From a virus, in the IMG/VR virus record IMGVR_UViG_3300025030_000039, positions 188,878-252,877 of that record: DNA of 64,000 bases, one strand, 5' to 3'. Below the pieces are notes generated by a model. It had not been told where the DNA came from. It saw only the letters and a program-made list of their open reading frames with translations, and did no database searches. Below, one piece after another: positions 1 through 64,000 of the stretch (positions within the stretch are counted from its first letter, which is position 1; each line of letters starts with the position of its first letter). The position numbers and the translations under genes are program-made.

Positions 1-488
1 TGATGCATTTGTTCCTTAAGATTTAATAATTTTGTATTTTTTCTTATAGAATTTTTTGTCCATTCAATTAATTTTAGAATTGCCTGTACAAGATCATTTA
101 AATCTGATGTATCAACCCATAAATTTCCTAATGCATCAATAAGTTTAAATGCAAATCCATATTTACTCAAATGAATAGTTATAACAGCATTTGCATTCAT
201 TTTAAATATTCTGGTTACTGCATCTGCTATAGTTCTTTCATCATTGATAACTTTAGAACAAATTAATATAGAACCTTTTTTCTTTTTAGGATAATCTTTA
301 GCAACTTCATTATTAATATTAGGCATCCAAATTATAAAATCATAATCAGGAACAAGATTTAAAGCATTTTGTAAATCATCTAAACTTCCACCGTTAACTT
401 TATGTGTTACTAAAAGGTCAGATAATTTATTAACAATTGAAGATTCTCTAGCATCACCAAAATTACCACCAACAATTAATTTTTTCAT
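1..488 (-). CDS. hypothetical protein, partial; ATG at 488-486, 3' end runs off the window start
   Basis: Open minus-strand frame (MKKLIVGGNFGDARESS...) from 488 to position 1 with no stop. The ATG overlaps the stop of the next gene in an ATGA-type junction. Confidence 0.35.
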   Translation of the reverse strand, partial: MKKLIVGGNFGDARESSIVNKLSDLLVTHKVNGGSLDDLQNALNLVPDYDFIIWMPNINNEVAKDYPKKKKGSILICSKVINDERTIADAVTRIFKMNANAVITIHLSKYGFAFKLIDALGNLWVDTSDLNDLVQAILKLIEWTKNSIRKNTKLLNLKEQMH

Positions 489-1025
489 TTATAATATTCC
501 TTTATCTTTTATACGTTCTGCAGCTACAACACTTATTAACCAATTTAATTGCATGCTTTTTATATTATATTTAATACAAAAATCATCTCCAAATTCTTTT
601 TGAAAATGATATAAATCACTATATTTTCTTATTTCATCAAGAATAGTAATTACTTCTCCTAATGTAATTCCATTTTTTATAAATTTAGAATCTTTAGTTA
701 ATGAAATTGGATTAAATTTACCTGCATATAAATTAAATTTATTTTTAATAGCATCTTCTTCTAATTCCTTTAATTTAATTAAACCATCTTCAGTTATTTC
801 TCTTAAGTGTGCAATACCTAATTTTGTTAATGATCCATGAGGTGTTGCGAAAAATGGAATTGAAAACATTTTTTCCCCATTAAATTGTCCCCATGAACCA
901 TCGGGACTTTCACCAACTATTCTTCCAATTACTTCACCCCACATACAAGGATATCCAAGTTCGTATTTTTTAATACTATCTTTTTTAATATCTATAAATC
1001 CAATTAAAGCCAATATATCCATCAT
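489..1025 (-). CDS. hypothetical protein (178 aa)
   Basis: Track ORF co-oriented and tightly packed with neighbours. No recognisable motif. Confidence 0.45.
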   Translation of the reverse strand: MMDILALIGFIDIKKDSIKKYELGYPCMWGEVIGRIVGESPDGSWGQFNGEKMFSIPFFATPHGSLTKLGIAHLREITEDGLIKLKELEEDAIKNKFNLYAGKFNPISLTKDSKFIKNGITLGEVITILDEIRKYSDLYHFQKEFGDDFCIKYNIKSMQLNWLISVVAAERIKDKGIL

Positions 1026-1267
1026 AATTTAAAATTTTGAATTAGTTTTAATTGTTCTTCTGTAATAACTATTGCATTTCCGAAATGTTGTTCAATTTCT
1101 GCAACTGATTCATCTAATTTATATTCAATATAATCATCAAAATCTTCAAATTCATCTATATCAAATTCTTCATCTTCAATTGAAAATGTAAATTTTTCAA
1201 TAGGACTTATATTATTATTTTTAACATTTTCCGGATATACTGATATCATATAAAACACTTTTACCAT
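1022..1267 (-). CDS. small acidic hypothetical protein (81 aa; D/E-rich)
   Basis: Track ORF with a 4-nt overlap to the downstream gene. Strongly acidic composition. Confidence 0.4.
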   Translation of the reverse strand: MVKVFYMISVYPENVKNNNISPIEKFTFSIEDEEFDIDEFEDFDDYIEYKLDESVAEIEQHFGNAIVITEEQLKLIQNFKL

Positions 1268-1361
1268 ATAATAAATATTTTAAATAAAGGTAAATATAAT
1301 AATTTAGATTCATAAATAAAAAAGGGAATCTTTATTCAAAATTCCCTTTAACTTTTTATTT

Positions 1362-1769
1362 TTACATAAAAGAAGATTGTGTTTCTTCTTTATCTATATT
1401 TTTATTTTTAATAATACTATTTATAATTTTTTTTTCTTCTAATTCTCTATTAGATTTTTTTCTAATACCATCAAAAGTTTGATATGGTGATACATCATCT
1501 CTTACTTTTCTATCTTTAGGATATTTATAATCTACATCTTTATGTGCATTAGAACTTCCACCTAATTTATCATCCCAAAACTTTTTAAAATCACTAAGGT
1601 TAGAATTAAAATATCTTATTTTACTTAAAATATCTTTATTTTCTAATCTAACATTTTCGTCTCCTTCTACTCTAAATTCTTCATATAATTTTTCAGTCTC
1701 TATTGCAGATAGACTATCTATAATCGACAATATGCGATTATAATCATTAAACTCAATTAGATTTTCCAT
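1362..1769 (-). CDS. hypothetical protein (135 aa)
   Basis: Track ORF, the last gene of the minus block before the divergent promoter region. Confidence 0.4.
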   Translation of the reverse strand: MENLIEFNDYNRILSIIDSLSAIETEKLYEEFRVEGDENVRLENKDILSKIRYFNSNLSDFKKFWDDKLGGSSNAHKDVDYKYPKDRKVRDDVSPYQTFDGIRKKSNRELEEKKIINSIIKNKNIDKEETQSSFM

Positions 1770-1780
1770 ATATTATTTTT

Positions 1781-1802
1781 AAAACTTTTTTATTATATTT
1801 AC
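1781..1802 (+). promoter_or_regulatory. conserved promoter-like motif, class A (AAAACTTTTTTATTATATTTAC), ~20 nt upstream of the ATG at 1823
   Basis: Near-identical 22-mers recur at 28761, 33451 and 43346, each 15-30 nt before the first ATG of a plus-strand gene run. This copy sits in the divergent intergenic region 1770-1822. Confidence 0.45.
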
Positions 1803-1822
1803 CCTTATTTAATTATATATTT

Positions 1823-2206
1823 ATGGAAATTAAATTAACCAACGAAGAATCAGAAGAATATTTCTATAACGCATTAAGTAATGGCGGATTATCACTTTTA
1901 GAAAATTCTGGTATTATTTTATCTTACGATAAAGATCAATATAAATTAGCAGCAGAGAAATTAACAGATTCATGTTTTGAAGATGTTTTAATGCAAATTT
2001 TAATAGATGGAAATAAATTATCTTTTATTGATTTAGAAGGTGATGGAGAATATTCAAGAGAAGTAACATTAGAACTTGTGCATCAAAGAGTCAATAAAAT
2101 GCCTCAAAAACATTTATTAGATTTAGTACAAGAAAATGATGATGCAATAACAGCAGATGTTTTGTTGCAAAGTGTTTTATACGACGGTGAAATAATATTT
2201 GGATAA
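1823..2206 (+). CDS. hypothetical protein (127 aa)
   Basis: First ORF after the class A promoter motif. Overlaps the next ORF by 8 nt. Confidence 0.45.
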   Translation: MEIKLTNEESEEYFYNALSNGGLSLLENSGIILSYDKDQYKLAAEKLTDSCFEDVLMQILIDGNKLSFIDLEGDGEYSREVTLELVHQRVNKMPQKHLLDLVQENDDAITADVLLQSVLYDGEIIFG

Positions 2207-2663
2207 AATGAAAAGAATTATTTTAGTAGATGATAATCATTATAAAGGCTGGGATGTTTTATTTAAACATATAATTAAAGACATTTATGGTGATTTAGTA
2301 GAATATAGTTATGTTGATTTTTTAAATAAAACAGAAAGTCAAATACATGTTGAATTAGATAAATTATTTAGAAGTGCAAATGAAGATACAATATTTATTT
2401 TAGATAATCAACTTGGACTATCTTTAACTGGATTAGATTATTTAAAACTTTATAAAATTAATGCTATATTAAATACTGCTGATAGTATTGGATTTGAAGC
2501 AGCTAAAAATGGAGCTTTATTTTATATGATGAAAGATAATCCTTCTAATCCAATGAGTAATGAAGAATTAAAAAATATGATGATTTTATTTCATAAAACT
2601 ATAATTAAACATTTTAGATTTATTCCAGAATTAATATGGCTAGTTTACAATAAATTAAATTAA
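2199..2663 (+). CDS. hypothetical protein with possible CheY-like receiver fold
   Basis: N-terminal RIILVDDN acidic pair, a later ILDNQLG stretch and YMMKDNP give a weak resemblance to response-regulator receiver domains. Not confirmed. Confidence 0.4.
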   Translation: MDKMKRIILVDDNHYKGWDVLFKHIIKDIYGDLVEYSYVDFLNKTESQIHVELDKLFRSANEDTIFILDNQLGLSLTGLDYLKLYKINAILNTADSIGFEAAKNGALFYMMKDNPSNPMSNEELKNMMILFHKTIIKHFRFIPELIWLVYNKLN

Positions 2664-2668
2664 GTATT

Positions 2669-3076
2669 ATGAAAATGTATATACCTGAAATAGGAAATAA
2701 AATTCAATTATTAAATGATTGGAGTTTTAATCTTTATCCTGAACGAAGAAATGATTCTTTAATTGATTTATTAAATAAAAAATTTTCATATAATTGGTTA
2801 TATGAAGAAGTTGATGGTGAATCGAAAGCTGTTTATGTATTAATTGAATCTACTTTAGCAGATGATATTTATAATAAAATATGGCGTATTAAAAATCCCG
2901 ATTTTCATGATGAAAGAATTAAATTATTTAAAATAGCTCAAAACGATGGATATGTGTTTAAATATTTATTAAGTACTATACATAAAGATTCTATTTTAAC
3001 TATAGATAGAGTTTATATAAGAAAAGGAGCATCAGATTATAGTTCAATATCTTTTAGACTAGATAAAAAAGTATAA
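2669..3076 (+). CDS. hypothetical protein (135 aa)
   Basis: Track ORF in the plus run, followed by a perfect hairpin. Confidence 0.45.
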   Translation: MKMYIPEIGNKIQLLNDWSFNLYPERRNDSLIDLLNKKFSYNWLYEEVDGESKAVYVLIESTLADDIYNKIWRIKNPDFHDERIKLFKIAQNDGYVFKYLLSTIHKDSILTIDRVYIRKGASDYSSISFRLDKKV

Positions 3077-3119
3077 TTGATATAAATTATCAAACAAAAC
3101 AAACATTTCAAACAATAAA

Positions 3120-3149
3120 ATCATCTAATTTTGCCCAAAATTAGATGAT
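3120..3149 (+). terminator. perfect 13-bp stem hairpin (ATCATCTAATTTT-GCCC-AAAATTAGATGAT)
   Basis: Seen directly in the intergenic region after the 2669-3076 gene. There is no strong U-run after it on the plus strand, so the terminator function is tentative. Confidence 0.35.
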
Positions 3150-3192
3150 GTTAATAAAATAGAATTTAGTTTAATTAATTAAAAATATTATT

Positions 3193-3633
3193 ATGATGAC
3201 GTCTTATTATTCAGAACAAGAACTTCAAAATTATATTAGTGTAAAAGATAAAGATCTTAATACTTTATTTCAAGAATTACGAAAATTAATTCCAGATAGA
3301 TATTATTTAAGAGAATCTAGTGTAACTCTTAAAAATTTCTTTAGAGTTAAAAAGAAAGAACTTACTTTTTATAGCCTATTATTTAGATATGGAAATGATA
3401 ATGATTTTGAATGTCAAAATATAAATTTTGAAGTTACAGGTTCAAAATCTTCAATAAATATTAGTGTTGAAAAATCATACATTATGTCAATGTTTTACGG
3501 TCTAATAAACGGTTATAGTCACGCAATAAATAAAAATAAACAAAAAGTAAACATTAAGCAATATCTTCATAAAAATATTAAGCAAGAAAAAGAATTAAAA
3601 CGAAATATTTATGAAAACATTATTGTCGAATAA
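3193..3633 (+). CDS. hypothetical protein (146 aa)
   Basis: Track ORF. Confidence 0.45.
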   Translation: MMTSYYSEQELQNYISVKDKDLNTLFQELRKLIPDRYYLRESSVTLKNFFRVKKKELTFYSLLFRYGNDNDFECQNINFEVTGSKSSINISVEKSYIMSMFYGLINGYSHAINKNKQKVNIKQYLHKNIKQEKELKRNIYENIIVE

Positions 3634-3916
3634 CGATATAAAAAATTTAAACGATTTAGGATTTAAATTAAATATAACATCTAATTCAATAAAATATTTT
3701 ATTTATAAAGTAAGATATAATTATTTTATTGAATTAGATGTGCATGAAACAGAATCATCGATTTTAATAAAGGTTTCAAACAGATATGAAGATAAAAATT
3801 TTACCATATTTAATGGCACTTTTCAATCTATTGATTCATTAAAATATGTTTTATCAATAAGTAATATTGAAGATTGTGAATTAAAACAAAAATGTATAAC
3901 AAGTATTAAATACTAG
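3611..3916 (+). CDS. hypothetical protein (101 aa); ends with TAG
   Basis: Track ORF overlapping the upstream gene by 23 nt. Its stop codon is TAG, which argues against global TAG recoding. Confidence 0.4.
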   Translation: MKTLLSNNDIKNLNDLGFKLNITSNSIKYFIYKVRYNYFIELDVHETESSILIKVSNRYEDKNFTIFNGTFQSIDSLKYVLSISNIEDCELKQKCITSIKY

Positions 3917-3917
3917 A

Positions 3918-4199
3918 ATGAAAACATATTTTTTACAAAACATTACAAAAAAATGGAATAAAATCTCAAATAAATATGGTAATGATCCTTTATTTGTTAC
4001 TGCTATATTTTTTCCATTAGTTATCGTAGCATCTATATCATTTATGATAAGTATATTTTATAGTCATAGATTTTTCTGTGACTTTTTTGGCTGGCATAGA
4101 AGTAAAGATATTCTTATTAATAATTCTACTAAAACAGGTCACTGTGCTAGATGTGGAATGCAAAATTTAACAAAAGATTCAAACAATAATTGGTATTAA
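3918..4199 (+). CDS. small membrane protein (one hydrophobic helix, Cys/His-rich tail)
   Basis: Track ORF with a FFPLVIVASISFMISIF hydrophobic segment. Confidence 0.4.
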   Translation: MKTYFLQNITKKWNKISNKYGNDPLFVTAIFFPLVIVASISFMISIFYSHRFFCDFFGWHRSKDILINNSTKTGHCARCGMQNLTKDSNNNWY

Positions 4200-4471
4200 A
4201 CATGGAAGATTATCATTTAAAAAATAAAAAAATACTTACTATTGCTAAAAATATTTTTGGCGATATAGTTAAAAATGCTTATATAGCTTATTTTGATAAA
4301 GATTTAATTTCAGGATTGGTTTCATCTTATAAAAAATTAAAAGATGATAGTATATTATTACCTTACGATAGTGATGATATTGTATTAGAATTTAGTAATG
4401 GAAATTTAGTTAAATTTTCTAATTCTGAATGGGCTAGTATATCTAAAATTGAAACATTAAATATAATTTAA
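4190..4471 (+). CDS. hypothetical protein (93 aa)
   Basis: Track ORF. Confidence 0.4.
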   Translation: MVLNMEDYHLKNKKILTIAKNIFGDIVKNAYIAYFDKDLISGLVSSYKKLKDDSILLPYDSDDIVLEFSNGNLVKFSNSEWASISKIETLNII

Positions 4472-4672
4472 ATGGACGAAACACCAATTTCAGTTTTATT
4501 AAAACAGATTAAATTTTATAATCAATTTATCAATTCGCTTACAACAAAAGAAGGTATTGATGAAAATGCTTCTCAAAAGAAGTTAAATAAATTGATAAAA
4601 GAATGTAAAATAAAAATAAAAGAGTTTAAAAGAGCAATTAAAATTTTAAAAGAATATGAAATTAAAAGTTGA
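4472..4672 (+). CDS. hypothetical protein (66 aa)
   Basis: Track ORF. Confidence 0.35.
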   Translation: MDETPISVLLKQIKFYNQFINSLTTKEGIDENASQKKLNKLIKECKIKIKEFKRAIKILKEYEIKS

Positions 4673-4910
4673 ATTTAACGATGCTATTAAAGGTAATTTA
4701 TCAGCTAAAAAACTTTTTATTATAACGTTAGTTGACGAAGAAGATACATCTAATACTTTATGGTTAGCAAATGATGAAAATGAATTACACGATCTTGCAA
4801 AACAAAATATCGATGATGGAATTTTCGGAACAAAAGAAGAATTTAATAAAGCCTTTAAAGAAGACTGGGGAAGAATTATTTTATATAAAGAAATAGGAAG
4901 TATTTGTTAA
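4656..4910 (+). CDS. hypothetical protein (84 aa)
   Basis: Track ORF, the last of the plus run. Convergent with the minus gene at 4907. Confidence 0.4.
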   Translation: MKLKVEFNDAIKGNLSAKKLFIITLVDEEDTSNTLWLANDENELHDLAKQNIDDGIFGTKEEFNKAFKEDWGRIILYKEIGSIC

Positions 4911-5233
4911 TTTTCTTTTTCTAAGAGAGCATAGTATTCTTTACAATGATCACATTGTATTTTACATTTAGACTGTCCTTCTATATCGCATTGGCAATAA
5001 AATTTTCTATTTATTCCTAAAATACAAAATTTAAATTCTTGTAAATTATTTTTAATTAAAAAATATCTATAAGATATTTCTTCTAACACTATTTTAAAAT
5101 AATTTTGTTTTTTATCCATTTTTACACCAATAAAATCCAGGAAAATACGATTCTTCCGTTTCATAATTCCAATCATCATCCCAATAATAGTATTCACTAC
5201 ATATTGGACAATTTCCATTATCATAATCTTCAA
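4907..5233 (-). CDS. Cys-rich hypothetical protein (108 aa; CQCD...CKIQCDHC)
   Basis: Track ORF with putative zinc-binding Cys clusters at the C-terminus. Confidence 0.4.
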   Translation of the reverse strand: MKIMIMEIVQYVVNTIIGMMIGIMKRKNRIFLDFIGVKMDKKQNYFKIVLEEISYRYFLIKNNLQEFKFCILGINRKFYCQCDIEGQSKCKIQCDHCKEYYALLEKEN

Positions 5234-5278
5234 CCAAAAATTTATGTTTACAGTTAGGACATTCTATTTCATTCATAA

Positions 5279-5509
5279 TCAAATGGACATTACAACATAA
5301 CCTTCTTCTATTCCAAATTGACCACCTTCTAAAATATAATTAACAGTTCTAGCCATCATTCTTCCTGTATATTGTTCACCATTCCATTCTTTTAAAATAA
5401 GTGTATCTCCATTTTGAAAATTACGATCATTCTTTCTTACTTCAAATGTTTTATGACACATAAACATTTCCTGAAAATATTTAGAAGTAGTTTTTAATTC
5501 GTGTATCAT
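5279..5509 (-). CDS. ASCH/DUF3850-like protein (PUA-like fold)
   Basis: HELKTxxxYFQ...KTFEVRKNDRNFQ.GDTL.L.E......YTGR...V.YIL.GG.FG..EGY.VMSI is the characteristic DUF3850/ASCH signature, recalled from memory. Confidence 0.6.
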   Translation of the reverse strand: MIHELKTTSKYFQEMFMCHKTFEVRKNDRNFQNGDTLILKEWNGEQYTGRMMARTVNYILEGGQFGIEEGYVVMSI

Positions 5510-5510
5510 G

Positions 5511-5753
5511 TTATATTTTATTTTGTTCTCTTATATTTTGTTCAAGTTCAAGCATTCCTGAAAAACAATCTCTTATATATGAATGTAATTTACCTAATTC
5601 ATATCCATATACAACATCATCTTTCTCTCCGTTACATAAATCTCTAATTGTATCGCCATGCATTTCAAACATTCGTCTATAATGCTCTATCTGCTCGAAT
5701 TGATCATTTGTTATATATATTTTAGTTTCTTTCTTTTTACTTTTATTTTTCAT
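5511..5753 (-). CDS. hypothetical protein (80 aa)
   Basis: Track ORF with a 2-nt gap to the ASCH gene. Confidence 0.4.
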   Translation of the reverse strand: MKNKSKKKETKIYITNDQFEQIEHYRRMFEMHGDTIRDLCNGEKDDVVYGYELGKLHSYIRDCFSGMLELEQNIREQNKI

Positions 5754-6087
5754 ATATTTTCAAATTTTGTTAATTTTTAAAATAAAATAGTCAGAGGTTT
5801 CAGGTATTTCTCCTTAATAATAGACATTTGCAACTGCTATTAAATGTACTTGACTATTTTATTATTTAAAAATAACTATTGGATTATTATTACGCCGTAC
5901 GGGAAATGTAGAGCTTTCGGCACTCTCCTGGAATCATTTTCAGATCTCGCCACTAATAATAGTTTATTTCCACTCCAATAGTTATTCAGTTTCGCCCCCT
6001 GTATAGATAGTTTATACTCTATCAGATGCCCATGGTCAGCCATAGCTCTTTTTGATTATATCTAAATTGTTAGAAAGGGAGCCACCT

Positions 6088-6576
6088 CTATTTATCTTTT
6101 AAAAATTTTTCTAATAAATCTAACATTTCTTCAATTGACCAATTTTTATTTATAAATTTATAACTTCCGTCTTCAGTATCTTCAAATGCAGGATAAATAT
6201 AATACTTATGAATAACTGACACATGATCTTTAGGCTGTATATTAACGCAATAACCTGTATCTTTACAAAGAGCTTCAATTTTTTTATCTAGTTCTTTACA
6301 TTTTTTTCGGCTTTCGGCTTTTTGCCAAAAATTTATAAATGGAATATATTTACCTTCTTCCCATAAAGGATAAGTAATAAAATTTTCAGATATAAATGGA
6401 ATTAATTTTTCAATTTGTTTATGTATTTTATTTTGTGCATTTGAATTTTTAATTAAATCATCTTTAATTTCACCTAAATCTTCAAATATATGATTAGGTA
6501 AATTTGAATAATTATTTTTTAAATATTCAATTACACTAATTAAATTTGTTCTTTCATTTTTCATTTCATTTTTCAT
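6088..6576 (-). CDS. hypothetical protein (162 aa)
   Basis: Track ORF. Confidence 0.45.
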   Translation of the reverse strand: MKNEMKNERTNLISVIEYLKNNYSNLPNHIFEDLGEIKDDLIKNSNAQNKIHKQIEKLIPFISENFITYPLWEEGKYIPFINFWQKAESRKKCKELDKKIEALCKDTGYCVNIQPKDHVSVIHKYYIYPAFEDTEDGSYKFINKNWSIEEMLDLLEKFLKDK

Positions 6577-6751
6577 TTAAAAAGTTATCATAAATTTCTA
6601 AATATTTTTCACTAACACCTTCTATACTATACGGCAAAAAACTTTTATCATATTTTTTCCAATGATTCCAATATTTTTTAACTTGTTCTTCTAATTTAAT
6701 ATCTTTATCATTAACTTTTCTATGTAAAGACGTGAAAATTATTCCTGACAT
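6566..6751 (-). CDS. hypothetical protein, C-terminal part of a frame interrupted by an in-frame TAG
   Basis: Track ORF. Its frame continues upstream through a single TAG (6821-6823) to an ATG at 6976. Confidence 0.4.
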   Translation of the reverse strand: MSGIIFTSLHRKVNDKDIKLEEQVKKYWNHWKKYDKSFLPYSIEGVSEKYLEIYDNFLNEK

Positions 6752-6823
6752 ATCATCAGCGTGAACAATCCCAATAGTATTAAAATATTTATGTAAATTA
6801 CTTTCTTTATTCCATAATCCCTA

Positions 6824-6976
6824 ATTATTTCTAATAGCTGTTCCAAAACCATGATGAATAGTTGAAATAGCATCTGTTTCATTGTTTTCAGCAAATCTTT
6901 TTAATTCAGTTATATCTGTATTTTTTATTAAAGCGTCTAAACTTTCTTCTAAATTTTTAGGTTTAATTTCTTTCAT
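6824..6976 (-). CDS. N-terminal 51-codon segment, in frame with 6566-6751 across a single TAG
   Basis: ATG at 6976-6974 overlaps the TGA of the upstream gene (ATGA). The frame (positions congruent to 1 mod 3) is identical to that of 6566-6751 and is interrupted only by TAG at 6823-6821. Confidence 0.3.
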
Positions 6977-7404
6977 AATATGTTCTTTAATTTTTCATTT
7001 CGTATACAGTTTATATTATCACATTGATGTTTTCCTGGTCTAACTAAAGTTAATTTTTCTCCACAATCTCCACATGCATAAATTAATTCTAGTTCTGAAT
7101 CAGCATTAATTATCGTAATTTCTTTTAATAAGTTTTTATTTCTTTGTAAATCTTCTTCTAATCTTTTAATATATGTAGTCATCCTATCAATTATATAATT
7201 AATTAGTAAATTATCATTTATTAAATTTTTATCAGATGTTGGATATGCAAAATGAAATTTATTACTATATTTATTGATATAGTAATAAATTTCATTTGAG
7301 CATTTTATAATTTTAGTTCCACCGTCTCTTATAGTATCGATAAAGGTTACACTAAAAAATTTACCACCTTTTATTACATATTTTTTAATTAATTCTTCTT
7401 CCAT
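6973..7404 (-). CDS. hypothetical protein with C-terminal Zn-ribbon (CGDCG...CDNINC)
   Basis: Track ORF. Confidence 0.45.
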   Translation of the reverse strand: MEEELIKKYVIKGGKFFSVTFIDTIRDGGTKIIKCSNEIYYYINKYSNKFHFAYPTSDKNLINDNLLINYIIDRMTTYIKRLEEDLQRNKNLLKEITIINADSELELIYACGDCGEKLTLVRPGKHQCDNINCIRNEKLKNIL

Positions 7405-7406
7405 AA

Positions 7407-7775
7407 TTATCTATCTACTTCTATTATAGCATCCGGATGTTCTATACATGCATTTAAATATTTTTCAATCCATGGAACGAAATGAATATATAATCCCCAT
7501 CCATTAGATGCATTAAATTGTTCATAAAATTCAGGTCTAGTTTTCATATCTTCTAAACCATTAGTAAGAGGTTCTATTAATTCGCTAGCTTTGGTTATAT
7601 TAATTTCTTCAGGCCTCCATAAATGATAATATATTCCAGCCTCAGCTGCCATTTTTCCTAAATTATGTGTAATGTTTTGACCAAAATATATTTCATAATC
7701 TTCATATACACTATGACAATGATCACATTCTTTTTTAACTTTTTCTTTACTCTTTAAACTTACATCTAAACTCAT
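7407..7775 (-). CDS. hypothetical protein (122 aa; N-terminal CDHCH)
   Basis: Track ORF. Confidence 0.45.
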   Translation of the reverse strand: MSLDVSLKSKEKVKKECDHCHSVYEDYEIYFGQNITHNLGKMAAEAGIYYHLWRPEEINITKASELIEPLTNGLEDMKTRPEFYEQFNASNGWGLYIHFVPWIEKYLNACIEHPDAIIEVDR

Positions 7776-7784
7776 AAAATATTT

Positions 7785-8069
7785 TTAATTATACAATAAT
7801 TCAGTAAGATTATATTCTAATTTATTTCTTTTTTCTAAATCTTTAATAGCTTGTTCAAATCTTTCAGCTGTTAATTCTTTTAAAGATGAAATCATAAACC
7901 TTTGTGTTATAGTAGTAAATACTTCATAACTACCATCGTTATATTTTCTTATATTGATTCCATCTTTAATATACTCTGTTATTTCTTCATTCATTATTTG
8001 TCCTTTCTTTTTCTTTCTTTTTTTTGTATTGTTCAAATTGTAATGCATCAAATAAATATTCAACACCAA
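7785..8069 (-). CDS. hypothetical protein, possibly the 3' half of a frameshifted gene
   Basis: Overlaps 7987-8298 by 83 nt in an adjacent frame. The overlap contains a T8/A8 homopolymer at 8018-8025. Confidence 0.35.
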   Translation of the reverse strand: MVLNIYLMHYNLNNTKKRKKKKGQIMNEEITEYIKDGINIRKYNDGSYEVFTTITQRFMISSLKELTAERFEQAIKDLEKRNKLEYNLTELLYN

Positions 8070-8298
8070 ACCATCCGTATAAATCTCTTAATTTATAATT
8101 AAATTTATGAAACTTTAATATTTCATCAATAGTTAATTCAGGTAAATCTCTTTCAATACATCCTTTAAATGAATCAAATCTTGATTTAAAAGATTCATAT
8201 TCTCCAACTCCTGATATTAAATATCCATCTCTAGTTTTTCTTATTAAATTTACAAAATCTTCTAAAGACTCTAAATTATCAAAATATTTATTATCCAT
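7987..8298 (-). CDS. hypothetical protein, possibly the 5' half of a frameshifted gene
   Basis: Track ORF. See the A8 tract in the overlap with 7785-8069. Confidence 0.4.
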   Translation of the reverse strand: MDNKYFDNLESLEDFVNLIRKTRDGYLISGVGEYESFKSRFDSFKGCIERDLPELTIDEILKFHKFNYKLRDLYGWFGVEYLFDALQFEQYKKKKEKERTNNE

Positions 8299-8299
8299 A

Positions 8300-8494
8300 T
8301 TAATATGTTATTTTTCCTAAATTAATTAACTCATCTAAAATATTATCTAAGTATAAATCTAAATGTTCTTTAATTCGTTCTTTTAAATAAAAATTTTGTT
8401 CTTCAAGATTTGCATTATTCCAATTATCTTCATTTACATCTACTTTTATTATTAGTTCATTAAATTTAACTTTTATTTTAAGTTCTTTTTCCAT
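8300..8494 (-). CDS. hypothetical protein (64 aa)
   Basis: Track ORF with a 1-nt gap to the downstream gene. Confidence 0.35.
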   Translation of the reverse strand: MEKELKIKVKFNELIIKVDVNEDNWNNANLEEQNFYLKERIKEHLDLYLDNILDELINLGKITY

Positions 8495-8620
8495 TTTTTA
8501 AATAAGTTTTTTGATATTTTCGTAATTTAATTTTAGATTTAGTACCATCTGCATTAATAACTAAGCAATATTTTTCTATAAAATATACAATATTAGATTT
8601 ACATTTTTCAAATTCTGTCA

Positions 8621-9163
8621 TTATATTATTATTAAAGGTATATTTTCATTTAATTTTGATGCGTCATATCCTATATTAGTTGAATCATTACCAGTTACAC
8701 ATTTTATAGGTCTTTCATGAAATAAATACACTGATTTAACTGCAGCTGCTATTAAAAAATATTCTCGCTCAGATAATGTTTCTTTTAAATTTATAAAATC
8801 TGTATTAATCATTAATTGATAATTTTTATCAGATTTAATATCGTAACCTATTAAAATGCAATGATGTAATTTACCTTTATATTTATTAAACCATTCATCA
8901 TAAGATAATGAATTTTCCAATAGATATTTTTTAGCAATATCTGCATTATATTTTTTCATTTCTTCTAATGTAATTCCTTTTATGTAAAATTTACCAACTC
9001 CATCAAATGAATATTCTAAACCACCATTCCATATAACTTCATAAAATACTTCATCTTTATTATGTCCTATTGTTCCATATATTTTATCTGATTGCATATT
9101 AACGAAAGCATCAGTAACTTTCTTCATATATGATTCATATTCAATTTGAAATTCATTTTTCAT
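8621..9163 (-). CDS. hypothetical protein (180 aa)
   Basis: Track ORF. Confidence 0.45.
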   Translation of the reverse strand: MKNEFQIEYESYMKKVTDAFVNMQSDKIYGTIGHNKDEVFYEVIWNGGLEYSFDGVGKFYIKGITLEEMKKYNADIAKKYLLENSLSYDEWFNKYKGKLHHCILIGYDIKSDKNYQLMINTDFINLKETLSEREYFLIAAAVKSVYLFHERPIKCVTGNDSTNIGYDASKLNENIPLIII

Positions 9164-9172
9164 TTTTAAAAA

Positions 9173-9493
9173 TTAATTTAAATTAAAAAATTTATTATCA
9201 TCTTTTGAATCATAAAATGTTCTACTATCTATACCTGTATATTTTTTAATTATTTCGTAAAGTTCATTTCCTAATGCAGTAGCTTTATCTTCATCGATAA
9301 GATTATTATGATAAGCAATATTAAAAAGTGTATGTCTAAATAATACTGTAGCATTCATTAATGCATCATCTTTATATTTATCAGGAACTATTCCAACTTC
9401 CTCTGTTTTTACTTCAAATCCTAATATAATATCTGCCCAAGTATCTAAACTGTCTTGGAATTCTTTCTGTATTTCTTTAATTTGTTCTTTCAT
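9173..9493 (-). CDS. hypothetical protein (106 aa)
   Basis: Track ORF. Confidence 0.45.
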   Translation of the reverse strand: MKEQIKEIQKEFQDSLDTWADIILGFEVKTEEVGIVPDKYKDDALMNATVLFRHTLFNIAYHNNLIDEDKATALGNELYEIIKKYTGIDSRTFYDSKDDNKFFNLN

Positions 9494-9795
9494 TATTTTT
9501 AAGTTAAATTATTGTCCCTTCTTTATATGCTTTATCTAAATATTCGTCATATATTTCTAATAAATATTTCTTTACTTTTCCTATTAATTCTATTTTTTTT
9601 ATTTCAGACAATTTTTCTATTTCTTCCATAATCTAAGTTTTTTAGAATTTATAAACTGTGTTTTTTTATGTTCTAAATATTGAATATCTGTTATCATATC
9701 ATGTATTGCACTATCATCTTTAAAACGAGTATAACAATAAATTATAAATGCATCTTTTGCAAGTTCAATTTGTTTATTTAATCTTTCCATTTATT

Positions 9796-10011
9796 TTAAT
9801 TTGTAAAGTATTCATTACAATGTTTACATTTATAATGTGTTAATTCAATTCCTTTCATTTCTTCAGTGCATACTGGACAATTAGTTATTCTTTTTGGATA
9901 TGAATTCAAAATATTATTACAATTAATAAGCATTTCAGCTAATTTCTTTTTAGACAATTTCATATACATTGTCATTTTTTCTTCTTGTGTTTGTTCTATT
10001 GTTTGTAGCAT
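9796..10011 (-). CDS. small Zn-ribbon protein (CPVC...CKHC)
   Basis: Track ORF with two CxxC pairs. Confidence 0.4.
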   Translation of the reverse strand: MLQTIEQTQEEKMTMYMKLSKKKLAEMLINCNNILNSYPKRITNCPVCTEEMKGIELTHYKCKHCNEYFTN

Positions 10012-10032
10012 ATTTTTATTTATTATTTTTAT

Positions 10033-10437
10033 TCATCCAAAATCAATTACACCATCAGGATATTTTTCCCAAAATTCTTTTAATCTTTTATATGAATTAT
10101 ATTTTAATTTTTTTTCTTCTTCATCACTATCAAATATTGTATTTTTAAATGATACAAGATCTTTATTATCTTCTAACCATTTAAAACATTCTATTTTAGA
10201 ATAAATAACATCTAATGTATATTCGCCATTGGAAACTTCTCTTTTTGATGTTCTAAATAAATCATGATATTCAGTTTTATTTAAAGTTTCAATTTCAGAA
10301 ATTCTTTGATCAATTTGAAATATTTCTATATCATCTAAATATGTTTCAAAATTTTCGCATTTATCCAATTTATCATAAAGTTCTTTATACTCTTCGTATA
10401 ATACTTTATCTTTATAAAACCGAGTGTGTAATCCCAT
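10033..10437 (-). CDS. hypothetical protein (134 aa)
   Basis: Track ORF. Confidence 0.45.
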   Translation of the reverse strand: MGLHTRFYKDKVLYEEYKELYDKLDKCENFETYLDDIEIFQIDQRISEIETLNKTEYHDLFRTSKREVSNGEYTLDVIYSKIECFKWLEDNKDLVSFKNTIFDSDEEEKKLKYNSYKRLKEFWEKYPDGVIDFG

Positions 10438-10441
10438 AATA

Positions 10442-10750
10442 TTAGTCTATATCAGGTATTATATCATATCTTCCATTAATTATTCCTTCTTCATCAATAT
10501 ATATTTTAGTATCGAATCCTCGTCCAAATCCACTTCTATATCCTTGTAATTTAAGCATATATTTCATGCATTCATCTGAATGACAATCGGCTCTACATAT
10601 TAAATAATTATATTGTTTAGTTTCTATAAAATCTCCTTTTCTCCAATTTTCTAATTCACATTCTAAATCTTTTGTTTGAGATTCTATTTCACTTATTTTA
10701 CCACAATATGGACATTTCATTTCCATATAAATACTATCAAACATTCCCAT
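10442..10750 (-). CDS. Zn-ribbon hypothetical protein (CPYC...C..C)
   Basis: Track ORF. Confidence 0.45.
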   Translation of the reverse strand: MGMFDSIYMEMKCPYCGKISEIESQTKDLECELENWRKGDFIETKQYNYLICRADCHSDECMKYMLKLQGYRSGFGRGFDTKIYIDEEGIINGRYDIIPDID

Positions 10751-10752
10751 AA

Positions 10753-10989
10753 TTATAATCTAAAAGTTCTTAAACTATTCATTATCTCTTTAATTGTTTC
10801 TGGATTTGATCTAAGATGAGTTTTTACTCTTCTTTTAGAAATAAGTTTTCTTGTATTATTTAAAATTATAAATTTATTTGCATAAAACATCATAAGTTCT
10901 TCAATATAATTAGGCACATGAATTTTAATACTATTTATTTCGTTAAATTCATTTATTGCTTTAGTTGCATTTAAAATATTATTTTCCAT
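10753..10989 (-). CDS. hypothetical protein (78 aa)
   Basis: Track ORF. Confidence 0.4.
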   Translation of the reverse strand: MENNILNATKAINEFNEINSIKIHVPNYIEELMMFYANKFIILNNTRKLISKRRVKTHLRSNPETIKEIMNSLRTFRL

Positions 10990-11066
10990 ATATTTAATTT
11001 TAATTATAGCAAATATAATTAATTAGTTTATAATTTAAAAATAATCCTTAATAATTTATAGCTTAT

Positions 11067-11636
11067 TTATTTTATAATTTCATCTATAACTCCTAATCTA
11101 AGGGCTTGTTTACTATTCATAGTCCAATCAATTTTATGAGTGTAAATTTTCTTAAGTTGTTTTTTAGATATTTTAGTTTTTTCAAGAGTTATTTTCTCAA
11201 GAAGTTTTTGTAATCTTTTTGTTTCATAAAACTCTTCTTCCATATCTTTAGCTTTACCCCAGAAACCATTACTTATTTGATGATATAATGGTGTTGATAA
11301 TTCATAACCAAATCTCTTATGTCCATTTATTAATATCATAAATCCGCACGACATAGCACAACCTGTAACAATAGTATAAATAGGTGTTTTACTTGTATTC
11401 ATTATAGATAATAAACCAAAACATTGATATACCATTCCTCCATAAGAATCAATATAAATTTTAATTGGTTTACGTTTATATTTAACATAATCTATTGCAT
11501 ATACTTTGGTAAGACGATCGTCTTCTTCATTAATTTCAATTATTCTTTCAGTTAATTTACCTATTGATTCTTGATCAACTTGCTTATTAAAATACAAATT
11601 TCTACCTGTTGGAATTTCTAATTTATTTTCTGCCAT
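11067..11636 (-). CDS. clpP: ClpP-family serine protease (S14), possibly a phage prohead or ATP-dependent protease subunit
   Basis: IYIDSYGGMVYQCFGLLSIM...TIVTGCAMSCGFMIL holds the nucleophilic Ser. The His is in LYHQISNGFWGKA and the Asp in DWTMNSKQALRLGVIDEII. Order and spacing match the ClpP catalytic triad. Confidence 0.8.
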   Translation of the reverse strand: MAENKLEIPTGRNLYFNKQVDQESIGKLTERIIEINEEDDRLTKVYAIDYVKYKRKPIKIYIDSYGGMVYQCFGLLSIMNTSKTPIYTIVTGCAMSCGFMILINGHKRFGYELSTPLYHQISNGFWGKAKDMEEEFYETKRLQKLLEKITLEKTKISKKQLKKIYTHKIDWTMNSKQALRLGVIDEIIK

Positions 11637-11814
11637 AAAATTTTAAATTTATTATTTTATGGAAAATTAATATTTTGTTTAAATAAAATTTAATTAATTT
11701 AATCTTTATTTCAACATTAAATATTTTTTTAATTTTTTTAACATTGATTGTCCTAAGGCATTCATATTTAATTAATTATATATTATTATTTATATATTTA
11801 TGTTAGCAACAATA

Positions 11815-12183
11815 CTACAAACCGTACTTCGATTTAAGTTTTTCTAATTGCTCCAACTCAATCTTTTTAATTCTTTCCTTTTCTTGTCTATCTCGTTCAT
11901 CTTGTCTTTTTTGGTATTCAATTTCTTCTTGTTCACACGCTTGTTTGTATTCATTTTCAGAAATTAGACCCAAATCAACAAGTGGATGGTCGGTATTATC
12001 TTTACTATATTGGTTTATATTCACTTCATTTTTTGTGTATCCAAATCCTTCTGTAATATCATTAACAACCAATACTGTAAATGTGTTATCTGTAAATTTT
12101 AACCATAAATCGCCACAATCTAATTTCAAATCAGAGATTGTTTTTCCTTTCAATTCATTGATATTCTGTATTTCATTTTTCAT
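11815..12183 (-). CDS. hypothetical protein with a C-terminal charged coiled-coil (122 aa)
   Basis: Track ORF flanked by an 11-bp inverted repeat, TGTTAGCAACA at 11801-11811 and TGTTGCTAACA at 12215-12225. Confidence 0.45.
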   Translation of the reverse strand: MKNEIQNINELKGKTISDLKLDCGDLWLKFTDNTFTVLVVNDITEGFGYTKNEVNINQYSKDNTDHPLVDLGLISENEYKQACEQEEIEYQKRQDERDRQEKERIKKIELEQLEKLKSKYGL

Positions 12184-12237
12184 ATTATATAAATTAATCG
12201 TTTATAATCCGTACTGTTGCTAACACATTGTATATGT

Positions 12238-12310
12238 CGGTTTTGCCAATTGGCTTTTGTGCTTTTGTGCTTTGACTGAGAGTATGTGCGTGGCAAAACC
12301 GAACACATAC
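12238..12310 (-). other. GC-richer structured element with nested inverted repeats
   Basis: CGGTTTTGCCA (12238-12248) is the perfect reverse complement of TGGCAAAACCG (12291-12301). GTATGTG (12282-12288) and CACATAC (12304-12310) enclose the second arm. A CTTTTGTG tandem lies between them. The region is non-coding. Confidence 0.35.
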
Positions 12311-12340
12311 AACCATTCGTTATAAGTAATAAAATAAAAA

Positions 12341-12505
12341 CTACTTACTACTATTAATATCCTTAATCAAAATTTGAATTTCTTCATTTTTATTTTCTAA
12401 CTCTTTTTCAAATGCTTTTTGAAACTCAAACTTTTGTTCTTCACTTAACTCATTCAAATTTTGAATGTTAGTTTGTCTAATTTCTGCTTTAATTTTCTTT
12501 TCCAT
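12341..12505 (-). CDS. small hypothetical protein (54 aa, charged and helical), below the track cutoff
   Basis: Hand translation gives MEKKIKAEIRQTNIQNLNELSEEQKFEFQKAFEKELENKNEEIQILIKDINSSK with a TAG stop. It lies about 20 nt downstream of a minus-strand promoter-like motif. Confidence 0.35.
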   Translation of the reverse strand: MEKKIKAEIRQTNIQNLNELSEEQKFEFQKAFEKELENKNEEIQILIKDINSSK

Positions 12506-12522
12506 AATTTTACTGTTTTTAT

Positions 12523-12549
12523 TTTACATACTTATAACAACAAATATAA
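12523..12549 (-). promoter_or_regulatory. promoter-like motif on the minus strand, early-block variant (TTTGTTGTTATAAGTATGTAAAAT)
   Basis: The reverse complement is TTTGTTGTTATAAGTATGTAAAAT, about 20 nt before the ATG at 12505. The same motif recurs at 12900-12928, 15146-15173 and 18110-18135, and is related to the plus-strand TTTGTTATTATATTTA motif. Confidence 0.4.
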
Positions 12550-12589
12550 AACATTGCTGATGTAGTTTCTATTTATATTATACGTTTAA

Positions 12590-12655
12590 TTTCAAGTTTT
12601 GTTTCATTTATTTACATTCATGTTGCAACTTTTTATATTTGTAATCGTTATAGAT
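12590..12655 (-). repeat. ~65-bp element, inverted copy of 21940-22006
   Basis: The reverse complement of 12596-12643 matches 21951-21998 at 44 of 48 positions (ACAAATATAAAAAGTTGCAACATGAATGTAAATAAATGAAACAAAACT). Similarity extends a few bases on both sides. Confidence 0.55.
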
Positions 12656-12662
12656 AATAAAA

Positions 12663-12881
12663 TTAAAAATAGTCATGACTATCTATAAATAACTCCTTAT
12701 ATGTTTCATCAGTAAAAGAAAATCCTCTACCATCAACCGTCATTTCTACAACTTGCATCACTTTTAAGTAATTAATTATTGTGTCAAGTTCGTCTTCTAA
12801 TTCTTTACCTATTTTAAACATACTCATAGCTGCCATTATCTCACCAAGTCTTTCAATATTTTCTTTTACTTTCTCATCCAT
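12663..12881 (-). CDS. hypothetical protein (72 aa)
   Basis: Track ORF with a promoter-like motif 20 nt upstream, at 12900-12928. Confidence 0.4.
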   Translation of the reverse strand: MDEKVKENIERLGEIMAAMSMFKIGKELEDELDTIINYLKVMQVVEMTVDGRGFSFTDETYKELFIDSHDYF

Positions 12882-12899
12882 ATTAATTAGTATTTTTAA

Positions 12900-12928
12900 T
12901 TTTACATATCTATAACAACAAATATAAG
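12900..12928 (-). promoter_or_regulatory. promoter-like motif on the minus strand (TTTGTTGTTATAGATATGTAAAAT)
   Basis: Same family as 12523-12549. It sits immediately upstream of the gene starting at 12881. Confidence 0.4.
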
Positions 12929-12998
12929 AAATAAATCTTACTTTGTCTATTTTTTAATGAAAAGATTTACTTCTCATATTTGCAACCGTTAGGCATAA

Positions 12999-13190
12999 TT
13001 ATACTCTACCACTAAGGTAGTATTCTATTTCACTCTTACTAAAATCATCGGGCTTGTTTTTATAGTACTCCCTTAATTTTCCTTCGTGAACACCTTGTTC
13101 AAATGCCCATTTCATATCATCTAATGAATAACTACGCCTAACAAAGTATAAACGTAATGTTTTCAGTTTTTCAATCAATCTTTTTATCAT
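12999..13190 (-). CDS. hypothetical protein (63 aa)
   Basis: Track ORF. Confidence 0.4.
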   Translation of the reverse strand: MIKRLIEKLKTLRLYFVRRSYSLDDMKWAFEQGVHEGKLREYYKNKPDDFSKSEIEYYLSGRV

Positions 13191-13256
13191 ATTATTAAAT
13201 TTTGTATTTCAAATTAAGTTCAGTTAAACACTACGTTTATACTCAACTGTTATGGT

Positions 13257-13430
13257 TCATGCTAATCGCACAATTTGACGTTCATCTACTTGTGAAAAAC
13301 AATTTTCATTATATGGTTGTCCATCGTACCAAAATGAACTACAGTCCCATCTCGCAACATTCCATCCTTCGTAACTAAAATTATTAGGGCTAAATAAGTA
13401 TACCCAATAGTAACCTTCTTTTCTTTCCAT
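13257..13430 (-). CDS. small Trp/Tyr-rich hypothetical protein (57 aa), below the track cutoff
   Basis: Hand translation gives MERKEGYYWVYLFSPNNFSYEGWNVARWDCSSFWYDGQPYNENCFSQVDERQIVRLA. It looks more protein-like than the overlapping track ORF 13286-13573, which runs into a GC-richer non-coding stretch. Confidence 0.35.
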   Translation of the reverse strand: MERKEGYYWVYLFSPNNFSYEGWNVARWDCSSFWYDGQPYNENCFSQVDERQIVRLA

Positions 13431-13563
13431 TTTATTTTTATTTTAAGTTTAACAATCTGATTAATAAAGCACGAAACCATAACATTTGCTATATGTAACA
13501 CGGCTGAAAAGTCCGTACTATTTTGAGAATGTCTGCTATGCCGTGCTACACATATCATTTTCG

Positions 13564-13755
13564 TTATGAACAATGCTTAACGTCTGCCAACGCTATGTCA
13601 TGTCCACATTTTTTACATTTACCAACCATAATTAAGTGGTCGAAAGCATTGTTCATAACACCAAATAAATGAAATTTCTCTATTTCATCTATTGTCGGTA
13701 GTGCTTTTATTGTTACTTCTATACCACTTGGCAATTTTACTTTCATATTTTTCAT
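13564..13755 (-). CDS. hypothetical protein (63 aa; CKKCGH Zn-ribbon-like)
   Basis: Track ORF. Confidence 0.4.
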   Translation of the reverse strand: MKNMKVKLPSGIEVTIKALPTIDEIEKFHLFGVMNNAFDHLIMVGKCKKCGHDIALADVKHCS

Positions 13756-13913
13756 AGTCTATACCCATAGAACAAACCTTTCGCTTCGCAACACTAACAT
13801 CAGATATATTCAATTTTTTATTTGTATTATCCAAAGTTTCTTCTAAAATTTTACTCTTTTCCATTTTATTAAATTTTGTGTTAGAACTACGTATATGTAA
13901 TCATTATAGCCAA

Positions 13914-14264
13914 TTAAAGCACTGAATCATAATTGCTGCCTCTATCATCATAATCCCATTTAGAATCAAGCTCATAATATTCTTTTTTTGATTGTTGGTA
14001 TTCGATTCCTTTTTGCAATTCTTTAATTTGAGAATTAAGTTTATCTATTTTATTTTGCCTTTGCTCTGAAATGTATTTTTGTGCATCATTAACTGTTTTG
14101 AAAAATTTGTCGGAAGTCATAGATAAGCATATTCTCCAATTATACTCCGTACCAGCACTACGCAAAGACCTGACAAATGCGTAACTATCGGTTAATTTGA
14201 CGCAATCTCTTTCCCATATTCTAACTAAATCATCCTTTACAATATAAACTTTAAAAAACTCCAT
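13914..14264 (-). CDS. hypothetical protein (116 aa)
   Basis: Track ORF. Confidence 0.45.
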   Translation of the reverse strand: MEFFKVYIVKDDLVRIWERDCVKLTDSYAFVRSLRSAGTEYNWRICLSMTSDKFFKTVNDAQKYISEQRQNKIDKLNSQIKELQKGIEYQQSKKEYYELDSKWDYDDRGSNYDSVL

Positions 14265-14418
14265 ATCTATAAAATTAACTGACTATAACCCGTGGTATGG
14301 TTAGTTGCCGTGTTAGTACTAAATTTAAGCGTTACTACCCGCTTGTAATTTTCTGTAATTTGATAGGAAAGTAGCCCGCAATCGGCAACTAACCATACAA
14401 CCAACGTTATGATTAATT

Positions 14419-14598
14419 TTACTCAACCACTTCAAAGTCACCAACATTAATTGGGTGATATACACCCAACCCCTGACATATTGTAAATGTTCCATCTTCA
14501 TTAAATCCTTGATATGGCTCATCCTCTTCAAATATATCACCACTTTTAAATGTTGTCATATACCCCTCATAATCTTTTAGTAATTTAATTTTTTTCAT
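14419..14598 (-). CDS. small hypothetical protein (59 aa), below the track cutoff
   Basis: Hand translation gives MKKIKLLKDYEGYMTTFKSGDIFEEDEPYQGFNEDGTFTICQGLGVYHPINVGDFEVVE. It is preferred over the overlapping junk-like track ORF 14325-14543. Confidence 0.35.
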   Translation of the reverse strand: MKKIKLLKDYEGYMTTFKSGDIFEEDEPYQGFNEDGTFTICQGLGVYHPINVGDFEVVE

Positions 14599-14680
14599 AT
14601 TTTAATATTTAAGTAAAAAACTAACCATAACAAGGTGTATAAAACATAACCTAATTACAAATTTTAAATTAACCACGGAA

Positions 14681-14935
14681 CTATAATAGGTTATGTTTCA
14701 TACACCTAACCGTTAGCGGTAATTTAATAACAGTATTTTGAGCATCTTCATAGCTTTCAAATATCTTATTACATCTTGGACAAGAACAACAACCGTCAAC
14801 AACGGGTATAGCAAATAATTTTACTAAGTCAAATCGTAATTTTCCACATATTTCTCCTGTCATTTTTATATAATCAAGATTATCGTTATCAATTTTTACA
14901 TCACTTAATAATAAGTGTACTTCTTGTTCTGTCAT
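14681..14935 (-). CDS. hypothetical protein with CCSCPRC Zn-ribbon (84 aa)
   Basis: Track ORF. Its 3' end overlaps a CTAACGGTTAGG operator-like motif. Confidence 0.4.
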   Translation of the reverse strand: MTEQEVHLLLSDVKIDNDNLDYIKMTGEICGKLRFDLVKLFAIPVVDGCCSCPRCNKIFESYEDAQNTVIKLPLTVRCMKHNLL

Positions 14936-15290
14936 ATTTATAAATTTATTAGTTATTACTATTAATTCCGAACTGAGTATATCTGAGTGTCGTTATATGC
15001 AATAAAAATTATTTTTTGGATATTTTATATAACATTATAAATCCTATTAAAAAGTGATGGATGTTGTACAATTTGCCATTTCTATCAACTTCGCTACAAA
15101 AATATCCAAATCCTATTACAAATGGCAAAATCTTTATATTCATAATTTTTACAGTTTATAACAACAAATATAAGCAATTATTTTCATTACTTCCAAAATA
15201 AATGTTGTTTGTTAATATTAATTTTGTTCTTTTAATTAAGTTTCTACTAATTTTACTCAAATGTATATACCTGCAGACGTTAGCTGCCAT

Positions 15291-15482
15291 TTAAGGAAGC
15301 TCTGTAATAACATAGTTAATAGCCATGTTTATTTCTGTTTCAATTTTAAATCTATACCCATTAAGCTCATAAACATTTTCATCTTTCATTTTTTCTAAAC
15401 TAAACTTTTGCAATAGTTCATAAATCTGCGAAAGTGTAAGATTATTCACGTTGGCTTTTATGTTTAAGTTTATTGTCATCAT
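15291..15482 (-). CDS. hypothetical protein (63 aa)
   Basis: Track ORF. Its 3' end lies in a ~60-bp repeat shared with the 3' end of 16344-16550. Confidence 0.4.
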   Translation of the reverse strand: MMTINLNIKANVNNLTLSQIYELLQKFSLEKMKDENVYELNGYRFKIETEINMAINYVITELP

Positions 15483-15585
15483 AATAAAAAATGGTAGCTA
15501 ACATGATATATAAGCCATACAATGTTAAGGTTTATACTAATTTGATAGTGTCGGGTATGACTTATATACCCATTGTTAGAGTGCA

Positions 15586-15780
15586 TTATCTAAACACTCC
15601 TAAAAAATCTTTTAAGCAACTTTCGTTACATACGTAAAATATTTTATTTCCCTTAAAATAACATTCTGGCACTTTCATTGCTTTATGCTTTTTAATTTGT
15701 TTTTTACAACTTTCACAATTAACGCACTCTAACAAAGTATTAGCGTTATTGCCTTTCTTGCTTTCTGATAAGTTTTCCAC
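15586..15780 (-). CDS. Cys-rich hypothetical protein (64 aa; CVNCESC...C..C)
   Basis: Track ORF. Confidence 0.4.
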   Translation of the reverse strand: MENLSESKKGNNANTLLECVNCESCKKQIKKHKAMKVPECYFKGNKIFYVCNESCLKDFLGVFR

Positions 15781-15847
15781 ATTTTATATTTTAATGTTGT
15801 TAATAATTGTTTGTGATTGCGTTAACTCCAATACTCGACCATTAGGT

Positions 15848-16036
15848 TCAATCATTAATTTGTTTTGAATCTTCTATCATATTTTTGATTCGTTCTTTGA
15901 ATCTATGTTCGTATTCCTTATCAACTTCACCCAAGTCAGTTGTTTCAAGATATTTTTTAGGTAATCCTTTACCCATAGTTTCCTTGAGTTTATTTTGAAA
16001 ATACTCAAGTTCTTCGTTTGTGTTTTTATTTTCCAT
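15848..16036 (-). CDS. hypothetical protein (62 aa, charged)
   Basis: Track ORF. Preferred over the overlapping 15877-16077 frame, which has a junk-like composition. Confidence 0.4.
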   Translation of the reverse strand: MENKNTNEELEYFQNKLKETMGKGLPKKYLETTDLGEVDKEYEHRFKERIKNMIEDSKQIND

Positions 16037-16343
16037 ATTTTATATTTTTTTACAAAGGTAAAACAAATTAATGACAAAACCTAACAAATGATAAACAACA
16101 TTAAAACATTCGTTTATCTGCAACCGTTATAAAACAGTTTGCTTAAAAAAGTTTTCCACATTTTATACATCTAACCAAATAAGCACCAACCTCAAACTTT
16201 TCAAATTCGTGTTTGCAAACAGATTTTATAACAGGTATATCCAATTGCTTTTTTTGTTTTCTAAATAAACATTTTCACAATTTTTTCATCTTGTATTTCA
16301 ATTTAATTTTTACTAATTTTACGCAACTATATACCTGCAGCCT

Positions 16344-16550
16344 TTATAGTGCATTAAGGAAGTCCTCAGCATCCTTCACACTAAAGCATTTTGTGAATTT
16401 ACCTGTATTTTCATTCAACACTATTACAAAATCAACTGCTCCGTAATTAAATGCCAATTTAGTTGCTTCAATATCAAACACACATAAAGCATTATACTTT
16501 GGTATTACGGGTTGACAATCTGAATATTTTTTATCTAAAATTCTTAACAT
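16344..16550 (-). CDS. hypothetical protein (68 aa)
   Basis: Track ORF. Confidence 0.4.
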   Translation of the reverse strand: MLRILDKKYSDCQPVIPKYNALCVFDIEATKLAFNYGAVDFVIVLNENTGKFTKCFSVKDAEDFLNAL

Positions 16551-16876
16551 AGTTTTAAGTATTAACTTACTATAACAATGTGTATATGTAATGCAGCCAA
16601 TAAGTTAATTGTAAATTGAAAGTATATGCAAGACAAACCGACATCATACCGCCAGCCATTATAGCCAATTAAAAAGTAACACCATTATCATATCCAACCT
16701 CTATTGATATATTTTCAATTTCAGTATTTAATATTTGTGCTATCTTTTCTTTTAGTTCGATTATCTTGGTTACATCAATCATTACATCTTTGTAAACAGA
16801 AATTGAAATTAGTTCTTTTTCATTCATATTATCTAAGCAAACATTCTCATATACTTAACCATTATAGATAATGAAA

Positions 16877-17167
16877 TTAAATATCCTTAAAAAGTCTTCT
16901 TGGTGCTACTAATCTTCTACCATCATCACATTTAATAATATATTCACCATCAGGTTCTATAACAGTATCTAAAACATTATAAATATTACCAACTGTTATT
17001 GGAAAATTTGGGTTTGGATTTTCCGTACATAGAACTTGTTTAAGCATAAACTTATTATTAAATGTTCCATAAATATCTGAATTAACTATTTTAATTTCAC
17101 TATCTATAGCATCAGATATATGTAATTTTTCATCTTTTTTCATAATACTATTTTTATTAGTTAACAA
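16877..17167 (-). CDS. hypothetical protein (96 aa)
   Basis: Track ORF. Confidence 0.45.
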   Translation of the reverse strand: MLTNKNSIMKKDEKLHISDAIDSEIKIVNSDIYGTFNNKFMLKQVLCTENPNPNFPITVGNIYNVLDTVIEPDGEYIIKCDDGRRLVAPRRLFKDI

Positions 17168-17173
17168 AACAAC

Positions 17174-17587
17174 TTAATACGCCTTGTTATGTTTGTACGC
17201 CCTTGTTTGATTATAGAGCATTTTCAATTCGATATGCTTTTCAATATCAATGTTTCTTTGTCCTATAAAATCGAGCAATCTAATAAATACGTCTGCAATT
17301 TCATCTTCAAAAGTATCCTTTACCTGAGTTCTGAAAATTTCCTCAAACTTTATCATATCGTTTTCTTTTGCTGCCAAATCTAAATCTTCTCGAATAGTTT
17401 TGCCGTCAATAATAAATTCAGCATCATCAATTTTGGCATATTGTCCTTTTCTATCAGCTTCCAAAGCCTCAGATAATTCAGAAACCATAAGCATTAATAA
17501 AGTACCTGTTTCTCTTGGTTCGTCCCAAAAACCCTTTGCCTTTGCTCTTTCATGAAAATGTTTTGCTAATTCGTTTAAATTATTCAT
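17174..17587 (-). CDS. mazG: MazG-like all-alpha nucleoside triphosphate pyrophosphohydrolase
   Basis: The EExxE core LMLMVSELSEALEADRKG and a downstream acidic/aromatic helix are typical of phage MazG-like NTP-PPases. The gene is locally GC-richer. Confidence 0.7.
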   Translation of the reverse strand: MNNLNELAKHFHERAKAKGFWDEPRETGTLLMLMVSELSEALEADRKGQYAKIDDAEFIIDGKTIREDLDLAAKENDMIKFEEIFRTQVKDTFEDEIADVFIRLLDFIGQRNIDIEKHIELKMLYNQTRAYKHNKAY

Positions 17588-17609
17588 ATTATTTTATCTT
17601 TTAAGTTTT

Positions 17610-18026
17610 TTAAAAATTTATTACAGACAGATCTAAATAATATTGTGGATCTGCATAGTCTTGAATTTCAGAAACTAATCCATTAAATTTCATTTTAAAA
17701 TCTCTATTTATATTTATAAGGTAAACAATTCTTCCATGTGGTTTTATGGAATACCTATCTCCTTCGATATTTTCAACTGAGCGATTTTGCATTAAAACAT
17801 ATCCACCAATTGTTAATGCAATATCATCAATCATTTTTTCTTTATCCCCAATTTCTTCATGCCAAGGTATTGCAACTAAATCTAAATCTCTATTCATTGA
17901 GCCATGCACAATAATATTATATCCATATTTTAAACCTATTTCTTTTATTATTTCAAAGTAAAATGAATATAAATTTGGTTTAGCATGAATTGGTTTAATG
18001 TCTGTTATAGGATTTGTTGTATTCAA
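17610..18026 (-). CDS. hypothetical protein with possible minimal nucleotidyltransferase motif
   Basis: IIVHGSMNRDLDLV resembles the GS...[DE]hD core of the pol-beta nucleotidyltransferase superfamily. The match is weak. Confidence 0.4.
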   Translation of the reverse strand: MNTTNPITDIKPIHAKPNLYSFYFEIIKEIGLKYGYNIIVHGSMNRDLDLVAIPWHEEIGDKEKMIDDIALTIGGYVLMQNRSVENIEGDRYSIKPHGRIVYLININRDFKMKFNGLVSEIQDYADPQYYLDLSVINF

Positions 18027-18109
18027 ATATTTATTAAATAAAATTTTATTATTAAATTATATAACCAAAATTAATTATGTTTATAATTTAATCAATTTTT
18101 ATATTTTTA

Positions 18110-18135
18110 ATTTTACATACTTATAACAACTATTT
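18110..18135 (-). promoter_or_regulatory. promoter-like motif on the minus strand (TAGTTGTTATAAGTATGTAAAAT)
   Basis: Same family as 12523-12549. About 85 nt upstream of the gene starting at 18026. Confidence 0.35.
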
Positions 18136-18213
18136 TTACACTTAATCGTTAGTAACAATATAAAAATAAAGTTTGTAGAATAACCGATACAGACTCAATA
18201 TTATTAAAAGAAT

Positions 18214-18645
18214 TTAAATAAAATCATATTTCATAATTATCTTATTATCGATTTCTTTAACAACAGTCCATCCCATTTTTAAATGATATTCTTTTGCAAA
18301 AACTGTATCTAAAAATATAGTTTTATATCCTAATAATTTTGCATATTCAAATCTTTTTTCAGTTAACATCAATCCATATCCATTACCTCTATATTCTGGT
18401 TCAACCCATAACAATAAATTCCAGGGAGATATAGTCCTATCTATTTCATTAATAGTATCAAATAATCCACAACCTATAGGTTTATCATCTATTATCAATA
18501 CATAACAAACTGAATCAGATTCATTATTTAAATACCTTCTAATCTCACTTAAACTATATTCATCATCAACTTGCCAACGTTCTTTCATAATAGATGAAAC
18601 ATAATTAATATACATGTGAGTTAATTTTTCTATTTTAATTTCCAT
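18214..18645 (-). CDS. GNAT-family N-acetyltransferase
   Basis: VLIIDDKPIGCGLF and the WVEPEYRGNGYG (R/QxxGxG/A) acetyl-CoA-binding motif, followed by YAKLLGYKTIFLDT. Confidence 0.7.
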   Translation of the reverse strand: MEIKIEKLTHMYINYVSSIMKERWQVDDEYSLSEIRRYLNNESDSVCYVLIIDDKPIGCGLFDTINEIDRTISPWNLLLWVEPEYRGNGYGLMLTEKRFEYAKLLGYKTIFLDTVFAKEYHLKMGWTVVKEIDNKIIMKYDFI

Positions 18646-20066
18646 TCAAATTTATAATTGCCTGTTCCAAAACATCTATAATATCCCTTATCATGCATTA
18701 TCTCCACTTCAGTCATCAAGGAATCTGCTCCTTCTTTTACCAATTTATCTTTACGATATTTAAACCTATTCTCCCTAATTCCATCTACTACCCACCAATA
18801 ATTCAAACCAGTATGCACTATATATTCAAACCCTAATTTTGTATATAAATTATCTTGCTCATCAACCGTCCAATCACAATCTGCATAACTTACTACTCGT
18901 TCAGGTTTATACTCTTTAATAAAATATTTAAATAAACGACTGGCTCCACCAACAACCGAAGTATTTAATTTATTAGCAAACCGTAAAAGCTCCCATTCAT
19001 TTTCTTTAGCAACTTGATTTAAATTTTTACGTAAGGATCCGAAGGTCATTAATGATACTAACTCACCTTCATAATATAAACCTAATTTAATAGCAGCATT
19101 AGTATTGCCCTGTAAATGGTTCCTATTTAAAAATTCTCTACTATCACCAGAATTAACGGTTTTAATTACACATTTTCTAGCATACACTTTATCAGTAGAT
19201 AAATTTAATAAATTCTTTATTCTTGATTTTACTATATCTCTTTTGTTATACCAAACATCTTCCCATATATGTATTAAATTAATTCCCAATTCTTTGCATC
19301 TATTACTTTTATCTATATGATATTCTTTAGGTTTATTAAATTCATTATGCCAATATACTCCATTATGTTCAAATGCTATATTTTTATCTTCAATATAAAT
19401 ATCAAGTTCTCTATTTTTTAATTCTTTTTTAGAATTAATTCTAAATGGTTTTAAATAAATGTCTTTTATCCAATCTATTAATTCTATTTCAGAATTACTT
19501 TTTCCGTGATTAGGATTACATTTTAAACATGGATTAATATTTATATTTATTCTTCTATATAATAATTGAGAATCTATTATTGATATACTTTTACATTCAA
19601 CACATTCTATTTTTATTTTTTGTTGATCATCCCATTCTATTATTTTAATTTTATCTTTTAATTTTTCTTTAGCAAAAGGAAAATAATATTTATCTTTAAA
19701 ATAATTTGATTGTGTTATATGTTGTACTCCATATCTTTTTAGAACTGTTATTCTTGTTCTTTTTTCTTTTAAAACTATTGCACATTTTCTACTACAGCTA
19801 GAAGAATAACCAGGCATTATACCCATAAATTTAGATGAAGGTATTTTATTACCACATACTTCACATTTTGGAATTTCAGTTTTATCATGTAATGCATGAT
19901 AAAGTTTTTCTTTAAAAGACGTTAATTTTAGATTATTATTTATAGAATATTTTTCTATTTCTAATAATAGATTAGGATAATTATTTTTAAAAAATTCAAT
20001 TCTAGTAGTACTAGATGTAAGTTTTCCGTTTTTTATTAATATTTTATTTAAATCATTTGATAACAT
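18630..20066 (-). CDS. three-part fusion protein: N-terminal Cys clusters, DUF559/Vsr-like (PD-(D/E)XK-type) endonuclease core, C-terminal GNAT-like fold
   Basis: CEVCGNKIP...CSRKC Zn-ribbon-like clusters. ELDIYIEDKNIAFEHNGVYWHN....LGINLIHIWEDVW matches the DUF559 and very-short-patch-repair-like nuclease pattern. The C-terminal GLYYEGELVSLMTFGS...ELLRFA...VVGGASRLFKYFI...YTKLGF looks acyltransferase-like. Confidence 0.5.
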   Translation of the reverse strand: MLSNDLNKILIKNGKLTSSTTRIEFFKNNYPNLLLEIEKYSINNNLKLTSFKEKLYHALHDKTEIPKCEVCGNKIPSSKFMGIMPGYSSSCSRKCAIVLKEKRTRITVLKRYGVQHITQSNYFKDKYYFPFAKEKLKDKIKIIEWDDQQKIKIECVECKSISIIDSQLLYRRINININPCLKCNPNHGKSNSEIELIDWIKDIYLKPFRINSKKELKNRELDIYIEDKNIAFEHNGVYWHNEFNKPKEYHIDKSNRCKELGINLIHIWEDVWYNKRDIVKSRIKNLLNLSTDKVYARKCVIKTVNSGDSREFLNRNHLQGNTNAAIKLGLYYEGELVSLMTFGSLRKNLNQVAKENEWELLRFANKLNTSVVGGASRLFKYFIKEYKPERVVSYADCDWTVDEQDNLYTKLGFEYIVHTGLNYWWVVDGIRENRFKYRKDKLVKEGADSLMTEVEIMHDKGYYRCFGTGNYKFEWKLK

Positions 20067-20104
20067 TTAATTATATGGTTAATTATTATTATGTTTAATA
20101 AAAT

Positions 20105-20983
20105 TTAAACATAATCACCTTCCTGTATTTCAGGTAACTCTCCCATCTTATTTCTATACAATAATGTAATCATCGGTAAATTTACCCATCTTAAATCCTT
20201 CTCAACTAATTGATTTTTAATACGTTCAAGAATGTCCCTGTCACTTCCCCGAGGTTCGCTGCGTACTGGTGAAGTAAGAAATTGCTCTCTTACATTTCTA
20301 TATCTTAAATCCTTAAATTCCTTCAAATCCCAACAAAATGTTGAATGCCAACTTTCTGTTATATGAGAAATATTATTCCCCCCTATATGTTTAACAACTC
20401 CTCTTTCTGGTCTACAATATGTATCTGTTCCTGTTTTATATCTTTTTATTATAGCTGTCGAAGAAAAGAATTTTGCTTTAGGATATCTAGTTATTGCCTT
20501 AGCCATATATTCTAGATGGTTAGGAAGCCATATATCATCGTGATCTAAACGACAAATAAAATTTACACCATCCCTTACTGCTTTATCAATAGCTATATTT
20601 GCAGCAACATCAGACCCTGAATGCCAAAGATCTGCCCCCCTGAATCGGATCCTTTCACCTGGCAGTTCCAGATTTTCATATACGATTTTTGAGTATTCGA
20701 ATGATTCAACTAAAGGCTTGATTTCATTATCACTTTCATAGTCATCACCCATTAGATAAATTTTGTAGTTTTGGTATGATTGGTTTTTGATAGATTGAAG
20801 AGCTTCTTGTAATCTCATAGGAGTAGTACCATCGCTTCTTTTATAGGTAGCAACTATAATACCAAATCTTATATTTGTTCTGTGTTCTATTTTTTTGAAT
20901 TTATCTATTTTATCCGATAAATCATTTTGTTTATTTTGATCTTCTTGATTAAAATTTTGAAAATTTTCTAATAAGGTGTCCAT
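20105..20983 (-). CDS. family 2 glycosyltransferase (GT-A fold)
   Basis: FGIIVATYKR, the QSYQNYKIYLMGDDYE acidic motif and the DHDD DxD-type motif. Confidence 0.7.
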   Translation of the reverse strand: MDTLLENFQNFNQEDQNKQNDLSDKIDKFKKIEHRTNIRFGIIVATYKRSDGTTPMRLQEALQSIKNQSYQNYKIYLMGDDYESDNEIKPLVESFEYSKIVYENLELPGERIRFRGADLWHSGSDVAANIAIDKAVRDGVNFICRLDHDDIWLPNHLEYMAKAITRYPKAKFFSSTAIIKRYKTGTDTYCRPERGVVKHIGGNNISHITESWHSTFCWDLKEFKDLRYRNVREQFLTSPVRSEPRGSDRDILERIKNQLVEKDLRWVNLPMITLLYRNKMGELPEIQEGDYV

Positions 20984-21363
20984 AAAAATATTATTTGAAT
21001 ATATATTTGGAATTTTAATTTTATTTTAAACTTTTTTATTATATTTAAATTTAATAATATTTAGTTATATGAATCAAAATTTAAAAATATTAATAAAATG
21101 AGAACAATAAAGGCACAGAAGACTTAATTACTGGTATAATTATTGAAATGAAAAACGAAGACAACTTTGAAAGAAAAGCTGCACAGCGAATAATCGAAGC
21201 ACTAACAGATGAAAATAATTTGAATATACCCCCAGTTATCGTTTCAATTTGCGATGGTCTTTTGTTTGAATGTACTGATAGAGAAACAATACATAACGAA
21301 TGATGCGTTTATTCTCGTTGCCGTATTAGGAGCAGAAATTATTAACCATAAAATAAACACAAT

Positions 21364-21591
21364 ATGAAAAAAGGAACTTCAAATAAGCAGAAAGCAGGCA
21401 ATAGAATTAAACGCAATGTTATAAAATTGTTGCCCGACCGGAGAATTTATGATGAATACACATTTATAATTGGAAGTATGCAACACGGAACATCCTACAT
21501 GGGTAAATCGGACGAAACTATAAAACACCACGACAATATAATCGCATGGCTTAAAAAACGTAGAGAGGAGTTTAAGGGCAATGTTTTATAA
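21364..21591 (+). CDS. hypothetical basic protein (75 aa)
   Basis: Track ORF in a locally GC-richer stretch. Confidence 0.35.
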   Translation: MKKGTSNKQKAGNRIKRNVIKLLPDRRIYDEYTFIIGSMQHGTSYMGKSDETIKHHDNIIAWLKKRREEFKGNVL

Positions 21592-21664
21592 CGGACGGCG
21601 GTTGGCTTTCGTTGCCGATGCTCGATTAACGACAAATGATTATTAATAGTAAAAATTTAAAATT

Positions 21665-21892
21665 ATGCAGACAGATTCTAAAAACCAAATAGGCAATGAA
21701 GCTAATACCATGTTATGTGAAGTGTATTTTGTAAAAAAAGGTAAAAAGTTTATGAAAGGACATGGATATAGCACATTAAAAGGATATAAATTTAGTTGGA
21801 CTTTCAATAAAAACGAAGCAAGAAAAATGGAATATAGCACAGCAAATAGTTTAGCAATTTCAAGCGGTGGTGTATTGAAACAACAACTATAA
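21665..21892 (+). CDS. hypothetical protein (75 aa)
   Basis: Track ORF. Preferred over the antisense 21643-21900 frame, which is F/L-rich and junk-like. Confidence 0.35.
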   Translation: MQTDSKNQIGNEANTMLCEVYFVKKGKKFMKGHGYSTLKGYKFSWTFNKNEARKMEYSTANSLAISSGGVLKQQL

Positions 21893-21939
21893 ATGGTCAA
21901 TTAGTAGAAATTCCACGCTACGACCCTCTTTATTATTGT

Positions 21940-22006
21940 GGCTAACGGTTGCAAATATAAAACGTTGCAACATGAATGTAATTAAATGAAACAAAACTTG
22001 AAAAAA
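21940..22006 (+). repeat. ~65-bp element, inverted copy of 12590-12655; contains CTAACGGTTGC and GTTGCAAC
   Basis: GGCTAACGGTTGCAAATATAAAACGTTGCAACATGAATGTAATTAAATGAAACAAAACTTGAAA. It lies about 90 nt upstream of the RlmN-like gene. Confidence 0.55.
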
Positions 22007-22090
22007 TGCTCGAATAACCACGGATGCCCAACTGTTTTATACCATATGTTAGCGGTAGTGATTTTTTAACTTATTAATATTTAACGATTT

Positions 22091-22978
22091 ATGAAAACAA
22101 AAAGATTTGATAGTTCAGAAGGTAATGTTTGGAAATATGTATTTGACTTTGAAAATGCAGTTGCCGAAGCGGTACTTTACAAATATGAAAACTTTTACAA
22201 AAGGACTGTACTTTGCGTGAGTGTGCAAAGTGGATGCCCTGTTGGTTGCAAATTTTGCGGAACTGGCAAAAAGTTTATTAGAAACCTTACAAACTTAGAA
22301 ATAGTTGCACAGGTTAAACATTGCTTAAAAGACATGAATATTGAAAATGTTAATTCGGCTAGTGATCGTTTCCAAATAATGTTTATGAGTATGGGTGAAC
22401 CTACTTTAAATATTGATAATGTAATAACGGCAATAAAGGATTTAAACAACTTATATCCAAATGCTGAATTACTTATTTCAACTATGGGGGCAAAAAACAA
22501 TACCGCTTTTGAAAAACTGTTAAAAGTAAGTATTGAAATACAAAAGGTTGGTTTGCAATTTTCAGTACATGAAGCATTTGAAGAAAAAAGAAACCAATTA
22601 ATATCATTTAAAAATAAATTGAATTTACGTGAAATGCGTGATTTTGGCATTGAGTGGAATAGGCAAACAAAACGCCCTGTATATGTGAATTATTGCATTG
22701 GAGAAACAAACCAAAGCAATGAAGAGATGGATAGGCTTAAAGACTTATTTAGCCCTGCTCTTTTCAATTTTACATTTTCGGTTATTTGCTCTTCTGATGA
22801 AAACATGAAAGATAAAGGATATAGAGAACTGAACAAGATAAACACAATTACTTCATCATTTGTTGAATGTGGTTATAATGTTCGAGTTTTCGACCCTGCT
22901 GGTCAAGATGATATTGGGGGCGGGTGCGGACAATTATGGTATGTACAAAACTGGATGCGTGACCATCATTACCGCTAA
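22091..22978 (+). CDS. RlmN/Cfr-family radical SAM RNA methyltransferase-like protein
   Basis: SVQSGCPVGCKFCGTG is the CX3CX2C radical-SAM motif in an RlmN-like context. FMSMGEPTLN and the C-terminal DIGGGCGQLWY resemble the conserved RlmN/Cfr Cys motifs. Confidence 0.8.
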   Translation: MKTKRFDSSEGNVWKYVFDFENAVAEAVLYKYENFYKRTVLCVSVQSGCPVGCKFCGTGKKFIRNLTNLEIVAQVKHCLKDMNIENVNSASDRFQIMFMSMGEPTLNIDNVITAIKDLNNLYPNAELLISTMGAKNNTAFEKLLKVSIEIQKVGLQFSVHEAFEEKRNQLISFKNKLNLREMRDFGIEWNRQTKRPVYVNYCIGETNQSNEEMDRLKDLFSPALFNFTFSVICSSDENMKDKGYRELNKINTITSSFVECGYNVRVFDPAGQDDIGGGCGQLWYVQNWMRDHHYR

Positions 22979-23095
22979 CATAAATATATAAATAATAATA
23001 TATAATTAATTAAATATGAATGCCTTAGGACAATCAATGTTAATAAAATTTAAAAAATATTTAATGTTGAAAAATTATTTAATTTTATAAAATAA

Positions 23096-23746
23096 ATGGA
23101 ATATAACGATAAAAATGGATTAGAATTAATAGCTGAATTAGCTAAAGTTAGTACTGATAAGCTAATGAATTTAACTATTTTAATACTAAGTAGTAATAAA
23201 TTGACTTCTATACCAAAAGAGATAGGATTACTTACTAATTTAAGAGAATTACGTTTATCCAATAATGAATTAACATCTGTACCAAAAGAGATAGGAAATT
23301 TGGTAAATTTACAACATTTACATTTAAATAGTAATAAATTAACTTCTATACCATTAGAAATATTTAATCTTATAAAATTAACTAAATTATTATTATATAG
23401 TAATAAATTGACTTCTATACCAAAAGAGATAGGAAATTTAATAAATTTACAGCGTTTATTTTTAAGTTATAATGCATTGACTTCATTACCTAAAGAGATA
23501 GGAAATTTGGTAAATTTATGTGAATTACTATATACAAATACTAAGATGGTTTCAATACCTATTGAGTTAGTTAAGTTAAATGTTTTTCCAAAGTTAGATT
23601 TATCAGAATTAACTCTGCCGTTATGGGCTGAATTATTTCAAGAAGATAAATTTAAAGTTATTAAGCATAAAGATTTTCCAAAAGATTTAAGAAATCATCC
23701 ATGGTTTATTGATGTAGCTTATGCAGATGATTTTGGACTTATTTAA
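23096..23746 (+). CDS. leucine-rich repeat protein (bacterial-type LRR)
   Basis: At least six tandem 23-aa repeats of the form L(T)SIPKEIGNLVNLQ.L.L..N. Confidence 0.8.
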   Translation: MEYNDKNGLELIAELAKVSTDKLMNLTILILSSNKLTSIPKEIGLLTNLRELRLSNNELTSVPKEIGNLVNLQHLHLNSNKLTSIPLEIFNLIKLTKLLLYSNKLTSIPKEIGNLINLQRLFLSYNALTSLPKEIGNLVNLCELLYTNTKMVSIPIELVKLNVFPKLDLSELTLPLWAELFQEDKFKVIKHKDFPKDLRNHPWFIDVAYADDFGLI

Positions 23747-23758
23747 AAATATTATAAT

Positions 23759-24016
23759 ATGATAATGAAAGTAATAAATGATCAAAGACCGATATTTAAT
23801 GGCCAATTTATAGCATTTGTAACAGGTTTAAAAAGTATTAATACATATCCAAAATATTTGAGAATTGGTGAAGTTATAGATGCAAAAGATTATGTAATTA
23901 AAGAATTAGTAAATAGTAAAATATGGAAAGTATATCCATCTAATATTATTACTACTGGTGATGATGGTATAGTTCAAGGTGTTGCATCACAAATAGTTTT
24001 CACAGAAAAATTATAA
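23759..24016 (+). CDS. hypothetical protein (85 aa)
   Basis: Track ORF. Confidence 0.4.
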   Translation: MIMKVINDQRPIFNGQFIAFVTGLKSINTYPKYLRIGEVIDAKDYVIKELVNSKIWKVYPSNIITTGDDGIVQGVASQIVFTEKL

Positions 24017-24023
24017 ATTAAAA

Positions 24024-24296
24024 ATGGAAAATATTGTTTTATTAACAGAAGAAAAAGAATTTTTATATTCAAAGATTGAGTATATTAAAAAGAAGAATTT
24101 ACAAAATAAAAATTTAGATATATACAATTTTCTTAAAAATGAAGAAGATGAGGTTGTATCTGAAGATTTATTTATAAAAATTCTTAATTGTTTAGAGTAT
24201 ACATTTAAGAAAAAGTTAAAAGGTTTAGACAAGCCTATAAAGAAAGAAGTATTTGAATCTTTATTAAATAAGGTTCCTAAAATATGGAAAGAATAA
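24024..24296 (+). CDS. hypothetical protein (90 aa)
   Basis: Track ORF. Preferred over the antisense 24011-24232. Confidence 0.4.
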   Translation: MENIVLLTEEKEFLYSKIEYIKKKNLQNKNLDIYNFLKNEEDEVVSEDLFIKILNCLEYTFKKKLKGLDKPIKKEVFESLLNKVPKIWKE

Positions 24297-25445
24297 TTAT
24301 TCTATATTTGGATAATTAAAAAGTTTATTTTGATAGTTTTTAAGAATAAGATTTCCATTTTCATCTTTACCTTGATAGTATTCAGGAAGAATAGGAATTT
24401 TACCTCCTCCACCTGGAGCATCAATTACAAAGGTAGGTATAGCATAGCCTGAAGTATTACCTCTAAGATTAAACATTATTTCTATTCCTTTTTCGATTGA
24501 GGTTCTAAAATGTTCTGAACCTAGAATTGGATCACATTGATATAAATAGTACGGTCTAACTCTAACTTTAAGTAATTCATGAAATAATTTTTTAAGAATT
24601 AATGAGTCATCATTAATTCCTTTAAGTAATACCGTTTGAGATCCTAATGGAATTCCAGCATTTGCTAATAAGTTGCAAGCTTGTTTTACTTCAGGAGTAA
24701 TTTCATCTGGATGAGTAAAATGTATACTCATAAAAAGAGGATGATATTTTTGTAGAATATTTATTAGTTTTTTGTTTATTCTTTGTGGAAGTATAACTGG
24801 AACTTTGGTTCCAATTCTTATTATTTCAATATGTTTGATATTTCTAATAGTTGATAATAAATAATCAAGTTGTGAATCAGGTAAAGTTAATGGATCACCG
24901 CCAGAAATTATTACATCTCTTATTTCAGTATGTTCTCGCAAATAATTAAAAGCAGATTCCCAATTATTTAAATTTTTTTCTTTTGCTACAATATGAGAAC
25001 GTGTACAATATCTACAATATGTTGCACAAAAATCTGTTGCTAAAAATAAAACTCTATCTGGATATCGATGTATAATATTAGGTACCGGATTATCTTCATT
25101 TTCATTTAATGGATCTGATAATTCACCCTCATTTATATAATATTCATTTACAATCGGAATAACGCTTTTTCTTAATGATTGCAATGAATTATTTTTATCT
25201 ATTAAGCTAGAATAATAAGGTGTTATTCTTATAGGTAATGAATCTTTATTATTATCATTTATAGATTTTTCATTATCATTTAAATTAAAAAAATCATTTA
25301 ATTGTTTAATGTTTGTAATACTATTTTTTATTTGCCATCGCCAGTCATTCCACTGTTCTTTTGATGTATTAGGAAAATTTTCTTTTAAATATTCTATTGA
25401 TTTTTCACTAGGTTCTATAAGTGAGATATCATCATTTTTGTCCAT
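24297..25445 (-). CDS. KamA-family radical SAM aminomutase-like protein (lysine 2,3-aminomutase / EpmB family)
   Basis: N-terminal WNDWRWQIKN, LATDFCATYCRYCTRS (CX3CX2C in the KamA context) and C-terminal GGGGK. Confidence 0.8.
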   Translation of the reverse strand: MDKNDDISLIEPSEKSIEYLKENFPNTSKEQWNDWRWQIKNSITNIKQLNDFFNLNDNEKSINDNNKDSLPIRITPYYSSLIDKNNSLQSLRKSVIPIVNEYYINEGELSDPLNENEDNPVPNIIHRYPDRVLFLATDFCATYCRYCTRSHIVAKEKNLNNWESAFNYLREHTEIRDVIISGGDPLTLPDSQLDYLLSTIRNIKHIEIIRIGTKVPVILPQRINKKLINILQKYHPLFMSIHFTHPDEITPEVKQACNLLANAGIPLGSQTVLLKGINDDSLILKKLFHELLKVRVRPYYLYQCDPILGSEHFRTSIEKGIEIMFNLRGNTSGYAIPTFVIDAPGGGGKIPILPEYYQGKDENGNLILKNYQNKLFNYPNIE

Positions 25446-25579
25446 TTTAATTTTATTTTAAACATTGTAAATTGTATTTTATTTATTCACTTTTTTAAAA
25501 TAATTTTATAGGATATGCATAAAATGTTTTAATTATAAAAAATGTTCGGGTGATATATAAAAAAAATAATGTTTAAGTT

Positions 25580-27031
25580 ATGAGTTTACTAAATTTTAAT
25601 GATTATAGATATAAAAGACTAGAAAAAGAAACTATTATAGACAAAAGAGTTATAATGGAACAAGCAGAATATGTTGCTGCTTTAAATGAAGCTTTTGCAT
25701 CTAAAAATATTATGCGTATGATTGCTTTAGCTGATAGACAGTCCCAAAAAGCATGGTACAGTTCGTTCGTAAAAGACTTTTATAAAGTTTATAATATTAG
25801 TATTGACAAAGTTAAAGATGAAGATTTTAAAGAAGCTAATGTTGAAGATTTTTTTAGAGGTGGAAAATTATATAAAGATGAAGTTAGATCTGAATTAAAA
25901 GGTAAATTTCCAATTGATAAAAGATATTTAGCTATATGTATTAATAGAGATAAAGATAATACTTTAGAAAGAGCAGCAAAAGAAGATTTAGAAACTCTAA
26001 ACAAATATTTAAAAGAAGTTGGATTTGATCTTAAAAAAGAAGTTCCAGAATTATTAAAAGCTGCTAGCGATAATCCAGCTAAATTTAAAACTGTACTTTC
26101 ACAAAAGTTAAAAGAAAAAAATGTTGATGATATAGCATTTAAAAAAATACATAATGTATTTACAGAATATGATAATATTAGAAAAATAGAAATTCCAGTA
26201 ATTACATCTATTATAATCGGTGGACATGCAGTATATCATGGTTTTGAACCTTCAACTACTGAAGTTAGAGAAAAAAGAGAAATAGCACTTCCAGTTCCTA
26301 CGATGTGGAGAGAAGATAGATATGGTGTATTACATTCACCAACATTAATTCATAGATATGTTCCAATTGATCAAGTTACAAATCTTAAAATTTTTAAATC
26401 AGTTTCTCAACCTACGATTGAAGCAGCTACTGATACTGTATATTATGTTGATGTTGATGAATTATCAGCAAAATATGATATGGGTACAAAAATGAGTGAT
26501 AGAAAAATAGCAAAATCTGGTAGCCCATTCTTTATGAGTAATGAAGAAATTAAAGCAGAAACAAAACGTTTAATGTTGCTTAAAACAAAACATAAAATAG
26601 ATACACATGCAATGACTGCTTTATATCTATTCTGCATTAAAAGATTTACTATGGAAATGGCTAAAGATTCTTTTAAAATGGATAATGTAGAATTTACTAT
26701 TGGAAGTCAAAAAATTACTTCAGGAATTAAAATATTAGATCATTTTAATACACTTTTAAAAGAATATCAAAAAGTTAATTCAGCATATAGTGATTTCTTA
26801 AAAAATATTACTCCTGCTGATGAAGATTTAATTACAAATAAACTTACTTCTAAATTTTCATTAGATGCAAAACAACAAGCTATCAGCGATCAATTATCTG
26901 GTTATATTGAACAGATATTAGGATTCAGACAAAAAGCTTTAGACATGTATAGTCAAATGCAACAAATAGGAATTACTTTTACTAAAGATGAAATTAAACA
27001 ACTTTCACCTTCATTAGAATTAGGAAAATAA
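25580..27031 (+). CDS. hypothetical protein (483 aa), the largest ORFan in the window
   Basis: Track ORF followed by a strong terminator hairpin. Confidence 0.5.
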   Translation: MSLLNFNDYRYKRLEKETIIDKRVIMEQAEYVAALNEAFASKNIMRMIALADRQSQKAWYSSFVKDFYKVYNISIDKVKDEDFKEANVEDFFRGGKLYKDEVRSELKGKFPIDKRYLAICINRDKDNTLERAAKEDLETLNKYLKEVGFDLKKEVPELLKAASDNPAKFKTVLSQKLKEKNVDDIAFKKIHNVFTEYDNIRKIEIPVITSIIIGGHAVYHGFEPSTTEVREKREIALPVPTMWREDRYGVLHSPTLIHRYVPIDQVTNLKIFKSVSQPTIEAATDTVYYVDVDELSAKYDMGTKMSDRKIAKSGSPFFMSNEEIKAETKRLMLLKTKHKIDTHAMTALYLFCIKRFTMEMAKDSFKMDNVEFTIGSQKITSGIKILDHFNTLLKEYQKVNSAYSDFLKNITPADEDLITNKLTSKFSLDAKQQAISDQLSGYIEQILGFRQKALDMYSQMQQIGITFTKDEIKQLSPSLELGK

Positions 27032-27036
27032 ATTAT

Positions 27037-27068
27037 AAAAAAGGAACTAAAATTTAGTTCCTTTTTAG
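27037..27068 (+). terminator. rho-independent-type terminator (AAAAAGGAACTAAA/TTTAGTTCCTTTTT palindrome)
   Basis: Perfect palindrome flanked by an A-tract and a T-tract, immediately after the stop of 25580-27031. Confidence 0.55.
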
Positions 27069-27109
27069 TTTGGTATAATTTTTGATGTATAACTCTTAAA
27101 ATAAATTTT

Positions 27110-27694
27110 ATGAAAACTTTCTTATTAACAATAGTATTATGTTTTATTTCCATTTTATCTTTTTCTCAATATCAAGATTATGAAAATAGAATTAAAAAAT
27201 TTCATCATCATAATCACTATTATTCTTATTATGATTATCCAAATTATAATTATGAATTATATAGTTATTATGTTAAATCTTGTAATTTTGAAATAATTAT
27301 TTCATTTAATTCGAATACATATTATAAATATTATGTGTATGATAGAAAGTATAATAATTATTGGAGCTTATTTAATTATAACTACAATGTTAATTGTTCT
27401 AACTATAGTAATCTCAGATCTAATAATAATATATCAATACAAACAAACAAACCACAAGTAGTAAATAATACAAAGCCTATTATTTATAATAAACCTTCAT
27501 CAACGAACATCTCTGTTAATAGAAAGCCTTATTATAATAGTACCTATAATAACAAATCATCTAATACTACGTATAATAAAAATAATTATAGTAAGCCTGT
27601 AACAGAATCAGGTAAATTTCATGGAACACGAAATACGAATCACGGAATAAAAACTCAAAAAATTAACAAAACAGTAATTAACCATCGTCATTAA
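27110..27694 (+). CDS. secreted Tyr/Asn/His-rich low-complexity protein
   Basis: N-terminal signal peptide (MKTFLLTIVLCFISILSFSQ), then HHHNHYYSYYDYPNYNY... low-complexity sequence. Confidence 0.45.
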   Translation: MKTFLLTIVLCFISILSFSQYQDYENRIKKFHHHNHYYSYYDYPNYNYELYSYYVKSCNFEIIISFNSNTYYKYYVYDRKYNNYWSLFNYNYNVNCSNYSNLRSNNNISIQTNKPQVVNNTKPIIYNKPSSTNISVNRKPYYNSTYNNKSSNTTYNKNNYSKPVTESGKFHGTRNTNHGIKTQKINKTVINHRH

Positions 27695-28145
27695 AAAATA
27701 AAAATTATATAAAATCTAAACAATTTTTTACGGATTACTAATCACGGAATAAACTGTCAAAATTAATTAATTTCCATATAAATGAAAATACTATAAATTG
27801 TATAAAAACATTAAATGTAAATTATAAAGCTAGAAATAGCTGAATAATAAATTTATGATTAATAATCTTAATAACTACAAAAATTCTAATAACCACAAAA
27901 CAAATAAAGTTAATTACAAAACAAAATTAAAAATACGTTAATCTTTCTATTTTAAATTTTAATACCATTTTATTAAATTTAAGTAAATATAATAATTTTG
28001 TAAATATTAAAAAATATTTGAATATACATATTTTTAATGCATTGGGATTTTTTATTAACAATTTTGGCCGCCTATTGTTAATAAAAAAACTACAAAATTT
28101 ATAGAATTCTATATATAAATTATAATATAAATTACTTTAATTTTT

Positions 28146-28742
28146 ATGTTAGCAATAGCTCCACCTAATAAAAAAGAGATTATAAACTATTCTAATTGGT
28201 TAGAAAAAAGAAAAATACCTTTTCATATACTTAATGAATATGATAATATAAATAGTTATTCTATGCTTATGTTATGTGGAGGTCCTGATATAGGAAAAAA
28301 TAAATTAAGAGATGAATTAGAAATAAAATGGTTTAATGATGCTTATAGAAAAATTCCTGTAATTGGAATTTGTAGAGGATTACAATTAGTTAATATTATT
28401 CTTAATGGTACTCTTTATGAAGATTTATCTGATGAATTAATAATGCATTCGACTGATAAAAATTCTATTTCTAATGAACCTTCTTCAAATTTAAATTCAA
28501 GTTTTCATAATATTATATACAATAATTTTAAAATTGAAGTTAATTCTAGACATCATCAGGGAATTAAAGTATTAGGTGAAGGATTAAAACCTTTAGCATA
28601 TAGTGAAGGAGATAATTTAATAGAAATGATTAAAGGATTTAAATCTTTATTTGTACAATGGCACCCTGAAAGAGAAGAAGTATATGAAATGCCAGCAGAA
28701 AGAATCGTATCATTGTGGATAGAAAAGTTTATGTTACTTTAA
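28146..28742 (+). CDS. class I glutamine amidotransferase-like protein, peptidase C26 / gamma-glutamyl hydrolase type
   Basis: MLMLCGGPD, the GICRGLQ catalytic Cys elbow, SRHHQG and VQWHPE His/Glu motifs. Confidence 0.7.
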   Translation: MLAIAPPNKKEIINYSNWLEKRKIPFHILNEYDNINSYSMLMLCGGPDIGKNKLRDELEIKWFNDAYRKIPVIGICRGLQLVNIILNGTLYEDLSDELIMHSTDKNSISNEPSSNLNSSFHNIIYNNFKIEVNSRHHQGIKVLGEGLKPLAYSEGDNLIEMIKGFKSLFVQWHPEREEVYEMPAERIVSLWIEKFMLL

Positions 28743-28760
28743 TTCTAAATTTTTATTTTT

Positions 28761-28782
28761 AAAACTTTTTTATTATATTTAC
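28761..28782 (+). promoter_or_regulatory. class A promoter-like motif (AAAACTTTTTTATTATATTTAC)
   Basis: Identical core to 1781-1802. It sits 18 nt before the ATG at 28800. Confidence 0.45.
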
Positions 28783-28799
28783 TTTTAAAATAAAAAAAT

Positions 28800-29606
28800 A
28801 TGCTGCCTGATAATATTTTTGATTCTCCTGAAAATCCATTATATCTTACACAAAATTCATTTTATATTCCGTTAACATGTACTAGGGAATCTGAAAAAGC
28901 TAAATTATTGACATGGAGAATAAAAGATAAAACTAAATCTATTTGGGTTCCTGATAGTGTAATAGAAGAAAAATTAAAAAATCCATCATTTTTACCAGAA
29001 AGTTATAATACTTATAAATTAAAAAGTTATTTTTATTCCAGAATAGAACAAAGTATTAATCCAAACGAAAAAGGATTTTTTAGTGAAGTTGCAAAAGGTT
29101 TATCAATTATTATAAAATTAGAAAAAGAAAAACAAGAAAAACAAAAATTAAATCTTTTTATAAAACGATGTAAATCATTATTAAATTTATTTGATATAAA
29201 TATTAATGATTATGATAAAAATTTTATTTATACTTCAGCTGGATTAATGACATATTCATTGGAATTTAATCGCCTAATGCCAGGTTTAAATTTATCTTTA
29301 ACAATTCCGAATAAAGTTACAACTGAAGCAACATTTATTACCGGCTTTTGGAATAAATTTCAAATTGATGGATATATTAATAGTAATAGTTTATTAGGAA
29401 TTTTACTTGCATATGATGCGTATAGAACAGATTTACCTGAAGAATATAGAGTTAAATTATTAAAAATGTATAATAATAAAATATTAACTCATGATAAAAC
29501 ATTTGAATTTTCTGATGATCATTCCGTATATAAAAATGGTTTAGAAGAAAGACAAATCATTTATATCTTACTATCAATACTAAAAATATTAAATATTCAA
29601 ACTTAA
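28800..29606 (+). CDS. hypothetical protein (268 aa)
   Basis: Track ORF. Confidence 0.45.
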   Translation: MLPDNIFDSPENPLYLTQNSFYIPLTCTRESEKAKLLTWRIKDKTKSIWVPDSVIEEKLKNPSFLPESYNTYKLKSYFYSRIEQSINPNEKGFFSEVAKGLSIIIKLEKEKQEKQKLNLFIKRCKSLLNLFDININDYDKNFIYTSAGLMTYSLEFNRLMPGLNLSLTIPNKVTTEATFITGFWNKFQIDGYINSNSLLGILLAYDAYRTDLPEEYRVKLLKMYNNKILTHDKTFEFSDDHSVYKNGLEERQIIYILLSILKILNIQT

Positions 29607-29609
29607 ATT

Positions 29610-30071
29610 ATGAAAATTAACGAAATTATAAAAAATATACTTGAATTTATTATCTTATCAAGTAAATGGTTATTAATACCATTCTATTTAAAGTTATTTT
29701 GGACGTTAATAAAATTAATGTATCATTTTATTTATCAAGGTGAAATAAGTAATGAAGATATAATATCTACTTTAGAAGATATAGATATTGTTATGATTGC
29801 AAATCTTGTAAAAATGATTATAGTTGGAAGTTATAATTCATTTGTATATAAATTAAATAATTTAGAATCTGAACATATTACATCAGGTGGATTAAAAATA
29901 AAAATGGCAACATCTATAATAGGCGTATCATCTATTTATTTATTACAAACTTTCATTAATGTTACAAATATTTCACAAGATATAATTATTAAGCAGATAT
30001 TAATATTTGGAGCATTTATTATTGGAGCATTAGTTTTAGCAATCATAAATTATTTATATTCAAAACATTAA
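29610..30071 (+). CDS. membrane protein (multiple TM segments)
   Basis: Track ORF with several hydrophobic stretches. Confidence 0.45.
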   Translation: MKINEIIKNILEFIILSSKWLLIPFYLKLFWTLIKLMYHFIYQGEISNEDIISTLEDIDIVMIANLVKMIIVGSYNSFVYKLNNLESEHITSGGLKIKMATSIIGVSSIYLLQTFINVTNISQDIIIKQILIFGAFIIGALVLAIINYLYSKH

Positions 30072-30072
30072 T

Positions 30073-30246
30073 ATGCTAAGACGAGAATTTAAGCCTGGTG
30101 AAAAAGTAATATTAGATGAAAAATATGCTAATAGTTCTATAGTTGAAGTAGTTAGTCAAACTCCTAAAAAATTATATACTATGGTAAAATCAGAAACTTC
30201 TGAATGGGAAGTAATGACAATTAGACTTACTTCAATAAATAAATAG
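30073..30246 (+). CDS. small hypothetical protein (57 aa), below the track cutoff
   Basis: Hand translation gives MLRREFKPGEKVILDEKYANSSIVEVVSQTPKKLYTMVKSETSEWEVMTIRLTSINK. It starts 2 nt after the upstream stop. Confidence 0.3.
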   Translation: MLRREFKPGEKVILDEKYANSSIVEVVSQTPKKLYTMVKSETSEWEVMTIRLTSINK

Positions 30247-30406
30247 TTTCAGATATTCCTAATGTATCGTTATTAAAAAATCCATCTACAATAGATTTAT
30301 TTATATCTTCTTTTAAAGAAAAATTATCATTAATAATATTTAAATCTTTGGATATTGAACAACTATAATTTAAAATAATAATAAAAATTAAAATTAATCG
30401 CATCAT
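30227..30406 (-). CDS. small lipoprotein (59 aa), below the track cutoff
   Basis: Hand translation gives MMRLILIFIIILNYSCSISKD..., a signal peptide plus lipobox Cys. It overlaps the previous small ORF convergently by 20 nt. Confidence 0.35.
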   Translation of the reverse strand: MMRLILIFIIILNYSCSISKDLNIINDNFSLKEDINKSIVDGFFNNDTLGISETIYLLK

Positions 30407-30511
30407 ATTTTTATTTTATATATAACTCATTTTTATTTAAAACGATGATACGCATATTAATTAATTATTAATTATTCGTTAAATATATAGTATATAAAAT
30501 AAATAATAATT

Positions 30512-30853
30512 ATGGATACTTTAAAAACTTATCAAGACTATAATAAAGAATTAGATGAACAGGAAATAGAAAAATCGTTAGTTAATGCAAAATCTATTAC
30601 TGAAAAATTAATGTCTAAATTACATAAAATAGCTGAAGATATAGTTAAAAATAAATCAAAAAAACCTTTAAAAGAATCTAAAGAACAAGATAAAACTATA
30701 AAGCAAGTTAATAAAGTTATTAATGAATGGTTAATAGGACTTGGTTATGGTACTGGTGCTGGATATCCAATACTTTATGATTATGGAAATTTAGCTAAAA
30801 ACTATGCACAAAATCAAATTAAAGAACCAAGAGACGGTGAAGAAAAAGAATAA
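30512..30853 (+). CDS. hypothetical protein (113 aa)
   Basis: Track ORF. Confidence 0.4.
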   Translation: MDTLKTYQDYNKELDEQEIEKSLVNAKSITEKLMSKLHKIAEDIVKNKSKKPLKESKEQDKTIKQVNKVINEWLIGLGYGTGAGYPILYDYGNLAKNYAQNQIKEPRDGEEKE

Positions 30854-31153
30854 TTAATTTAATTCATAAGAAATTTTATTTATAATTTTATAATTTAAAT
30901 CATAAAATATTTCAGTTATATGAAAATTAAATATTTCTATTTCTTTAAATTCCCCTATATCAAATTGAATTCCACCATCTCTCATTGGAAACACATTTAC
31001 TTGTGTTATAAATATAATATTTGATAAAGATTCTAAAAGTATTATTGCCGATTCAATTGATTGTATAGTTGTTTTTTCTGCATCATAAGTATCCCAATTC
31101 TTTTCTAAATCTAGAAAAGATAAAATTGTTTTATTTAATTCTTTTTTATTCAT
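30854..31153 (-). CDS. hypothetical protein (99 aa)
   Basis: Track ORF. Confidence 0.4.
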   Translation of the reverse strand: MNKKELNKTILSFLDLEKNWDTYDAEKTTIQSIESAIILLESLSNIIFITQVNVFPMRDGGIQFDIGEFKEIEIFNFHITEIFYDLNYKIINKISYELN

Positions 31154-31977
31154 TAGTAATGTAAATTTAAATACAAATTATTTTGATCATCTTTATAATA
31201 AATCGGAGAAAAAATTGGTGAATATTGATCTTTGGTATCATTTAACTCTTCTTCTGTATATTTATTTAATTTAGAAACATCTAAGTTTGGATATTCTTCC
31301 TTATCATTATATTCTCCGTCCATTTTTTCATTATGTTCTAATGCATTATAATATTGTTCTCCTTTTTTACAAATTACTGCCCATCCTTTAGATCTAAATC
31401 CTTGTGGATATGGTTTTAACTCTCCTGTTCTTGGATTTTTATCACAACACATTCCAGTAATATCATTACCATTATAATATGAATCGGGTATTCTTTGTAC
31501 AAACAATTTCGCAGTACTTGGTATGTTATGTTTTTCTATAAATTTTAAAAGATTATCTATTGTGCATAAATGTTTATTTGTAAAATAGTCTGATTCAACT
31601 TCATTTCTAGTTGGTTTAAACCACCCCATTTTTTCATCAATTAATCTTTTATATCTTGAAATATAATCTATTATTTCAGAAGGTAACCATTGTTTATTAT
31701 CTTGTCTTGATAAATGCTCATATGCTTCTATAATTTTATATTCATCTCTTTTTTGACAATCAATAACTATATTAATTTTTAATGACTCATCTGAACACCA
31801 AACTCTGATGTTATGAATTATTTTAAATTCATCATGTTCTTTTTTATAGATTAATTTATCTCTAGATGGATATTCCCAAGTACCTGTAACATTATAATGT
31901 CCGTTTTCTTTTACTTTACATGCAGAAGTAAAAAAAGAAATAAAATTTTCATCTAAATATTTTTTTACATTTATCAT
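31153..31977 (-). CDS. hypothetical protein (274 aa)
   Basis: Track ORF. Confidence 0.45.
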   Translation of the reverse strand: MINVKKYLDENFISFFTSACKVKENGHYNVTGTWEYPSRDKLIYKKEHDEFKIIHNIRVWCSDESLKINIVIDCQKRDEYKIIEAYEHLSRQDNKQWLPSEIIDYISRYKRLIDEKMGWFKPTRNEVESDYFTNKHLCTIDNLLKFIEKHNIPSTAKLFVQRIPDSYYNGNDITGMCCDKNPRTGELKPYPQGFRSKGWAVICKKGEQYYNALEHNEKMDGEYNDKEEYPNLDVSKLNKYTEEELNDTKDQYSPIFSPIYYKDDQNNLYLNLHY

Positions 31978-32750
31978 AGTTCAATTATTTTTTTAGGATT
32001 ATATCCTGAAAATTCTAAATTATATCCCTGATAACCGTATTGATTACATGTTAATATAGTATTATTTATTTTTACATCTTCTATATTTCTATGGGAATGA
32101 CCATATATCCAATAATCTATATTATTATCAGCTATAATATCATAATTTTCTGATACAAAAGCATTACTAATAATACTTGATTTATAATCAGGATGGACAA
32201 CTAATTTAGTCGGTAAATGATGTGTAACTACAACAGTTTTCGTATTTTTATTATCTTTTAATGCATTAACTATAAAAAATTTAGCATCTAAATGTAATGA
32301 ATTAAAATCTTTATATGATAATGTATATTTTCCTTTTTTGATATGATTAAAGTCCATTACATTTCTTTCAATATAAAAAGATTCATATTCATTAATATGA
32401 GACCATAATGTTGAAAAAATAAATTGAACTCCTTTATAATCAATTGAGACATTATTTACTAAATGAATATTATCTCTAATATCTTCATTTAAAAATGGCT
32501 GTGAAATTTTATTTAAATCACTTAAGTAATAATATTCATGATTGCCAGGAACAATAAAAATTTTATCAAAATACATTGATAAATGATCAAAAATAGGATC
32601 ATTATAATGTAACTTGTCCATTTTAGTGATATCACCGGCTAATATTAAAACTTCACCACTAGGAACAATTATTGAATTAATGTTTTGAGATATAAATTCA
32701 TAATTTATCATTCTCTCTAAATGAAGATCTGATAAATATTGTATCTTCAT
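31974..32750 (-). CDS. calcineurin-like metallophosphoesterase
   Basis: All the phosphoesterase motifs are present in order: SDLHLE, AGDIT, PGNHEY, VVVTHH and GHSH. Confidence 0.75.
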   Translation of the reverse strand: MKIQYLSDLHLERMINYEFISQNINSIIVPSGEVLILAGDITKMDKLHYNDPIFDHLSMYFDKIFIVPGNHEYYYLSDLNKISQPFLNEDIRDNIHLVNNVSIDYKGVQFIFSTLWSHINEYESFYIERNVMDFNHIKKGKYTLSYKDFNSLHLDAKFFIVNALKDNKNTKTVVVTHHLPTKLVVHPDYKSSIISNAFVSENYDIIADNNIDYWIYGHSHRNIEDVKINNTILTCNQYGYQGYNLEFSGYNPKKIIEL

Positions 32751-33037
32751 TTAAATGAATTATAATGTTCCTTTTTAAATGTTATGAATGATAATTTTTC
32801 ATCAACACATTTTTCACAAACTTGAGCAGTCCATTTTTCTTCATCATTATGTTCGCTGTAATATCCCCAATAAGCAGAAAGATTCATATAAGAAAATTCA
32901 TAAGTTTTTTCTCCATTATCTACTCTTAAATCATTTTCAATAACACCTTCATTAACTTTGCAGCTTTTGCCACAAATATCACATAATATATCTATAACTA
33001 CTTCTTGCTTTTTTAATTGTACTTGTTTAATTTCCAT
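32747..33037 (-). CDS. Zn-ribbon hypothetical protein (CDICGKSC...CEKC)
   Basis: Track ORF. Confidence 0.4.
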   Translation of the reverse strand: MEIKQVQLKKQEVVIDILCDICGKSCKVNEGVIENDLRVDNGEKTYEFSYMNLSAYWGYYSEHNDEEKWTAQVCEKCVDEKLSFITFKKEHYNSFK

Positions 33038-33326
33038 TTATTAATAATTTTAAATATATTTGTAAATCTGCACACATTTCATAATCCTGACATTCAGCTA
33101 AAATAGTTATTGATTCTTTTAATTTATTTATTTTTTCTTCTAATGATATTTCTTGTGATTTAATAAATGACATTGGATCAATCATCATTTCTAAATAAAA
33201 CCCTTTAGCTTTTTGAATACTTTTTTGTTGTTGTTTATTTAAATGAGCATTTAATTTTTGCTGAATTTCATTATTAACTAAAATATTATTTAGTTCATTG
33301 TCATTACTATAATTTGGAATATACAT
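33027..33326 (-). CDS. hypothetical protein (99 aa)
   Basis: Track ORF. Confidence 0.4.
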   Translation of the reverse strand: MYIPNYSNDNELNNILVNNEIQQKLNAHLNKQQQKSIQKAKGFYLEMMIDPMSFIKSQEISLEEKINKLKESITILAECQDYEMCADLQIYLKLLINGN

Positions 33327-33450
33327 AAGAATAAAATTTGAAATTTATATTTTTGAATTATATGTAAATTTAATAAAAAAGTTTAAAAAATAAAAAAATT
33401 TTAATACATTCTTTTTCAAAAAATTATTTGATAACTAATATTTTAAATTT

Positions 33451-33472
33451 AAAACTTTATTATTATATTTAC
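33451..33472 (+). promoter_or_regulatory. class A promoter-like motif (AAAACTTTATTATTATATTTAC)
   Basis: One mismatch to the 1781 and 28761 copies. It sits 20 nt before the ATG at 33493, at the start of the 33.5-40.3 kb plus run. Confidence 0.45.
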
Positions 33473-33492
33473 TTTTAATTATATAAAAATTA

Positions 33493-33888
33493 ATGAAAAC
33501 CTTAAAAACAATAGGTAGAATAATATCAATAAATTGCAATGCTGAACTTGATAACGGAGAAATATTATCTTTAAATTTAAGTAATAAAGATTTGATTTCT
33601 TGTCCAGGAGTTGATAGCATACATACAGTAAGTTCATTAATTGGTCATTTAATTGGAACTCCTATTGAACAATTTGTTATTAAAAATCCTATAGAATCTC
33701 AACTTATTAAAGATGTAAAAAATAAATTAGTAGAAGTTCATTCTCGTACATCTATTATTCATTTAACTAAAGGTGTTAAAGTTGATCTTTATACTATAAA
33801 AGGATTTAAACAACACACTTATAAATATGATTCATATCAAGATGCATATGATGATTTAGAATATTGTCGCAAATATTTAAACAATTAA
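33493..33888 (+). CDS. hypothetical protein (131 aa)
   Basis: Track ORF. Confidence 0.45.
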   Translation: MKTLKTIGRIISINCNAELDNGEILSLNLSNKDLISCPGVDSIHTVSSLIGHLIGTPIEQFVIKNPIESQLIKDVKNKLVEVHSRTSIIHLTKGVKVDLYTIKGFKQHTYKYDSYQDAYDDLEYCRKYLNN

Positions 33889-34232
33889 TTATGATGAGTA
33901 TATCTGAAAAACAAAGATTTAAAATCAGTATAATTGATTTTATCGTTGAAAATGGAAAACATGAAGTTGGAAAAGATAAGTTAGGAAATACTGTATGTTT
34001 AGGAGATTTAGTAAAATATAATAATGAAGATAATTGGTTTATCGTTTATCGTTATGGAAATATACTTTTAAAACAAGTAGGAATGATCGCTATGATTGGA
34101 AGTATACATTTTGTAAGTGGAGATTTTTCTAATGTTGAAAAACAAAATGCTTTTGCCTCTGGAGTTGATTGGCTTGCTATTGGTTATGAAGATGAACCAT
34201 TTTATGAAAAGGTAAAACATTTAGTTAAATAA
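33864..34232 (+). CDS. hypothetical protein (122 aa)
   Basis: Track ORF. Confidence 0.4.
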   Translation: MSQIFKQLIMMSISEKQRFKISIIDFIVENGKHEVGKDKLGNTVCLGDLVKYNNEDNWFIVYRYGNILLKQVGMIAMIGSIHFVSGDFSNVEKQNAFASGVDWLAIGYEDEPFYEKVKHLVK

Positions 34233-34235
34233 TAT

Positions 34236-34538
34236 ATGATACAAAAATTCAGAAAGAAACCAGTTGAGATTGAAGCAATCCAATGGAACGGAAACTCAAA
34301 CAGAATGGAAATTGAACAATTTGTTGGAAGAGAATTAAAAACAGAATTAGAAAGTGAAACGGCTTATGTTGCTGGGAAAGGTGCTCCAATTTTTAGTTTA
34401 TTAATCGAAACAAAAGAAGGAGTAATGAAAGCATTTAGAAGTGATTGGATTATTAAAGAGCCTTTTCCAACTGGCGATAGAGATTTTTATCCTTGTAAAA
34501 ATAATATTTTTAAAAATACTTATGATGTAATTAAATAA
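34236..34538 (+). CDS. hypothetical protein (100 aa)
   Basis: Track ORF. Confidence 0.4.
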   Translation: MIQKFRKKPVEIEAIQWNGNSNRMEIEQFVGRELKTELESETAYVAGKGAPIFSLLIETKEGVMKAFRSDWIIKEPFPTGDRDFYPCKNNIFKNTYDVIK

Positions 34539-34697
34539 ATTATGAAATCATTTATTTTTGTAGGATTAATAATTATTGCTAATGCTTATAATCCAGCATT
34601 TGTAGAATCTAATGAATCTACATTTTTATTACTTTTTATATTTAGCTTTATTTATGAAATAAGATTAGATTATTTAAAATATAAAAAAAAATAAATT

Positions 34698-35054
34698 ATG
34701 AAAACATTTTATATAAATGGTATAACTATAGAATTAGATGAAACTAAAACTTATTTAGATTTTTATTTAATTAAAGGAGAACCACAATTAAAATCAATAG
34801 ATTTTGAAAAGATGCTACAATATGCGTCTGAAGATAAATTAAAAATTGATGCAGAATTTAAAACACTTTTAGAATATTTAAAAAGATGGACAGTAGAAGC
34901 TCCTAGAAAAAGAGGTTATCGTCAAATGAAAAGAGATGGAATGATTGTATTAAGTGGTGAATATTTCTTTGAAAATGATGAAGGAGAAGAGATAATTAAT
35001 AATTTGGAAAATACTGGAATTTTAACTGAATATTTACTCGAAAAATTATATTAA
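34698..35054 (+). CDS. hypothetical protein (118 aa)
   Basis: Track ORF. Confidence 0.4.
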   Translation: MKTFYINGITIELDETKTYLDFYLIKGEPQLKSIDFEKMLQYASEDKLKIDAEFKTLLEYLKRWTVEAPRKRGYRQMKRDGMIVLSGEYFFENDEGEEIINNLENTGILTEYLLEKLY

Positions 35055-35657
35055 ATGGAACATCTAATTGATGGAGAAAAAGCATATCCTATTTATAAAT
35101 TAACTGCTAAATGGGAACAAGACGGAGAACATGACCCAGAATATCCAATTTTTCATAAAGGATTAAAGGAAGGTAGAGTTCATAATTCAACAGGATTTTC
35201 GTATATGTTTAAAGTTGAACAAACAGATGCTGAATTAACGATATTTTCAAGTAATTGGTGGACAAATCATTATAATAAAATTGATAAATACGATAAAGTT
35301 CCTTTATCAGAAAAACATGTAGATAATTTAGTTATTGAATTTAAATTGATTGAATATGAAACTTGGTATTTAACATGGTTTCAACATCAAACTTTCGATA
35401 ATGGCCAAACTAATGAAGAGGTTTTAAGAAGTTTTGAAAAATTTGTAAGAAGAAAAGAAGATTTAAATCATAAAAACAGTCATTGGGGAGGTGATAGAAA
35501 TTTTGATAATGATAAACCTTTCTATACATTAATGGGCGCTGAAGATAGATGGAGATGGCATGGATCGGGAAAAAATGGAAAACCTGATGAACACAGTCCA
35601 GCTCCGTGTAGATGTAAATATTGTAAAGAACAAGGTGTAATAAGAATAGCACATTAA
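35055..35657 (+). CDS. hypothetical protein (200 aa; Trp-rich, C-terminal CRCKYC)
   Basis: Track ORF. Confidence 0.45.
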   Translation: MEHLIDGEKAYPIYKLTAKWEQDGEHDPEYPIFHKGLKEGRVHNSTGFSYMFKVEQTDAELTIFSSNWWTNHYNKIDKYDKVPLSEKHVDNLVIEFKLIEYETWYLTWFQHQTFDNGQTNEEVLRSFEKFVRRKEDLNHKNSHWGGDRNFDNDKPFYTLMGAEDRWRWHGSGKNGKPDEHSPAPCRCKYCKEQGVIRIAH

Positions 35658-35658
35658 T

Positions 35659-36225
35659 ATGTTAAACATTTCTAAAAAACGAAAATTTCCTTTTAATGAA
35701 TTAAAAGATGGTTGGACTGTTACTGATAAGTATTTTATATACGAAATACGTAAAAAATATATTGGAAATTTTCTTAATACATGGTTTATTGGAGATAAAA
35801 TACAAGCATCTAATTTAGAACGTAATAAAGTTAAATTTAAAAATGGAGAATTAAGAGATTTCATTATAAAAGATGAATTTATAACAGTTAAAAAGGTTAA
35901 TAAAGATACATCATATAAATTATACAACAGAAAATATAATCCTATTTCTATAACAATAATGTGCCCTACTGGCGCCAAATTCAAGCAGAATGATAATGGA
36001 GAATATTTATATGAAATGAAAGCTCAAATTCATTCTGTTGATGATTCATCTTTTAGAATATGGTGGGCTTATTACTATAATAATAAAAATACATTTAAAG
36101 AATTAGAAATAATACGATTAAAATTAATGAAATGGATAAGTTCTCAATCTATTATTGATGGTAAAGATTTTTTACTTAAATGTCTTGAATTAGGTGCAGC
36201 AAAAGAAAGTATCGATTACAATTAA
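35659..36225 (+). CDS. hypothetical protein (188 aa)
   Basis: Track ORF. Confidence 0.45.
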   Translation: MLNISKKRKFPFNELKDGWTVTDKYFIYEIRKKYIGNFLNTWFIGDKIQASNLERNKVKFKNGELRDFIIKDEFITVKKVNKDTSYKLYNRKYNPISITIMCPTGAKFKQNDNGEYLYEMKAQIHSVDDSSFRIWWAYYYNNKNTFKELEIIRLKLMKWISSQSIIDGKDFLLKCLELGAAKESIDYN

Positions 36226-36235
36226 AAATTAAATT

Positions 36236-36457
36236 ATGGAAACAAAAGTATTAGAATTGAAAAAGTTAGTTTTAGCAGACGCAGTTTCAACAGAAATTCC
36301 AGATGGAAGTTATTCAGGCAATCGGGGAGGTTATGTCGTTACCTTTAGTGTTAAAAATATAACTTATGAGGCTAAATTAAATGTTGGTGTTAAATGTATG
36401 AGCTGTCCTTGTACTGTGAATGTTAAAGATGGTCAAATAACTATCATAGAATATTAA
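36236..36457 (+). CDS. hypothetical protein (73 aa)
   Basis: Track ORF. Confidence 0.35.
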   Translation: METKVLELKKLVLADAVSTEIPDGSYSGNRGGYVVTFSVKNITYEAKLNVGVKCMSCPCTVNVKDGQITIIEY

Positions 36458-36458
36458 A

Positions 36459-37019
36459 ATGGAAAATTTAAAAGAAAAATTAATAGAATTATTTTTAAAA
36501 TCTTGTAATGATTTTAAAATATCAAGAGCAGAAAACTTTCAGAATTTTGATATCCCAAGTGAATCTCGTGTTAAAATTTTAGATTTTTTACCAAAATTCA
36601 TACGTATAGGAGATAAGTTTTTTAAATCTACAAATGAAGTTATTCACAATTATGGATATGGATTTAAATATAATGATAATCCGCCTTTAATGATTGCATC
36701 GTATTTTAATACATATACATATAAATACGGAACATTTTTTCCTCTTATAAGTTATTTATTTTGGGACAATTATATAAATAGAAAAAAAGGAAATAAATTT
36801 GCTACAGATTATGTTAATAAAAATGAAGATGCTTATTATACTGATTGTGAAAATATTTTCAGTAAAACGATTACTATTGAAATGCGTGCTAATTTTATTA
36901 TTCATGGAACATTAGTTTCTAAATTAACAGAAAAAGAATTCATTAATTTACATGATGAATTAACAAATAGTATTAAAAAGCACGATATATTTAAATTAGA
37001 AGAACGATTAAAAGATTAA
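36459..37019 (+). CDS. hypothetical protein (186 aa)
   Basis: Track ORF. Confidence 0.45.
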   Translation: MENLKEKLIELFLKSCNDFKISRAENFQNFDIPSESRVKILDFLPKFIRIGDKFFKSTNEVIHNYGYGFKYNDNPPLMIASYFNTYTYKYGTFFPLISYLFWDNYINRKKGNKFATDYVNKNEDAYYTDCENIFSKTITIEMRANFIIHGTLVSKLTEKEFINLHDELTNSIKKHDIFKLEERLKD

Positions 37020-37022
37020 ATA

Positions 37023-37583
37023 ATGAAAAATCAAACTTTAATTAACATTGCTAAAAGCATTTTAAAAGAATTATTATCTCAATGTACTGAAGAAGAACAA
37101 TTACAATTTAAACGAATGTATTCAAACAATCATTTAGATATGCCCATAAATGAAGTAGTTGATAAAATGAATATTGAAAATATAGATTGGGCAATTTCTC
37201 AATGTGAAAGAACAATTGAAAAGAAAAATAAAATAAAAGAAGAAAATTCTTATAAGCAAAAAGAAATTTGGGAAAACATTTTCAGCGAATTGGAAAATAA
37301 ATGTTTAAATGCTACTACAGTAATAAATCATTTAAATGAAAATTATACAATATTAAAAAATGATTTTAAATCAGAAATAAGTTATAAATTAGAAAAACAA
37401 ATAATTGATGGAGTATGGCGTGATACTACTTATAAAAGTTATATTTCTCCTAAAAAAGCAATTGCAGCATATAATGCGATGCCTTATCATAGTATAGAAC
37501 TAGATAAAAAAAATGATATGCAATTTAGAATAAAAGAAATACATTCAATAATAACAGAAAAAATTTCTGACTTTAAAATTTAA
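37023..37583 (+). CDS. hypothetical protein (186 aa)
   Basis: Track ORF. Confidence 0.45.
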   Translation: MKNQTLINIAKSILKELLSQCTEEEQLQFKRMYSNNHLDMPINEVVDKMNIENIDWAISQCERTIEKKNKIKEENSYKQKEIWENIFSELENKCLNATTVINHLNENYTILKNDFKSEISYKLEKQIIDGVWRDTTYKSYISPKKAIAAYNAMPYHSIELDKKNDMQFRIKEIHSIITEKISDFKI

Positions 37584-37587
37584 TTTT

Positions 37588-38433
37588 ATGGGACGTAACG
37601 ATAGAAATCAAGATTATTCTAAAGAGAATTATAAATTCGCCCAGGTTGATGAAAATATAATTTATCAATTAATAGATCAAAATCCTAAAATTTTTAAAAA
37701 GGGAAAATCTTTAGAAAAATCTTCAACAATTTGGAAAATCAATATTAATGTTAAAAAAGGATATTTAATTTCTATTTTAAATATTATTTGTTCATCTGAT
37801 AGATACAAATGGTTTGATAATTTAAATAATGAAGTAGGAAGCGTTTATTTATATAGAAAAGAATTTAAAAATGTCGAAAAACCTATATTTTATATCATTA
37901 TCTACAGATATGGAATTAGATTTGAATTTTCAGAATTATTTGATGGAACTAGTAACGGTTTGCCTAGAACAAATAGAATTATAACAGATGAAGAAGAAAA
38001 ATTAATGATAAGTAATATTAATAATAATATTAATTTAACTCACATAAAGCATATCATTAATAAATATTCTAAATTTTCTAATAATACTATACTAAATATT
38101 TATGAAGATATACAAATGAATGAAGTATTTAGCTCATTATTTAAATATATTAAAAAGTTTAAATTATATAAAAATATTGATATTAAAAATTTAAAAAATC
38201 TTTTTAATGCTTTTATCATTACATCTGAAGATATTCGTGTAGCTGTGTATGATAATATTAATAACATATTAATAGAATTATTTAAACTAATTGGAGATTA
38301 TTATTATAAATATTTAGAATATTTTATTGATAATGATCCAATTAAATATATCGAATTTATAAAAATTTGCAATAAAAAAATTCGTACAAAATATGAACAT
38401 TTATTTAATGCTGAAGATTTTAGTTTAATTTAA
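37588..38433 (+). CDS. hypothetical protein (281 aa)
   Basis: Track ORF. Confidence 0.45.
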   Translation: MGRNDRNQDYSKENYKFAQVDENIIYQLIDQNPKIFKKGKSLEKSSTIWKININVKKGYLISILNIICSSDRYKWFDNLNNEVGSVYLYRKEFKNVEKPIFYIIIYRYGIRFEFSELFDGTSNGLPRTNRIITDEEEKLMISNINNNINLTHIKHIINKYSKFSNNTILNIYEDIQMNEVFSSLFKYIKKFKLYKNIDIKNLKNLFNAFIITSEDIRVAVYDNINNILIELFKLIGDYYYKYLEYFIDNDPIKYIEFIKICNKKIRTKYEHLFNAEDFSLI

Positions 38434-38441
38434 AAATACTT

Positions 38442-38654
38442 ATGATTAAAAATTTTATTTTAACAGTCTTAACAATAGACTTAAATAGTCCTTACATAAA
38501 ACATGGGAGTTGGATTTTAATGACTATTATTTTTCTTATTGTTTTTGGTTATTTTAACAGTAATAAAAGTAGAGGAATTGATAGTTTATCAAATGGAATA
38601 TTTACAATATTTTGTTATTTAATTTCATGGATAATTTGGTTAATAATTTATTAA
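38442..38654 (+). CDS. small membrane protein (two TM segments)
   Basis: Track ORF, hydrophobic. Confidence 0.35.
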   Translation: MIKNFILTVLTIDLNSPYIKHGSWILMTIIFLIVFGYFNSNKSRGIDSLSNGIFTIFCYLISWIIWLIIY

Positions 38655-38655
38655 T

Positions 38656-39036
38656 ATGAGAAAATTTACAGAAGGCTATATTTTAGAGGAAGATGAATTT
38701 CTTTTAAAGATTTCAGGATCTGGATATCGTGAACATAATGCTAATAAAGGATTTTTAACAAAATTTACGCAAAAAGGAAAAATTCCTTTACCTTTTAAAA
38801 ATTGGCATCCAGACCTTGACATATATGTAGTTAAAGAGGAATTTCGAAAAGGATGGAAAATCGTTGGCTTTAGAGAAGGAATGAGTACAACTTGGGTAAT
38901 ATTAGTTCATCCGAATAATTATACTCTTGAAATTAATATTAGTAATTTTATAAATTTACTTAAAGAAATAACAATTGATAAAGGTGAACTAATAGGAGAA
39001 TTTAGATGGGAAGATCATAATTTAATTCAAAAATAA
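38656..39036 (+). CDS. hypothetical protein (126 aa)
   Basis: Track ORF. Confidence 0.4.
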   Translation: MRKFTEGYILEEDEFLLKISGSGYREHNANKGFLTKFTQKGKIPLPFKNWHPDLDIYVVKEEFRKGWKIVGFREGMSTTWVILVHPNNYTLEINISNFINLLKEITIDKGELIGEFRWEDHNLIQK

Positions 39037-39067
39037 TATTCAAATTTATGCAAATAATTAAAATAAT

Positions 39068-39334
39068 ATGAAAAACCTTTTAAAAATAAAAACACTTCTA
39101 AAAAATATTCCAGAAAAAGTATTATATGATTTTGATTTATTGAAATTATTAAGAGAAGTTCAAATTAATGCTGTAGAAGTATCATTAGAATTAGCGGCTA
39201 AATCAGCTACGACTAAAGATGATCCTAATTCTTATGCCGGAAATACTGGAAGTGAATGTTCTGCTGATATCATAGTTGATACAAAATCAATATTAGATTG
39301 TAGACAAACTTTAATTAATCAAATTTATGAATAG
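39068..39334 (+). CDS. hypothetical protein (88 aa)
   Basis: Track ORF. Confidence 0.35.
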   Translation: MKNLLKIKTLLKNIPEKVLYDFDLLKLLREVQINAVEVSLELAAKSATTKDDPNSYAGNTGSECSADIIVDTKSILDCRQTLINQIYE

Positions 39335-39839
39335 AAATTGGAGTAGAAAAGATCGTCATACTAGAAGAAAAATAAAAGGTATTATTGATAAAATAGAATT
39401 TGCTACTAAAGATATGCCTATAATACTTGAAGTTGTTGCATGTGGTTCTTATAGAAGGCAGTTTGATTATTGTGGTGATTTAAATATGTTATTTAAATTA
39501 TCAAATATTGATAAAGTTGGAGATGTTATTCCTATACTTATAAATAAAATAGGACCTGATGAAATATTAACACATGGAAAAAAGAAATCAAATATTTTAA
39601 TAAATAAAGTTCAAATTGATTTAAATTTCTCAAGTGTTGAATCATGGCCTTATGCTTTATTACATCATACTGGATCAGTCGAAGAAAGTATTAGGTTACG
39701 AAAAGTAGCAAAAAATAAAAATTTAAAACTAAATGAAAAAGGATTATATAATGAAAATGATGAATTAATTAAATTATCTTCAGAAAGAGATATTTATAAT
39801 TATTTAGGTATTGAATATAGAAGTCCAGAAAATAGATAA
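39327..39839 (+). CDS. minimal DNA polymerase X-like nucleotidyltransferase (palm and thumb only, 170 aa)
   Basis: VACGSYRRQFDYCGDLNML matches the Pol-beta GS.RRG...GDxD motif with the second Asp replaced by Asn. IDLNF, LLHHTGS, LNEKGLY and ERDIYNYLGIEYRSPENR match the Pol-beta palm and thumb motifs. The size recalls the ~174-aa minimal Pol X of African swine fever virus. Confidence 0.65.
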   Translation: MNRNWSRKDRHTRRKIKGIIDKIEFATKDMPIILEVVACGSYRRQFDYCGDLNMLFKLSNIDKVGDVIPILINKIGPDEILTHGKKKSNILINKVQIDLNFSSVESWPYALLHHTGSVEESIRLRKVAKNKNLKLNEKGLYNENDELIKLSSERDIYNYLGIEYRSPENR

Positions 39840-40251
39840 AACAATGGAAATTTTAGAAAAGATATTTTTAAGAAAAGCTAAGAAAAAATATTATACAAGT
39901 TTAAGTCCTAATATTGCAATAGAACATATTGTATATAATTTTTTTAATGATGAAATAATTATTCCGTCAGGATATATTAGTGATGAAATTCAGTTTGTAT
40001 TAAATGATTTATATTTTAATTATAAAAATAAAAATGATTTTAAATTTAGAATTATAAATTTTATGTATAAATATCATAAACAAAAAGAAACTAAACTAAA
40101 ATATAATTTAAGTCCTAAAGATAATAAAGTATGGGCATGGAATAAAAAAATGTGGAGAACTACAAAATATTTTTTAGGAATTAAATATTATGTTTATACT
40201 CTTATTAAACATAATCAAAAAGATTTAGAAATTAAATATTCATTTAAATGA
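39811..40251 (+). CDS. hypothetical protein (146 aa)
   Basis: Track ORF, the last of the plus run. Convergent with tnpB. Confidence 0.4.
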   Translation: MNIEVQKIDKTMEILEKIFLRKAKKKYYTSLSPNIAIEHIVYNFFNDEIIIPSGYISDEIQFVLNDLYFNYKNKNDFKFRIINFMYKYHKQKETKLKYNLSPKDNKVWAWNKKMWRTTKYFLGIKYYVYTLIKHNQKDLEIKYSFK

Positions 40252-40350
40252 AAAAAGAAGAAATAATAGGTACTACTGGTAAACTTGTTGATTTATTTAA
40301 AATATAAAATTCAATAAATTAAATAATTAATTATAAAAAAGTATAAATAT

Positions 40351-41673
40351 CTATATTTTGTCTATAAAGACATAATTAAGAACCATACTTTTATGTGAAT
40401 TTTGCTTAAAAACATCAAACTCATGTAAACACTCATCCAATGAAACTCGATATTTCAATCTCGAATTTTTTACAACCTCAATATAAAATCCCTTCCAATC
40501 CTTAAACGATGTAACCATTTCCTTCCATCGGTGTTTCACATCAAAAACTGGATAAAACCCTACCTTGCTTTTCTTTATTCTATACTCGTACCCTCGTCTA
40601 GCAATCTCTATCGACGCATTTACCGCATCAGTATATTCGTATTGCATATTCCCTATAAAACTAGAATACGCTGGATTAACTTCATATAAACCAATACCTA
40701 ATACATTCAATCTTTTAGCCAAATTAGAAATAAATTTATCTCTCTTCCATAAATTTCTATTCTTTCGATTTCCTATTTTATTATGTTTTTGCTCTTTAGT
40801 TAATTTTTGCTTAAACTTCAAATCCTCAATATATACAGTCTTACAACCAAACTGTCTAGCAATCAATGATACAGATTTAGCAATCTCGATCGTTTCAAAA
40901 TTTAATTTATTCTGATAATACTTCATCTTAACAGAATCTGAACTTAATTTTTTACTTAAAATTTTATTAAAAATTAATTTCAAACTAAACTCTTGAGCAT
41001 GAATAACTTTATTATTTTCTAAAACGGAAATTCCAATTGTATCTGGATTCAAATCGATACCTAAATACCTATTTTCATTTAATTGCTTAATCTCTTTATT
41101 CTTAAACTCTTCGAAACTTATATAAACATACTTCATATCAAATCGAACAGAATATGTATATCCATGCTCATTATATTTAACTTCATTTAATTGTTGAAGC
41201 CTAAACAACTCTTTCTTTATATTATTCCTTAAATTAGGTAATTCAAGTTCTATATGTTTAACTTTATTTAACTTAAATATTATTTTATTATTCTCTATAA
41301 TATTCAACTTAAAACTTCTATTTCCTTTTTTTAATACTTCGCCTTGAATATTTAATGGACTCAATCGTTTTAAATCAAATTCTTCTTTAGAAATTTTGTC
41401 TTTTAATCTATTAATAAAATTAAACTTTCCACCAAATACAACTTTAATATCTTCAAACCTCTTCTGCATTGCTTTACCATCCAATATAGCACATTGAACT
41501 AACCAAGAGTTAAGCAAATCAACATTACTTAACTCTTTAGTCAATAATCTTATTTCCTTCTCATTCTTACCCTCGAGAAATCGATTATAACTATACCTTA
41601 CAACATTAGAGTATTGCTTAAGTATAGAAGTTAAATCTTCATCAGTTTTATATGGTAACTTAATTGTTTTCAA
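40351..41673 (-). CDS. tnpB: TnpB-like RuvC-fold nuclease (OrfB; IS605/IS607 accessory protein), zinc-finger-less variant with TTG start
   Basis: RuvC-I is YLGIDLNPDTIGISV. RuvC-II Glu is in KTVYIEDLKF. RuvC-III is VNPAYSS...YTDAVNASIEIARRG. The usual CxxC...CxxC zinc finger between RuvC-II and RuvC-III is absent. The first in-frame codon after two TAA stops that could start translation is TTG at 41673. Confidence 0.8.
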   Translation of the reverse strand: MKTIKLPYKTDEDLTSILKQYSNVVRYSYNRFLEGKNEKEIRLLTKELSNVDLLNSWLVQCAILDGKAMQKRFEDIKVVFGGKFNFINRLKDKISKEEFDLKRLSPLNIQGEVLKKGNRSFKLNIIENNKIIFKLNKVKHIELELPNLRNNIKKELFRLQQLNEVKYNEHGYTYSVRFDMKYVYISFEEFKNKEIKQLNENRYLGIDLNPDTIGISVLENNKVIHAQEFSLKLIFNKILSKKLSSDSVKMKYYQNKLNFETIEIAKSVSLIARQFGCKTVYIEDLKFKQKLTKEQKHNKIGNRKNRNLWKRDKFISNLAKRLNVLGIGLYEVNPAYSSFIGNMQYEYTDAVNASIEIARRGYEYRIKKSKVGFYPVFDVKHRWKEMVTSFKDWKGFYIEVVKNSRLKYRVSLDECLHEFDVFKQNSHKSMVLNYVFIDKI

Positions 41674-41675
41674 TC

Positions 41676-41840
41676 TTATTTATTAATTAATGCTTTTATA
41701 TCTTTATCTTTTATAAAATTCAAACCACCAATCTTTACAAAATTCAACACACCCTTTTCCTTCCAATTATATAAAGTCTGTCTAGTAACATTAAATTCTT
41801 TACATACCTTCGATAGTTTTAATAACTTAAAATCTTCCAT
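41676..41840 (-). CDS. 54-aa MerR-like HTH protein resembling the N-terminus of IS607 TnpA serine recombinase (catalytic domain absent)
   Basis: MEDFKLLKLSKVCKEFNVTRQTLYNWKEKGVLNFVKIGGLNFIKDKDIKALINK matches the IS607 TnpA N-terminal pattern (...TLRRWDREGKL...). Its stop lies 2 nt before the tnpB TTG, in a different frame. Confidence 0.55.
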   Translation of the reverse strand: MEDFKLLKLSKVCKEFNVTRQTLYNWKEKGVLNFVKIGGLNFIKDKDIKALINK

Positions 41841-41968
41841 TGCTTAAAATATTAATTTATTTTATATATCATCAAGCCTTTATAGTTTTATATAAAATTT
41901 AGTTATATTTTTAAATTAAAAACTTTAATATTATATTTAATTATTAAATTTATATAAATTATAACAAA

Positions 41969-42304
41969 TTGATATTAGATAATAATAAAGAATTAACTCA
42001 AAAAGAATGGAATGCTCTTTGTATAATTCATAAATTAACATTAAGACTTGATATTGGTATAAGATTTGACTGGTCAAAATCAATTGATGTTAAACATAAA
42101 AGTATATCACAGATTATTGATGAAAGTGTTTTTTTAAATAAAGAAACTAAAAAAATTATTATAAGTAAATCTAAAAGTTTTTACGGTAACCATGGTAGAA
42201 TATCATGTAATTGGTATAGATGTACTAAATGCAATTCAACAACTATACTGGAACTTGATAAATATTGTTCTAAATGTGGTACAGAATTAATTTGGGAAGA
42301 ATAA
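41969..42304 (+). CDS. Zn-ribbon hypothetical protein (CTKCNS...CSKCG)
   Basis: Track ORF. The promoter-like motif AAAACTTTAATATTATATTTAA is at 41918-41940. Confidence 0.45.
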   Translation: MILDNNKELTQKEWNALCIIHKLTLRLDIGIRFDWSKSIDVKHKSISQIIDESVFLNKETKKIIISKSKSFYGNHGRISCNWYRCTKCNSTTILELDKYCSKCGTELIWEE

Positions 42305-42336
42305 TTACGAAATATATTTACTTAGATTAAAAAATT

Positions 42337-42711
42337 ATGTATATTAAATATATAGAGCAAAAAATTTCATATGCTAGTACAGTTATTGATAATACGTATT
42401 TAATCAATACTTCAGAAATATTTTCAATTAAATGTACTAAAAGAACTGAAGAATATACAAAGCCTGGAGGTTTTTCAGAAGTATATTTAAAAGAGTTTGG
42501 ATTTATTACTATCTATAAAACTGATAAAATGTATCATCAATTTAATTTTACTAGTCATAAAAATACCGATGAATTTATAATGAAATTAGAAGAATATATA
42601 ATTAATAATGAATCAATTGTTAAAGAAATTATAATTGAACACGAAGTAGTAGAAAGACCTAAATTTCCTGATAAAGAAAATTCTAATACATTCGATATAA
42701 AAATAAATTAA
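42337..42711 (+). CDS. hypothetical protein (124 aa)
   Basis: Track ORF. Confidence 0.4.
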   Translation: MYIKYIEQKISYASTVIDNTYLINTSEIFSIKCTKRTEEYTKPGGFSEVYLKEFGFITIYKTDKMYHQFNFTSHKNTDEFIMKLEEYIINNESIVKEIIIEHEVVERPKFPDKENSNTFDIKIN

Positions 42712-42715
42712 ATAA

Positions 42716-43168
42716 ATGGAAGCTTTTGAAAAATTAGAAAAAGTTCTTAATCATATACAAAACGTTCAGAGAATTGCACAAAAACTTGGTATCATTTTAA
42801 TTAAAAAAGGTGAACAAGAATTAGGAAGAAATCTTATAGCAAATGCGCAAATACATGATAATAGTAAATTAAAAGGTATTGAATTTGAACATTTATTTGC
42901 AGGCGATGAATTATTAAATGTTACAATTAAACATCATCATACAACAAATCCTCATCATCCTGAATATTGGGGAGATATTAAAAATATGCCAGATGTTTAT
43001 ATAGCTGAAATGATATGCGATTTTATATCTAGATCTACGGAATTCGGTACAAGTGTTAGAGAATGGATAGAAAAAAATGCAACAAAAAAATATTCATTTG
43101 AAATGACTGATGAAATCGGTATAAAAATAAGTTATTTTATGAATTTAGTTTTAGATAAACCTTTTTGA
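42716..43168 (+). CDS. possible HD-domain phosphohydrolase
   Basis: NHIQNV...IHDNSK (H...HD) followed by His-rich HHHTTNPHHPE and an Asp in MICDF. The pattern is compatible with an HD metal-binding site. The match is weak. Confidence 0.4.
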   Translation: MEAFEKLEKVLNHIQNVQRIAQKLGIILIKKGEQELGRNLIANAQIHDNSKLKGIEFEHLFAGDELLNVTIKHHHTTNPHHPEYWGDIKNMPDVYIAEMICDFISRSTEFGTSVREWIEKNATKKYSFEMTDEIGIKISYFMNLVLDKPF

Positions 43169-43345
43169 AATGATTGAAATAGGAAAAATTTATACTTATA
43201 AGGATGGTAGATCTGTTATAGTTATACAAAAAAGTGATAAACAATTAAGAGCAGAAGTATCAGATGATATAGAAAACAAATGGAATCCATTTTGGATATA
43301 CTATTCTGATTTAATTTTTATACTTTAAATAAAATTTTTAAATTT

Positions 43346-43367
43346 AAAACTTTTTTATTATATTTAC
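43346..43367 (+). promoter_or_regulatory. class A promoter-like motif (AAAACTTTTTTATTATATTTAC)
   Basis: It sits about 30 nt before the ATG at 43399. Confidence 0.45.
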
Positions 43368-43398
43368 ATATTATTTAATTTAAATCTGTTATTATACT

Positions 43399-43740
43399 AT
43401 GCTAAAACCTGAACATATATATTTTCATATTTTAGATTCAGATATAATAGGTCATATAGAAGTCGTTATAACTCCTATTGAAATATTTAATAAAGTTAAG
43501 TTTATTTCAAGCATAAAAACATATCCTGAACTTAAAAATATTTTTAATGAATTAGAATTAGAATTTATTGATTCTTCAAGACTTATTCATAATGGTATTT
43601 TAACAAAAGAAGAATTAAATGATAAAATGCTTTCTTTAGGATTTAAAACAAACGAAGAATTTAAAGAAATAACAGAAAGTTTTTTTGAAATTGAATACGT
43701 TCCAAAATCAATTGAAGAATTAAAAAATTTAATAAAATGA
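43399..43740 (+). CDS. hypothetical protein (113 aa)
   Basis: Track ORF. Confidence 0.4.
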   Translation: MLKPEHIYFHILDSDIIGHIEVVITPIEIFNKVKFISSIKTYPELKNIFNELELEFIDSSRLIHNGILTKEELNDKMLSLGFKTNEEFKEITESFFEIEYVPKSIEELKNLIK

Positions 43741-43970
43741 AAATATTATTTTTACTTTTAAGTATTATTATTTTAACATCTTGTAGTGTATCAACATCAA
43801 AAATTGATGCTAATAAATTTAATACTAATGATATTACATATATAGAAGATACTAGAACTGGTGTATGTTATGCTATAATAGCTGTTCAAAAAGGTGGAAA
43901 TTTTGAACAAAATGGAATTGGATTTACAGAAGTTCCTTGTGATAAAGTAAAAGAATATTTAAATAAATAA
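43737..43970 (+). CDS. lipoprotein (MKILFLLLSIIILTSCS)
   Basis: Signal peptide plus lipobox Cys. Confidence 0.45.
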   Translation: MKILFLLLSIIILTSCSVSTSKIDANKFNTNDITYIEDTRTGVCYAIIAVQKGGNFEQNGIGFTEVPCDKVKEYLNK

Positions 43971-44011
43971 ACAATATTTATTAATCTCATATAAATTTAA
44001 AATAATTACAT

Positions 44012-44452
44012 ATGAAAATTGCTAAAGGTCTTAAAATAAAAAATGAGTTAAAAATAAAATTATCTCATCTTCAATCTCTTTTAATACAACATAATTCTTC
44101 AATCGTTGGATCAACTAATGATTATAATACAGAAGAAGTATTAAAAGAATATATTGAGGTAAGAGATAAACTTATTTTACTTAAAACAAATTTACAAAAG
44201 GCTACTTTACCTATTTATCAAAAAATATTTCGTATTTCTGAATTGAAAGCTACAATTAAAGCGTTAAGAAGTATGAATACAATATCTGGTAAAACAGTTA
44301 ATTCTAGATATGGCGGTAGTGAAGTTATTGAAAATATAGCAACAATTGGTAACTTAGCTGTCGATAAAAAAGTTAAAGATATTGAATTTGAAATTTCAAA
44401 TTTACAAGATGAAATTGATGAATTCAACAATACTACTAATTTTGAATTTTAA
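44012..44452 (+). CDS. coiled-coil hypothetical protein (146 aa)
   Basis: Track ORF. Confidence 0.4.
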   Translation: MKIAKGLKIKNELKIKLSHLQSLLIQHNSSIVGSTNDYNTEEVLKEYIEVRDKLILLKTNLQKATLPIYQKIFRISELKATIKALRSMNTISGKTVNSRYGGSEVIENIATIGNLAVDKKVKDIEFEISNLQDEIDEFNNTTNFEF

Positions 44453-44677
44453 TTTATTATTGGTATAGGGAACAGCGAAAGTGATTAATTATTACATTAC
44501 CCAGCAAGGTAAAACTTAAATTCTGACATTTAGATAACGTTAAAGATAATGAATTCAAAATTTATTCTTTATAATTCAAATATTCAAAATTTAAAATTTA
44601 AAAATCATCTTTGTAAATTTTAATTATTATTAGCTGTTTCCGTTTTTAAAACAAATAAATATATAAATAATAAAATA

Positions 44678-44922
44678 ATGAACAAGATACAGCGATGGAG
44701 TTATCCAAAAGTGTATACTAAATTAAATTTATTGGCTGAGGAAGAAGGTTTCTTTATTAAGCAGGTGAATCCAGCATATACTAGTCAGACTTGTTCAGAA
44801 TGCGGGGAATATAGATAAAGAGAGTCCGTAAAGGTGAGGTTTATTTATGTTCGAGCTGTAAAATAGAGATTAATACAGCATTGAATATTTTGCATAGAGG
44901 AGTATATGGTCCCTCTAATTAA
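44678..44922 (+). pseudogene. tnpB: degraded C-terminal fragment of a second TnpB (retains the zinc finger and RuvC-III motif, with an in-frame stop and a frameshift)
   Basis: Reading across one stop and one frame change gives ...IQRWSYPKVYTKLNLLAEEEGFFIKQVNPAYTSQTCSECG(EYR*) then ...RKGEVYLCSSCKIEINTALNILHRG. This holds the canonical TnpB VNPAYTSQTCSxCG and NxAxNIL.RG motifs. Confidence 0.65.
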
Positions 44923-44985
44923 AAATAATTATAATAAATACAAATTATGCGATTTAAAATATCAAATACTGGCAAAGGAGCATTC

Positions 44986-45016
44986 CTTTTTTCTGTCTCG
45001 TAAAGAAACAGAAAAA
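44986..45016 (+). other. imperfect palindrome / hairpin downstream of the TnpB remnant (TTTTTTCTGTCTCG-TAAA-GAAACAGAAAAA)
   Basis: Seen directly in the sequence. It could be a relic right-end or omega-RNA scaffold, or a terminator. Confidence 0.3.
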
Positions 45017-45026
45017 TAAATGCTTT

Positions 45027-45518
45027 ATGGGAAAAACTTACATTCATATTCAAAAAGCTAAACATGGTTTGGCTTATATTGAATTTAATGATTATTTAGA
45101 ATTAAATAATGAATATTATGAGAAACTAGATCAAATTTATGATTCATTTGGATTGTATTCTAAATATTTACGACATTGTCATAGAAGTGGGGAAACAGAT
45201 TGGTTATTTACAACTCGTATTAAAAAACGAAATAAGATTGCTAATAAAGATATGCAATCACAGTTGAATGATTATTATGGAATTGAAGAAAAGAATTTAA
45301 ACAAATTTAGAGATAAATCACTCAAAGTATTTCAACTTAAAAAGAAATATGGTATACCATCATCTTATAGTTATTTTACTTTTAGTAAAAAATTCTCAAC
45401 ATTTAAAGGAGCTTTAAGAGCTGGAAAATCATCTATTAAAAATAATAGATATTTTGAATTTGAAATATTAGAAAATAATAAAATAATTTATAAAGAAAAT
45501 AAAAATGGAAGAAATTGA
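45027..45518 (+). CDS. hypothetical protein (163 aa)
   Basis: Track ORF. Confidence 0.45.
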   Translation: MGKTYIHIQKAKHGLAYIEFNDYLELNNEYYEKLDQIYDSFGLYSKYLRHCHRSGETDWLFTTRIKKRNKIANKDMQSQLNDYYGIEEKNLNKFRDKSLKVFQLKKKYGIPSSYSYFTFSKKFSTFKGALRAGKSSIKNNRYFEFEILENNKIIYKENKNGRN

Positions 45519-45969
45519 AGATTTAAAATTTGAATCAGAATTAAATAAAAAAAATACTTTAGAGGAAGTAAAAGAGTATTATGAACAAATTTATGCTAAA
45601 AGATTAACTAGTAGTTATACTATTAATATTGGAGGTCCTATATACAATAAATATTTAGTTAACTATTTAAAAAATAAAGTAAAATGGAGTGGTAAAGAAA
45701 TTTTATTTCTTAATACTTTAGTTAATAATTTAGAAGTAAATTTATCTAAAGATAATTTCAAATTACCTGCTATGTTTGTTGAAGGAATTGATCAATTTTT
45801 ATCTCGTCATGAGGGCTTTGGATGCGCTAGTGGTGATAAAATATTTAATATATTTGTGTCATTACAAAATGTAGTTTTATATTTAACAGAATTACAAAAT
45901 GAATTAAAAGCAACAAAAAATAAATTAATTCAATTAGAGACAGAACGAGCAAAAGTACAGATGGTTTAA
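45505..45969 (+). CDS. hypothetical protein (154 aa)
   Basis: Track ORF. Confidence 0.45.
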   Translation: MEEIEDLKFESELNKKNTLEEVKEYYEQIYAKRLTSSYTINIGGPIYNKYLVNYLKNKVKWSGKEILFLNTLVNNLEVNLSKDNFKLPAMFVEGIDQFLSRHEGFGCASGDKIFNIFVSLQNVVLYLTELQNELKATKNKLIQLETERAKVQMV

Positions 45970-46014
45970 TAAAGTACGAATTACGAAAAACGAATACTTA
46001 AAACAGTCAAAATA

Positions 46015-46353
46015 ATGGATGAAAAAGAGTTAAAAGAAAAAATTAAAAATGAATTAGTAGGAGTTGAACTTAAAAAAATAATTCCATCAACTACTAGAGT
46101 GCAAGCTGTTCATCTTAAAATTAATGGTACTAATTATCAAGTTACAGTTTCTCCATTACCTAGATTATGGACCGAAACAGCGGCTTATGAAGCAACAAGA
46201 ACTGGAAGAGTTTTAGATTTTACAAAGTCGTTCTTTAAATTCCAAGGTGATGATATATTTGAAGGTATTAAAGAATTATCTAATTGCTTAAATGGATTAC
46301 CATTTAAAAATGAAAATAATACTAAACCATTATTAGATTTTAAACTAAAATAA
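46015..46353 (+). CDS. hypothetical protein (112 aa)
   Basis: Track ORF. Confidence 0.4.
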   Translation: MDEKELKEKIKNELVGVELKKIIPSTTRVQAVHLKINGTNYQVTVSPLPRLWTETAAYEATRTGRVLDFTKSFFKFQGDDIFEGIKELSNCLNGLPFKNENNTKPLLDFKLK

Positions 46354-46391
46354 ATATGAAAATTTTTAAACGACATACCCTCATAATTAGA

Positions 46392-46422
46392 GGAGAATAA
46401 TTAGTTCCCTATATTATTCTCC
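46392..46422 (+). terminator. perfect 10-bp stem hairpin (GGAGAATAAT-11 nt-ATTATTCTCC) before a rare strong Shine-Dalgarno (AAGGAGG)
   Basis: Seen directly in the sequence. It lies between 46015-46353 and 46446-46727. No U-tract follows, so it may be regulatory rather than a terminator. Confidence 0.35.
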
Positions 46423-46445
46423 AATAACAAAATAAGGAGGATAAT

Positions 46446-46727
46446 ATGAAAAATTACAAAAGAGCTCTAAGAAGAGATCAAAAAAGAACTAAGTATATTA
46501 AACGTTTAAAGATGTTTTATTTTAGTGATTCATGGTTAGTTAATTGTAAATCATGGACTGATGTTGAAAAAGAACATCCAGTAATAGCATATAAATTAAA
46601 AACAATGTCTACGACATGCAGTTGTGAAATGTGTGCTTATTTAAAATATAATAGAACGGAATTTAAACATAAAACAAATAAATTATTAAATGAGTTTGAA
46701 TACAATTACGAAAATTCAGTATTATGA
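46446..46727 (+). CDS. hypothetical protein (93 aa; CSCEMC)
   Basis: Track ORF with an AAGGAGG 7 nt upstream. Confidence 0.45.
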   Translation: MKNYKRALRRDQKRTKYIKRLKMFYFSDSWLVNCKSWTDVEKEHPVIAYKLKTMSTTCSCEMCAYLKYNRTEFKHKTNKLLNEFEYNYENSVL

Positions 46728-46917
46728 TATAGTAACTAAATATAAAAATACTTATCATAATCCTATTAAAATTAAAGCTAATCCAAATGTTTCAGCAGAA
46801 GATATTATGAAATTTGCTTATAAAAATAAATTTATTAATGAAGATGATTTTCATTTTAAAATCAAAATTAATCCTATCACTGAACACCAATATAAAAAAT
46901 TAAGTATGACAAAATGA
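46690..46917 (+). CDS. hypothetical protein (75 aa)
   Basis: Track ORF. Confidence 0.35.
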   Translation: MSLNTITKIQYYDIVTKYKNTYHNPIKIKANPNVSAEDIMKFAYKNKFINEDDFHFKIKINPITEHQYKKLSMTK

Positions 46918-47312
46918 AAAAAATTTTATTTATATTATTAACATTTTCATTTTCATTTATATATGCTCAAGATTATTATAATCCTGATCAAGCAGAAATT
47001 AATGATTTAAAAATGATTATAAAAACATATGAAAAGGAAAATTTATCATTAAAAAATGATTGTAAAGATTTAAATGATAAATTTATTAAAACTATAGATT
47101 CTCTTACATTACAAAATATAGAAACAGTTAAAATGCTAACTAATTTAAAATTTGATTTAAAAGTCATTTATGCTGTAAATAAAGCCAAAATTAAATTTTT
47201 AGAAAACCAAATGAATCTTAGTCATGAATTTTCTATTCGACTTATAGATATAGTTATGCTTGGATTTATTATTGTAATTTTTACATTATTACCAACATCT
47301 AAAAAGAATTAA
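46914..47312 (+). CDS. secreted protein with C-terminal TM anchor (signal peptide ...FSFIYAQ)
   Basis: Signal peptide ending in AQ, then a coiled-coil region and a C-terminal hydrophobic segment. Confidence 0.45.
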   Translation: MKKILFILLTFSFSFIYAQDYYNPDQAEINDLKMIIKTYEKENLSLKNDCKDLNDKFIKTIDSLTLQNIETVKMLTNLKFDLKVIYAVNKAKIKFLENQMNLSHEFSIRLIDIVMLGFIIVIFTLLPTSKKN

Positions 47313-47321
47313 ATTTTAAAA

Positions 47322-47368
47322 TTACTTTAAATCTTATTTTTATTTTAAACCCTTTGTTATTATATTTA
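47322..47368 (+). repeat. 47-bp direct repeat, copy 1, containing a class B promoter-like motif (CCTTTGTTATTATATTTA)
   Basis: Identical to 47984-48030 (TTACTTTAAATCTTATTTTTATTTTAAACCCTTTGTTATTATATTTA). Confidence 0.6.
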
Positions 47369-47388
47369 TTTTAAATAATAATAATTAT

Positions 47389-47958
47389 ATGGAAACTTTA
47401 AGATTAAATAGATATTCAGTATGGTCAAAATATGTTAGAACATTTTGGGGAATTAAAGATGAATCCACATTATCTGATATATGCTCGTATCGAGCATATA
47501 GTATTTTACCTGCTATTTTATTACCATTTACTATAACATCTTATATTATATGGGAATTATTTAGATATATTTTGGATGGAAAACATAGTTATAAAAATGA
47601 TAATGGTTTAAATGTAATATGGTTAATTTTTGTACCATTTATTTTATCATGTATATTAACGTTCGTTGAAAATAAAGATCATATAAGTCTTAATATGGTT
47701 TTAAATATTGATAAATTAACATTTTATATTTTAAGTTATTTTGCTTCTCCTATTATTGGAATTCTTATATTATTAATATTAATAGCATTTCTTGCAATGC
47801 TTATGGGAATATATAAGTTAGGTGAAATAATTATTGAAATAATTAAAGATCTTTTTAAATCAAAAAATGAAACAACTAAAGTGAAGAAACCTACATTATT
47901 AGGCGAATTTCATAAAAGTTTAAAAGAAAAATATTGTACAAAAATAGAATGGTTTTAA
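47389..47958 (+). CDS. integral membrane protein (about 4 TM segments)
   Basis: Track ORF flanked by identical 47-bp direct repeats. Confidence 0.45.
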   Translation: METLRLNRYSVWSKYVRTFWGIKDESTLSDICSYRAYSILPAILLPFTITSYIIWELFRYILDGKHSYKNDNGLNVIWLIFVPFILSCILTFVENKDHISLNMVLNIDKLTFYILSYFASPIIGILILLILIAFLAMLMGIYKLGEIIIEIIKDLFKSKNETTKVKKPTLLGEFHKSLKEKYCTKIEWF

Positions 47959-47983
47959 GTAAGAAAATAATATCGATTATTAA

Positions 47984-48030
47984 TTACTTTAAATCTTATT
48001 TTTATTTTAAACCCTTTGTTATTATATTTA
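47984..48030 (+). repeat. 47-bp direct repeat, copy 2, containing a class B promoter-like motif
   Basis: Identical to 47322-47368. It sits about 28 nt before the ATG at 48056. Confidence 0.6.
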
Positions 48031-48055
48031 CCTATAATTATTAAAATAAATTTTT

Positions 48056-48370
48056 ATGAAAAACTGGCCATTTACAGAAGAAATAGGGCAAGGTCCTAGA
48101 AGTATTATCAGACAAGATATTATGCAGTTACCAAATGTTAAAAATTGTATGACAAAGGACGATACAATTACTATTGTAGATTCTTTTAATGTTAAACATC
48201 CAGATGAAAAACATTCTGTAAATATCCCGCTTGTTGAAGATATCATTAAAAATTATTCTAAAGGTGCTGGGTTTGTTATTGAATCAATGACATCAAAAAG
48301 AGTTCAAATTAAAAATACCGATACTTATCATTTGATTTATACAATACACAATTTTGATAAAATAAAGTAA
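48056..48370 (+). CDS. hypothetical protein (104 aa)
   Basis: Track ORF. Confidence 0.4.
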   Translation: MKNWPFTEEIGQGPRSIIRQDIMQLPNVKNCMTKDDTITIVDSFNVKHPDEKHSVNIPLVEDIIKNYSKGAGFVIESMTSKRVQIKNTDTYHLIYTIHNFDKIK

Positions 48371-48371
48371 A

Positions 48372-48935
48372 ATGAATTTTACCAATTTTAATAAAAGAAT
48401 TTTTTCAAAATACCCTGGTATCAATTGGATTGGTACTAGTGGTACATTGAAAATTGATGAAAAGAGAATGGTAACTATTACTATAAATGATCCTGCAATT
48501 CATCAACATTATACTTCATATAAATGTGAAATTAAAAATATTTTACTCGGTAATAGTATAGCATTTAAATCTTTTAATTTTAATGAACATTTAGTTATTG
48601 ATGATAATAGAAAATCAGACAGTAATGGTATTAAATTAATTTCTTATGTTAAAATTGATTGGTATAATGCTCCTAAAAATGAAACACAAATTGCTGATAT
48701 TATTTTTAATTGGATTAATCAATATAAAATAGTTGAAGATAAAAAGAAATTTATTGTTTTAACTGATGAAGGAACTACAATGTCTCCTAATGGGAAAGAT
48801 GTTGAAAATTTACAAGTTTTAGCAATATTAGAATCAAAAGATAAAGAATTAGCGGAACTTGAATTTAAGCATGATTATAAAAAAATGCTAAAAGACGGTA
48901 AATGGAAAAACTATAAAATTCACGAATTAATTTAA
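48372..48935 (+). CDS. hypothetical protein (187 aa)
   Basis: Track ORF. Confidence 0.45.
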   Translation: MNFTNFNKRIFSKYPGINWIGTSGTLKIDEKRMVTITINDPAIHQHYTSYKCEIKNILLGNSIAFKSFNFNEHLVIDDNRKSDSNGIKLISYVKIDWYNAPKNETQIADIIFNWINQYKIVEDKKKFIVLTDEGTTMSPNGKDVENLQVLAILESKDKELAELEFKHDYKKMLKDGKWKNYKIHELI

Positions 48936-48937
48936 TT

Positions 48938-49663
48938 ATGTTAATTGTATCTAATTTTCACGACTATTATGATACATCTATGGGAATCCATGGAATAGAT
49001 AAAACTATTGTTTATAATAGAAAAACCGAAGAAATAAAAAAATTTCATATAGACTTAGAAAAAAAATTACCACATATTTCAAAAGGATATAGTATCCGTT
49101 TTAATAGTACTGTTACTAAAGATAAACCTAATATGATTCCTTACATTATCGGGTTTTGTGGTAAATCTTATGTTGTATATAAAAAATCTTGGTATGAAGA
49201 ATATCCCACTGAAAATTTTGAATTCATATATGATTATGAAGAAATAAAAAAAATATTACTTAATAATAAAGAAAGATATGATTTAAATAAACATACAGAA
49301 TTACAATTAGCTGAAGCCTATAAGTTTTATCATAATAAACCTTTATTTAAAAATGTATTTTTAGAGTTAAAAACACCGATCTTTTCATATGAACTTCATA
49401 AACAATTTATAATAAATCCAAAACTTTTAGATTACCAATTTTTTAAAGTTTTTGATCCATTTACAACATTTCAAGAAATACAAATGTTTATAGGTGGTGT
49501 ATTAACTAATCCCGAAAAAAATTATATTCAAATTGATGAAAAATATCGTCAAGCACAAAGAGGTTTAGATAAAACATCTTTCAGACAACAAGCTCCAGGT
49601 AAAAAGAAAGAACAAAGAAAAATTAATAAAGAACGTAAACGTAAAACTAATGAAAACAAATAA
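48938..49663 (+). CDS. hypothetical protein with a very basic C-terminal tail (241 aa)
   Basis: Track ORF. The last ~30 residues are K/R-rich. Confidence 0.45.
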   Translation: MLIVSNFHDYYDTSMGIHGIDKTIVYNRKTEEIKKFHIDLEKKLPHISKGYSIRFNSTVTKDKPNMIPYIIGFCGKSYVVYKKSWYEEYPTENFEFIYDYEEIKKILLNNKERYDLNKHTELQLAEAYKFYHNKPLFKNVFLELKTPIFSYELHKQFIINPKLLDYQFFKVFDPFTTFQEIQMFIGGVLTNPEKNYIQIDEKYRQAQRGLDKTSFRQQAPGKKKEQRKINKERKRKTNENK

Positions 49664-49991
49664 ATTAGTACTCTTATATATTTCAATATCTTTACTATTT
49701 TCATGCGCTTCTAATAATACTACCGATAAAAAATATGAACCTGAACCTGAATTTAAAAATAGTGAATATCCTATTATAAAGTGGGTATTAATATCTTCAC
49801 AAAATAAAGGTTATCTTATAACTTTAGATGAAAATGAAAAATATTTTTTTATATGGCCTGAAGGACCTGTATTTAACTATAATACTGAAGAGGAAGTATC
49901 ACCTCATAAATATTTAGAGTTATCTGATATGATACAAGACTTTAAAAATAAATCAAAAATAAAAGAAATTAAAAAACTTTATAATGATTAA
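49650..49991 (+). CDS. lipoprotein (MKTNKLVLLYISISLLFSCAS)
   Basis: Signal peptide plus lipobox Cys. Confidence 0.45.
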   Translation: MKTNKLVLLYISISLLFSCASNNTTDKKYEPEPEFKNSEYPIIKWVLISSQNKGYLITLDENEKYFFIWPEGPVFNYNTEEEVSPHKYLELSDMIQDFKNKSKIKEIKKLYND

Positions 49992-50274
49992 AGTATATTT
50001 AAATTCAAATTTTATAATAGACTCTATTAATCAAAATTTAACTGGTGAGTTAACTCATGTAGCAAATATTGATATATTAGATTTGGAAAAAGCCTTTTAT
50101 TTAACACAAAATTTAACAGATTCTTGGATTAAAAATAAAGAAATTGTTCCTGTTATTAATGAACTTCAAAGATCAATATCTGCTGGAGATGTATTTGAAT
50201 ATGCAGATACTTTTTATTTTATTGATATGATAAGATTTAAAGAAATAGAAGTAGATAAATCTAAAATTAAATAA
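49984..50274 (+). CDS. hypothetical protein (96 aa)
   Basis: Track ORF. Confidence 0.4.
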   Translation: MIKVYLNSNFIIDSINQNLTGELTHVANIDILDLEKAFYLTQNLTDSWIKNKEIVPVINELQRSISAGDVFEYADTFYFIDMIRFKEIEVDKSKIK

Positions 50275-50275
50275 T

Positions 50276-50674
50276 ATGAATCGAAAAATTGATAAAGATA
50301 TTTTCAAAAAAAATATTAGTGATAGTGCAAAAATTATAAGAACATTAATTGAAAAAGCAATTAATTCTCACGAAATAACTATTGATGAACATGAAAAAAT
50401 TACTCATTTAGCAACTGCTGATGGATTAATTGATAATCATGAAAAAGCATTACTTGCACAATTAAACGATTTAATTAATGATAAAACGATTAAATTTGTT
50501 AAAAGTAAAGAAGCTGTTTTAAAAGAAAAAACCTCTTTAACAAAAGATGAAATAAAAATTTTATTAAACGATGAGTTTATAATTTTTGAAAAGAAATGGC
50601 ATGGTGTTATGAATGGTTCAGATCTACAAACTTTAGCGCAATTTATTATGCAAATAAATGAAAAATTAAAATAA
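50276..50674 (+). CDS. hypothetical protein (132 aa)
   Basis: Track ORF. Confidence 0.4.
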   Translation: MNRKIDKDIFKKNISDSAKIIRTLIEKAINSHEITIDEHEKITHLATADGLIDNHEKALLAQLNDLINDKTIKFVKSKEAVLKEKTSLTKDEIKILLNDEFIIFEKKWHGVMNGSDLQTLAQFIMQINEKLK

Positions 50675-50850
50675 TGGCTTGTTTAGAAGAAGGTACAGTT
50701 AGTGGAAAACCATTAACTAAAAAAGAAAGTATAGAACAATTAATAAGGTTATATGAATATAACTATAATTGTGCATGTCGCGATAATGATTCTATTAAAA
50801 TAGAATATTATTCAGAACAATTAAAAAAACAAAAAGAAAAATTGAAATAA
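50674..50850 (+). CDS. small hypothetical protein (58 aa), below the track cutoff
   Basis: Hand translation gives MACLEEGTVSGKPLTKKESIEQLIRLYEYNYNCACRDNDSIKIEYYSEQLKKQKEKLK. It has TAATG overlaps at both ends. Confidence 0.4.
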   Translation: MACLEEGTVSGKPLTKKESIEQLIRLYEYNYNCACRDNDSIKIEYYSEQLKKQKEKLK

Positions 50851-51029
50851 TGGCTAAAAAAACAGCATCAAATAATTCAGTTATAAAATATTGTCCTTAT
50901 TGTAAAAATCCATTACAAGACAATACTAAACTAGCGCAAGGAATAAAAGAATGCACTGTATGTGATGCAAGATTTTTAATTATAACAACTACAGTACCGA
51001 AAAAAGAAATAGAAAATAATGAATTATGA
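50850..51029 (+). CDS. small Zn-ribbon protein (59 aa), below the track cutoff
   Basis: Hand translation gives MAKKTASNNSVIKYCPYCKNPLQDNTKLAQGIKECTVCDARFLIITTTVPKKEIENNEL. It has an ATGA overlap with the next gene. Confidence 0.4.
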   Translation: MAKKTASNNSVIKYCPYCKNPLQDNTKLAQGIKECTVCDARFLIITTTVPKKEIENNEL

Positions 51030-51421
51030 TAATTGAAGACTATATTAAACAATTAATTAAAATTGAAGTTATAGAAAATTCTGACGATTTCGGTTATTAT
51101 CCTTTTCATCTTTGGAGTGAAAATAAAGATGGTACTAATGATTTAAATTCATTATTATTAGGAGGAGATGTTTTAAGTTGTTATAAAAGATTTAAATCTT
51201 ATATAGTTAAAAATGCAAAAACTATTTATATGTCAGTTGACTTTCCTGCTGTCGAAGATAATGCGAGAGATTTTGTTGCTGTATTTTCTTATGTTAATGG
51301 GGAAGTTAATTGTATAGCAATACCGTATAACATAAAAAATGGAGAAGTTTTTCCTATCATAAAAGAAGGAAAATTTATAAATCTAATTTTAAATCAATTA
51401 AATGCTGTTATAAATAATTGA
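51026..51421 (+). CDS. hypothetical protein (131 aa)
   Basis: Track ORF. Confidence 0.4.
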   Translation: MIIEDYIKQLIKIEVIENSDDFGYYPFHLWSENKDGTNDLNSLLLGGDVLSCYKRFKSYIVKNAKTIYMSVDFPAVEDNARDFVAVFSYVNGEVNCIAIPYNIKNGEVFPIIKEGKFINLILNQLNAVINN

Positions 51422-51447
51422 ATTCATTAATTACGAATTACGAATTA

Positions 51448-51482
51448 CGATATCTGTTCTTATTAAAGGCAGATATCGTTGT
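51448..51482 (+). terminator. hairpin with 9-bp stem (CGATATCTG / CAGATATCG) after an ACGAATTACGA tandem motif
   Basis: Seen directly after the stop of 51026-51421. Followed by TTGTTT. Confidence 0.45.
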
Positions 51483-51749
51483 TTATACAAACTTTAAAAT
51501 AGTATTGTAAAATTCTATTTAAAATATTTTTTTCTTAAAATATTTGTTAATATATTTATTTAATAATTAATATTAATACAATAACATGGTACATTCATAT
51601 AAAAATTACAAATCTAGTTTAAAGATAAGTATTAAAAATAATAAATCCAATACTTAATTAAAAACAATATTACCGATTTTTATATTAATATCTTTGTTAT
51701 TAAATTTACCTATTAATTTAAAATATTTATTAACTTTAATTTTTTAATC

Positions 51750-52631
51750 ATGTCAAACAAAAACAAGCAAACTGGTGCAAAAAAGAATTTAAACGAAAAT
51801 GATAATTCTGATGCCCAAACTGTTGCTACTGATGTAGTTAACAATGTAGAAAACAAAGAAGAAGCTGTCGAAAATAACGAAGAAGTTGTTGTAGAAGATA
51901 TGCAAATTCCTGAAATTCCTACTGCTGAAAAAGCAAAGAAAAGAATTATTAAACCTTTAGTAAAAGGTATTGGTTTTAATGATTTTGGAACATGGTTCAC
52001 TCGTCCACGAAAAGATGGTGATAAAGATGTTAATGGAAAAGATATTCCAACAGACAGAGTATTTGTTCTTTCATTAGAGCCACATGACATCGCTAAAATG
52101 GATTTACCTGCAGCTCCACTTATTTATGATCCAGCAGGAAAAGATGATTCCGGTAATGCTATTTTAATTGCTTACAAAGTTCCTCAATTCAGAAATTCTG
52201 AAGGTGGTGTAGCGTTCAAAAATGCTGAAAACAAAACAGAAACTCATCATCAGTATAAACAAATTACTACTTTAGTAGAAGATTTGAACGAAACTACTGA
52301 AGTAAGAAGAGGCTGGGTTGGTTATACTAAACTTCCACTTTCTCAAACTGATTTGGAAACTATCGCAAAAGAAAAAGAAGTTAAAGAAGCAGCAGCTAAA
52401 AAGAAAGCTGAAGAAGCAGCAGCCAAAAAAGTAGAAAGAGAAGCAGCAGCTAAAAAGAAAGCCGAAGAAGCAGCAGCTAAAAAGGAAGAAGCCGATAAAA
52501 AAGCAGCAGTAGATGCAATTAACAAAGCTCAAGCTGCAACACAAACTGAAGGTCAGAGTGTTGAAAATCCTGAAGTAGCTATTGATGGTGCTCCAGCAAA
52601 AGTAAAGAAAAATCAAGAAGCAACTGTATAG
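51750..52631 (+). CDS. Ala/Lys/Glu-rich protein with an internal 9-aa (27-bp) tandem repeat; GC-richer than its surroundings
   Basis: Track ORF with four tandem EAAAKKKAE-type units at 52386-52493. The antisense track ORFs here are artefacts of the repeat. Confidence 0.55.
   Translation: MSNKNKQTGAKKNLNENDNSDAQTVATDVVNNVENKEEAVENNEEVVVEDMQIPEIPTAEKAKKRIIKPLVKGIGFNDFGTWFTRPRKDGDKDVNGKDIPTDRVFVLSLEPHDIAKMDLPAAPLIYDPAGKDDSGNAILIAYKVPQFRNSEGGVAFKNAENKTETHHQYKQITTLVEDLNETTEVRRGWVGYTKLPLSQTDLETIAKEKEVKEAAAKKKAEEAAAKKVEREAAAKKKAEEAAAKKEEADKKAAVDAINKAQAATQTEGQSVENPEVAIDGAPAKVKKNQEATV
52386..52493 (+). repeat. 4 x 27-bp tandem repeat (GAAGCAGCAGCTAAAAAGAAAGCTGAA), coding
   Basis: Four consecutive 27-mers with 1-5 substitutions each. 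Confidence 0.8.
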
Positions 52632-52648
52632 TTACTTTTTAAAATTTT

Positions 52649-52679
52649 AAAAGAGGAATATTAATATTCCTCTTTTTTT
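52649..52679 (+). terminator. rho-independent terminator (AAAGAGGAATATT-A-AATATTCCTCTTT then TTTTTG)
   Basis: Perfect 13-bp stem followed by a U-run, 18 nt after the stop at 52631. Confidence 0.65.
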
Positions 52680-52785
52680 GTTTACATTTTGGACCAGTCT
52701 TTTCAATTAAAATAATTAAATTTTACCGGTAAAACTTATTAACATTTACAAAAAATTAATGTTAATAAATTTATTTTTTGCATTA

Positions 52786-52810
52786 AATATTTGTTATTAT
52801 TTTTATATTA
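52786..52810 (+). promoter_or_regulatory. class C promoter-like motif (AATATTTGTTATTATTTTTATATTA) upstream of the sigma factor gene
   Basis: A ~30-bp block identical to 53723-53747. It sits about 40 nt before the ATG at 52852. Confidence 0.45.
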
Positions 52811-52851
52811 ATAAAATTAAATAATACAATAAACTAAAAAATTACAAAGCT

Positions 52852-53685
52852 ATGGATTTAAGTTATGACCGCAGAATTTTACTAAATTATTCGAAAGAAA
52901 TAGAAAAAAGATTATTAACACAAGCAGAGGAAATTGAATGCTCATACATTATTCAAAATTCTCAACCTTGTGATCCAAGAAGAATTAGTGCTATTCAAAA
53001 ACTCGTAAAACATAATTTACGATATGGATTATCAGTTGCAAAACAATATCAGAATCAGGGACTCCCCTTACCTGATTTAATTAATGAAGCAAGTATTGGA
53101 TTAATCAAAGCAGCTGAACGATTTGATTATAGTACACATAAAACTAAATTTATAACATGTGCTGTTTCATGGATAAAACAATGCATCAAAGATGCACTAT
53201 GTGAACACGCAAGAACTGTAAGATTACCTAGACAGATTCATAATTATAAAAATGAATTTGAAAAACTTAAAAATAAACAAATAGCTGCAAATGGAGTTTA
53301 TGATATTGAAACAATTGCAGAAGAAATGATTGTACCAAAAAGAATAGTACATGATTTAGAAAAAATAACTCAATTTGGTGTATCATTAGATGAACCTGTA
53401 ATGGGAGAAGATGATGGACAAAGAACAAGATTAGATACTTATATTCCCGAATCTGAAAAAAATAATGATGAAAATGAAGATATCAAAAGAAAAATAAAAT
53501 ATGGATTGTCATTTTTAAAAGAAAGAGATCAAAATATTATGAAAGATGCATATGGTATAGATAGAGAATATGCATTAAGTATTGAAGATGTCGCAATAAA
53601 ACATGATTTAACTGAAGTAATGATTAGAAAAATAATGAGAGATTCATTAGATATGTTAAAATATCTTATTAATAAGAAAAAATAA
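52852..53685 (+). CDS. sigma-70 family RNA polymerase sigma factor
   Basis: Region 2 is unmistakable: LVKHNLRYGLSVAKQYQNQGLPLPDLINEASIGLIKAAERFDYSTHKTKFITCAVSWIKQCIKDAL...ARTVRLP. A region 4-like HTH (LSIEDVAIKHDLTEVMIRKIMRDSLDMLK) sits at the C-terminus. Confidence 0.85.
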   Translation: MDLSYDRRILLNYSKEIEKRLLTQAEEIECSYIIQNSQPCDPRRISAIQKLVKHNLRYGLSVAKQYQNQGLPLPDLINEASIGLIKAAERFDYSTHKTKFITCAVSWIKQCIKDALCEHARTVRLPRQIHNYKNEFEKLKNKQIAANGVYDIETIAEEMIVPKRIVHDLEKITQFGVSLDEPVMGEDDGQRTRLDTYIPESEKNNDENEDIKRKIKYGLSFLKERDQNIMKDAYGIDREYALSIEDVAIKHDLTEVMIRKIMRDSLDMLKYLINKKK

Positions 53686-53722
53686 TCTTTTTTAAGTAAG
53701 AATAAATAATTTTATCTTATAA

Positions 53723-53747
53723 ATATTTGTTATTATTTTTATATTAA
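53723..53747 (+). promoter_or_regulatory. class C promoter-like motif, second copy
   Basis: Identical to 52786-52810. It sits 15 nt before the ATG at 53763. Confidence 0.45.
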
Positions 53748-53762
53748 ATAAAAAATTAATCT

Positions 53763-53960
53763 ATGTTTCCTACTAATTTTAAAAACAAAAAGATATCAAT
53801 AATATTTAAAATATTATTTTTTATTTCTATATTTGTAACTATAAGTTATAGAATCATAATGCCTGAATTTATAATAATATCAAATGATATCTATTTATGG
53901 TTATTTTGTTTAACTTCAATAACATTATTTTTTATAACATACTCATTTAAAACAAATTAA
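53763..53960 (+). CDS. small membrane protein (two TM segments)
   Basis: Track ORF, hydrophobic. Confidence 0.35.
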   Translation: MFPTNFKNKKISIIFKILFFISIFVTISYRIIMPEFIIISNDIYLWLFCLTSITLFFITYSFKTN

Positions 53961-54007
53961 TACGAAAATAACACTTAATCAATTTATAAATTTAAAACAA
54001 TTTAATT

Positions 54008-54223
54008 ATGAAAAGAACATTTATTTATTTAGTAGCTATTTTAATGATAGCAGGTTGCTGCAACCCAAATGAAGCAAATTCACCATGTACTCCTGGTGAT
54101 ACAATACAAGTTTCTAATAGTGAATCTGAAAACTTAGATGAAACTATTAAAGAAGGTGAATCTGAAAATATCGATTCAGTAAGTAATGATGGCTATGCAG
54201 CCGATGAAAAATATTCAGAATGA
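54008..54223 (+). CDS. acidic lipoprotein (MKRTFIYLVAILMIAGCC)
   Basis: Signal peptide plus lipobox Cys, then an acidic S/E-rich sequence. Confidence 0.4.
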   Translation: MKRTFIYLVAILMIAGCCNPNEANSPCTPGDTIQVSNSESENLDETIKEGESENIDSVSNDGYAADEKYSE

Positions 54224-54435
54224 AAAATATTTGGACAATATTAATAATAGGAGCATATATTATATATGTTACATCAGCATTTTCATCTACTGCATCATTA
54301 CCAGTATCTTCACCTGTTAAAATTGTATCAAGTATTGATTTTACAGTTTATAAGATAATAGATGGTTCAAATGTAGTCTATATTACTTGTTCAACTTCAG
54401 ATAATATTAATGTATCAATGGCTGTTGTTAAATAA
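54220..54435 (+). CDS. secreted or membrane small protein (71 aa)
   Basis: Track ORF with an N-terminal hydrophobic segment. Confidence 0.35.
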   Translation: MKNIWTILIIGAYIIYVTSAFSSTASLPVSSPVKIVSSIDFTVYKIIDGSNVVYITCSTSDNINVSMAVVK

Positions 54436-54443
54436 TTACATTA

Positions 54444-54476
54444 AAAAGAATCATAAATTTATGGTTCTTTTTTTGT
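54444..54476 (+). terminator. rho-independent terminator (AAAGAATCATAAA/TTTATGGTTCTTT then TTTTG)
   Basis: 13-bp stem with one G-U pair, followed by a U-run, 9 nt after the stop at 54435. Confidence 0.55.
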
Positions 54477-54674
54477 CTGTAATTTTTTATAATCAAAATT
54501 ATTTTGATAACAGGATATTTTTATAATAGGGATATTAAAAATTTAATCCCTTTGTATATTCCGGTAATACTTGGTATACGCGATATTCAGGATAATAATA
54601 CCTTATATCCAATAATTACATTAACCCTAGTTAAATATTGTATAAAAATACTTTAGATAAAAATTTTTATTTTT

Positions 54675-54695
54675 AAACCTTTGTTATTAAATTTA
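54675..54695 (+). promoter_or_regulatory. class B promoter-like motif (AAACCTTTGTTATTAAATTTA) with no protein-coding gene downstream
   Basis: Same family as 47347 and 48009. The next ~430 nt lack any ORF longer than 25 codons. Confidence 0.4.
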
Positions 54696-54699
54696 TAAA

Positions 54700-55032
54700 A
54701 TTAAAAATTATAAAATAGTTCATTGAAATGAAACATTTGTGATCCTAACGGTTGGTATTTTAATATAATAAGTATTAAAATATGATACAATATGAAAATA
54801 TTGGACAGTGCGAAACTGAATGAGTTAGGCAATATAAACATCAAATTGATTTTGCTGTGGATGAATATTGAAGCTGTTGACTGTCATGAAAAGATAAATG
54901 ATAAAAATTGCTTACACACCTAATTGTAATATTGGGTATGATTTTTAATTTTTAATAATTATCGCTAAAGTGTAAATGTTCCATATACTATGTATTAAGG
55001 TCGTTTAGCGATAGTTATTTTTATTAATTTTG
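54700..55032 (+). ncRNA. candidate non-coding RNA (~330 nt) between a promoter-like motif and a hairpin/T-run
   Basis: An ORF-free interval bounded upstream by the class B motif. Downstream is a 10-bp perfect inverted repeat, TATCGCTAAA (54960-54969) and TTTAGCGATA (55004-55013), followed by TTATTTTTATTAATTTT. It contains a CCTAACGGTTGG operator-like motif at 54744-54755. Confidence 0.3.
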
Positions 55033-55127
55033 AAATTTTATTATGAAAAATTTGAAGAATTATCAGAAGCTGAGAAGGAATTAAGAAGTTTAATATATGC
55101 ACTTTATTTGAAATAAAATACAAAAAT

Positions 55128-55502
55128 ATGGAAAAATTAAAAGATCTGGAAAAATTAAAAGATTTTATAACAGAAGATGATTTGAATAAATTTAAAGAAG
55201 GTGTAATTGAAACAGCAAGAGAAAATCTTAGAAGAGATAAACAATTATTACCTATTATTCATTTTTTATTCATTAAAGATAATAAATTAGCAGTTGCATT
55301 AATGCCAGTAAATGATTTTATGATTAATGATCAAACAAAAGATATAATGGTTCACTTAGTTAAAAAAACTATTGATGAATTTAATGTATTTGCATTAATT
55401 ATGATACAAGAAGCATGGCTCAGTTCTATTAATATTAATGAAAAAGATACATATCAAGGAAGGCCTTCAGAAGATCCAAATCGTAATTTTCAAATATGCT
55501 AA
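55128..55502 (+). CDS. hypothetical protein (124 aa)
   Basis: Track ORF. Confidence 0.4.
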   Translation: MEKLKDLEKLKDFITEDDLNKFKEGVIETARENLRRDKQLLPIIHFLFIKDNKLAVALMPVNDFMINDQTKDIMVHLVKKTIDEFNVFALIMIQEAWLSSININEKDTYQGRPSEDPNRNFQIC

Positions 55503-55551
55503 AACAAAATCCTGGATTAAATTAAATACTTTAAAATTTATTTTTATCTTT

Positions 55552-55573
55552 GGCCTTTTGTTATTATATTTAT
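55552..55573 (+). promoter_or_regulatory. class B promoter-like motif (GGCCTTTTGTTATTATATTTAT)
   Basis: It sits about 28 nt before the ATG at 55602. Confidence 0.45.
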
Positions 55574-55601
55574 TTAATTAAATTTAAAATTAATTCTAAA
55601 C

Positions 55602-56540
55602 ATGCCAAAGATATTAATGAATTTGGAACAAGCTTTAGATGTATTTAAACATATAATAGCAATAACTGGAGATCAAAATTTTCATTTAGCAGGATCAGCA
55701 AGAAGAGGTAAAAAAGAAAATTTAAAAGATTTAGATATAATCTATTTAGGAGATGAAATTCCTGATATAGAAAATGCTATTTATGTTGCAGATGGACCAT
55801 CATTAAAAAGAATTAAATTAAGATATGAATTTTCAAAAGGAATATTTGATTATGTTTCTATGGATATTCATATTGCGAATAAATTAAATTTCGGTTCTAC
55901 TCTTTTATATTTTACAGGTTCTCGGGAATTTAATATTAATATGAGAAAAAATGCTATGTCTAAAGGATGGAAACTCAATAGACATGGATTGTTTAATCAA
56001 AATAATGAATTAATAGCGGCTGAAAATGAAATAGATATTTTTTCAGCATTAGAAATTCCTTTTGTTAATCCTGTAGATAGAACAATATTTAAATCTGAAC
56101 AAGATGAAGAAAATCAAAAATTAATAAATACTATACGTCAATTAGCAATATTTCATGCTATTGAAGGTGATCATTATCGATCATCAGCATATTTTAAAGC
56201 ATCTTCATCATTACAAGAAATTGGTAATATCAAAAAATCAAAAGAAAATAACGAACTTATTTGTATAGATAATGTTGGAAATTCAATAGCAGCTAAAATC
56301 ATCGAATTTTTTGATACGGGTAAAATACATAAATTAGAAAAATTAAAAGAAACATATCCAGTTGATGTAGAAGGATTATTAAGTTTAGAAGGAGTTGGAT
56401 ACAAAAGCTTATTTAAATTTTATAAATTATTAGGAATAGAAACACTTGATGATTTAAAGAAAGCATGTAAAGAAAATAAAATAGCAAATCTTCAAGGATT
56501 TGGATTATCATCTCAAGAAAAAATATTAAATCAACTATGA
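55602..56540 (+). CDS. DNA polymerase X-like protein with apparently permuted domain order (palm and thumb first, then 8-kDa/HhH fingers)
   Basis: The N-terminal half has the Pol-beta motifs HLAGSARRGKKENLKDLDII (GS.RRG...D.D), LLYFTGSREFNINMRKNAMSKGWKLNRHGLF and ENEIDIFSALEIPFVNP. The C-terminal half holds IDNVGNSIAAKIIEFFDTGKIHKLEKL and LEGVGYKSLFKFYKLLGIETLDDL, helix-hairpin-helix motifs like the Pol-beta 8-kDa and fingers domains. Confidence 0.65.
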   Translation: MPKILMNLEQALDVFKHIIAITGDQNFHLAGSARRGKKENLKDLDIIYLGDEIPDIENAIYVADGPSLKRIKLRYEFSKGIFDYVSMDIHIANKLNFGSTLLYFTGSREFNINMRKNAMSKGWKLNRHGLFNQNNELIAAENEIDIFSALEIPFVNPVDRTIFKSEQDEENQKLINTIRQLAIFHAIEGDHYRSSAYFKASSSLQEIGNIKKSKENNELICIDNVGNSIAAKIIEFFDTGKIHKLEKLKETYPVDVEGLLSLEGVGYKSLFKFYKLLGIETLDDLKKACKENKIANLQGFGLSSQEKILNQL

Positions 56541-56621
56541 CAGAATTTGAAATTATATTAAAACTTTTAGTTGTAATTGCGATTGTATTATGTTTAAGAT
56601 TAAAAATTAAAAAATCTACAA

Positions 56622-56822
56622 ATGAAAAAATGGGAAGAGATATTGAATAAAAAATTTCCTAACGAAGCTTTTGATAATGAATTAACAGCAATTCAAACTT
56701 ATTTATTAATAGCAGATTTAGATGAAGATGGAATTCCTACAAAGGACGAAATAAGAACATATTTAATTGAAATATTTGAAAAAGCATTTGAAAATAAATT
56801 TATGAATTGGGATAAAGTTTGA
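56622..56822 (+). CDS. hypothetical protein (66 aa)
   Basis: Track ORF. Confidence 0.35.
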   Translation: MKKWEEILNKKFPNEAFDNELTAIQTYLLIADLDEDGIPTKDEIRTYLIEIFEKAFENKFMNWDKV

Positions 56823-56826
56823 AGTT

Positions 56827-57183
56827 ATGACAGATACACAATTTACTAATTGGATAATAGATGAAGGAAAAGCAGCATTTGAATGGTATAATAATAAGCC
56901 ACAAGTTATAAAAGATTTAGTTAGAGCATATCCTTATTGTTTTGAATATATTATAAAAGAAAATGCTCCATATTCAATATCAGCGCCAGGCACTATTGTA
57001 AATATAGAATCTTATAGAGAAGATGAAACTGTTAGAGTATCATTTCCAACAAATAAACTAACAGAATCTGCTAAATTACATCTTATAGAATTATGTACCA
57101 AACACAATAAACCATTTCCTGCTGATAATATAATACAAGTAGTTATTATAGAACCTAAATATTTATTAAAAATTGAAAAATGA
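56827..57183 (+). CDS. hypothetical protein (118 aa)
   Basis: Track ORF. Confidence 0.4.
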   Translation: MTDTQFTNWIIDEGKAAFEWYNNKPQVIKDLVRAYPYCFEYIIKENAPYSISAPGTIVNIESYREDETVRVSFPTNKLTESAKLHLIELCTKHNKPFPADNIIQVVIIEPKYLLKIEK

Positions 57184-57383
57184 GCGACAAAAATAAAGAA
57201 ATTTATCAAATAGATACAGTAGATCATAGATTAGATTGTACAGGATATCAAGAAAGTAATTGTTGTGGAGCATTTATAGATTCAGATATTGATTTATGTC
57301 ACGATTGTAAAGAGCATGCTGATACAAGATGTACAGATTGTGATGAAAGTGAAGGTTGTCCAAATAAAAAATATTTCTCATGA
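57180..57383 (+). CDS. small acidic Cys-rich protein (67 aa; 10 Cys in the C-terminal 45 residues)
   Basis: Track ORF with CTGYQESNCCGAFIDSDIDLCHDCKEHADTRCTDCDESEGC. Confidence 0.4.
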   Translation: MSDKNKEIYQIDTVDHRLDCTGYQESNCCGAFIDSDIDLCHDCKEHADTRCTDCDESEGCPNKKYFS

Positions 57384-57916
57384 GTAATGAAATTAATATG
57401 ATTCCTATATTAGAAGGAAAAGGAATACAAGAATCAATATATGGGTTTGCTTCTTCTGAAAACTTTACTATTGAAGAATTATCTGAATCGCTTGTAAATT
57501 TTTTTATAGAAAAAAATATTACTAATTCAATAAATAATCTTATTCTGTTTCATGGTAAAATAGAAGATGCCACTACTAAAAATTTTAGTGTCATACCGTT
57601 AGCATTTCCAGGCAAAATAGATGATATTAAAACTGCTTTAATTGATTCTCCATTTAAATATATTTGTATTATCAGAATAAGAGAACAAGATACTTATATT
57701 AAAATCGGTACTATTTTTCAAATTGAAGAAAACAAAAAGAAATTTAATGCTATTTCTTTATCTGAAGTTTACGATTTAGATACAATTCCAGCCTTTATAG
57801 GTTTGTATATTGGAGAAGACAAAAAATCTAGAATTATAGAATTAATTAAAAAAGATAAAAATTGGATAATTAATCATAATTCAACAATAGAAGACTTAAC
57901 TAAACTATTAATTTGA
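57380..57916 (+). CDS. hypothetical protein (178 aa)
   Basis: Track ORF. Confidence 0.45.
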   Translation: MSNEINMIPILEGKGIQESIYGFASSENFTIEELSESLVNFFIEKNITNSINNLILFHGKIEDATTKNFSVIPLAFPGKIDDIKTALIDSPFKYICIIRIREQDTYIKIGTIFQIEENKKKFNAISLSEVYDLDTIPAFIGLYIGEDKKSRIIELIKKDKNWIINHNSTIEDLTKLLI

Positions 57917-57917
57917 T

Positions 57918-58172
57918 ATGGCTAGATTTAGTTTAAGAAATCAAAATAAAATCGAAAAAACTTTTGGATATGATTTTTTACAATGTTTGTTATCTTCATT
58001 AAAAAAGACTTTTGAAATTAATATAATAGAAGAACATACATATGAAAATGAAAAATATAAAATAATTCATTCTCATAATGTTCAAAAAAATTCAGATAGT
58101 TTTTTCGAGTTGTACATCATAAGTAAAACTTATGATGTATTTAATTTGGCTTATAAATCAACATGTGGTTAA
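57918..58172 (+). CDS. hypothetical protein (84 aa)
   Basis: Track ORF. Confidence 0.35.
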   Translation: MARFSLRNQNKIEKTFGYDFLQCLLSSLKKTFEINIIEEHTYENEKYKIIHSHNVQKNSDSFFELYIISKTYDVFNLAYKSTCG

Positions 58173-58542
58173 TATTATGGAAGCTTTTTATTTTTTTTTA
58201 TTTTTAGTATTTGTTTATTTATTTATAACTCTCTCACTTAAATATATTCATTATAATCAACAAAAAGATTATAATGAATATAAACGTATGATGGATGATA
58301 TCTATAAAGGTCTACAAAGTGAATTACTCAAGCGCCAACAAAAACAATATCCTAAAATTTTAAATGATAATGATAGAGAAAAAATTTATAATATTTATAA
58401 GCATTTTGTATTAAATACAGGTAATGAACAAGAAGTAGCTAAAATGCATTTAAATAAATTTCTAACTAAACATAAAATAACTCTAAATCAATTTTTAAAT
58501 GAATATAAAATACACGGAAAAGAAAAAATACTTAATAACTAA
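58132..58542 (+). CDS. membrane-anchored hypothetical protein (136 aa)
   Basis: Track ORF with an N-terminal hydrophobic helix. Confidence 0.4.
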   Translation: MMYLIWLINQHVVNIMEAFYFFLFLVFVYLFITLSLKYIHYNQQKDYNEYKRMMDDIYKGLQSELLKRQQKQYPKILNDNDREKIYNIYKHFVLNTGNEQEVAKMHLNKFLTKHKITLNQFLNEYKIHGKEKILNN

Positions 58543-58732
58543 AAAAGATTTAATTCAAATTTCTGGATTAATTATTTGCTTTTTAATAGGATATCTTTCT
58601 AGTAATAAATCTATAATAAAAGGAATTATAATGTCTTTATGTTATGGATTGTTAATGTTTTTGATAATATTTATTATAAAATTATACCAAAGAAAACAAA
58701 AACGTGATTTTTTCAAAAATATAAAATACTAA
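58499..58732 (+). CDS. small membrane protein (two TM segments)
   Basis: Track ORF. Confidence 0.35.
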   Translation: MNIKYTEKKKYLITKKDLIQISGLIICFLIGYLSSNKSIIKGIIMSLCYGLLMFLIIFIIKLYQRKQKRDFFKNIKY

Positions 58733-58899
58733 AACTTATGGAATATAAAGAATTTATAGATAAATGGCTGACCAAAAATTCAAATGAAAATAAAATTGAA
58801 TTTATTAATGATACAATAAAATTATGTAGAACAACAATTGATAAAAAAATATTATCGTTAATAGAATCAGGTGATTTAGAAATTGGCAAACAAACATAA

Positions 58900-59109
58900 A
58901 TGGAAAAATGTACTAGATGTGGTAAATGTTGCTTAGCTGCACCGTGTTGTTTAATTCCAATAGGAAAAGAAGTATATGAAAAAAAGGATGGTAAAAAAAT
59001 ACATAAATGTAAATTTTTTACATTCGATAAAAATCTTGCAAAATGCAGAGCATATAAATTAGTAAATAATGGAGGATTTTGTACATCTTCTATAAAAATA
59101 AAAGTTTAA
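58900..59109 (+). CDS. YkgJ/UPF0153-type CxxCxxCC putative Fe-S or zinc-chelating protein
   Basis: CTRCGKCCLAAPCC matches the CxxCGxCC signature of the UPF0153 family. There are additional Cys downstream. Confidence 0.5.
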   Translation: MEKCTRCGKCCLAAPCCLIPIGKEVYEKKDGKKIHKCKFFTFDKNLAKCRAYKLVNNGGFCTSSIKIKV

Positions 59110-59181
59110 ATACTTTAAATAAAATTTTTTCTATAATTTAAAAGTTATTATATTTATATAACGATTAAATAATTATAAAAT

Positions 59182-59958
59182 ATGCTAATAGATTTAACTT
59201 TAAAATGTAACGAACAATGTACTCATTGTATGGTAGATGCTCTTCCGACAGGTAAACATATGGAAGAAAAAACATTCATAGATTTATGTGGTTTCTTATT
59301 TATAATTAAACCTCCTATTGTTCAAATAAGCGGTGGTGAATTTACTCTTCATACTAATTTTTATGAGTATATTCAAAGATTAACTAATATGCTTCCAGAA
59401 AGTATGTTTTTACTTGAAAGCAATGGTTCATTTATAAATGATAAAGATAAAGTCAAAAAATTAAAAGATTTATTATCTATAAAAAATGTATATGGGCTTC
59501 AAATTAGAACTCATGAAAAATACTATCCAAACTTTGAAAATACAATGAAGAATCAAATGATTTTAAAATCATTACATCCTAAAGTTATGTTTTTCTCAGA
59601 TGGTATAGATGAGTTAGTTCCTATAGGAAGAGCAAAAACTAATTATCCAGATAACATAGCAACTAGAAGACCTCAGTGTTCAAATGTATTTTTATTAATT
59701 AAACAACCTGCTGCTAAAATAACTTCATTTAAAGAATTAATATTTACGTTACAAAGAAATGGAATATTCTGTAAACCTATGATTGATATCGAAGGAAATA
59801 TTAGAGCTGGTGAAACTCCATTTTGTCAAAAGTTTGGACATATTACCGATTCTTTAGATACTTTGTTCAATAATATTAAGAAAAGTGTACCGTGTGATGC
59901 TTGCGGATTAGTTAAAAATTACAAGCCTATAGAAAAATCTATTATATTCTCAGTTTAA
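59182..59958 (+). CDS. radical SAM protein (small, 4Fe-4S CX3CX2C plus SGGE motif), with extra C-terminal Cys residues
   Basis: LTLKCNEQCTHC is CX3CX2C. The QISGGEFTLH glycine-rich SAM-binding motif is typical of the activating-enzyme/QueE-like radical SAM subfamily. Five more Cys lie in the C-terminal third, ending in CDACG. Confidence 0.65.
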   Translation: MLIDLTLKCNEQCTHCMVDALPTGKHMEEKTFIDLCGFLFIIKPPIVQISGGEFTLHTNFYEYIQRLTNMLPESMFLLESNGSFINDKDKVKKLKDLLSIKNVYGLQIRTHEKYYPNFENTMKNQMILKSLHPKVMFFSDGIDELVPIGRAKTNYPDNIATRRPQCSNVFLLIKQPAAKITSFKELIFTLQRNGIFCKPMIDIEGNIRAGETPFCQKFGHITDSLDTLFNNIKKSVPCDACGLVKNYKPIEKSIIFSV

Positions 59959-59994
59959 GTTTAATTAAATACTTTATTAAACATTTTTAAATCT

Positions 59995-60016
59995 GGTCCT
60001 TTGTTATTAAATTTAT
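59995..60016 (+). promoter_or_regulatory. class B promoter-like motif (GGTCCTTTGTTATTAAATTTAT)
   Basis: It sits about 60 nt before the ATG at 60077. Confidence 0.4.
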
Positions 60017-60076
60017 ACTATAATTAAATTTTTATAAACATATTAATTACAAATAATTAAAAAATAAAATTTCTAT

Positions 60077-60472
60077 ATGGAAAATACAGAACAAAGTGTA
60101 AATTTATCATGGGTATATGATATTATGCATAGTAATGGAAATGTTGATATAAATTGTAAAGAAGTTTATACTCAATTATTTAATTTTGCATCAATGCTTT
60201 CTAAATCATCGGCATTTGCAGTAAAAGCACATCATGTATTTAGTTTTTTAAATGGAAAATCATCTTTTGATATTAAACAAGATGTTCAATTAATTCCAAA
60301 ATTTGGTACCAAACCTGAATTTGCAATATATCAAATAAATAAAGGTGAATATGAACTTAGAAAAGAAGGTACAATTATTCTTAAAGGTTTAAATGAAGGT
60401 TTAGCAAGAAAAATATTTAATGATATCAGAGTAGCAAGTGAACCAGAAATTCAGAAAAAATTTAAAGCATAA
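60077..60472 (+). CDS. hypothetical protein (131 aa)
   Basis: Track ORF. Confidence 0.45.
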   Translation: MENTEQSVNLSWVYDIMHSNGNVDINCKEVYTQLFNFASMLSKSSAFAVKAHHVFSFLNGKSSFDIKQDVQLIPKFGTKPEFAIYQINKGEYELRKEGTIILKGLNEGLARKIFNDIRVASEPEIQKKFKA

Positions 60473-60704
60473 TTATATGAATCACTTAAAGGAAAAAATA
60501 CTAAATGACTTTAAAGTTAATCCATATTCATTATGGGCTAAAAAGTTTGATAGTGAACTTCATATTCCACATCAAATGAAAAAGGGAGATGGTACTTTAT
60601 GTGGTTCATCATCAGCATTATTAGGCAATAATTATGCACCTCATAAAAAAGATTTACCAATATGTAATAAATGCTTAGAAATAAAATATAATGAACATAA
60701 ATAA
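60438..60704 (+). CDS. hypothetical protein (88 aa; C-terminal CNKC)
   Basis: Track ORF. Confidence 0.35.
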   Translation: MNQKFRKNLKHNYMNHLKEKILNDFKVNPYSLWAKKFDSELHIPHQMKKGDGTLCGSSSALLGNNYAPHKKDLPICNKCLEIKYNEHK

Positions 60705-61005
60705 ATATACTGGAATAGCTTCTGCTAATGGATTAGAATGTATAACTCCATATGATGAAAAAACATTTGGAATGGCTATAGTAAGAGCAGAAGCAAATGA
60801 TCAAAGGCATTCAGTCGCATTCACTATAGAATTAGAAGAACCTATGTATGATGCACTCCAGGAAATGATAAATGAAGGAGATGCAGAAGTTGCTTTAATA
60901 GCTATAAAAAATGCATCAGGCATACAATTTCCATCAAATAAATTCAAACCATATTCTAAAAATTGGGATATTATACCAAATACAAAATTAGATCCTCATG
61001 CTTAA
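60691..61005 (+). CDS. hypothetical protein (104 aa)
   Basis: Track ORF. Confidence 0.4.
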   Translation: MNINKYTGIASANGLECITPYDEKTFGMAIVRAEANDQRHSVAFTIELEEPMYDALQEMINEGDAEVALIAIKNASGIQFPSNKFKPYSKNWDIIPNTKLDPHA

Positions 61006-61501
61006 TTTGAATCAATATCAAAAAGGTAATTTGGAAGTTGTTAATAACTTCCTTAGTTATAAAAAAGAAAGAATAATTCAATCTTTTAAACCGTTTACAT
61101 TAGAAGAAATAAAAAATTATAATCATTCTAACAATAGAAATGATTATAAAGATTTAAAACGTAGATTAAAAGAAGAAGAAAGTAATTTCAAAAGTTGTAA
61201 AAAACTATTAATATCATTAGCTTGTAATAGTGTTAAAGATAATTATAATGCAAGAGTAGGTTCAGGTAATGGTTTTGAATTTAAAAATTTAAAAGACTAT
61301 TCCGTACATGATATTAATGATATGCTAAAAGACATTCTTTTAAAACAAAAAAATATTATCGATTGTACAAATTATACGGATAAATATTTTGTCTTTTATG
61401 ATACTGGCTTTAGAGGTCTAGGAGGTTATTCTTATGGGATAACTATGATTAAAAAAGAAGATATTGATAAGCCTTTTACAAAACATGTAACATTTAATTA
61501 A
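60998..61501 (+). CDS. hypothetical protein (167 aa)
   Basis: Track ORF. Confidence 0.45.
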   Translation: MLNLNQYQKGNLEVVNNFLSYKKERIIQSFKPFTLEEIKNYNHSNNRNDYKDLKRRLKEEESNFKSCKKLLISLACNSVKDNYNARVGSGNGFEFKNLKDYSVHDINDMLKDILLKQKNIIDCTNYTDKYFVFYDTGFRGLGGYSYGITMIKKEDIDKPFTKHVTFN

Positions 61502-61813
61502 ATGATTAAAGTAGATAGCATAGTTATTATTCAATATCTTAATAATAACTTTATTCAAACTAAAAAAATTATATCTACAGAACATTTATTATTTGTAAAA
61601 GCAAATTATAAAACATACATTTCACTTCCAAAAAAAGAACAAGACAAATTCAAAAGAGAAAATAAAATTGAATTAGAACCTTATTATGAAATTCCTGAAG
61701 TATCGCCAATGGGATCACCTATGATGAATTCTAAAATTGGCGATATTTGTGAAATGTATTTATCTGAAAATCAAGGAGGATATCATTACTTTAAAATCTT
61801 AAATATACAATGA
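61502..61813 (+). CDS. hypothetical protein (103 aa)
   Basis: Track ORF. Confidence 0.4.
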   Translation: MIKVDSIVIIQYLNNNFIQTKKIISTEHLLFVKANYKTYISLPKKEQDKFKRENKIELEPYYEIPEVSPMGSPMMNSKIGDICEMYLSENQGGYHYFKILNIQ

Positions 61814-62262
61814 AAACTTTATTATTAGATATAGATTATACAATGGCTCACGAACAGGAGCCAAGACCATTCTTAAAAGAATTTTTACTCACATTAAAAG
61901 AACAATACAACTTAGTTATTTATACAGGAGGTACTTCTAGTAGAGTAACAGACTTTCTAAGAATACTTTATCATAAATTAGAAATAAAAGATAGAGAATT
62001 TATACATGATTTACAAATTACAGCATTACATAGAGGTAATTGTGATTTAATTGAATATCCTACTTCTAGCTGTTCTTCAATTTATATTAAATGCTTAAAG
62101 AAAGCATCTGAAATATTAAATATTCCAGTTGAAGATCTTACTCTTATTGATGATACAGTTCATTGTGAAGACCCTTATATTAAACAAATTATTCAGGCTG
62201 AAGGATTCTATGGACAAGAAAATGATGATTATTTACAAAGACTTTTAAAACAATTAATATGA
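61810..62262 (+). CDS. HAD-superfamily phosphatase-like protein
   Basis: LLLDIDYTM is the DxDxT motif I. VIYTGGTSS is the motif II Ser/Thr. LIDDT is the motif IV DD. Confidence 0.55.
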   Translation: MKTLLLDIDYTMAHEQEPRPFLKEFLLTLKEQYNLVIYTGGTSSRVTDFLRILYHKLEIKDREFIHDLQITALHRGNCDLIEYPTSSCSSIYIKCLKKASEILNIPVEDLTLIDDTVHCEDPYIKQIIQAEGFYGQENDDYLQRLLKQLI

Positions 62263-62822
62263 TAAAAGTATTATATGCTGGAATGGCAGATGATATTCTT
62301 TTACCTTTATTACTAATTCCGACTTTTAATGAACTATTTGTAATATGTGAATTTGATATCGCATTTGCAAAAAATAGAAGTTGGAAAGGTCAAAAGGATG
62401 ATATCAAACAAATTTTATTTAATGGTAATAATGAAAATTCTCATCATAGAGATATCTATTTATTATATTATAAAGATACACCTATTTTTAATTTAGATGA
62501 ACCTTGTATTATAATCGATGAAAAAGATATTGATAATTGTTGGACATTAATATTTTCATACAATAATAAAATAAGAAAATTAATTTATTATCATCATACA
62601 AATTTTTTAACCGAATGGGATAAAAGTATTACTGATATTAATCATGTCTTAAGTGTAGGTGCACCCTTTCCAATTGATGATAAAATACTAAATAAAATGG
62701 TAAAAGAAAGATGTACATTAGATTGTTTATATTACGATCAATTTACAGTAAATAAAAATACTAAAAAAGTTAATCTAATGGATAGATTAATTTACATTAA
62801 TAATATTAAAGAATTATTATGA
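62259..62822 (+). CDS. hypothetical protein (187 aa)
   Basis: Track ORF. Confidence 0.45.
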   Translation: MIKVLYAGMADDILLPLLLIPTFNELFVICEFDIAFAKNRSWKGQKDDIKQILFNGNNENSHHRDIYLLYYKDTPIFNLDEPCIIIDEKDIDNCWTLIFSYNNKIRKLIYYHHTNFLTEWDKSITDINHVLSVGAPFPIDDKILNKMVKERCTLDCLYYDQFTVNKNTKKVNLMDRLIYINNIKELL

Positions 62823-63124
62823 GCTTAATTACGCATGAAATTTTAGTTACCAAAGGATTTAAAGAAGAAACAACACAAGTTCCCGTAATGACCATGAAAT
62901 GGTCATGGAAAAAGTTTAAGTTTATCCCTGATGAAAAATTATGCATACCAGGTCCTATTCTATCTACTTATAAAAAAGGAATTTTAACTATTCATACAGA
63001 ATCCGTAGCAGCAGGCGATTTTGCTTTGTATATAAAAGTAGGAGATGATAAACCAAGAAGATTTGATGAAATGGAAGAAAGACATTTAGAAGGTTTAATA
63101 GAGGGATTATGCTTAAATGGATAA
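62819..63124 (+). CDS. hypothetical protein (101 aa)
   Basis: Track ORF. Confidence 0.4.
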   Translation: MSLITHEILVTKGFKEETTQVPVMTMKWSWKKFKFIPDEKLCIPGPILSTYKKGILTIHTESVAAGDFALYIKVGDDKPRRFDEMEERHLEGLIEGLCLNG

Positions 63125-63279
63125 TAAAGTCAAAATAACAACAATAACTGAAGTAGAAGGACATATTGATGTATATTCAGAAGCTATTCCTTCTAATGTC
63201 AACGTTACATATTTTAATGAATGTGGTGTTTATGAAGGTTATGTTGTAACATATTCTTATATAGATAAAAATAAATTAA

Positions 63280-63810
63280 ATGAACATAGCGGTTAAAGAT
63301 TTAAAATTAGGTGATACTTTTGAATTTGATTTTACATTAAAATACAATATCAAAATTAATAAAGATAAAGGGTTTAAACCTCTTTTAGAATTTAAAGGAA
63401 TTAATTTTGAAGGTTTATGGAATGTAATAAAAATAGGACCTTCTTACAAACATTGCAAACAAAATAAAACAAAATTAATTATTTATACTAGTAAAAGATT
63501 TGGATTACAAGAAGTATTTGCAATTTCTAGAAATAAAAATGTATTTCAAAATGCCGGACTTATTACTCTGGTCTTAGATAGAAACATTCAGAATCCTATA
63601 ATGACAGATTCTGATAAATTACATGAGTATCTAGGATATACATCATATTTAAAAGATGTAATATTTAATAAAAATCGTGCAGATAAAATGAGTCTAGATG
63701 AATTTATAATTTTGTGTAATGATTTAATTAAAGCAACTAAAAAAATGAAAAAAGACATAAACCAGAATTACCCTTATGTTGACTTTTCAAAAAATTATAT
63801 GCAGATTTAA
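63280..63810 (+). CDS. hypothetical protein (176 aa)
   Basis: Track ORF. Confidence 0.45.
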   Translation: MNIAVKDLKLGDTFEFDFTLKYNIKINKDKGFKPLLEFKGINFEGLWNVIKIGPSYKHCKQNKTKLIIYTSKRFGLQEVFAISRNKNVFQNAGLITLVLDRNIQNPIMTDSDKLHEYLGYTSYLKDVIFNKNRADKMSLDEFIILCNDLIKATKKMKKDINQNYPYVDFSKNYMQI

Positions 63811-63868
63811 TCAAGCATAAAGCATGAATCAATTACATTGAATAAAATGAAGAATTAAGAAATGAAAA

Positions 63869-64000
63869 TTAATCAGGAATAATTATCAAATTTGGATTTG
63901 GATTAACTACTAAAAAATTTTCACATTCTTCCTTTGTCCCAATAAAACACTCAATTATTTCTTCATTATTAAGGCTTAAATCTAAAATTTTGTATAACAT
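63869..64000 (-). CDS. 3' end of a minus-strand ORF running off the window end (partial)
   Basis: Minus-strand open frame from 64000 down to a TAA at 63871-63869 (...LDLSLNNEEIIECFIGTKEECENFLVVNPNPNLIIIPD*). The true start may lie beyond the window. Confidence 0.25.
   Translation of the reverse strand: MLYKILDLSLNNEEIIECFIGTKEECENFLVVNPNPNLIIIPD

What the first reader, a model, noticed from the sequence alone, without database searches (positions are those of the whole stretch)
24297..25445. KamA-family (lysine 2,3-aminomutase-like) radical SAM enzyme in a phage
WNDWRWQ...FCATYCRYCTRS is the diagnostic KamA/EpmB context. Enzymes of this family isomerise alpha- to beta-amino acids (beta-lysine for EF-P modification or for N-epsilon-acetyl-beta-lysine). 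As far as I recall, KamA-like radical SAM isomerases have also been found in phage thymidine-hypermodification clusters. A GNAT acetyltransferase and an amidotransferase are nearby, so this may be the core of a small biosynthetic route.
Basis: partly seen in the sequence, partly recalled or inferred. Interest (0 to 1): 0.65.

Follow-up and report, generated by a model that had tools for sequence, protein, structure and literature searches.

The report
Stand-alone lysine aminomutase in huge phage
A 462-kb phage carries an intact bacterial-type enzyme that should turn lysine into beta-lysine, copied without the partner genes it always has in bacteria; nothing ties it to DNA hypermodification, so it is best read as a borrowed metabolic gene whose purpose in the phage is still open.

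Summary
The ORF is real: window 24297-25445, minus strand, 382 aa. It is a KamA-family radical SAM/PLP aminomutase: TIGR00238 scores 363 bits against a cutoff of 199, and the match to the solved lysine 2,3-aminomutase 2A5H has E=8e-121. The SAM-cluster cysteines, the carboxylate-binding Arg, both Asp that hold the lysine side chain, and the PLP lysine are all conserved. No specific equivalog cutoff (AblA, EpmB, Glu or Arg mutase) is reached.

The window belongs to LR756500.1, a 462-kb uncultured phage. The nearest relatives (62-66% identity) include named Bacteroidota proteins. They belong to a zinc-site-less clade that in bacteria heads a tight operon, KamA, then Ddl-like ATP-grasp (often two), then GNAT. 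The phage has only KamA, with phage-like codon composition, alone on its strand.

Relatives occur on 16 other viral contigs, many huge. No neighbouring gene is shared between viral lineages.

Searches of the whole genome found no amino-acid:DNA transferase, 5-hmdU kinase, 7-deazaguanine genes, EpmA or EF-P. A (d)CMP hydroxymethylase-like gene exists about 260 kb away. The known hypermodification isomerase (M6 gp53) resembles spore photoproduct lyase, not KamA.

Verdict: a new member of a known enzyme family, probably a host-derived auxiliary metabolic gene. The hypermodification reading is unsupported.

The parts
24297..25445 (-). KamA-family lysine 2,3-aminomutase gene (382 aa), complete ORF
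   Evidence: an identical protein is called on LR756500.1 and on contigs from other samples
25005..25028 (-). CATYCRYC: radical SAM [4Fe-4S] cluster motif (Cys140, Cys144, Cys147). Arg149 (nt 24999-25001) follows and corresponds to the carboxylate-binding Arg134 of clostridial LAM
   Evidence: conserved in 17/17 viral and 80/80 bacterial clade members analysed
24399..24413 (-). GGGGK: glycine-rich loop with the PLP Schiff-base lysine (Lys349 = LAM Lys337)
24531..24533 (-). Asp305 (= LAM Asp293), binds the lysine epsilon-ammonium group (residue role from my own knowledge of 2A5H)
   Evidence: D in LAM, in EpmB and in all clade members
24420..24422 (-). Asp342 (= LAM Asp330), second epsilon-ammonium ligand
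24606..24608 (-). Asp280 at the position of the LAM zinc ligand Cys268. The protein also ends (…YPNIE) before the C-terminal CxCxxC zinc motif of clostridial LAM. This is a trait of the clade, not a truncation
25332..25352 (-). WNDWRWQ N-terminal KamA signature. Only 31 residues precede it, against about 75 in named Bacteroidota homologues, which carry an acidic 'EEPPS' extension
25446..25579 (.). 134-bp AT-rich divergent intergenic region upstream of KamA, the presumed promoter region. The sigma-70-like hexamers here are not above chance

Best explanation
The gene encodes a functional SAM-, [4Fe-4S]- and PLP-dependent lysine 2,3-aminomutase that converts free L-lysine to beta-lysine.

It was captured from a bacterial operon, most likely of Bacteroidota, in which KamA is the first gene, followed by Ddl-like ATP-grasp ligases (often two) and a GNAT acetyltransferase. 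That operon presumably builds an N-acyl/peptidyl beta-lysine compound.

The phage kept only the first, committing step. It expresses it as a single-gene unit and has held it long enough for the codon composition to become phage-like. The most likely role is an auxiliary metabolic gene: during infection of an anaerobic host it raises or redirects beta-lysine supply, and any further conversion is left to host enzymes.

Shown: family membership, conserved catalytic and substrate-binding residues, stand-alone organisation, recurrence in huge phages, the bacterial operon context, and the failure of these searches to find the tested partner genes.

Inferred: the substrate and product, and the physiological role. 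My confidence is about 0.85 for the enzyme chemistry and about 0.4 for the auxiliary-gene role.
For: Family and chemistry:
- TIGR00238 scores 362.9 bits (cutoff 199.2). AblA is the top equivalog at 455.8 bits.
- 2A5H matches at E=7.6e-121.
- Cys140/144/147, Arg149, Asp305, Asp342 and Lys349 are conserved. EpmB, an active lysine aminomutase, also lacks the zinc cysteines.

Origin:
- The best 120 homologues are 60-66% identical; the few with source names are Bacteroidota/Bacteroidales, and all seven sequences read end at the same C-terminus.
- A crude NJ tree puts the window's copy next to a Bacteroidales sequence.

Bacterial context:
- A Ddl-like ATP-grasp is present in 70/80 loci.
- At least one lies within 3 kb downstream on the same strand in 55/59 loci that have enough downstream sequence.
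- The GNAT is present in 52/80 loci.
- 14 of 15 Bacteroidota loci have the ligase gene(s), in most starting 3-15 bp after KamA.

Phage organisation:
- KamA is the only minus-strand gene between plus-strand neighbours.
- KamA GC3 is 0.091, against a window gene median of 0.106 and 0.26-0.61 in the nearest bacterial genes.

Recurrence:
- 16 IMG/VR loci plus the 735-kb phage LR756501 carry the gene. All 17 analysed keep the catalytic residues, except a gap at Asp330 in the short L035 copy.
- KamA is the only gene family shared across viral lineages.

Operon partners in the phage:
- Profile HMMs built from the bacterial operon find no Ddl-type ligase or operon-type GNAT in the 462-kb genome above marginal scores.
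- In the other viral loci they find none except L031, which has 66% GC.
Against: - No enzyme assay exists. Every equivalog cutoff is missed, so the substrate, product and stereochemistry are inferred.
- The function of the bacterial operon is itself unknown; I found no literature on it.
- The host is not identified independently of KamA. Whether the host has the downstream enzymes is untested.
- A phage that makes beta-lysine with no consumer of its own is an incomplete story. An unrecognised phage consumer cannot be excluded: about 60% of ORFs have no family assignment, and only selected ORFs were scanned against Pfam.
- Some IMG/VR 'viral' loci may be bacterial (L021 has a sigma-54 activator next door; L031 has an ATP-grasp).
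Confidence: 0.5

Rival explanations
1. DNA hypermodification: beta-lysine, or lysine rearranged on DNA, is attached to a modified base of the phage genome, so KamA is part of an anti-restriction DNA modification route.
For: - The genome encodes a TS-fold enzyme that matches CMP/dCMP 5-hydroxymethylases better than thymidylate synthases: MilA 5JNH 6.6e-27, T4 gp42 1.9e-18, best true TS 3.6e-11. It has Asp where ThyA has Asn177. It sits in a same-strand run with kinase-like, nucleotidyltransferase and CofD-like genes.
- Distant KamA homologues (33-41% identity) in nt-1-like Vibrio phages and in P. putida vB_PpuM phages sit in 7-deazaguanine clusters beside the ArcS2 core domain, QueC and a GNAT. 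IMG/VR locus L035 has the same QueC adjacency.
Against: - The hydroxymethylase is about 260 kb from KamA.
- There is no clade-2 amino-acid:DNA transferase or 5-hmdU DNA kinase at profile level (best E 0.75 and 0.24).
- There is no homologue of M6 gp51-54, QueC or ArcS2, nor of DpdA, FolE, QueD, QueE or Gat-QueC, while the dUTPase positive control was found.
- The known hypermodification isomerase resembles SPL, not KamA.
- The window's KamA is an orthologue of free-amino-acid enzymes with an intact lysine pocket.
- There are no conserved DNA-metabolism neighbours across viral lineages.
Confidence: 0.12
2. The phage makes N-epsilon-acetyl-beta-lysine by itself, AblA/AblB-style, using KamA and the nearby GNAT at 18214-18645.
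For: - AblA is the best-scoring equivalog.
- A GNAT lies 6 kb away on the same strand.
- In Vibrio phage GR11A a GNAT lies directly downstream of KamA.
Against: - The GNAT is 143 aa and gives no AblB match.
- It is unrelated to the operon GNAT beyond fold (E=0.004 with the operon HMM).
- It overlaps a homing endonuclease gene and is separated from KamA by seven called genes, most on the opposite strand.
- No GNAT accompanies KamA in the other viral loci.
Confidence: 0.1
3. Protein modification: beta-lysine is used to beta-lysylate EF-P or another translation or virion protein, as part of the phage's investment in translation.
For: - The genome has 25 tRNAs and a tmRNA.
- An RlmN/Cfr-like RNA methyl-synthase lies 1.3 kb from KamA.
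- One R2K-clade ATP-grasp, a type I recall being predicted to ligate amino acids to proteins (own knowledge), is encoded at record 254,760-255,749.
Against: - No EpmA or EF-P homologue is in the genome.
- EpmB scores far below its cutoff and below AblA (264 vs 456 bits).
- None of the 80 bacterial loci of this clade has efp or epmA nearby.
- The R2K ATP-grasp has no relative in any other sequenced phage, including KamA-positive LR756501.
Confidence: 0.07
4. It is an aminomutase for a different substrate (glutamate, arginine, or a lysine analogue or derivative), not free L-lysine.
For: All equivalog cutoffs are missed, and the Glu and Arg aminomutase models also score highly (426 and 374 bits). 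The clade is biochemically uncharacterised.
Against: - Both Asp residues that bind the lysine epsilon-ammonium group are invariant in the clade and shared with LAM; EpmB has Asp/Glu.
- From my own knowledge, glutamate 2,3-aminomutase replaces these two residues with Lys and Asn.
- The AblA model scores best.
Confidence: 0.08
5. A decaying passenger gene with no function in the phage.
For: It lacks the N-terminal extension of its Bacteroidota relatives and all of its operon partners.
Against: - The ORF is intact and every catalytic residue is retained.
- Codon composition is fully phage-like.
- The same stand-alone gene persists in many viral lineages.
Confidence: 0.03

Closest known systems
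Clostridium subterminale lysine 2,3-aminomutase KamA (PDB 2A5H)
   Same: Alignable over residues 22-378 at E=7.6e-121. Same CxxxCxxC motif, Arg134, Asp293, Asp330, PLP Lys337 and start of the LAM_C domain.
   Different: Lacks all four zinc ligands (Cys268 becomes Asp; the C-terminal CxCxxC is absent) and the last ~45 residues. It is not in a lysine-fermentation operon.
AblA (TIGR03820), the lysine 2,3-aminomutase of the N-epsilon-acetyl-beta-lysine osmolyte pathway
   Same: Best-scoring equivalog model (455.8 bits).
   Different: Below the 525.4-bit cutoff. No AblB-type acetyltransferase is adjacent.
Uncharacterised bacterial clade: the KamA, Ddl-like ATP-grasp, GNAT operon (Bacteroidota, Desulfobacterota, Spirochaetota and others)
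   Same: 62-66% identity, same C-terminal end, same lack of a zinc site. The window's protein nests among the Bacteroidota members.
   Different: The phage copy has none of the operon partners and lacks the ~45-residue acidic N-terminal extension.
EpmB (YjeK), the EF-P beta-lysylation aminomutase
   Same: Same family. It also lacks the zinc cysteines and is still an active lysine aminomutase (activity from my own knowledge).
   Different: Scores 264 bits against a cutoff of 369. No EpmA or EF-P partner is in the phage.
Phage M6 gp53, the radical SAM N-alpha-glycinylthymine isomerase of thymidine hypermodification
   Same: A radical SAM enzyme in a phage that performs an amino-group rearrangement.
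   Different: A different radical SAM family (like spore photoproduct lyase; it acts on DNA-bound glycine). No detectable homology, and none of its pathway partners are in this genome.
KamA homologues of nt-1-like Vibrio phages (GR11A, GR7B) and P. putida vB_PpuM phages
   Same: KamA-family genes in cultured large phages, with catalytic residues conserved.
   Different: Only 33-41% identical. They are embedded in a conserved ArcS2-QueC-...-KamA-GNAT block beside topoisomerase II, and none of that block is present here.

Membership tests
KamA family radical SAM proteins (TIGR00238) | Whole-protein HMM score above the curated cutoff | tested here: met
   362.9 bits against a cutoff of 199.2
KamA family radical SAM proteins (TIGR00238) | CxxxCxxC [4Fe-4S]/SAM motif and PLP-binding lysine in a GGGGK loop | tested here: met
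   Cys140/144/147 and Lys349 align with LAM Cys125/129/132 and Lys337
KamA family radical SAM proteins (TIGR00238) | Aminomutase activity in vitro | not testable with these tools
   needs anaerobic enzymology
Lysine-specific 2,3-aminomutases (LAM/AblA/EpmB) | Two acidic residues that bind the lysine epsilon-ammonium group (LAM Asp293, Asp330) and the carboxylate-binding Arg134 | tested here: met
   Asp305, Asp342 and Arg149. These are invariant in 80/80 bacterial copies and in all 17 viral copies analysed, except a gap at Asp330 in the short L035 copy. The residue roles are from my own knowledge of 2A5H.
AblA equivalog (TIGR03820) | Score at or above 525.4 bits, and an adjacent AblB beta-lysine acetyltransferase | tested here: not met
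   455.8 bits. The nearby GNAT gives no AblB match.
Clostridial-type LAM (2A5H) | Inter-subunit zinc site (Cys268 + Cys375/377/380) | tested here: not met
   Asp280 at the Cys268 position. The protein ends before the CxCxxC motif, and the downstream DNA encodes a convergent ORF, not a remnant.
EpmB / EF-P beta-lysylation system | TIGR03821 score at or above 369.3 bits; EpmA ligase and EF-P target in the genome or neighbourhood | tested here: not met
   264.2 bits. No EpmA or EF-P hit in 975 ORFs (single-sequence phmmer). Neither probe hit any of the 80 bacterial clade loci.
Glutamate / arginine 2,3-aminomutases | Equivalog cutoffs of 650 and 600 bits | tested here: not met
   426.4 and 374.3 bits
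Thymidine hypermodification pathway (Lee et al., PMC8989533) | Amino-acid:DNA transferase (aGPT-Pplase, PF18724) | tested here: not met
   An HMM built from 120 homologues of M6 gp51, with filters off, has best E=0.75. Clades 1 and 3 were not tested.
Thymidine hypermodification pathway (Lee et al., PMC8989533) | 5-hmdU DNA kinase (PF18748) | tested here: not met
   An HMM built from 120 homologues of M6 gp54 has best E=0.24
Thymidine hypermodification pathway (Lee et al., PMC8989533) | Pyrimidine hydroxymethylase that supplies 5-hmdU | tested here: inconclusive
   One TS-fold gene exists (record 151,597-152,478), but it resembles CMP/dCMP hydroxymethylases and not dUMP hydroxymethylases. It is about 260 kb from KamA.
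Thymidine hypermodification pathway (Lee et al., PMC8989533) | Radical SAM isomerase homologous to M6 gp53 | tested here: not met
   gp53 finds no ORF in the genome. The paper describes gp53 as resembling SPL.
7-deazaguanine DNA modification (Dpd/Que) | DpdA transglycosylase and preQ0 synthesis genes (FolE, QueD, QueE, QueC), or ArcS2 | tested here: not met
   No hit better than E=0.09 with phage 9g references, while the dUTPase control was found. No hit with the GR11A QueC proteins or DUF5591 protein. These are single-sequence searches only.
Bacterial KamA-ATP-grasp-GNAT operon clade | Sequence clustering with the clade (C-terminal end, no zinc cysteines) | tested here: met
Bacterial KamA-ATP-grasp-GNAT operon clade | Ddl-like ATP-grasp ligase(s) and a GNAT immediately downstream | tested here: not met
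   A convergent 90-aa ORF abuts the KamA stop codon. The operon HMMs find only a distant R2K-type ATP-grasp 158 kb away (E=2.5e-5) and marginal GNAT scores.

The most novel reading that the evidence does not exclude
Huge phages repeatedly capture a lone lysine 2,3-aminomutase because beta-lysine is a building block for a virus-specific product that is not yet recognised. Examples would be a lysine-derived decoration of modified DNA bases, or a beta-lysyl modification of virion or translation proteins. This phage has a (d)CMP hydroxymethylase module, and other large phages place KamA inside 7-deazaguanine/ArcS2 clusters. The consumer would be one of the many unannotated phage proteins.
Probability: 0.12. 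Interest if true: 0.8.

Novelty: new member of a known kind. Interest (0 to 1): 0.4.

Why it matters
If the enzyme is active, beta-lysine formation joins the list of host pathways that very large phages tamper with. It is also an oxygen-sensitive radical SAM/PLP enzyme, an unusual thing for a virus to carry.

The recurrence of the gene alone, in several huge-phage lineages, suggests selection for this single step. The comparison also exposes two things worth experimental follow-up:
- a widespread, apparently undescribed bacterial operon (KamA, Ddl-like ligases, GNAT, sometimes a deacetylase-like fusion);
- an undescribed KamA-GNAT pair inside the archaeosine-type DNA modification clusters of cultured Vibrio and Pseudomonas phages. 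Those phages are culturable, so the role of a phage KamA could actually be tested there.

For annotation, the result warns against reading any phage radical SAM 'isomerase' as a DNA hypermodification enzyme.

Tried and rejected
1. C-terminal truncation or frameshift of KamA. Rejected: the bacterial homologues end at the same place, and the downstream DNA encodes a convergent ORF.
2. A 'Mom-like' DNA modification enzyme at 18630-20066 (weak Pfam hit). Rejected: it is a homing endonuclease (phrog_3339, E=4e-105).
3. Conserved synteny around KamA between LR756500 and the 735-kb LR756501. None found.
4. A conserved partner across 18 viral loci, by blastp clustering and phmmer. None found. Pfam on the immediate neighbours in six lineages gave unrelated or no families.
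5. Whole-genome Pfam scan.
6. Co-occurrence of the R2K ATP-grasp with KamA. Rejected: the ATP-grasp has no relative in any other sequenced phage.
7. Literature on a KamA + ATP-grasp operon, KamA in phages, or KamA in huge phages. Nothing relevant. The huge-phage paper mentions neither radical SAM nor lysine.
8. Confirming LAM residue roles from the primary paper. The paper is not held, so these roles are marked as my own knowledge.
9. Sigma-70 promoter and terminator scan around KamA. No signal above chance in this AT-rich DNA.
10. Alternative stop-codon reassignment. The standard code already gives 92% ORF coverage.
Full report
**Observation.** It contains WNDWRWQ (residues 32-38) and DFCATYCRYCTRS. 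Pfam finds LAM_C (4.8e-16) and Radical_SAM (2.5e-13). The NCBIfam KamA subfamily model TIGR00238 scores 362.9 bits against a cutoff of 199.2. The only solved structure matched is Clostridium subterminale lysine 2,3-aminomutase 2A5H, at E=7.6e-121 over residues 22-378.

The window is part of LR756500.1, an unannotated 462,018-bp 'uncultured phage' genome with 24% GC. It starts at about record position 388,074 and differs from the record only by a 124-bp indel near window 55,486. So 'a KamA-family enzyme in a phage' is confirmed.

**Which KamA.** None of the specific equivalog models reaches its cutoff:
- AblA: 455.8 bits against 525.4
- glutamate 2,3-aminomutase: 426.4 against 650
- arginine 2,3-aminomutase: 374.3 against 600
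- EpmB: 264.2 against 369.3

In an alignment with LAM, EpmB, 17 viral and 80 bacterial relatives, the phage protein has the three cluster cysteines (Cys140/144/147). It also has the Arg corresponding to LAM Arg134 (Arg149), both Asp corresponding to LAM Asp293 and Asp330 (Asp305, Asp342), and the PLP lysine (Lys349). The roles of these residues (carboxylate binding, epsilon-ammonium binding, Schiff base) come from my own knowledge of the 2A5H structure; I could not retrieve the primary paper.

The protein lacks all four zinc ligands of clostridial LAM. Cys268 is Asp280, and the chain ends at …YPNIE, before the CxCxxC motif. This is not a truncation. All seven bacterial homologues whose sequences I read end at the same place, almost none of the 80 bacterial clade members has a Cys at these positions, and the DNA downstream encodes a convergent ORF. 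E. coli EpmB also lacks these cysteines and is, from my own knowledge, an active lysine aminomutase. The missing zinc site therefore does not argue against activity. The best reading is a lysine 2,3-aminomutase that makes beta-lysine, with unknown stereochemistry.

**Origin.** The 120 best database homologues are 60-66% identical proteins, mostly ~423 aa, and the few that carry a source name are Bacteroidota/Bacteroidales. Compared with them the phage protein lacks a ~45-residue acidic N-terminal extension.

In 80 loci from species-representative genomes, the top ones are Prolixibacteraceae and Bacteroidales, followed by Desulfobacterota, Spirochaetota, Alphaproteobacteria and Planctomycetota. 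In these loci this KamA clade heads a conserved operon:
- A Ddl-like ATP-grasp ligase occurs in 70/80 loci.
- In 55 of the 59 loci with at least 2.5 kb of downstream sequence, at least one ligase lies within 3 kb on the same strand. 34 of them have two.
- A ~165-aa GNAT occurs in 52/80 loci.
- In 13 loci a ~750-aa protein follows. It matches the GNAT probe at both ends and carries between them a motif I recognise by eye as HDAC/acetylpolyamine-amidohydrolase-like.
- Among 15 Bacteroidota-labelled loci with enough downstream sequence, 14 have the ligase gene(s), in most starting within about 15 bp of the KamA stop.
- No EF-P or EpmA gene lies near any of the 80 loci.

I found no literature on this operon. 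By its composition it should make an N-acyl/peptidyl beta-lysine compound.

**The phage copy stands alone.** KamA is the only minus-strand gene between plus-strand neighbours. A 90-aa ORF ends at 24296, abutting the KamA stop, and a 483-aa ORF of unknown function starts 134 bp upstream in the divergent direction. KamA's GC (0.262) and GC3 (0.091) match the phage's genes (median GC3 0.106). The nearest bacterial genes have GC3 of 0.26-0.61, so the gene has long been resident in the phage lineage. KamA matches no PHROG family.

The surrounding genes are a mixed bag:
- homing endonuclease, 18630-20066 (phrog_3339, 4e-105), whose weak 'Mom' Pfam hit is spurious
- GNAT, 18214-18645
- GT2, 20105-20983
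- RlmN/Cfr-like radical SAM enzyme, 22091-22978
- LRR protein, 23096-23746
- class-I amidotransferase/peptidase C26, 28146-28742
- UPF0114 membrane protein

**Recurrence in viruses.** A scan of IMG/VR returned 16 loci with KamA relatives at 37-63% identity, many on contigs of 130-467 kb. The 735-kb phage LR756501 has one at 52%. The 17 viral copies analysed in the alignment (all but L031) keep the catalytic residues, apart from a gap at the Asp330 position in the short L035 copy.

Clustering all ORFs within +-10 kb of KamA in 18 viral loci shows that KamA is the only family shared between lineages. Synteny exists only inside two groups of closely related contigs. None of the window's 34 other ORFs in that range has a homologue in the other 17 loci. 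Pfam on the immediate neighbours in six lineages gave SMC-like, polynucleotide kinase, a sigma-54 activator (probably a bacterial contig) or nothing.

In a crude NJ tree without bootstrap, the viral sequences form at least three separate clades plus singletons, interleaved with bacterial ones. The window's copy is sister to a Bacteroidales (Acetofilamentum) sequence. Most viral lineages are as similar to bacterial sequences as to other viral lineages. This fits repeated capture, but it does not prove it.

The operon partners are absent from the viral loci, with two exceptions: L031 (66% GC, probably bacterial) has the ATP-grasp, and L035 has QueC-like neighbours.

The paper that reconstituted thymidine hypermodification describes the M6 isomerase gp53 as a relative of spore photoproduct lyase. 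It never mentions KamA or an aminomutase (PMC8989533).

I fetched the whole 462-kb genome, called 975 ORFs of at least 50 aa and searched them:
- M6 gp51-54, E. coli EpmA and EF-P, the bacterial ATP-grasp and GNAT proteins, and all members of the Vibrio/Pseudomonas phage KamA blocks find nothing apart from KamA, a ligase, two minor matches and one TS-fold ORF.
- Profile HMMs built from 120 homologues each of the amino-acid:DNA transferase (PF18724) and the 5-hmdU DNA kinase (PF18748), run with filters off, give best E-values of 0.75 and 0.24.
- Phage 9g DpdA, FolE, QueD, Gat-QueC and QueE give nothing better than E=0.09, while its dUTPase, used as a positive control, is found.

The TS-fold ORF (record 151,597-152,478) is best matched by CMP 5-hydroxymethylase MilA (6.6e-27) and T4 dCMP hydroxymethylase (1.9e-18). 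Thymidylate synthases match much less well (3.6e-11 or worse). It has Asp at the position of ThyA Asn177. The phage therefore probably makes a 5-hydroxymethyl-cytosine nucleotide. But this gene is about 260 kb from KamA, and similar genes occur in about 985 phage records.

**Other candidate consumers.** HMMs built from the bacterial operon itself find one weak ATP-grasp hit (record 254,760-255,749; E=2.5e-5). Pfam assigns it to the R2K clade (PF18299). It has no relative in any other sequenced phage, including KamA-positive LR756501, so there is no co-occurrence. The window GNAT scores only E=0.004 against the operon GNAT model.

**Interpretation.** The evidence best supports a host-derived, stand-alone lysine 2,3-aminomutase, kept as an auxiliary metabolic gene, that supplies beta-lysine and leaves later steps to the host. 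The enzyme chemistry is well supported by homology and residue conservation. The physiological role is inferred from the gene's origin and organisation. The huge-phage paper predicts Bacteroidetes hosts for the largest (Mahaphage) genomes, including the 735-kb one that also carries KamA (PMC7162821). That agrees with the phylogenetic neighbourhood of the gene.

The rivals cannot be excluded without experiments, but each lacks its defining partners. They are a DNA modification role, a phage-autonomous acetyl-beta-lysine route, protein beta-lysylation, and a different substrate.

**Limits.**
- Several partner searches used single sequences or narrow HMMs.
- aGPT-Pplase clades 1 and 3 were not tested.
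- Only selected ORFs were scanned against Pfam.
- The tree is unbootstrapped.
- Some IMG/VR loci may be bacterial.
- The host is not independently established.

Noticed in passing
LR756500.1 record 151,101-158,878 (L009:1101-8878), outside the window: A same-strand run of genes: a (d)CMP 5-hydroxymethylase-like TS-fold enzyme, a weak thymidylate-kinase-like ORF, a MobA-like nucleotidyltransferase, a 612-aa CofD-like + phosphomannomutase-like protein, and a guanylate-kinase-like protein. SIR2 and ExoX-like genes lie nearby. This may be an hmC-based DNA modification module with an unusual phospho-transfer decoration step.
   Followed up: partly
window 22091-22978 (+): An RlmN/Cfr-like radical SAM methyl-synthase (295 aa) that lacks the N-terminal domain of RlmN. 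It is below all equivalog cutoffs and matches phrog_24834 (unknown function). By eye, the cluster cysteines and both catalytic cysteines appear to be present.
   Followed up: partly
window 59182-59958 (+): A third radical SAM protein within 40 kb (258 aa). It gives only generic matches (YydG/HxsC/ArsS-like N-terminal half).
   Followed up: partly
window 18630-20066 (-): A large homing endonuclease (phrog_3339, E=4e-105) whose 3' end overlaps the start of the GNAT gene. Its weak Pfam 'Mom' and REase_MTES_1575 hits could mislead annotation.
   Followed up: yes
LR756500.1 record about 61,400-118,800 (L007, L008): 25 tRNA genes plus a tmRNA (tag GNNAEMRMAA). One tRNA has anticodon CUA (called 'Pyl' by ARAGORN) at L008:10652-10720, which makes it a candidate amber suppressor. 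The standard code nevertheless already gives 92% ORF coverage.
   Followed up: partly
LR756500.1 record 248,783-260,530 (L010:48783 to L011:10530): Ribonucleotide reductase and family-B DNA polymerase genes are split and show intein-splicing domain hits. An R2K-clade ATP-grasp (PF18299; record 254,760-255,749) lies beside them and has no relative in any other sequenced phage.
   Followed up: partly
window about 55,486, just upstream of ORF 55602-56540 (+): The window lacks 124 bp that are present in GenBank LR756500.1. The site is immediately upstream of a PolX-like (DNA polymerase beta thumb + HhH) ORF, so the two assemblies may differ in that gene's N-terminus.
   Followed up: no
L004 (Vibrio phage vB_VcorM_GR11A, MT366761.1 40,867-59,853); L005 (Pseudomonas phage vB_PpuM-Amme-1); L035:9980-12193: Cultured large phages carry a distant KamA (33-41% identity). 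In GR11A the block reads ArcS2-core (DUF5591), QueC, QueC-like, three unknowns, KamA, GNAT, beside topoisomerase II. The Pseudomonas phage has a similar layout (QueC-like, unannotated genes, KamA, topoisomerase II). The 7-deazaguanine literature does not mention KamA or lysine for these phages. Archaeal ArcS uses lysine as its amine donor (my own knowledge), so a link between KamA and archaeosine-type DNA modification is testable here.
   Followed up: partly
L001, L003, L037-L116 (bacterial loci): A widespread and apparently undescribed bacterial operon: zinc-site-less KamA, then one or two Ddl-like ATP-grasp ligases, then a GNAT. In 13 loci a ~750-aa protein follows, with GNAT matches at both ends and an HDAC-like motif between them. 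It is found across Bacteroidota, Desulfobacterota, Spirochaetota, Alphaproteobacteria and Planctomycetota.
   Followed up: partly
window 11067-11636 (-), 52852-53685 (+), 28146-28742 (+): A ClpP-like protease, a sigma-70-family factor and a peptidase C26/class-I amidotransferase (phrog_7218, 'moron/AMG' category). These are further host-like accessory genes in the same region.
   Followed up: no

Follow-up and report, generated by a model that had tools for sequence, protein, structure and literature searches.

Does a 170-residue family-X DNA polymerase (Pol X), reduced to palm and thumb and carrying Asn at one of its three metal-binding Asp positions, still work as a polymerase, and what does such a gene do in a phage? 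This question is raised by an ORF in a stretch of 64,000 nucleotides (hereafter the window) taken from the 462-kb genome of an uncultured phage with a GC content of 23%. The genome is phage-like, with PHROG matches to a sigma factor and a head maturation protease, and is labelled 'uncultured phage' in GenBank. The features of the ORF, called here the minimal Pol X, are the following.

39327..39839, + strand: gene of the minimal Pol X (170 aa, consisting of palm and thumb), with ATG start and TAA stop
39339..39365, + strand: clade-specific basic N-terminal motif, W5-S-x-K-x-x-H-x-R13
39372..39653, + strand: palm subdomain, about residues 16-109, as placed by PF14792 (residues 16-63), the alignment with the Pol X of African swine fever virus (ASFV) and of T. 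thermophilus (ttPolX), and column conservation
39477..39485, + strand: codons 51-53, GAT TTA AAT, encoding D-L-N instead of the D-x-D of the family
39618..39620, + strand: codon 98, GAT, the third catalytic Asp, which is kept (ASFV D100, Pol beta D256)
39654..39836, + strand: thumb (nascent base-pair binding) subdomain, residues 110-170, matched by PF14791 with E = 6.8e-18
39687..39689, + strand: codon 121, AGT, encoding Ser where 98% of the relatives have Asn (Pol beta N279)

Family, fold and distribution of the minimal Pol X

An earlier note on this DNA had proposed that the ORF encodes a Pol X palm plus thumb, and the Pfam matches, the PDB matches and the structural model all agree with this. 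Its residues 110-170 matched DNA_pol_B_thumb (PF14791) over positions 1-62 of the 63 of the model (64.7 bits, cut-off 25), and residues 16-63 matched DNA_pol_B_palm (PF14792; E = 7.6e-6, 26.6 bits, cut-off 25). In a phmmer search of the PDB, the best match was ASFV Pol X (E = 1e-14, residues 35-170 against ASFV 33-173), and ttPolX was found with E = 3e-12 (residues 26-167 against ttPolX 173-311). ASFV Pol X was barely ahead of ttPolX (57.7 versus 49.8 bits), and the relationship therefore does not appear specially close. An exhaustive phmmer search yielded 4389 relatives at E <= 1e-3; a word-indexed single-sequence protein search returned the protein itself only, the relatives coming up with the exhaustive search and with a profile. 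No matching family was found in PHROGs. The AlphaFold (AF2) model had a pLDDT of 95.3 and a pTM of 0.89, while a single-sequence model reached a pLDDT of 52 only. As the earlier note expected of a structural comparison, the high-confidence model superimposed on the Pol X palm and thumb, with 50 of the top 50 Foldseek matches being Pol X and TMq values of 0.81-0.88 to Pol lambda, mu, beta and ttPolX (0.87 for Pol lambda, 0.83-0.84 for ttPolX with an rmsd of 1.9-2.1, and 0.82 for Pol mu and Pol beta).

The palm score, barely above threshold, is what could be said for assigning the protein to another nucleotidyltransferase group with the Pol beta fold (CCA-adding, Cid1-like, antibiotic NTase or CD-NTase-like). 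Such an identity is effectively refuted by the Pol X-specific thumb, matched at E = 6.8e-18, and by the best 60 PDB sequence matches and best 50 Foldseek matches, which were all family-X polymerases. The best profiles were those of the Pol beta palm and thumb, and not of a CCA-adding or Cid1 enzyme; neither NTP_transf_2 nor another NTase family was reported by Pfam for the query.

The absence of the 8-kDa and HhH domains was confirmed by the lack of an HHH match in Pfam and by the fact that only residues 173-311 of ttPolX were covered. A PHP domain was also absent from the Pfam matches, and the protein stops at the thumb. Its length falls within the range of about 155-185 aa of the minimal, ASFV-type Pol X. 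All motifs previously quoted were found, i.e. C39-G-S-Y-R-R44, G50-D51-L52-N53-M54-L55, V95-Q-I-D98-L, L111-L-H-H-T-G-S117 and the C-terminal SERDIYNYLGIEYRSPENR. The description of the latter as almost residue-for-residue identical to Pol beta was overstated, since 10 of 19 residues are identical to human Pol beta 315-335, with several conservative replacements. The palm carries the GS-RR triphosphate-binding motif (G40, S41, R43, R44, in columns conserved at 99-100% in 150 relatives) and all three positions of the catalytic triad; the thumb includes LLHHTGS, which fits the [YH][FH]TGS motif of Pol X thumbs, and R125 (Pol beta R283), T115, G116 and R125 being conserved. Of the acidic metal ligands (Pol beta D190, D192 and D256), two out of three are acidic, which means that the catalytic signature is incomplete while fold and ancestry are those of Pol X.

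The closest relatives are uncultured proteins of 171-175 aa, and proteins of 220-250 aa with an N-terminal CxC...CKH module. The basic N-terminal motif was found in 11 of 150 representatives, comprising the closest stand-alone relatives and relatives fused to this module. This module may be a SWIM domain, as read from its motif, an assignment for which Pfam gave no support.

No DNA polymerases are smaller than those of family X, among which ASFV Pol X is the textbook case of a minimal enzyme. That protein (O174L, 174 aa; PDB 1jaj, 5hrb, 5xm8) also consists of palm and thumb only, is nearly equal in length to the minimal Pol X and has its GS-RR, D-x-[DN], D and TG motifs in register with it. 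It similarly lacks Asn at the N279 position (Leu in the alignment). It differs in having three aspartates, being an active repair polymerase, whereas the phage protein has D-N-D, and in belonging to a virus with a eukaryotic rather than a bacterial host. In a viral structure library, several giant-virus PolXs came far ahead of the ASFV entry (E = 1e-14 versus 5e-6). The minimal and short PolXs of giant viruses (among them a 174-aa 'DNA polymerase family X protein' of Harvfovirus, and those of Pithovirus, Catovirus and many GVMAG contigs) have the same fold (TMq 0.78-0.86), intact triads and 24-38% identity to the minimal Pol X. Its IMG/VR relatives are mostly on giant-virus MAGs, and a 156-aa relative is encoded on an NCLDV-like contig of 199 kb, 4 kb from an ATP-dependent ligase.

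The occurrence of a minimal Pol X in a phage had been called unusual. This holds for cultured phages, where about 10 genuine Pol X records were found among 50,697 and where the genes encode 243-298 aa, the 170-aa form being smaller than any; it does not hold for metagenomes and giant viruses, in which minimal forms are common. Twenty-six of the 150 closest cluster representatives have at most 185 aa, one of them on another phage-like contig (105 kb), and many minimal forms are found in giant viruses. The minimal Pol X lineage is widespread, in giant viruses, uncultured phages, and archaea and bacteria with small genomes. Pol X had already been annotated in cultured phages, for example in YerA41, Carin-5 and IME392 (PMC9023294, PMC12686479), and the YerA41 copy is viewed as a probable gap-filling enzyme (PMC9023294). 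We compared the minimal Pol X with the annotated family-X palm-and-thumb genes of six tailed phages, Escherichia vB_EcoM_IME392 and EP_H11, Acinetobacter Ab1-TPeters, Vibrio 2.275.O, Yersinia YerA41 (DNAP03) and Cobetia Carin-5. All six proteins have DxD...D, Asn at the N279 position and an N-terminal extension of helical or HhH type, none of which is present in the minimal Pol X. In IME392, the Pol X gene is directly followed by a DNA ligase gene, whereas the window has no ligase. Thymidine is hypermodified in YerA41 and Carin-5.

The ATG of the minimal Pol X gene overlaps the stop codon of an upstream 88-aa ORF (ttATGAATAG), indicating that it lies in a run of co-directional genes. Pfam and PHROG scans of about 80 ORFs of the window disclosed no ligase, AP endonuclease, glycosylase or Ku, and a local repair module around the gene was therefore rejected. 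We also rejected a module formed with an overlapping partner of about 146 aa, because the overlapping 147-aa ORF downstream of the closest relative's gene is unrelated. Recoding of stop codons was dismissed, as ORF coverage was equal under codes 11, 4 and 15. A mismatch between a gene call and the table-11 ORFs is due to a difference of 124 bp between the window and the record. A promoter scan was uninformative (63 sites versus 63.5 expected); no terminators, Rfam matches or tRNAs were found.

The Asp-to-Asn substitution

The alignment with ASFV Pol X confirmed that the second metal-ligand Asp is replaced by Asn, as the earlier note had reported. The triad reads D51-N53-D98, opposite ASFV D49, D51 and D100 (HMMER alignment), and N53 (AAT at 39483-39485) is the equivalent of ASFV D51 and Pol beta D192. 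Asn at this position was unique to the query among about 270 relatives examined. In 150 representatives, position 53 was Asp in 141 cases, Glu in 2, Pro in 1 and Asn in the query only; the triad was DDD in 134 of them and D-N-D in no other. The same was observed with fully aligned metagenome and IMG/VR relatives (DDD in 120 out of 122, D-N-D in none). Sixteen columns were conserved at 95% or more, and the minimal Pol X deviates from them at two, both in the active site: N53 and the replacement of Asn by Ser at position 121 (N121S).

GAT at codon 53 and AAT at codon 121 are present in the two nearest relatives (identities of 45% and 44%), whose contigs are similarly low in GC and consist of small ORFs oriented alike. 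A single G-to-A transition (AAT versus GAT) thus separates N53 from these two proteins, which shows that the change is recent. One neighbouring gene is common to the window and to one of these relatives. A metagenome scan found no relative with more than 38% identity. There was no sign of accelerated divergence, the identity to outgroups being 35.6% for the query and 38.0% and 34.7% for its closest relatives. In one clade of giant-virus PolXs (about 630 aa), Ser at position 121 coexists with an unaltered DDD triad; by itself, N121S is therefore no sign of inactivation. A crystallised chain of ASFV Pol X also has Asn at the position of N53 (5xm9, NDVNLL). The papers retrieved for Asp-to-Asn mutants under the names of the mutations were all unrelated.

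We consider it very unlikely that N53 arose from sequencing, from assembly or from a minor allele and hides a canonical DxD. The difference is of one base (GAT to AAT) in a consensus derived from a metagenome, and the window carries elsewhere a 124-bp deletion compared with the public record, showing that assembly versions are not all identical. Yet the same 170-aa protein, including N53, was found on 5 contigs (NCBI, JGI, ENA, Logan), among them LR756500.1 of GenBank and a Logan assembly made independently from SRR1658462, so that the error of one assembly is not at stake. Furthermore, window and LR756500.1 show 100% identity over 30000-50000, and the same gene has a second active-site change, N121S.

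The earlier interpretation of the Asn, as a mark of altered metal dependence or of a non-catalytic role, was correct as to the substitution and incomplete as to its context, since the loss of triad residues in Pol X was already known (PMC9226535). Altered triads are found in 27.5% of prokaryotic PolXs (PMC9226535), and in these noncanonical proteins an altered triad and a lost equivalent of N279, the residue that contacts the dNTP in the minor groove, mark proteins shown to have no polymerase activity (PMC9226535). The minimal Pol X resembles them by its non-acidic triad change (N53) and by the loss of the N279 equivalent (S121). This second loss has limited weight, because some giant-virus PolXs combine Ser with a DDD triad; the replacements in noncanonical PolXs are mostly hydrophobic (PMC9226535). 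The latter are proteins of about 570 aa whose retention is explained by a PHP domain still working as a 3'-5' exonuclease, and many have palm deletions and form clades (PMC9226535). In contrast, the minimal Pol X has no PHP domain, a full-length palm and a singleton change. Lacking PHP, it does not belong to the noncanonical group, and the resemblance is confined to the active-site changes.

A second, circularly permuted Pol X

The whole 462-kb record, LR756500.1, contains only two places encoding a Pol X. The second one, overlooked in the earlier note and called here PolX-2, is 16 kb downstream of the minimal Pol X, and the two genes do not share an operon.

55602..56540, + strand: PolX-2, a paralogue of 312 aa with an intact triad and the order palm-thumb-8 kDa-HhH
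55602..56081, + strand: palm and thumb of PolX-2, residues 1-160
56109..56537, + strand: C-terminal 8-kDa domain (HHH_8, residues 170-241) and HhH 'fingers' (HHH_5, residues 257-312)

PolX-2 has the three aspartates D43 (55728-55730), D45 (55734-55736) and D88 (55863-55865), the motif LLYFTGS and Asn at the N279 position. The order of the Pfam matches was thumb (100-160), HHH_8 (170-241) and HHH_5 (257-312). The C-terminal domains align with residues 3-145 of ttPolX, with the Lys of the AAKI motif conserved, and the third HhH is GFG, the bacterial/archaeal type, as in canonical PolXs. HMMER aligned PolX-2 with ttPolX in two stretches of swapped order, and BLASTP gave two swapped HSPs with each of three canonical PolXs. 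When PolX-2 was un-permuted in silico, one HSP was obtained with a canonical PolX of 323 aa (321 columns, 32% identity, E = 1e-48). PolX-2 is alignable in all four subdomains with the PHP-less PolXs of about 320 aa from CPR bacteria and DPANN archaea and with T. thermophilus PolX (3au2), from which it differs by its order, the canonical one being 8 kDa-HhH-palm-thumb.

Two orthologues have the same order as PolX-2, namely P0265, with 297 aa and 44% identity, and P0266, with 296 aa and 39% identity. Both align colinearly with 98% of the query, and P0266 was found on 10 contigs (JGI, ENA, Logan), one of 348 kb. The presence of the permuted order in these independent sequences indicates that it is not an assembly artefact. 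A scan of genome contigs with the permuted-family alignment gave no match, the N-terminal patterns used being too specific. The searched literature contained no description of the order palm-thumb-8 kDa-HhH; another near relative of this architecture may be the 'PolX2' group of PMC12926913. The permuted paralogue is more novel than the minimal Pol X.

Activity and possible role of the minimal Pol X

With a probability of roughly 0.55, we favour the view that the minimal Pol X is a lineage-specific, polymerase-impaired protein and that gap filling is covered by its intact paralogue PolX-2. A single G-to-A transition would have turned the second metal-binding Asp (Pol beta D192, ASFV D51) into Asn in one lineage, and the dNTP-contacting Asn (Pol beta N279) would also have become Ser. 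To our knowledge, the equivalent of Pol beta D192 is in every Pol X the residue that bridges the two catalytic metals; with such a role for the lost Asp, a strong loss of Mg-dependent nucleotidyl transfer is the most likely outcome. The protein would fold, and could bind gapped or nicked DNA and dNTP via its intact GS-RR and TG motifs and R125, while adding nucleotides poorly or not at all. Judging from its residues, it has probably lost polymerase activity. Gap filling would most plausibly be performed by PolX-2, with its three aspartates, its Asn, its 8-kDa domain with a lyase-type Lys and its HhH motifs. The presence of this intact enzyme in the same window changes the reading of the Asp-to-Asn substitution, because the minimal copy may be redundant: it may be kept for a non-catalytic role, or may just be a recently disabled paralogue.

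Several observations argue against impairment. Asn can ligate a divalent metal via its carbonyl oxygen, and residual or Mn-dependent activity may persist. The remaining catalytic and substrate-binding residues are all kept, and the ORF is intact at 23% GC, where stop codons arise easily. This intactness and the lack of rate acceleration may reflect continued selection on some function, and equally a very recent mutation. The analogy with noncanonical PolXs is also weakened by the lack of a PHP nuclease domain that would supply the minimal Pol X with another activity. We give perhaps one chance in four to the protein still being an active gap-filler, in which the carbonyl of Asn53 ligates the metal or Mn2+ is preferred, the substitution tuning metal dependence or fidelity. 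Consistent with this are the conservation of G40, S41, R43, R44, D51, D98, T115, G116 and R125, a model confidence equal to that of any active Pol X, and the unaccelerated divergence. In other polymerase families, replacement of Asp by Asn at metal ligands sometimes leaves Mn-dependent activity. However, Asn occurs at this position in none of the approximately 270 relatives, the only tolerated natural alternative seen being Glu (2 cases), which indicates that active enzymes do not readily accept another residue here. The accompanying loss of Asn at the N279 position also points in the direction of the inactive PolXs (PMC9226535).

Clearly less probable, in our opinion, is that the protein has been kept for a non-catalytic job, Asn having been selected because it makes a substrate trap without turnover; nick or gap sensing or protection, dNTP sequestration, or a function as partner or regulator of PolX-2 are candidate jobs. 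The intact fold, the preserved DNA- and dNTP-binding residues next to a metal site that looks dead, and the retention of the clade-specific basic N-terminal motif are compatible with this, and polymerase-dead PolXs kept for other functions provide a precedent (PMC9226535). On the other hand, the substitution is found in one lineage and conserved in no clade, and the protein has no accessory domain. Furthermore, the minimal Pol X gene and that of PolX-2 are separated by 16 kb and do not form one operon, and no neighbour is conserved, the 146-aa ORF that follows the minimal Pol X gene being unrelated to that of the closest relative. We would grant a similarly small probability to a two-component system, in which the intact, permuted PolX-2 would be assisted by a minimal Pol X with a selected Asp-to-Asn change, acting as a non-catalytic or Mn-only partner or regulator that binds gaps or nicks. 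If this were true, the minimal copy would have no forerunner as a polymerase-dead Pol X kept without an accessory nuclease domain.

Under the favoured view of a polymerase-impaired copy backed by PolX-2, the Asp-to-Asn change may just be a recent mutation that has disabled a redundant gene, and neither protein overturns the current understanding of the family. A natural replacement of Asp by Asn at the bridging metal ligand offers a ready test of the chemistry that is possible in a Pol X site with two carboxylates. The minimal architecture extends to huge phages, where it is smaller than every Pol X annotated in cultured phages, and PolX-2 is a naturally circularly permuted Pol X that has been kept in at least three phage-like lineages.

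Family assignment and gene context of the minimal Pol X

The minimal Pol X gene was found exactly where the earlier note had placed it, in a long co-directional series of small genes, its start overlapping the stop of an 88-aa ORF upstream. The gene and its downstream neighbors are as follows.

39327..39839, + strand: minimal Pol X gene, ATG to TAA, 170 codons
40351..41673, - strand: TnpB-like ORF, 440 aa (precomputed Pfam SSO2105_N), directly after the Pol X operon
41676..41840, - strand: HTH_17 gene, 54 aa, beside the TnpB-like ORF, on the opposite strand to the Pol X operon

Pfam detected the Pol beta thumb at residues 110-170 (E 6.8e-18) and the palm, barely over the cut-off, at residues 16-63. 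Family-X polymerases were the sole matches when all PDB sequences were searched with phmmer, the best being African swine fever virus (ASFV) Pol X (E 1e-14, residues 35-170 versus 33-173) and the next Thermus thermophilus PolX (ttPolX; E 3e-12, residues 26-167 versus 173-311). No counterpart of ttPolX residues 1-170 was found in the minimal Pol X, which therefore lacks both the 8-kDa and the HhH subdomain, as previously claimed. AlphaFold gave a poor model from the single sequence, and one with a pLDDT of 95.3 and a pTM of 0.89 from a 52-sequence alignment. In Foldseek comparisons with the PDB, the model superimposed on Pol lambda with a TMq of 0.87, on ttPolX with 0.83-0.84 (rmsd 1.9-2.1), and on both Pol mu and Pol beta with 0.82; none of the first 50 matches was a non-Pol-X protein. 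Thus, Pfam, phmmer, and Foldseek all gave Pol X: the motifs superimposed and the best matches were not to another nucleotidyltransferase, the two points on which the earlier note had made its identification depend. The assignment to family X is secure. The C-terminus, described as 'almost residue-for-residue' that of Pol beta, is indeed similar, though this wording was too strong, as 10 of 19 residues are identical to Pol beta 315-335 ([21 protein letters not shown]).

The window has a G+C content of 23%, and no tRNAs were found in it. Its positions 30000-50000 match GenBank LR756500.1 with 100% identity; this 462,018-bp record is unannotated and labeled 'uncultured phage'. Other parts of the window have PHROG matches, to a sigma factor, a head maturation/ClpP-type protease, and a pyrophosphatase, that agree with a phage origin. 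Apart from the TnpB-like ORF and the HTH gene, the neighbors have no recognizable function. No ligase, AP endonuclease, glycosylase, or Ku gene was found among the approximately 80 window ORFs scanned, in contrast with IME392, where a ligase gene directly follows the Pol X gene.

A contig from an independent Logan assembly stops some 100 bp inside the TnpB-like ORF, and a 20-kb query from the window matched at 5 places in the record, which suggests a multi-copy insertion element. The ORF overlapping the minimal Pol X downstream is not kept beside the closest relative's gene. The ORF overlapping the 3' end of the gene for P0003, a close relative (stretch L159, 2547..2828), is homologous (36% identity, E 7e-13) to window ORF 43399..43740, which lies past the TnpB element, 3.5 kb from the minimal Pol X on its downstream side. 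This homology is a hint that an ancestral gene neighborhood was split by the insertion element.

The D-to-N substitution at position 53

The HMMER alignment placed D51, N53, and D98 opposite ASFV D49, D51, and D100, so that the second metal-binding Asp is indeed replaced by Asn; these positions correspond to D190, D192, and D256 of Pol beta. The top-scoring PDB chain, 5xm9, has Asn at the same position (NDVNLL; NDVDLL in 1jaj), which is why it outranked wild-type ASFV Pol X.

An exhaustive search of 1.84 billion cluster representatives yielded 4389 relatives. Among the best 150, position 53 was Asp in 141, Glu in 2, and Pro in 1 (a poorly aligned sequence), while Asn occurred only in the query; the D-D-D triad was present in 134. 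In IMG/VR and JGI metagenome loci, 122 further relatives had all three positions aligned, with D-D-D in 120, N-N-D in 1, and D-N-D in none. The Pol X genes of cultured phages encoded DxD...D in 6/6 cases. The two closest relatives, P0002 (171 aa, 45% identity) and P0003 (175 aa, 44%), are encoded on low-GC contigs with small co-directional ORFs, and one of the two relatives shares a neighboring gene with the window. Codon 53 is GAT in both and AAT in the minimal Pol X. With GAT in both closest relatives and a D-N-D triad seen only in the query, D53N is a lineage-specific single transition, in the direction favored by an AT-rich genome. Five contigs, one of them from an independent Logan assembly, encode the identical 170-aa protein. 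N53 is therefore not an artefact of one assembly, and an artefact of any kind is very improbable.

A second, circularly permuted Pol X

The whole 462-kb record contained only two Pol X places (tblastn). The second, PolX-2, lies outside the coordinates given in the earlier note; it shares 34% identity with the minimal Pol X, and the two are therefore not recent duplicates.

52852..53685, + strand: sigma-70-family factor (Sigma70_r2/r4, phrog_351), 2 kb upstream of PolX-2
55602..56540, + strand: PolX-2, 312 aa; thumb 100-160, HHH_8 170-241, HHH_5 257-312 (Pfam scan, larger ORFs)

PolX-2 residues 11-160 aligned with ttPolX 167-311, and residues 171-309 with 3-145. BLASTP against three canonical PolXs of about 320 aa gave two HSPs in swapped order; with residues 165-312 put before 1-164, a single 321-column alignment was obtained (32% identity, E 1e-48). 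By these alignments, the Pol X core is circularly permuted as a whole in PolX-2, with palm-thumb preceding 8-kDa and HhH. Its triad (D43, D45, D88; DxD...D) is intact, and it also keeps LLYFTGS, the N279-type Asn, and the GFG of the third HhH. The Lys of its A-A-K-I motif, presumably the dRP-lyase nucleophile, aligns with A-E-K-I of Pol lambda and ttPolX. The permuted architecture is real and conserved, because two relatives, P0265 (297 aa) and P0266 (296 aa), have the same order over 98% of the length of PolX-2, and P0266 was recovered from three data sources on ten contigs, of which one has 348 kb and 24% GC. Our search of the accessible literature turned up no account of such a permuted enzyme; a 2026 survey mentions a possibly related 'PolX2' group with an additional C-terminal helical domain (PMC12926913).

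The TGA stop of PolX-2 overlaps the next ATG. On the 348-kb contig, a TnpB (OrfB_IS605) gene precedes the permuted orthologue by 1.3 kb. The sigma factor gene upstream of PolX-2 has a parallel in Vibrio phage 2.275.O, where the Pol X gene directly adjoins one for a sigma-70 region-2 protein. The gene just upstream of PolX-2 encodes 173 aa in the record (weak Pfam Phage_lambda_Ea47 match) and is frameshifted to 124 aa in the window (ORF 55128..55502), which lacks 124 bp at ~55486/55487 compared with LR756500.1 (stretch L064, 3762-3885); Logan contig SRR1658462_12299 (L065) has them.

Distribution of Pol X and roles of the two proteins

With three different Pol X queries, tblastn found Pol X in about 10 genuine phage genomes among 50,697 phage records; several of these genes carry a Pol X annotation, and those of phages YerA41 (PMC9023294) and Carin-5 (PMC12686479) are discussed in the literature. 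The cultured-phage proteins have 243-298 aa with an N-terminal extension, which the minimal Pol X lacks. The view that a minimal Pol X is unusual in a phage thus holds for these genomes, but among uncultured sequences such short forms are no rarity: of the best 150 representatives, 26 had at most 185 aa. The gene for one of 167 aa shares a phage-like 105-kb contig with those for an amidase and a methyltransferase; that for one of 156 aa lies on an NCLDV-like contig, close to an ATP-dependent ligase. IMG/VR relatives were mostly from giant-virus MAGs, and giant-virus PolXs topped the viral fold search.

The closest relatives also include 220-250-aa proteins (P0004-P0015, P0060) in which an N-terminal CxC...CKH (SWIM-like) module, not recognized by Pfam, is fused to a WSxKxxHxR motif, shared with the query, and a minimal Pol X. 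Three radical-SAM proteins are encoded in the window (22091..22978, +; 24297..25445, -; 59182..59958, +), one with a lysine-2,3-aminomutase C-terminal domain, together with a family-2 glycosyltransferase, GATase/peptidase C26, GNAT acetyltransferase, NIF phosphatase, and LRR protein; this set could reflect a capacity for base or metabolite modification. Hypermodified thymidine occurs in two of the cultured phages that carry Pol X, YerA41 and Carin-5 (PMC9023294, PMC12686479). Window ~12300..17170 (-), a stretch of roughly 5 kb with a somewhat raised G+C (0.28), has many short ORFs in different frames, none above 116 aa (codes 4 and 15 brought no rescue), and no Rfam match; it could be either a string of very small genes or a large gene that has decayed.

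Of the 16 columns with a conservation of 95% or more, the minimal Pol X deviates at exactly two, D53N and N121S (Pol beta N279); only 6% of relatives have two or more deviations. According to Prostova et al. (PMC9226535), the N279-equivalent Asn shows 93% conservation among canonical prokaryotic PolXs, whereas altered-triad PolXs, shown there to be without polymerase activity, nearly all have another residue in its place. Because of this precedent, the pairing points towards a lost or reduced polymerase function. Caution is needed with N121S, since a clade of ~630-aa giant-virus PolXs combines Ser at this position with an intact triad, and ASFV Pol X has Leu there. Mean identity to outgroups was 35.6%, compared with 38.0% and 34.7% for the two closest relatives, and all remaining substrate-binding residues are intact. 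Such limited divergence suggests either that D53N is recent or that the protein is still under selection. A residual or Mn-dependent activity is possible though rather unlikely, and a selected non-catalytic role is less probable still. We favor, with a probability of about 0.55, a minimal Pol X that would be polymerase-impaired in this one lineage, gap filling in the phage being handled by the intact, permuted PolX-2. Minimal, phage, and triad-altered Pol X are each already documented; the permuted PolX-2 is the more novel object.

What the first reader, a model, noticed from the sequence alone, without database searches (positions are those of the whole stretch)
40252..41900. IS607/IS605-type element: a TnpA reduced to its MerR-like HTH, abutting a zinc-finger-less TnpB with an intact RuvC triad and a TTG start
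The 440-aa TnpB has all three RuvC catalytic residues in the canonical context (GIDLN, IEDL, TDAVNASIEIARRG). The segment between RuvC-II and RuvC-III (VNPAYSSFIGNMQYEYTD) has no cysteines, so the usual CxxC...CxxC zinc finger is missing. Immediately upstream is a 54-aa ORF that is a very good match to the N-terminal MerR-like HTH of IS607 serine-recombinase TnpA, but the recombinase catalytic domain is absent. The element therefore looks immobilised. The HTH stop lies 2 nt before tnpB's only plausible start, a TTG in a different frame. The arrangement interrupts two plus-strand gene runs. An intact nuclease with no transposase partner fits either a selfish RNA-guided nuclease relic or a domesticated HTH-plus-TnpB unit.
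Basis: partly seen in the sequence, partly recalled or inferred. Interest (0 to 1): 0.75.

Follow-up and report, generated by a model that had tools for sequence, protein, structure and literature searches.

The report
Transposase-less IS607 guide-RNA nuclease element
A 1.7-kb IS607-type mobile element sits inside a gene of a 462-kb phage; it keeps only the DNA-binding head of its transposase, plus an intact zinc-finger-less TnpB nuclease and its guide-RNA scaffold, and it is a maintained, multi-copy element rather than a dead relic.

Summary
The ORFs, the D-E-D RuvC triad, the lack of cysteines and the TTG start are all real. The window is uncultured huge phage LR756500.1.

The 440-aa protein is a TnpB/Cas12f-fold nuclease of a roughly 1,000-cluster family, typified by ISCaje4 of Campylobacter phages. 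No sampled member has the zinc ribbon, so this copy lost nothing. Relatives 72-77% identical pair with a genuine 198-aa IS607 serine-recombinase TnpA.

The 54-aa HTH sits where tnpA sits and aligns with the N-terminal HTH of family TnpAs. By sequence alone it is only an HTH_17 domain.

The element spans 40298-41982 (-), with TTA at both junctions. Joining its flanks restores a conserved gene (MKKEEIIGTTGKLVDLF|NKELTQ...) that is uninterrupted in dozens of homologues.

The same left end + HTH module occurs at three sites in this phage: twice as the complete unit and once with tnpB replaced. HTH dN/dS is 0.01-0.09 and TnpB 0.12. No full-length TnpA exists in the genome.

A structured RNA with strong covariation overlaps the tnpB 3' end.

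Verdict: a selected, non-autonomous IS607/OMEGA element, not an immobilised relic. It is a new variant of a known kind, of moderate interest.

The parts
40298..41982 (-). Whole HTH-TnpB element (IS607-type, non-autonomous), flanked by TTA at both junctions
   Evidence: 87% nt identity over 1.69 kb with a second copy in the same phage (L014), and the flanks diverge outside these points. Joining 40297 to 41983 restores a conserved ORF.
41841..41982 (-). Left end (non-coding, about 142 nt). It holds the terminal motif TTATCTAATATCAATTTGTTATAA and AT-rich repeats of roughly 13-nt period at 41891-41957. Probable promoter and HTH/TnpA-binding region (inferred).
   Evidence: 84-88% identical among the three phage copies, although dS is 0.3-0.95. 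The terminal motif resembles the left end of full elements, TTAACAATAATTTAACATAA. TRF period-13/26 repeat. Subterminal inverted repeat with the right end, 41931-41960 against 40307-40336, 83% complementary.
41676..41840 (-). 54-aa HTH_17/MerR-like protein in the tnpA position: the DNA-binding domain only, with no serine-recombinase domain
   Evidence: Pfam HTH_17, E 2e-6, 28.2 bits. Aligns to residues 1-45 of family TnpAs at 39-44% identity and scores 26.7 bits against a TnpA N-terminal profile. dN/dS is 0.01-0.09 among three copies.
40351..41673 (-). tnpB: a 440-aa TnpB/Cas12f-fold RuvC nuclease with a TTG start, triad D207/E283/D349 and no zinc ribbon
   Evidence: dN/dS is 0.12 against copy A. 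37% identical to the ISCaje4 TnpB.
40298..40477 (-). Candidate omega-RNA (guide-RNA) scaffold: four helices overlapping the tnpB 3' end and ending at the right-end terminus ...TTGAATTTTATATTTTA. Synonymous-site constraint suggests it starts near 40590.
   Evidence: Covariance model R1 scores 107.7 bits, E 9.5e-19. 33 of 35 pairs show changes on both sides, and 92% of cells are paired against 66% in shuffles and 29-47% in slid controls. Synonymous differences fall to 5/71 in the last ~85 codons against 78/310 elsewhere, p = 4e-4.
40331..40360 (-). 30-nt insertion specific to the phage copies. It lies in the loop of helix 4 and carries the tnpB stop codon, changing the C-terminus from ...VFYD* to ...VFIDKI*. 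Copy A has about 60 nt here.
   Evidence: Alignments A2 and A6.
40278..40297 (-). Predicted guide segment of the omega-RNA (AATAAATCAACAAGTTTACC), directly 3' of the right end
   Evidence: Inferred from the position of the right-end boundary and from published TnpB/IS607 biology (10.1101/2023.11.20.567912). Not tested.
40248..40297 (+). 5' fragment (16.7 codons, MKKEEIIGTTGKLVDL-F) of the phage gene split by the insertion. Its ATG overlaps the TGA of the preceding gene.
   Evidence: The reconstructed N-terminus matches the uninterrupted homologues MEEEIIGTTGKLVDLFNKELTQ....
41983..42304 (+). 3' fragment of the split gene. It is callable as a 111-aa ORF only from a TTG at 41969 inside the left end.

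Best explanation
This is a non-autonomous IS607-family OMEGA element of the zinc-ribbon-less, ISCaje4-like TnpB clade, inserted antisense into codon ~17 of a small conserved gene of a 462-kb phage.

**Content.** It carries, in order:
- a left end;
- a 54-aa gene encoding only the HTH_17/MerR-like DNA-binding domain that normally forms the N-terminus of the IS607 serine-recombinase TnpA;
- an abutting tnpB with an intact RuvC D-E-D site;
- a structured guide-RNA scaffold that overlaps the tnpB 3' end and stops at the right end.

**Shown.**
- The boundaries, and the disruption of a gene.
- The left end + HTH + tnpB-start junction at three sites: two complete units and one hybrid.
- Purifying selection on both ORFs.
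- The nuclease fold and catalytic triad.
- Covariation in the RNA.
- The absence of any full-length TnpA in the phage genome.

**Inferred mechanism.**
1. The left-end promoter drives HTH translation. TnpB, which has no Shine-Dalgarno sequence and a TTG start touching the HTH stop, is made by termination-reinitiation.
2. TnpB binds the omega-RNA, whose guide is the ~20 nt beyond the right end.
3. The complex cuts element-free alleles (TAM ending in TTA, followed by AATAAATCAAC...) in sister or co-infecting phage genomes. Recombinational repair then copies the element in, giving retention and homing without TnpA.
4. Movement to new TTA sites, as must have produced the three insertions, needs a full-length TnpA supplied in trans by an autonomous relative in the host or in another phage.
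5. The HTH-only protein binds the element's own ends. It acts as a regulator: an autorepressor, or a competitor or adaptor for that TnpA.
For: **Family and fold**
- Homologues: more than 1,170 hits, 1,016 cluster-50 representatives, and 188 in IMG/VR, often several copies per large phage contig.
- ISCaje4 is annotated in phage CP220 and has a 202-aa resolvase-type TnpA in phage WX1.
- Model pLDDT 89.5, with Cas12f, TnpB, Cas12k and Fanzor2 as top structural hits.
- GIDL, IEDL and YSS align to AsCas12f MGIDL, MEDL and YTS.
- The triad is conserved and there is no zinc ribbon family-wide.

**IS607 nature**
- Relatives' TnpAs score 170-177 bits on transpos_IS607 and carry an N-terminal HTH_17.
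- The window HTH aligns to their N-termini.

**Ends and insertion**
- define the ends.
- The restored ORF matches 83 homologues.
- Copy A likewise restores a 97-codon ORF, with chance about 1e-4.

**Copies and selection**
- Three sites in LR756500.1.
- HTH dN/dS 0.01, 0.04 and 0.09; TnpB 0.12.
- No TnpA in the 462-kb genome.

**RNA**
-.

**Published biology used**
- IS607 uses a core dinucleotide at both ends, the TAM includes it, and TnpB cuts the donor joint (10.1101/2023.11.20.567912).
- TnpA-independent, TnpB-driven spread has been described (PMC13565253).
Against: - There is no expression or activity data.
- Curated TnpB HMMs are missed or sub-threshold.
- The HTH is no closer to TnpA N-termini (26.7 bits) than to generic HTH_17 (28.2 bits) or PADLOC mad1 (32 bits). 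Its TnpA origin therefore rests largely on synteny.
- DNA homology with full elements begins exactly at the tnpB start. The HTH is only ~31% identical to the TnpA of the lineage whose TnpB is 74-77% identical. The left-end-HTH module therefore has a different history, or evolved fast.
- No cognate full-length TnpA with this HTH was found.
- No element-free allele of this phage was found.
- The window copy has a C.A mismatch in the closing helix of the RNA.
- The HTH dN/dS values rest on only 12-21 substitutions per comparison.
Confidence: 0.7

Rival explanations
1. Immobilised, decaying relic. An IS607 element lost its recombinase domain by deletion and is now eroding, and the open reading frames are intact only by chance or youth.
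For: There is no catalytic domain and no TnpA anywhere in the phage. Copy B is visibly broken and chimeric. TnpB debris lies nearby at 44678-44818. Most family members in viral contigs are solo or carry truncated tnpA.
Against: Copies A and C differ at 13% of nucleotides (dS 0.5-0.8), yet the HTH has 14 synonymous changes against 1 non-synonymous, and TnpB has dN/dS 0.12. The truncated architecture predates three separate insertions. The triad, right end and RNA helices are intact.
Confidence: 0.08
2. Domesticated or beneficial phage module. The HTH-TnpB pair serves the phage, for example as an RNA-guided weapon against competing phages or host DNA, or as an RNA-guided regulator, and no longer behaves as a transposon.
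For: Both genes are under purifying selection without a transposase. The HTH remains intact even in copy B, where its TnpB is gone. The family is enriched and multi-copy in large phages. Homing endonucleases in phages can exclude competitors (PMC13565253).
Against: The unit has precise transposon ends, sits at three unrelated sites and splits two ORFs in antisense orientation. The guide is simply the adjacent flank, as in selfish OMEGA elements. The catalytic triad is intact, unlike the nuclease-dead TldR regulators. There is no CRISPR-like or guide array and no conserved genomic neighbourhood.
Confidence: 0.12
3. The HTH is not TnpA-derived. It is an unrelated small HTH_17 gene (excisionase, MAD1 or BldC-like) captured between the left end and tnpB of a solo-TnpB element.
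For: The best library scores are generic: HTH_17 28.2 bits, PADLOC mad1 32 bits, TIGR01764 excisionase 22 bits, against IS607 TnpA 16 bits. There is no DNA homology to the tnpA of the closest full elements. Altae-Tran et al. report occasional extra HTH cargo in serine-recombinase-associated TnpB branches (PMC10691335).
Against: Among 48 ORFs upstream of family tnpBs, the significant hits (E 4e-9 to 2e-3) are all TnpAs or a TnpA derivative, aligned from residue 1. The ORF ends where tnpA ends, abutting the tnpB start. The left-end terminus is homologous to that of full elements. An independent in-frame deletion that leaves HTH plus a 25-aa tail exists in L050.
Confidence: 0.1

Closest known systems
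ISCaje4 (IS607-type element of Campylobacter phages CP220, vB_CjeM_WX1 and F379)
   Same: Same TnpB family: 37% identity over 94% of the length, and the same YSSFIGN...D..ASIEI.RRG motif with no zinc ribbon. Resident in phages. Covariance model R1 finds the 3' RNA in it too. Some copies have a truncated tnpA.
   Different: ISCaje4 in WX1 has a complete 202-aa serine-recombinase TnpA, and CP220 keeps the C-terminal part. The window element keeps only the N-terminal HTH, as an ORF under selection. The sequences are too divergent to count as the same IS.
Autonomous relatives in metagenomes and phage contigs (for example L004, L006, L008, L021, L035)
   Same: TnpB 72-77% identical, a near-identical right end (TTGAATTTTGTATTTTA), the same RNA helices, a tnpB start at the same nucleotide, and the same TTA-type junctions.
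   Different: They encode a 198-aa IS607 TnpA that overlaps tnpB by 14 nt, and they have an SD-like AGGAAA before an ATG or GTG start. The window element has a divergent left end and HTH with no recombinase domain, plus a 30-nt insertion at the tnpB stop.
Characterised IS607 TnpB systems (C. botulinum CboIStron; ISXfa1-type) and TnpB homing
   Same: Serine-recombinase family context, identical nucleotides at both junctions, a guide RNA running from the tnpB 3' end across the right end, and a predicted TAM that includes the junction nucleotides (10.1101/2023.11.20.567912).
   Different: Those TnpBs have the C4 zinc ribbon and a GG/TGGG core and TAM. Here there is no zinc ribbon and a TTA core. 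There is no group I intron and no resident TnpA.
Cas12f, Fanzor2 and Cas12k (solved structures)
   Same: The overall WED/REC/RuvC fold (Foldseek probability 1.0).
   Different: 12-15% sequence identity. They contain a zinc-ribbon TNB domain between RuvC-II and RuvC-III, whereas this family has a 7-12 residue linker and a conserved ~90-aa C-terminal extension (W392, K401, Y407, R408). No CRISPR array is present.
DNA-binding-domain-only transposase derivatives that regulate transposition (IS1 InsA, P-element KP repressor)
   Same: A short protein consisting of the transposase's DNA-binding domain, encoded at the transposase position. This comparison rests on my own knowledge and is an analogy only.
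   Different: Those act on DDE or THAP transposases. No such derivative is described for IS607, and repression by the protein here is untested.

Membership tests
TnpB (OMEGA RNA-guided nuclease) | RNase H/RuvC fold with a split D-E-D catalytic triad | tested here: met
   Model pLDDT 89.5 with top PDB hits Cas12f, TnpB and Fanzor2. Across 126 family sequences D207 is invariant, and E283 and D349 each have one exception. The motifs align to AsCas12f.
TnpB (OMEGA RNA-guided nuclease) | Passes curated family HMMs (Pfam OrfB_IS605 PF01385; TIGR01766) | tested here: not met
   No PF01385 hit. TIGR01766 scores 30.5 bits against a cut-off of 32, and TIGR01765 scores 30.1 against 47.25. Only PF27229 (SSO2105_N) is precomputed for the protein.
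TnpB (OMEGA RNA-guided nuclease) | C4 zinc ribbon (OrfB_Zn_ribbon/TNB) between RuvC-II and RuvC-III | tested here: not met
   No PF07282 hit. The linker is 7-12 aa with 0-1 Cys in all 126 family sequences. Zinc-finger loss in some TnpB branches is published (PMC10691335).
TnpB (OMEGA RNA-guided nuclease) | Structured guide RNA encoded at the 3' end of tnpB and ending at the transposon right end | tested here: met
   The CM hit lies at the expected place in 62 loci, including the window. 33 of 35 pairs covary, and 92% of cells are paired against 66% in shuffles. Synonymous-site constraint is seen. Expression was not tested.
TnpB (OMEGA RNA-guided nuclease) | RNA-guided, TAM-dependent DNA cleavage | not testable with these tools
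   Only a candidate TAM (R-TTA 5' of the left end) was inferred from 18 junctions.
IS607 family insertion sequence | Encodes a serine-recombinase TnpA (N-terminal MerR-like HTH plus a C-terminal catalytic domain) | tested here: not met
   The window has only the 54-aa HTH. No TnpA exists in the whole phage genome. Relatives do encode it, at 170-177 bits against a cut-off of 110. The window element is therefore a non-autonomous derivative.
IS607 family insertion sequence | Defined left and right ends, no terminal inverted repeats or target duplication, and the same core nucleotides at both junctions | tested here: met
   TTA at both junctions, with precise restoration of the target ORF. Left- and right-end motifs are shared with full elements.
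IS607 family insertion sequence | Evidence of transposition: several copies at unrelated sites | tested here: met
   Three sites in LR756500.1 with unrelated flanks. Two of them interrupt ORFs.
TldR / nuclease-dead TnpB-like regulators | Loss of RuvC catalytic residues and a fixed genomic partner gene | tested here: not met
   The triad is intact and conserved. The three flanks are unrelated.
Cas12 (type V CRISPR effector) | Adjacent CRISPR array | tested here: not met
   No array within +/-5 kb, only weak AT-rich repeats. No PADLOC hit for the nuclease.
RIIIr-4 TnpB clade (Altae-Tran et al. 2023) | No zinc finger, with the RuvC-III Asp replaced by His and a MazE/RHH partner | tested here: not met
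   It lacks the zinc finger, but the RuvC-III position is Asp in 125 of 126 sequences, and the partner is an HTH_17 protein, not RHH. The clade definition is taken from PMC10691335.

The most novel reading that the evidence does not exclude
The HTH-only protein is not a leftover. It would be the dedicated DNA-end-binding partner of a TnpB element that has given up its own recombinase and now lives in huge phages as a free-standing RNA-guided homing-endonuclease cassette. In this reading the HTH tethers or regulates TnpB-omega-RNA at the element ends, or recruits a foreign TnpA. The locus would then capture a transposon-to-homing-element transition that needs neither a resident transposase nor the zinc ribbon found in most characterised TnpB and Cas12f nucleases.
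Probability: 0.2. Interest if true: 0.75.

Novelty: new variant of a known kind. Interest (0 to 1): 0.45.

Why it matters
- **A compact nuclease family.** The roughly 1,000-cluster, phage-rich TnpB family has a conserved active site but no zinc ribbon. These are compact (430-440 aa) candidate RNA-guided nucleases. They also test what the TNB zinc ribbon is for.
- **A two-gene minimal element.** A TnpA DNA-binding domain is kept as a separate gene under selection, next to tnpB, at three sites in a genome with no transposase. This suggests a regulatory or adaptor role for the HTH. It also offers a natural system for asking how OMEGA elements persist and spread in phage populations without their own recombinase.
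- **Otherwise ordinary.** In all other respects the locus is an insertion sequence of a known family.

Tried and rejected
- **Rfam:** a scan of 39000-43000 gave only chance-level hits, so no described omega-RNA family matches.
- **Relatives of flanking genes in IMG/VR:** none found.
- **Empty-site allele:** an exact-pattern search in JGI metagenomes gave 0 hits.
- **More copies of the unit:** a search with a conserved HTH coding pattern found only the copy-A contig.
- **Look-ups of P0002 and P0125:** not on record.
- **Contig L109:** it ends inside the left end and is uninformative.
- **HTH-TnpB fusion by frameshift or readthrough:** rejected. The junction is TAA-GA-TTG in this copy but TAA-TTG (in frame) in copies A and B, so no frame relation is conserved.
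- **Single-sequence AlphaFold2 of the HTH:** pLDDT 58.6, too poor for a fold search.
- **Promoter and terminator scan:** no enrichment over shuffles.
- **Direct BLASTP of the HTH against the TnpA of the closest full element:** no alignment.
- **RIIIr-4, TldR and Cas12 memberships:** considered and rejected (see the membership tests).
Full report
**Source and observation**

The window is 100% identical over 38000-44000 to LR756500.1, an unannotated 462,018-bp 'uncultured phage' genome. It has about 23% G+C and small, densely packed genes.

The two ORFs exist as described. tnpB is 40351-41673 (-), 440 aa, with a TTG start. The HTH ORF is 41676-41840 (-), 54 aa. Its TAA stop lies 2 nt before that TTG.

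**What the 440-aa protein is**

Curated models barely see it:
- There is no Pfam OrfB_IS605 or Zn-ribbon hit.
- TIGR01765 and TIGR01766 fall below threshold.

Other evidence is clear:
- tblastn finds the annotated ISCaje4 TnpB of Campylobacter phages (37% identity, E 2e-51), as well as copies in Lak megaphages.
- The protein databases hold more than 1,170 homologues, carrying Pfam PF27229 (SSO2105_N). They fall into 1,016 clusters at 50% identity.
- An AlphaFold2 model (pLDDT 89.5) matches AsCas12f, CnCas12f, ISFba1 TnpB, Cas12k and mimivirus Fanzor2, with Foldseek E from 6e-11 to 2e-6.
- A family profile aligns GIDL, IEDL and YSS to AsCas12f MGIDL, MEDL and YTS.

In 126 family sequences D207 is invariant, and E283 and D349 each have a single exception. 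The segment between YSSxIGN and the RuvC-III Asp is only 7-12 residues, with at most one cysteine.

The missing zinc ribbon is therefore a trait of the whole family, not a loss in this copy. Altae-Tran et al. (PMC10691335) already record that the zinc finger is lost in some large TnpB branches. Their named zinc-finger-less clade RIIIr-4 has His at RuvC-III and a MazE partner, which does not fit this family.

**IS607 context**

Relatives with 72-77% TnpB identity (L004, L006, L008, L021, L035) carry an overlapping 198-aa gene upstream.
- That gene scores 170-177 bits on NCBIfam transpos_IS607, cut-off 110.
- It has Pfam Resolvase plus an N-terminal HTH_17/MerR domain.
- Their tnpB begins with ATG or GTG at exactly the nucleotide where the window has TTG.

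ISCaje4 in phage WX1 likewise has a 202-aa TnpA.

Among 76 viral loci:
- about 11 have a full TnpA;
- four have C-terminal TnpA fragments;
- most are solo tnpB;
- one (L050) has a 73-aa in-frame deletion product consisting of the HTH plus the last ~25 residues.

**The 54-aa ORF**

It passes Pfam HTH_17 (28.2 bits, cut-off 27). It scores only 16 bits on the IS607 model, and it also resembles excisionase, BldC and MAD1-type HTHs.

Against the 48 ORFs found upstream of family tnpBs, its significant hits (E 4e-9 to 2e-3) are all TnpAs or the L050 TnpA derivative. They align from residue 1 at 39-44% identity. A profile of 14 TnpA N-termini gives 26.7 bits.

It is only ~31% identical to the TnpA of the lineage whose TnpB is closest. 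DNA homology with those full elements begins at the second base of the tnpB start codon. The left-end-HTH module is therefore either of different ancestry or has evolved fast.

I regard a TnpA origin as likely, at about 0.7, mainly from position and left-end homology.

**Boundaries and insertion**

A second complete copy (A; LR756500.1 ~367.25-368.96 kb, L014) is 87% identical over 1.69 kb. The flanks diverge at window 41982 and 40298.

The right end...TTGAATTTT(G/A)TATTTTA, is shared with the autonomous relatives. So is the left-end terminal motif, in diverged form. TTA occurs at both junctions. This parallels the core dinucleotide of characterised IS607 elements (10.1101/2023.11.20.567912).

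Joining 40297 to 41983 gives ATG AAA AAA GAA GAA ATA ATA GGT ACT ACT GGT AAA CTT GTT GAT TTA TTT AAT AAA GAA..., which translates to MKKEEIIGTTGKLVDLFNKELTQKEWNAL.... This matches 83 uninterrupted homologues that read MEEEIIGTTGKLVDLFNKELTQ(D/E)EWNAL.... One of them was checked at the DNA level.

The element is thus a true insertion, antisense, in codon ~17 of a conserved small gene. Copy A similarly restores a 97-codon ORF, with chance about 1e-4.

**Copy number and selection**

A third site (B; ~382.6 kb, L013) has the same left end, HTH and first 13 tnpB codons. These are then fused to the C-terminal third of a different IS607 TnpA and a different, fragmented TnpB.

All three share the HTH-stop/tnpB-start junction, so the recombinase-less architecture predates the three insertions. 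The junction is TAA-TTG in A and B but TAA-GA-TTG in the window, which excludes a conserved fusion or frameshift.

| Comparison | Synonymous / non-synonymous changes | dN/dS |
|---|---|---|
| HTH, A vs C | 14 / 1 | 0.01 |
| HTH, A vs B | 16 / 5 | 0.04 |
| HTH, B vs C | 8 / 4 | 0.09 |
| TnpB, A vs C | 90 / 62 | 0.12 |

The non-coding left end is 84-88% identical despite dS of 0.3-0.95.

tblastn with four TnpAs against the assembled 462-kb genome finds no full-length TnpA, only the fragment in copy B. Three further TnpB genes of the type carried by copy B lie at 222.0, 348.8 and 383.4 kb.

Outside this phage lineage the unit was not found.

**Guide RNA**

- Synonymous differences drop in the last ~85 codons of tnpB. 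For A against C the counts are 5/71 versus 78/310, p = 4e-4. Across all pairs the fraction is 0.15-0.21 versus 0.31-0.39.
- RNAalifold on 13 close relatives predicts four helices. One is a long-range helix pairing GCAAAATTCA in the ORF with TGAATTTTGT at the right-end tip.
- A covariance model built from this alignment hits the 3' end of tnpB, on the same strand, in 62 loci. These include ISCaje4, Lak phages and the window (40298-40477, 107.7 bits).
- On that alignment 92% of cells pair, against 66% in shuffles and 29-47% in slid controls. 33 of 35 pairs show changes on both sides. The alignment is fitted to the model, which inflates these numbers somewhat.
- The phage copies carry a 30-60-nt insertion in the loop of helix 4 that also moves the tnpB stop. 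The window copy has one C.A mismatch in the closing helix.
- Rfam has no matching family.

**Mechanism (inferred)**

By analogy with characterised TnpB and IS607 systems, TnpB plus the omega-RNA would cut element-free alleles. The guide would be the ~20 nt beyond the right end, AATAAATCAACAAGTTTACC. The target would be ...R-TTA followed by that sequence. Recombination would then restore or spread the element.

In a phage this can happen between co-infecting genomes and needs no TnpA (PMC13565253). Reaching new TTA sites needs a TnpA in trans.

The HTH, under strong constraint and encoded at the head of the operon, most plausibly binds the element ends as a regulator or adaptor. Candidate binding sites are the subterminal inverted repeat (40307-40336 against 41931-41960) and the ~13-nt periodic repeats in the left end. 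In 23% G+C DNA these are weak evidence. The promoter scan was uninformative.

**Verdict**

It is wrong about state: the zinc-finger absence is family-wide and already noted in the literature, and the element is neither immobilised, nor decaying, nor domesticated.

It is a new variant of a known kind, namely a maintained, multi-copy, recombinase-less HTH-TnpB-omega-RNA unit in a huge phage. Interest is moderate (0.45).

Noticed in passing
window 44678-44818 (+), with weak similarity across 44582-44950: A 46-aa ORF, MNKIQRWSYPKVYTKLNLLAEEEGFFIKQVNPAYTSQTCSECGEYR, is a fragment of a canonical zinc-ribbon-containing TnpB (PF07282 hit on record). This is a pseudogene remnant of a second kind of TnpB 2.7 kb from the element.
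   Followed up: partly
window 45423-45503 (+), the C-terminus of ORF 45027-45518: The last ~27 residues (...GKSSIKNNRYFEFEILENNKIIYKENK) resemble residues 111-137 of the zinc-finger-less TnpB family (55% identity, E 0.012). This may be debris of another copy fused to a phage ORF.
   Followed up: no
L013 4865-6637 (LR756500.1 ~382.6-384.4 kb, 5 kb upstream of the window start): Copy B is a hybrid. It has the left end, an intact HTH and 13 codons of tnpB, then the C-terminal ~70 aa of a different IS607 TnpA, then a TnpB of a different type (Pfam OrfB_IS605 hit) split into 77-aa and 321-aa ORFs. That TnpB has also lost most zinc-finger cysteines (TSKIDHL...FLSSICKVLNADTNGS).
   Followed up: partly
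LR756500.1 222005-222940, 348812-349726 and 383435-384397: Three TnpB genes of the copy-B type (35-36% identical to each other) lie elsewhere in the phage, none with a TnpA. The genome holds at least five TnpB genes and no transposase.
   Followed up: no
window 40248-40297 + 41983-42304; homologues P0277-P0358: The interrupted gene belongs to a family of ~72-aa proteins (EEIIGTTGKLVDLFN.LTQEEWNALC..HRL..RL..GIRFDWSKSIDV...SQIIDESVFLN). Members are 65-79% identical across many metagenomes and MAGs (Saprospiraceae, Flavobacterium, Omnitrophica). They have no Pfam domain and are unusually conserved for a small protein of unknown function.
   Followed up: partly
L050 12-233 (IMGVR_UViG_3300009671_000102): An independent case of a TnpA reduced to its HTH. 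This 73-aa ORF joins the N-terminal HTH in frame to the last ~25 residues of TnpA, and it overlaps the start of a family TnpB that is 43% identical to the window's.
   Followed up: partly
IMG/VR loci L022, L026 and L027; L039, L040 and L047; L066, L073 and L077: Several large viral contigs (130-313 kb) carry three copies each of this TnpB family. L025 and L026 show the same insertion in two different contigs, and L023 and L031 share a right-end flank but not a left-end flank. This points to recent activity and rearrangement in phage populations.
   Followed up: no
L018 and L019 (Prevotella phages Lak-B6 and Lak-C1): The family TnpB and its TnpA appear fragmented under translation table 11. This is consistent with stop-codon recoding, which I recall being reported for Lak phages, so these copies may be intact.
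   Followed up: no
window 44001-61803 against LR756500.1: The window and the GenBank record are collinear, but their lengths differ by 124 nt somewhere in this interval. Record position 450001 maps to window 61804 rather than 61928. Cause unknown.
   Followed up: no
window 39327-39839 (+): The 170-aa ORF two genes upstream of the insertion site has DNA polymerase beta/X palm and thumb hits (PF14792 weak, PF14791).
   Followed up: no
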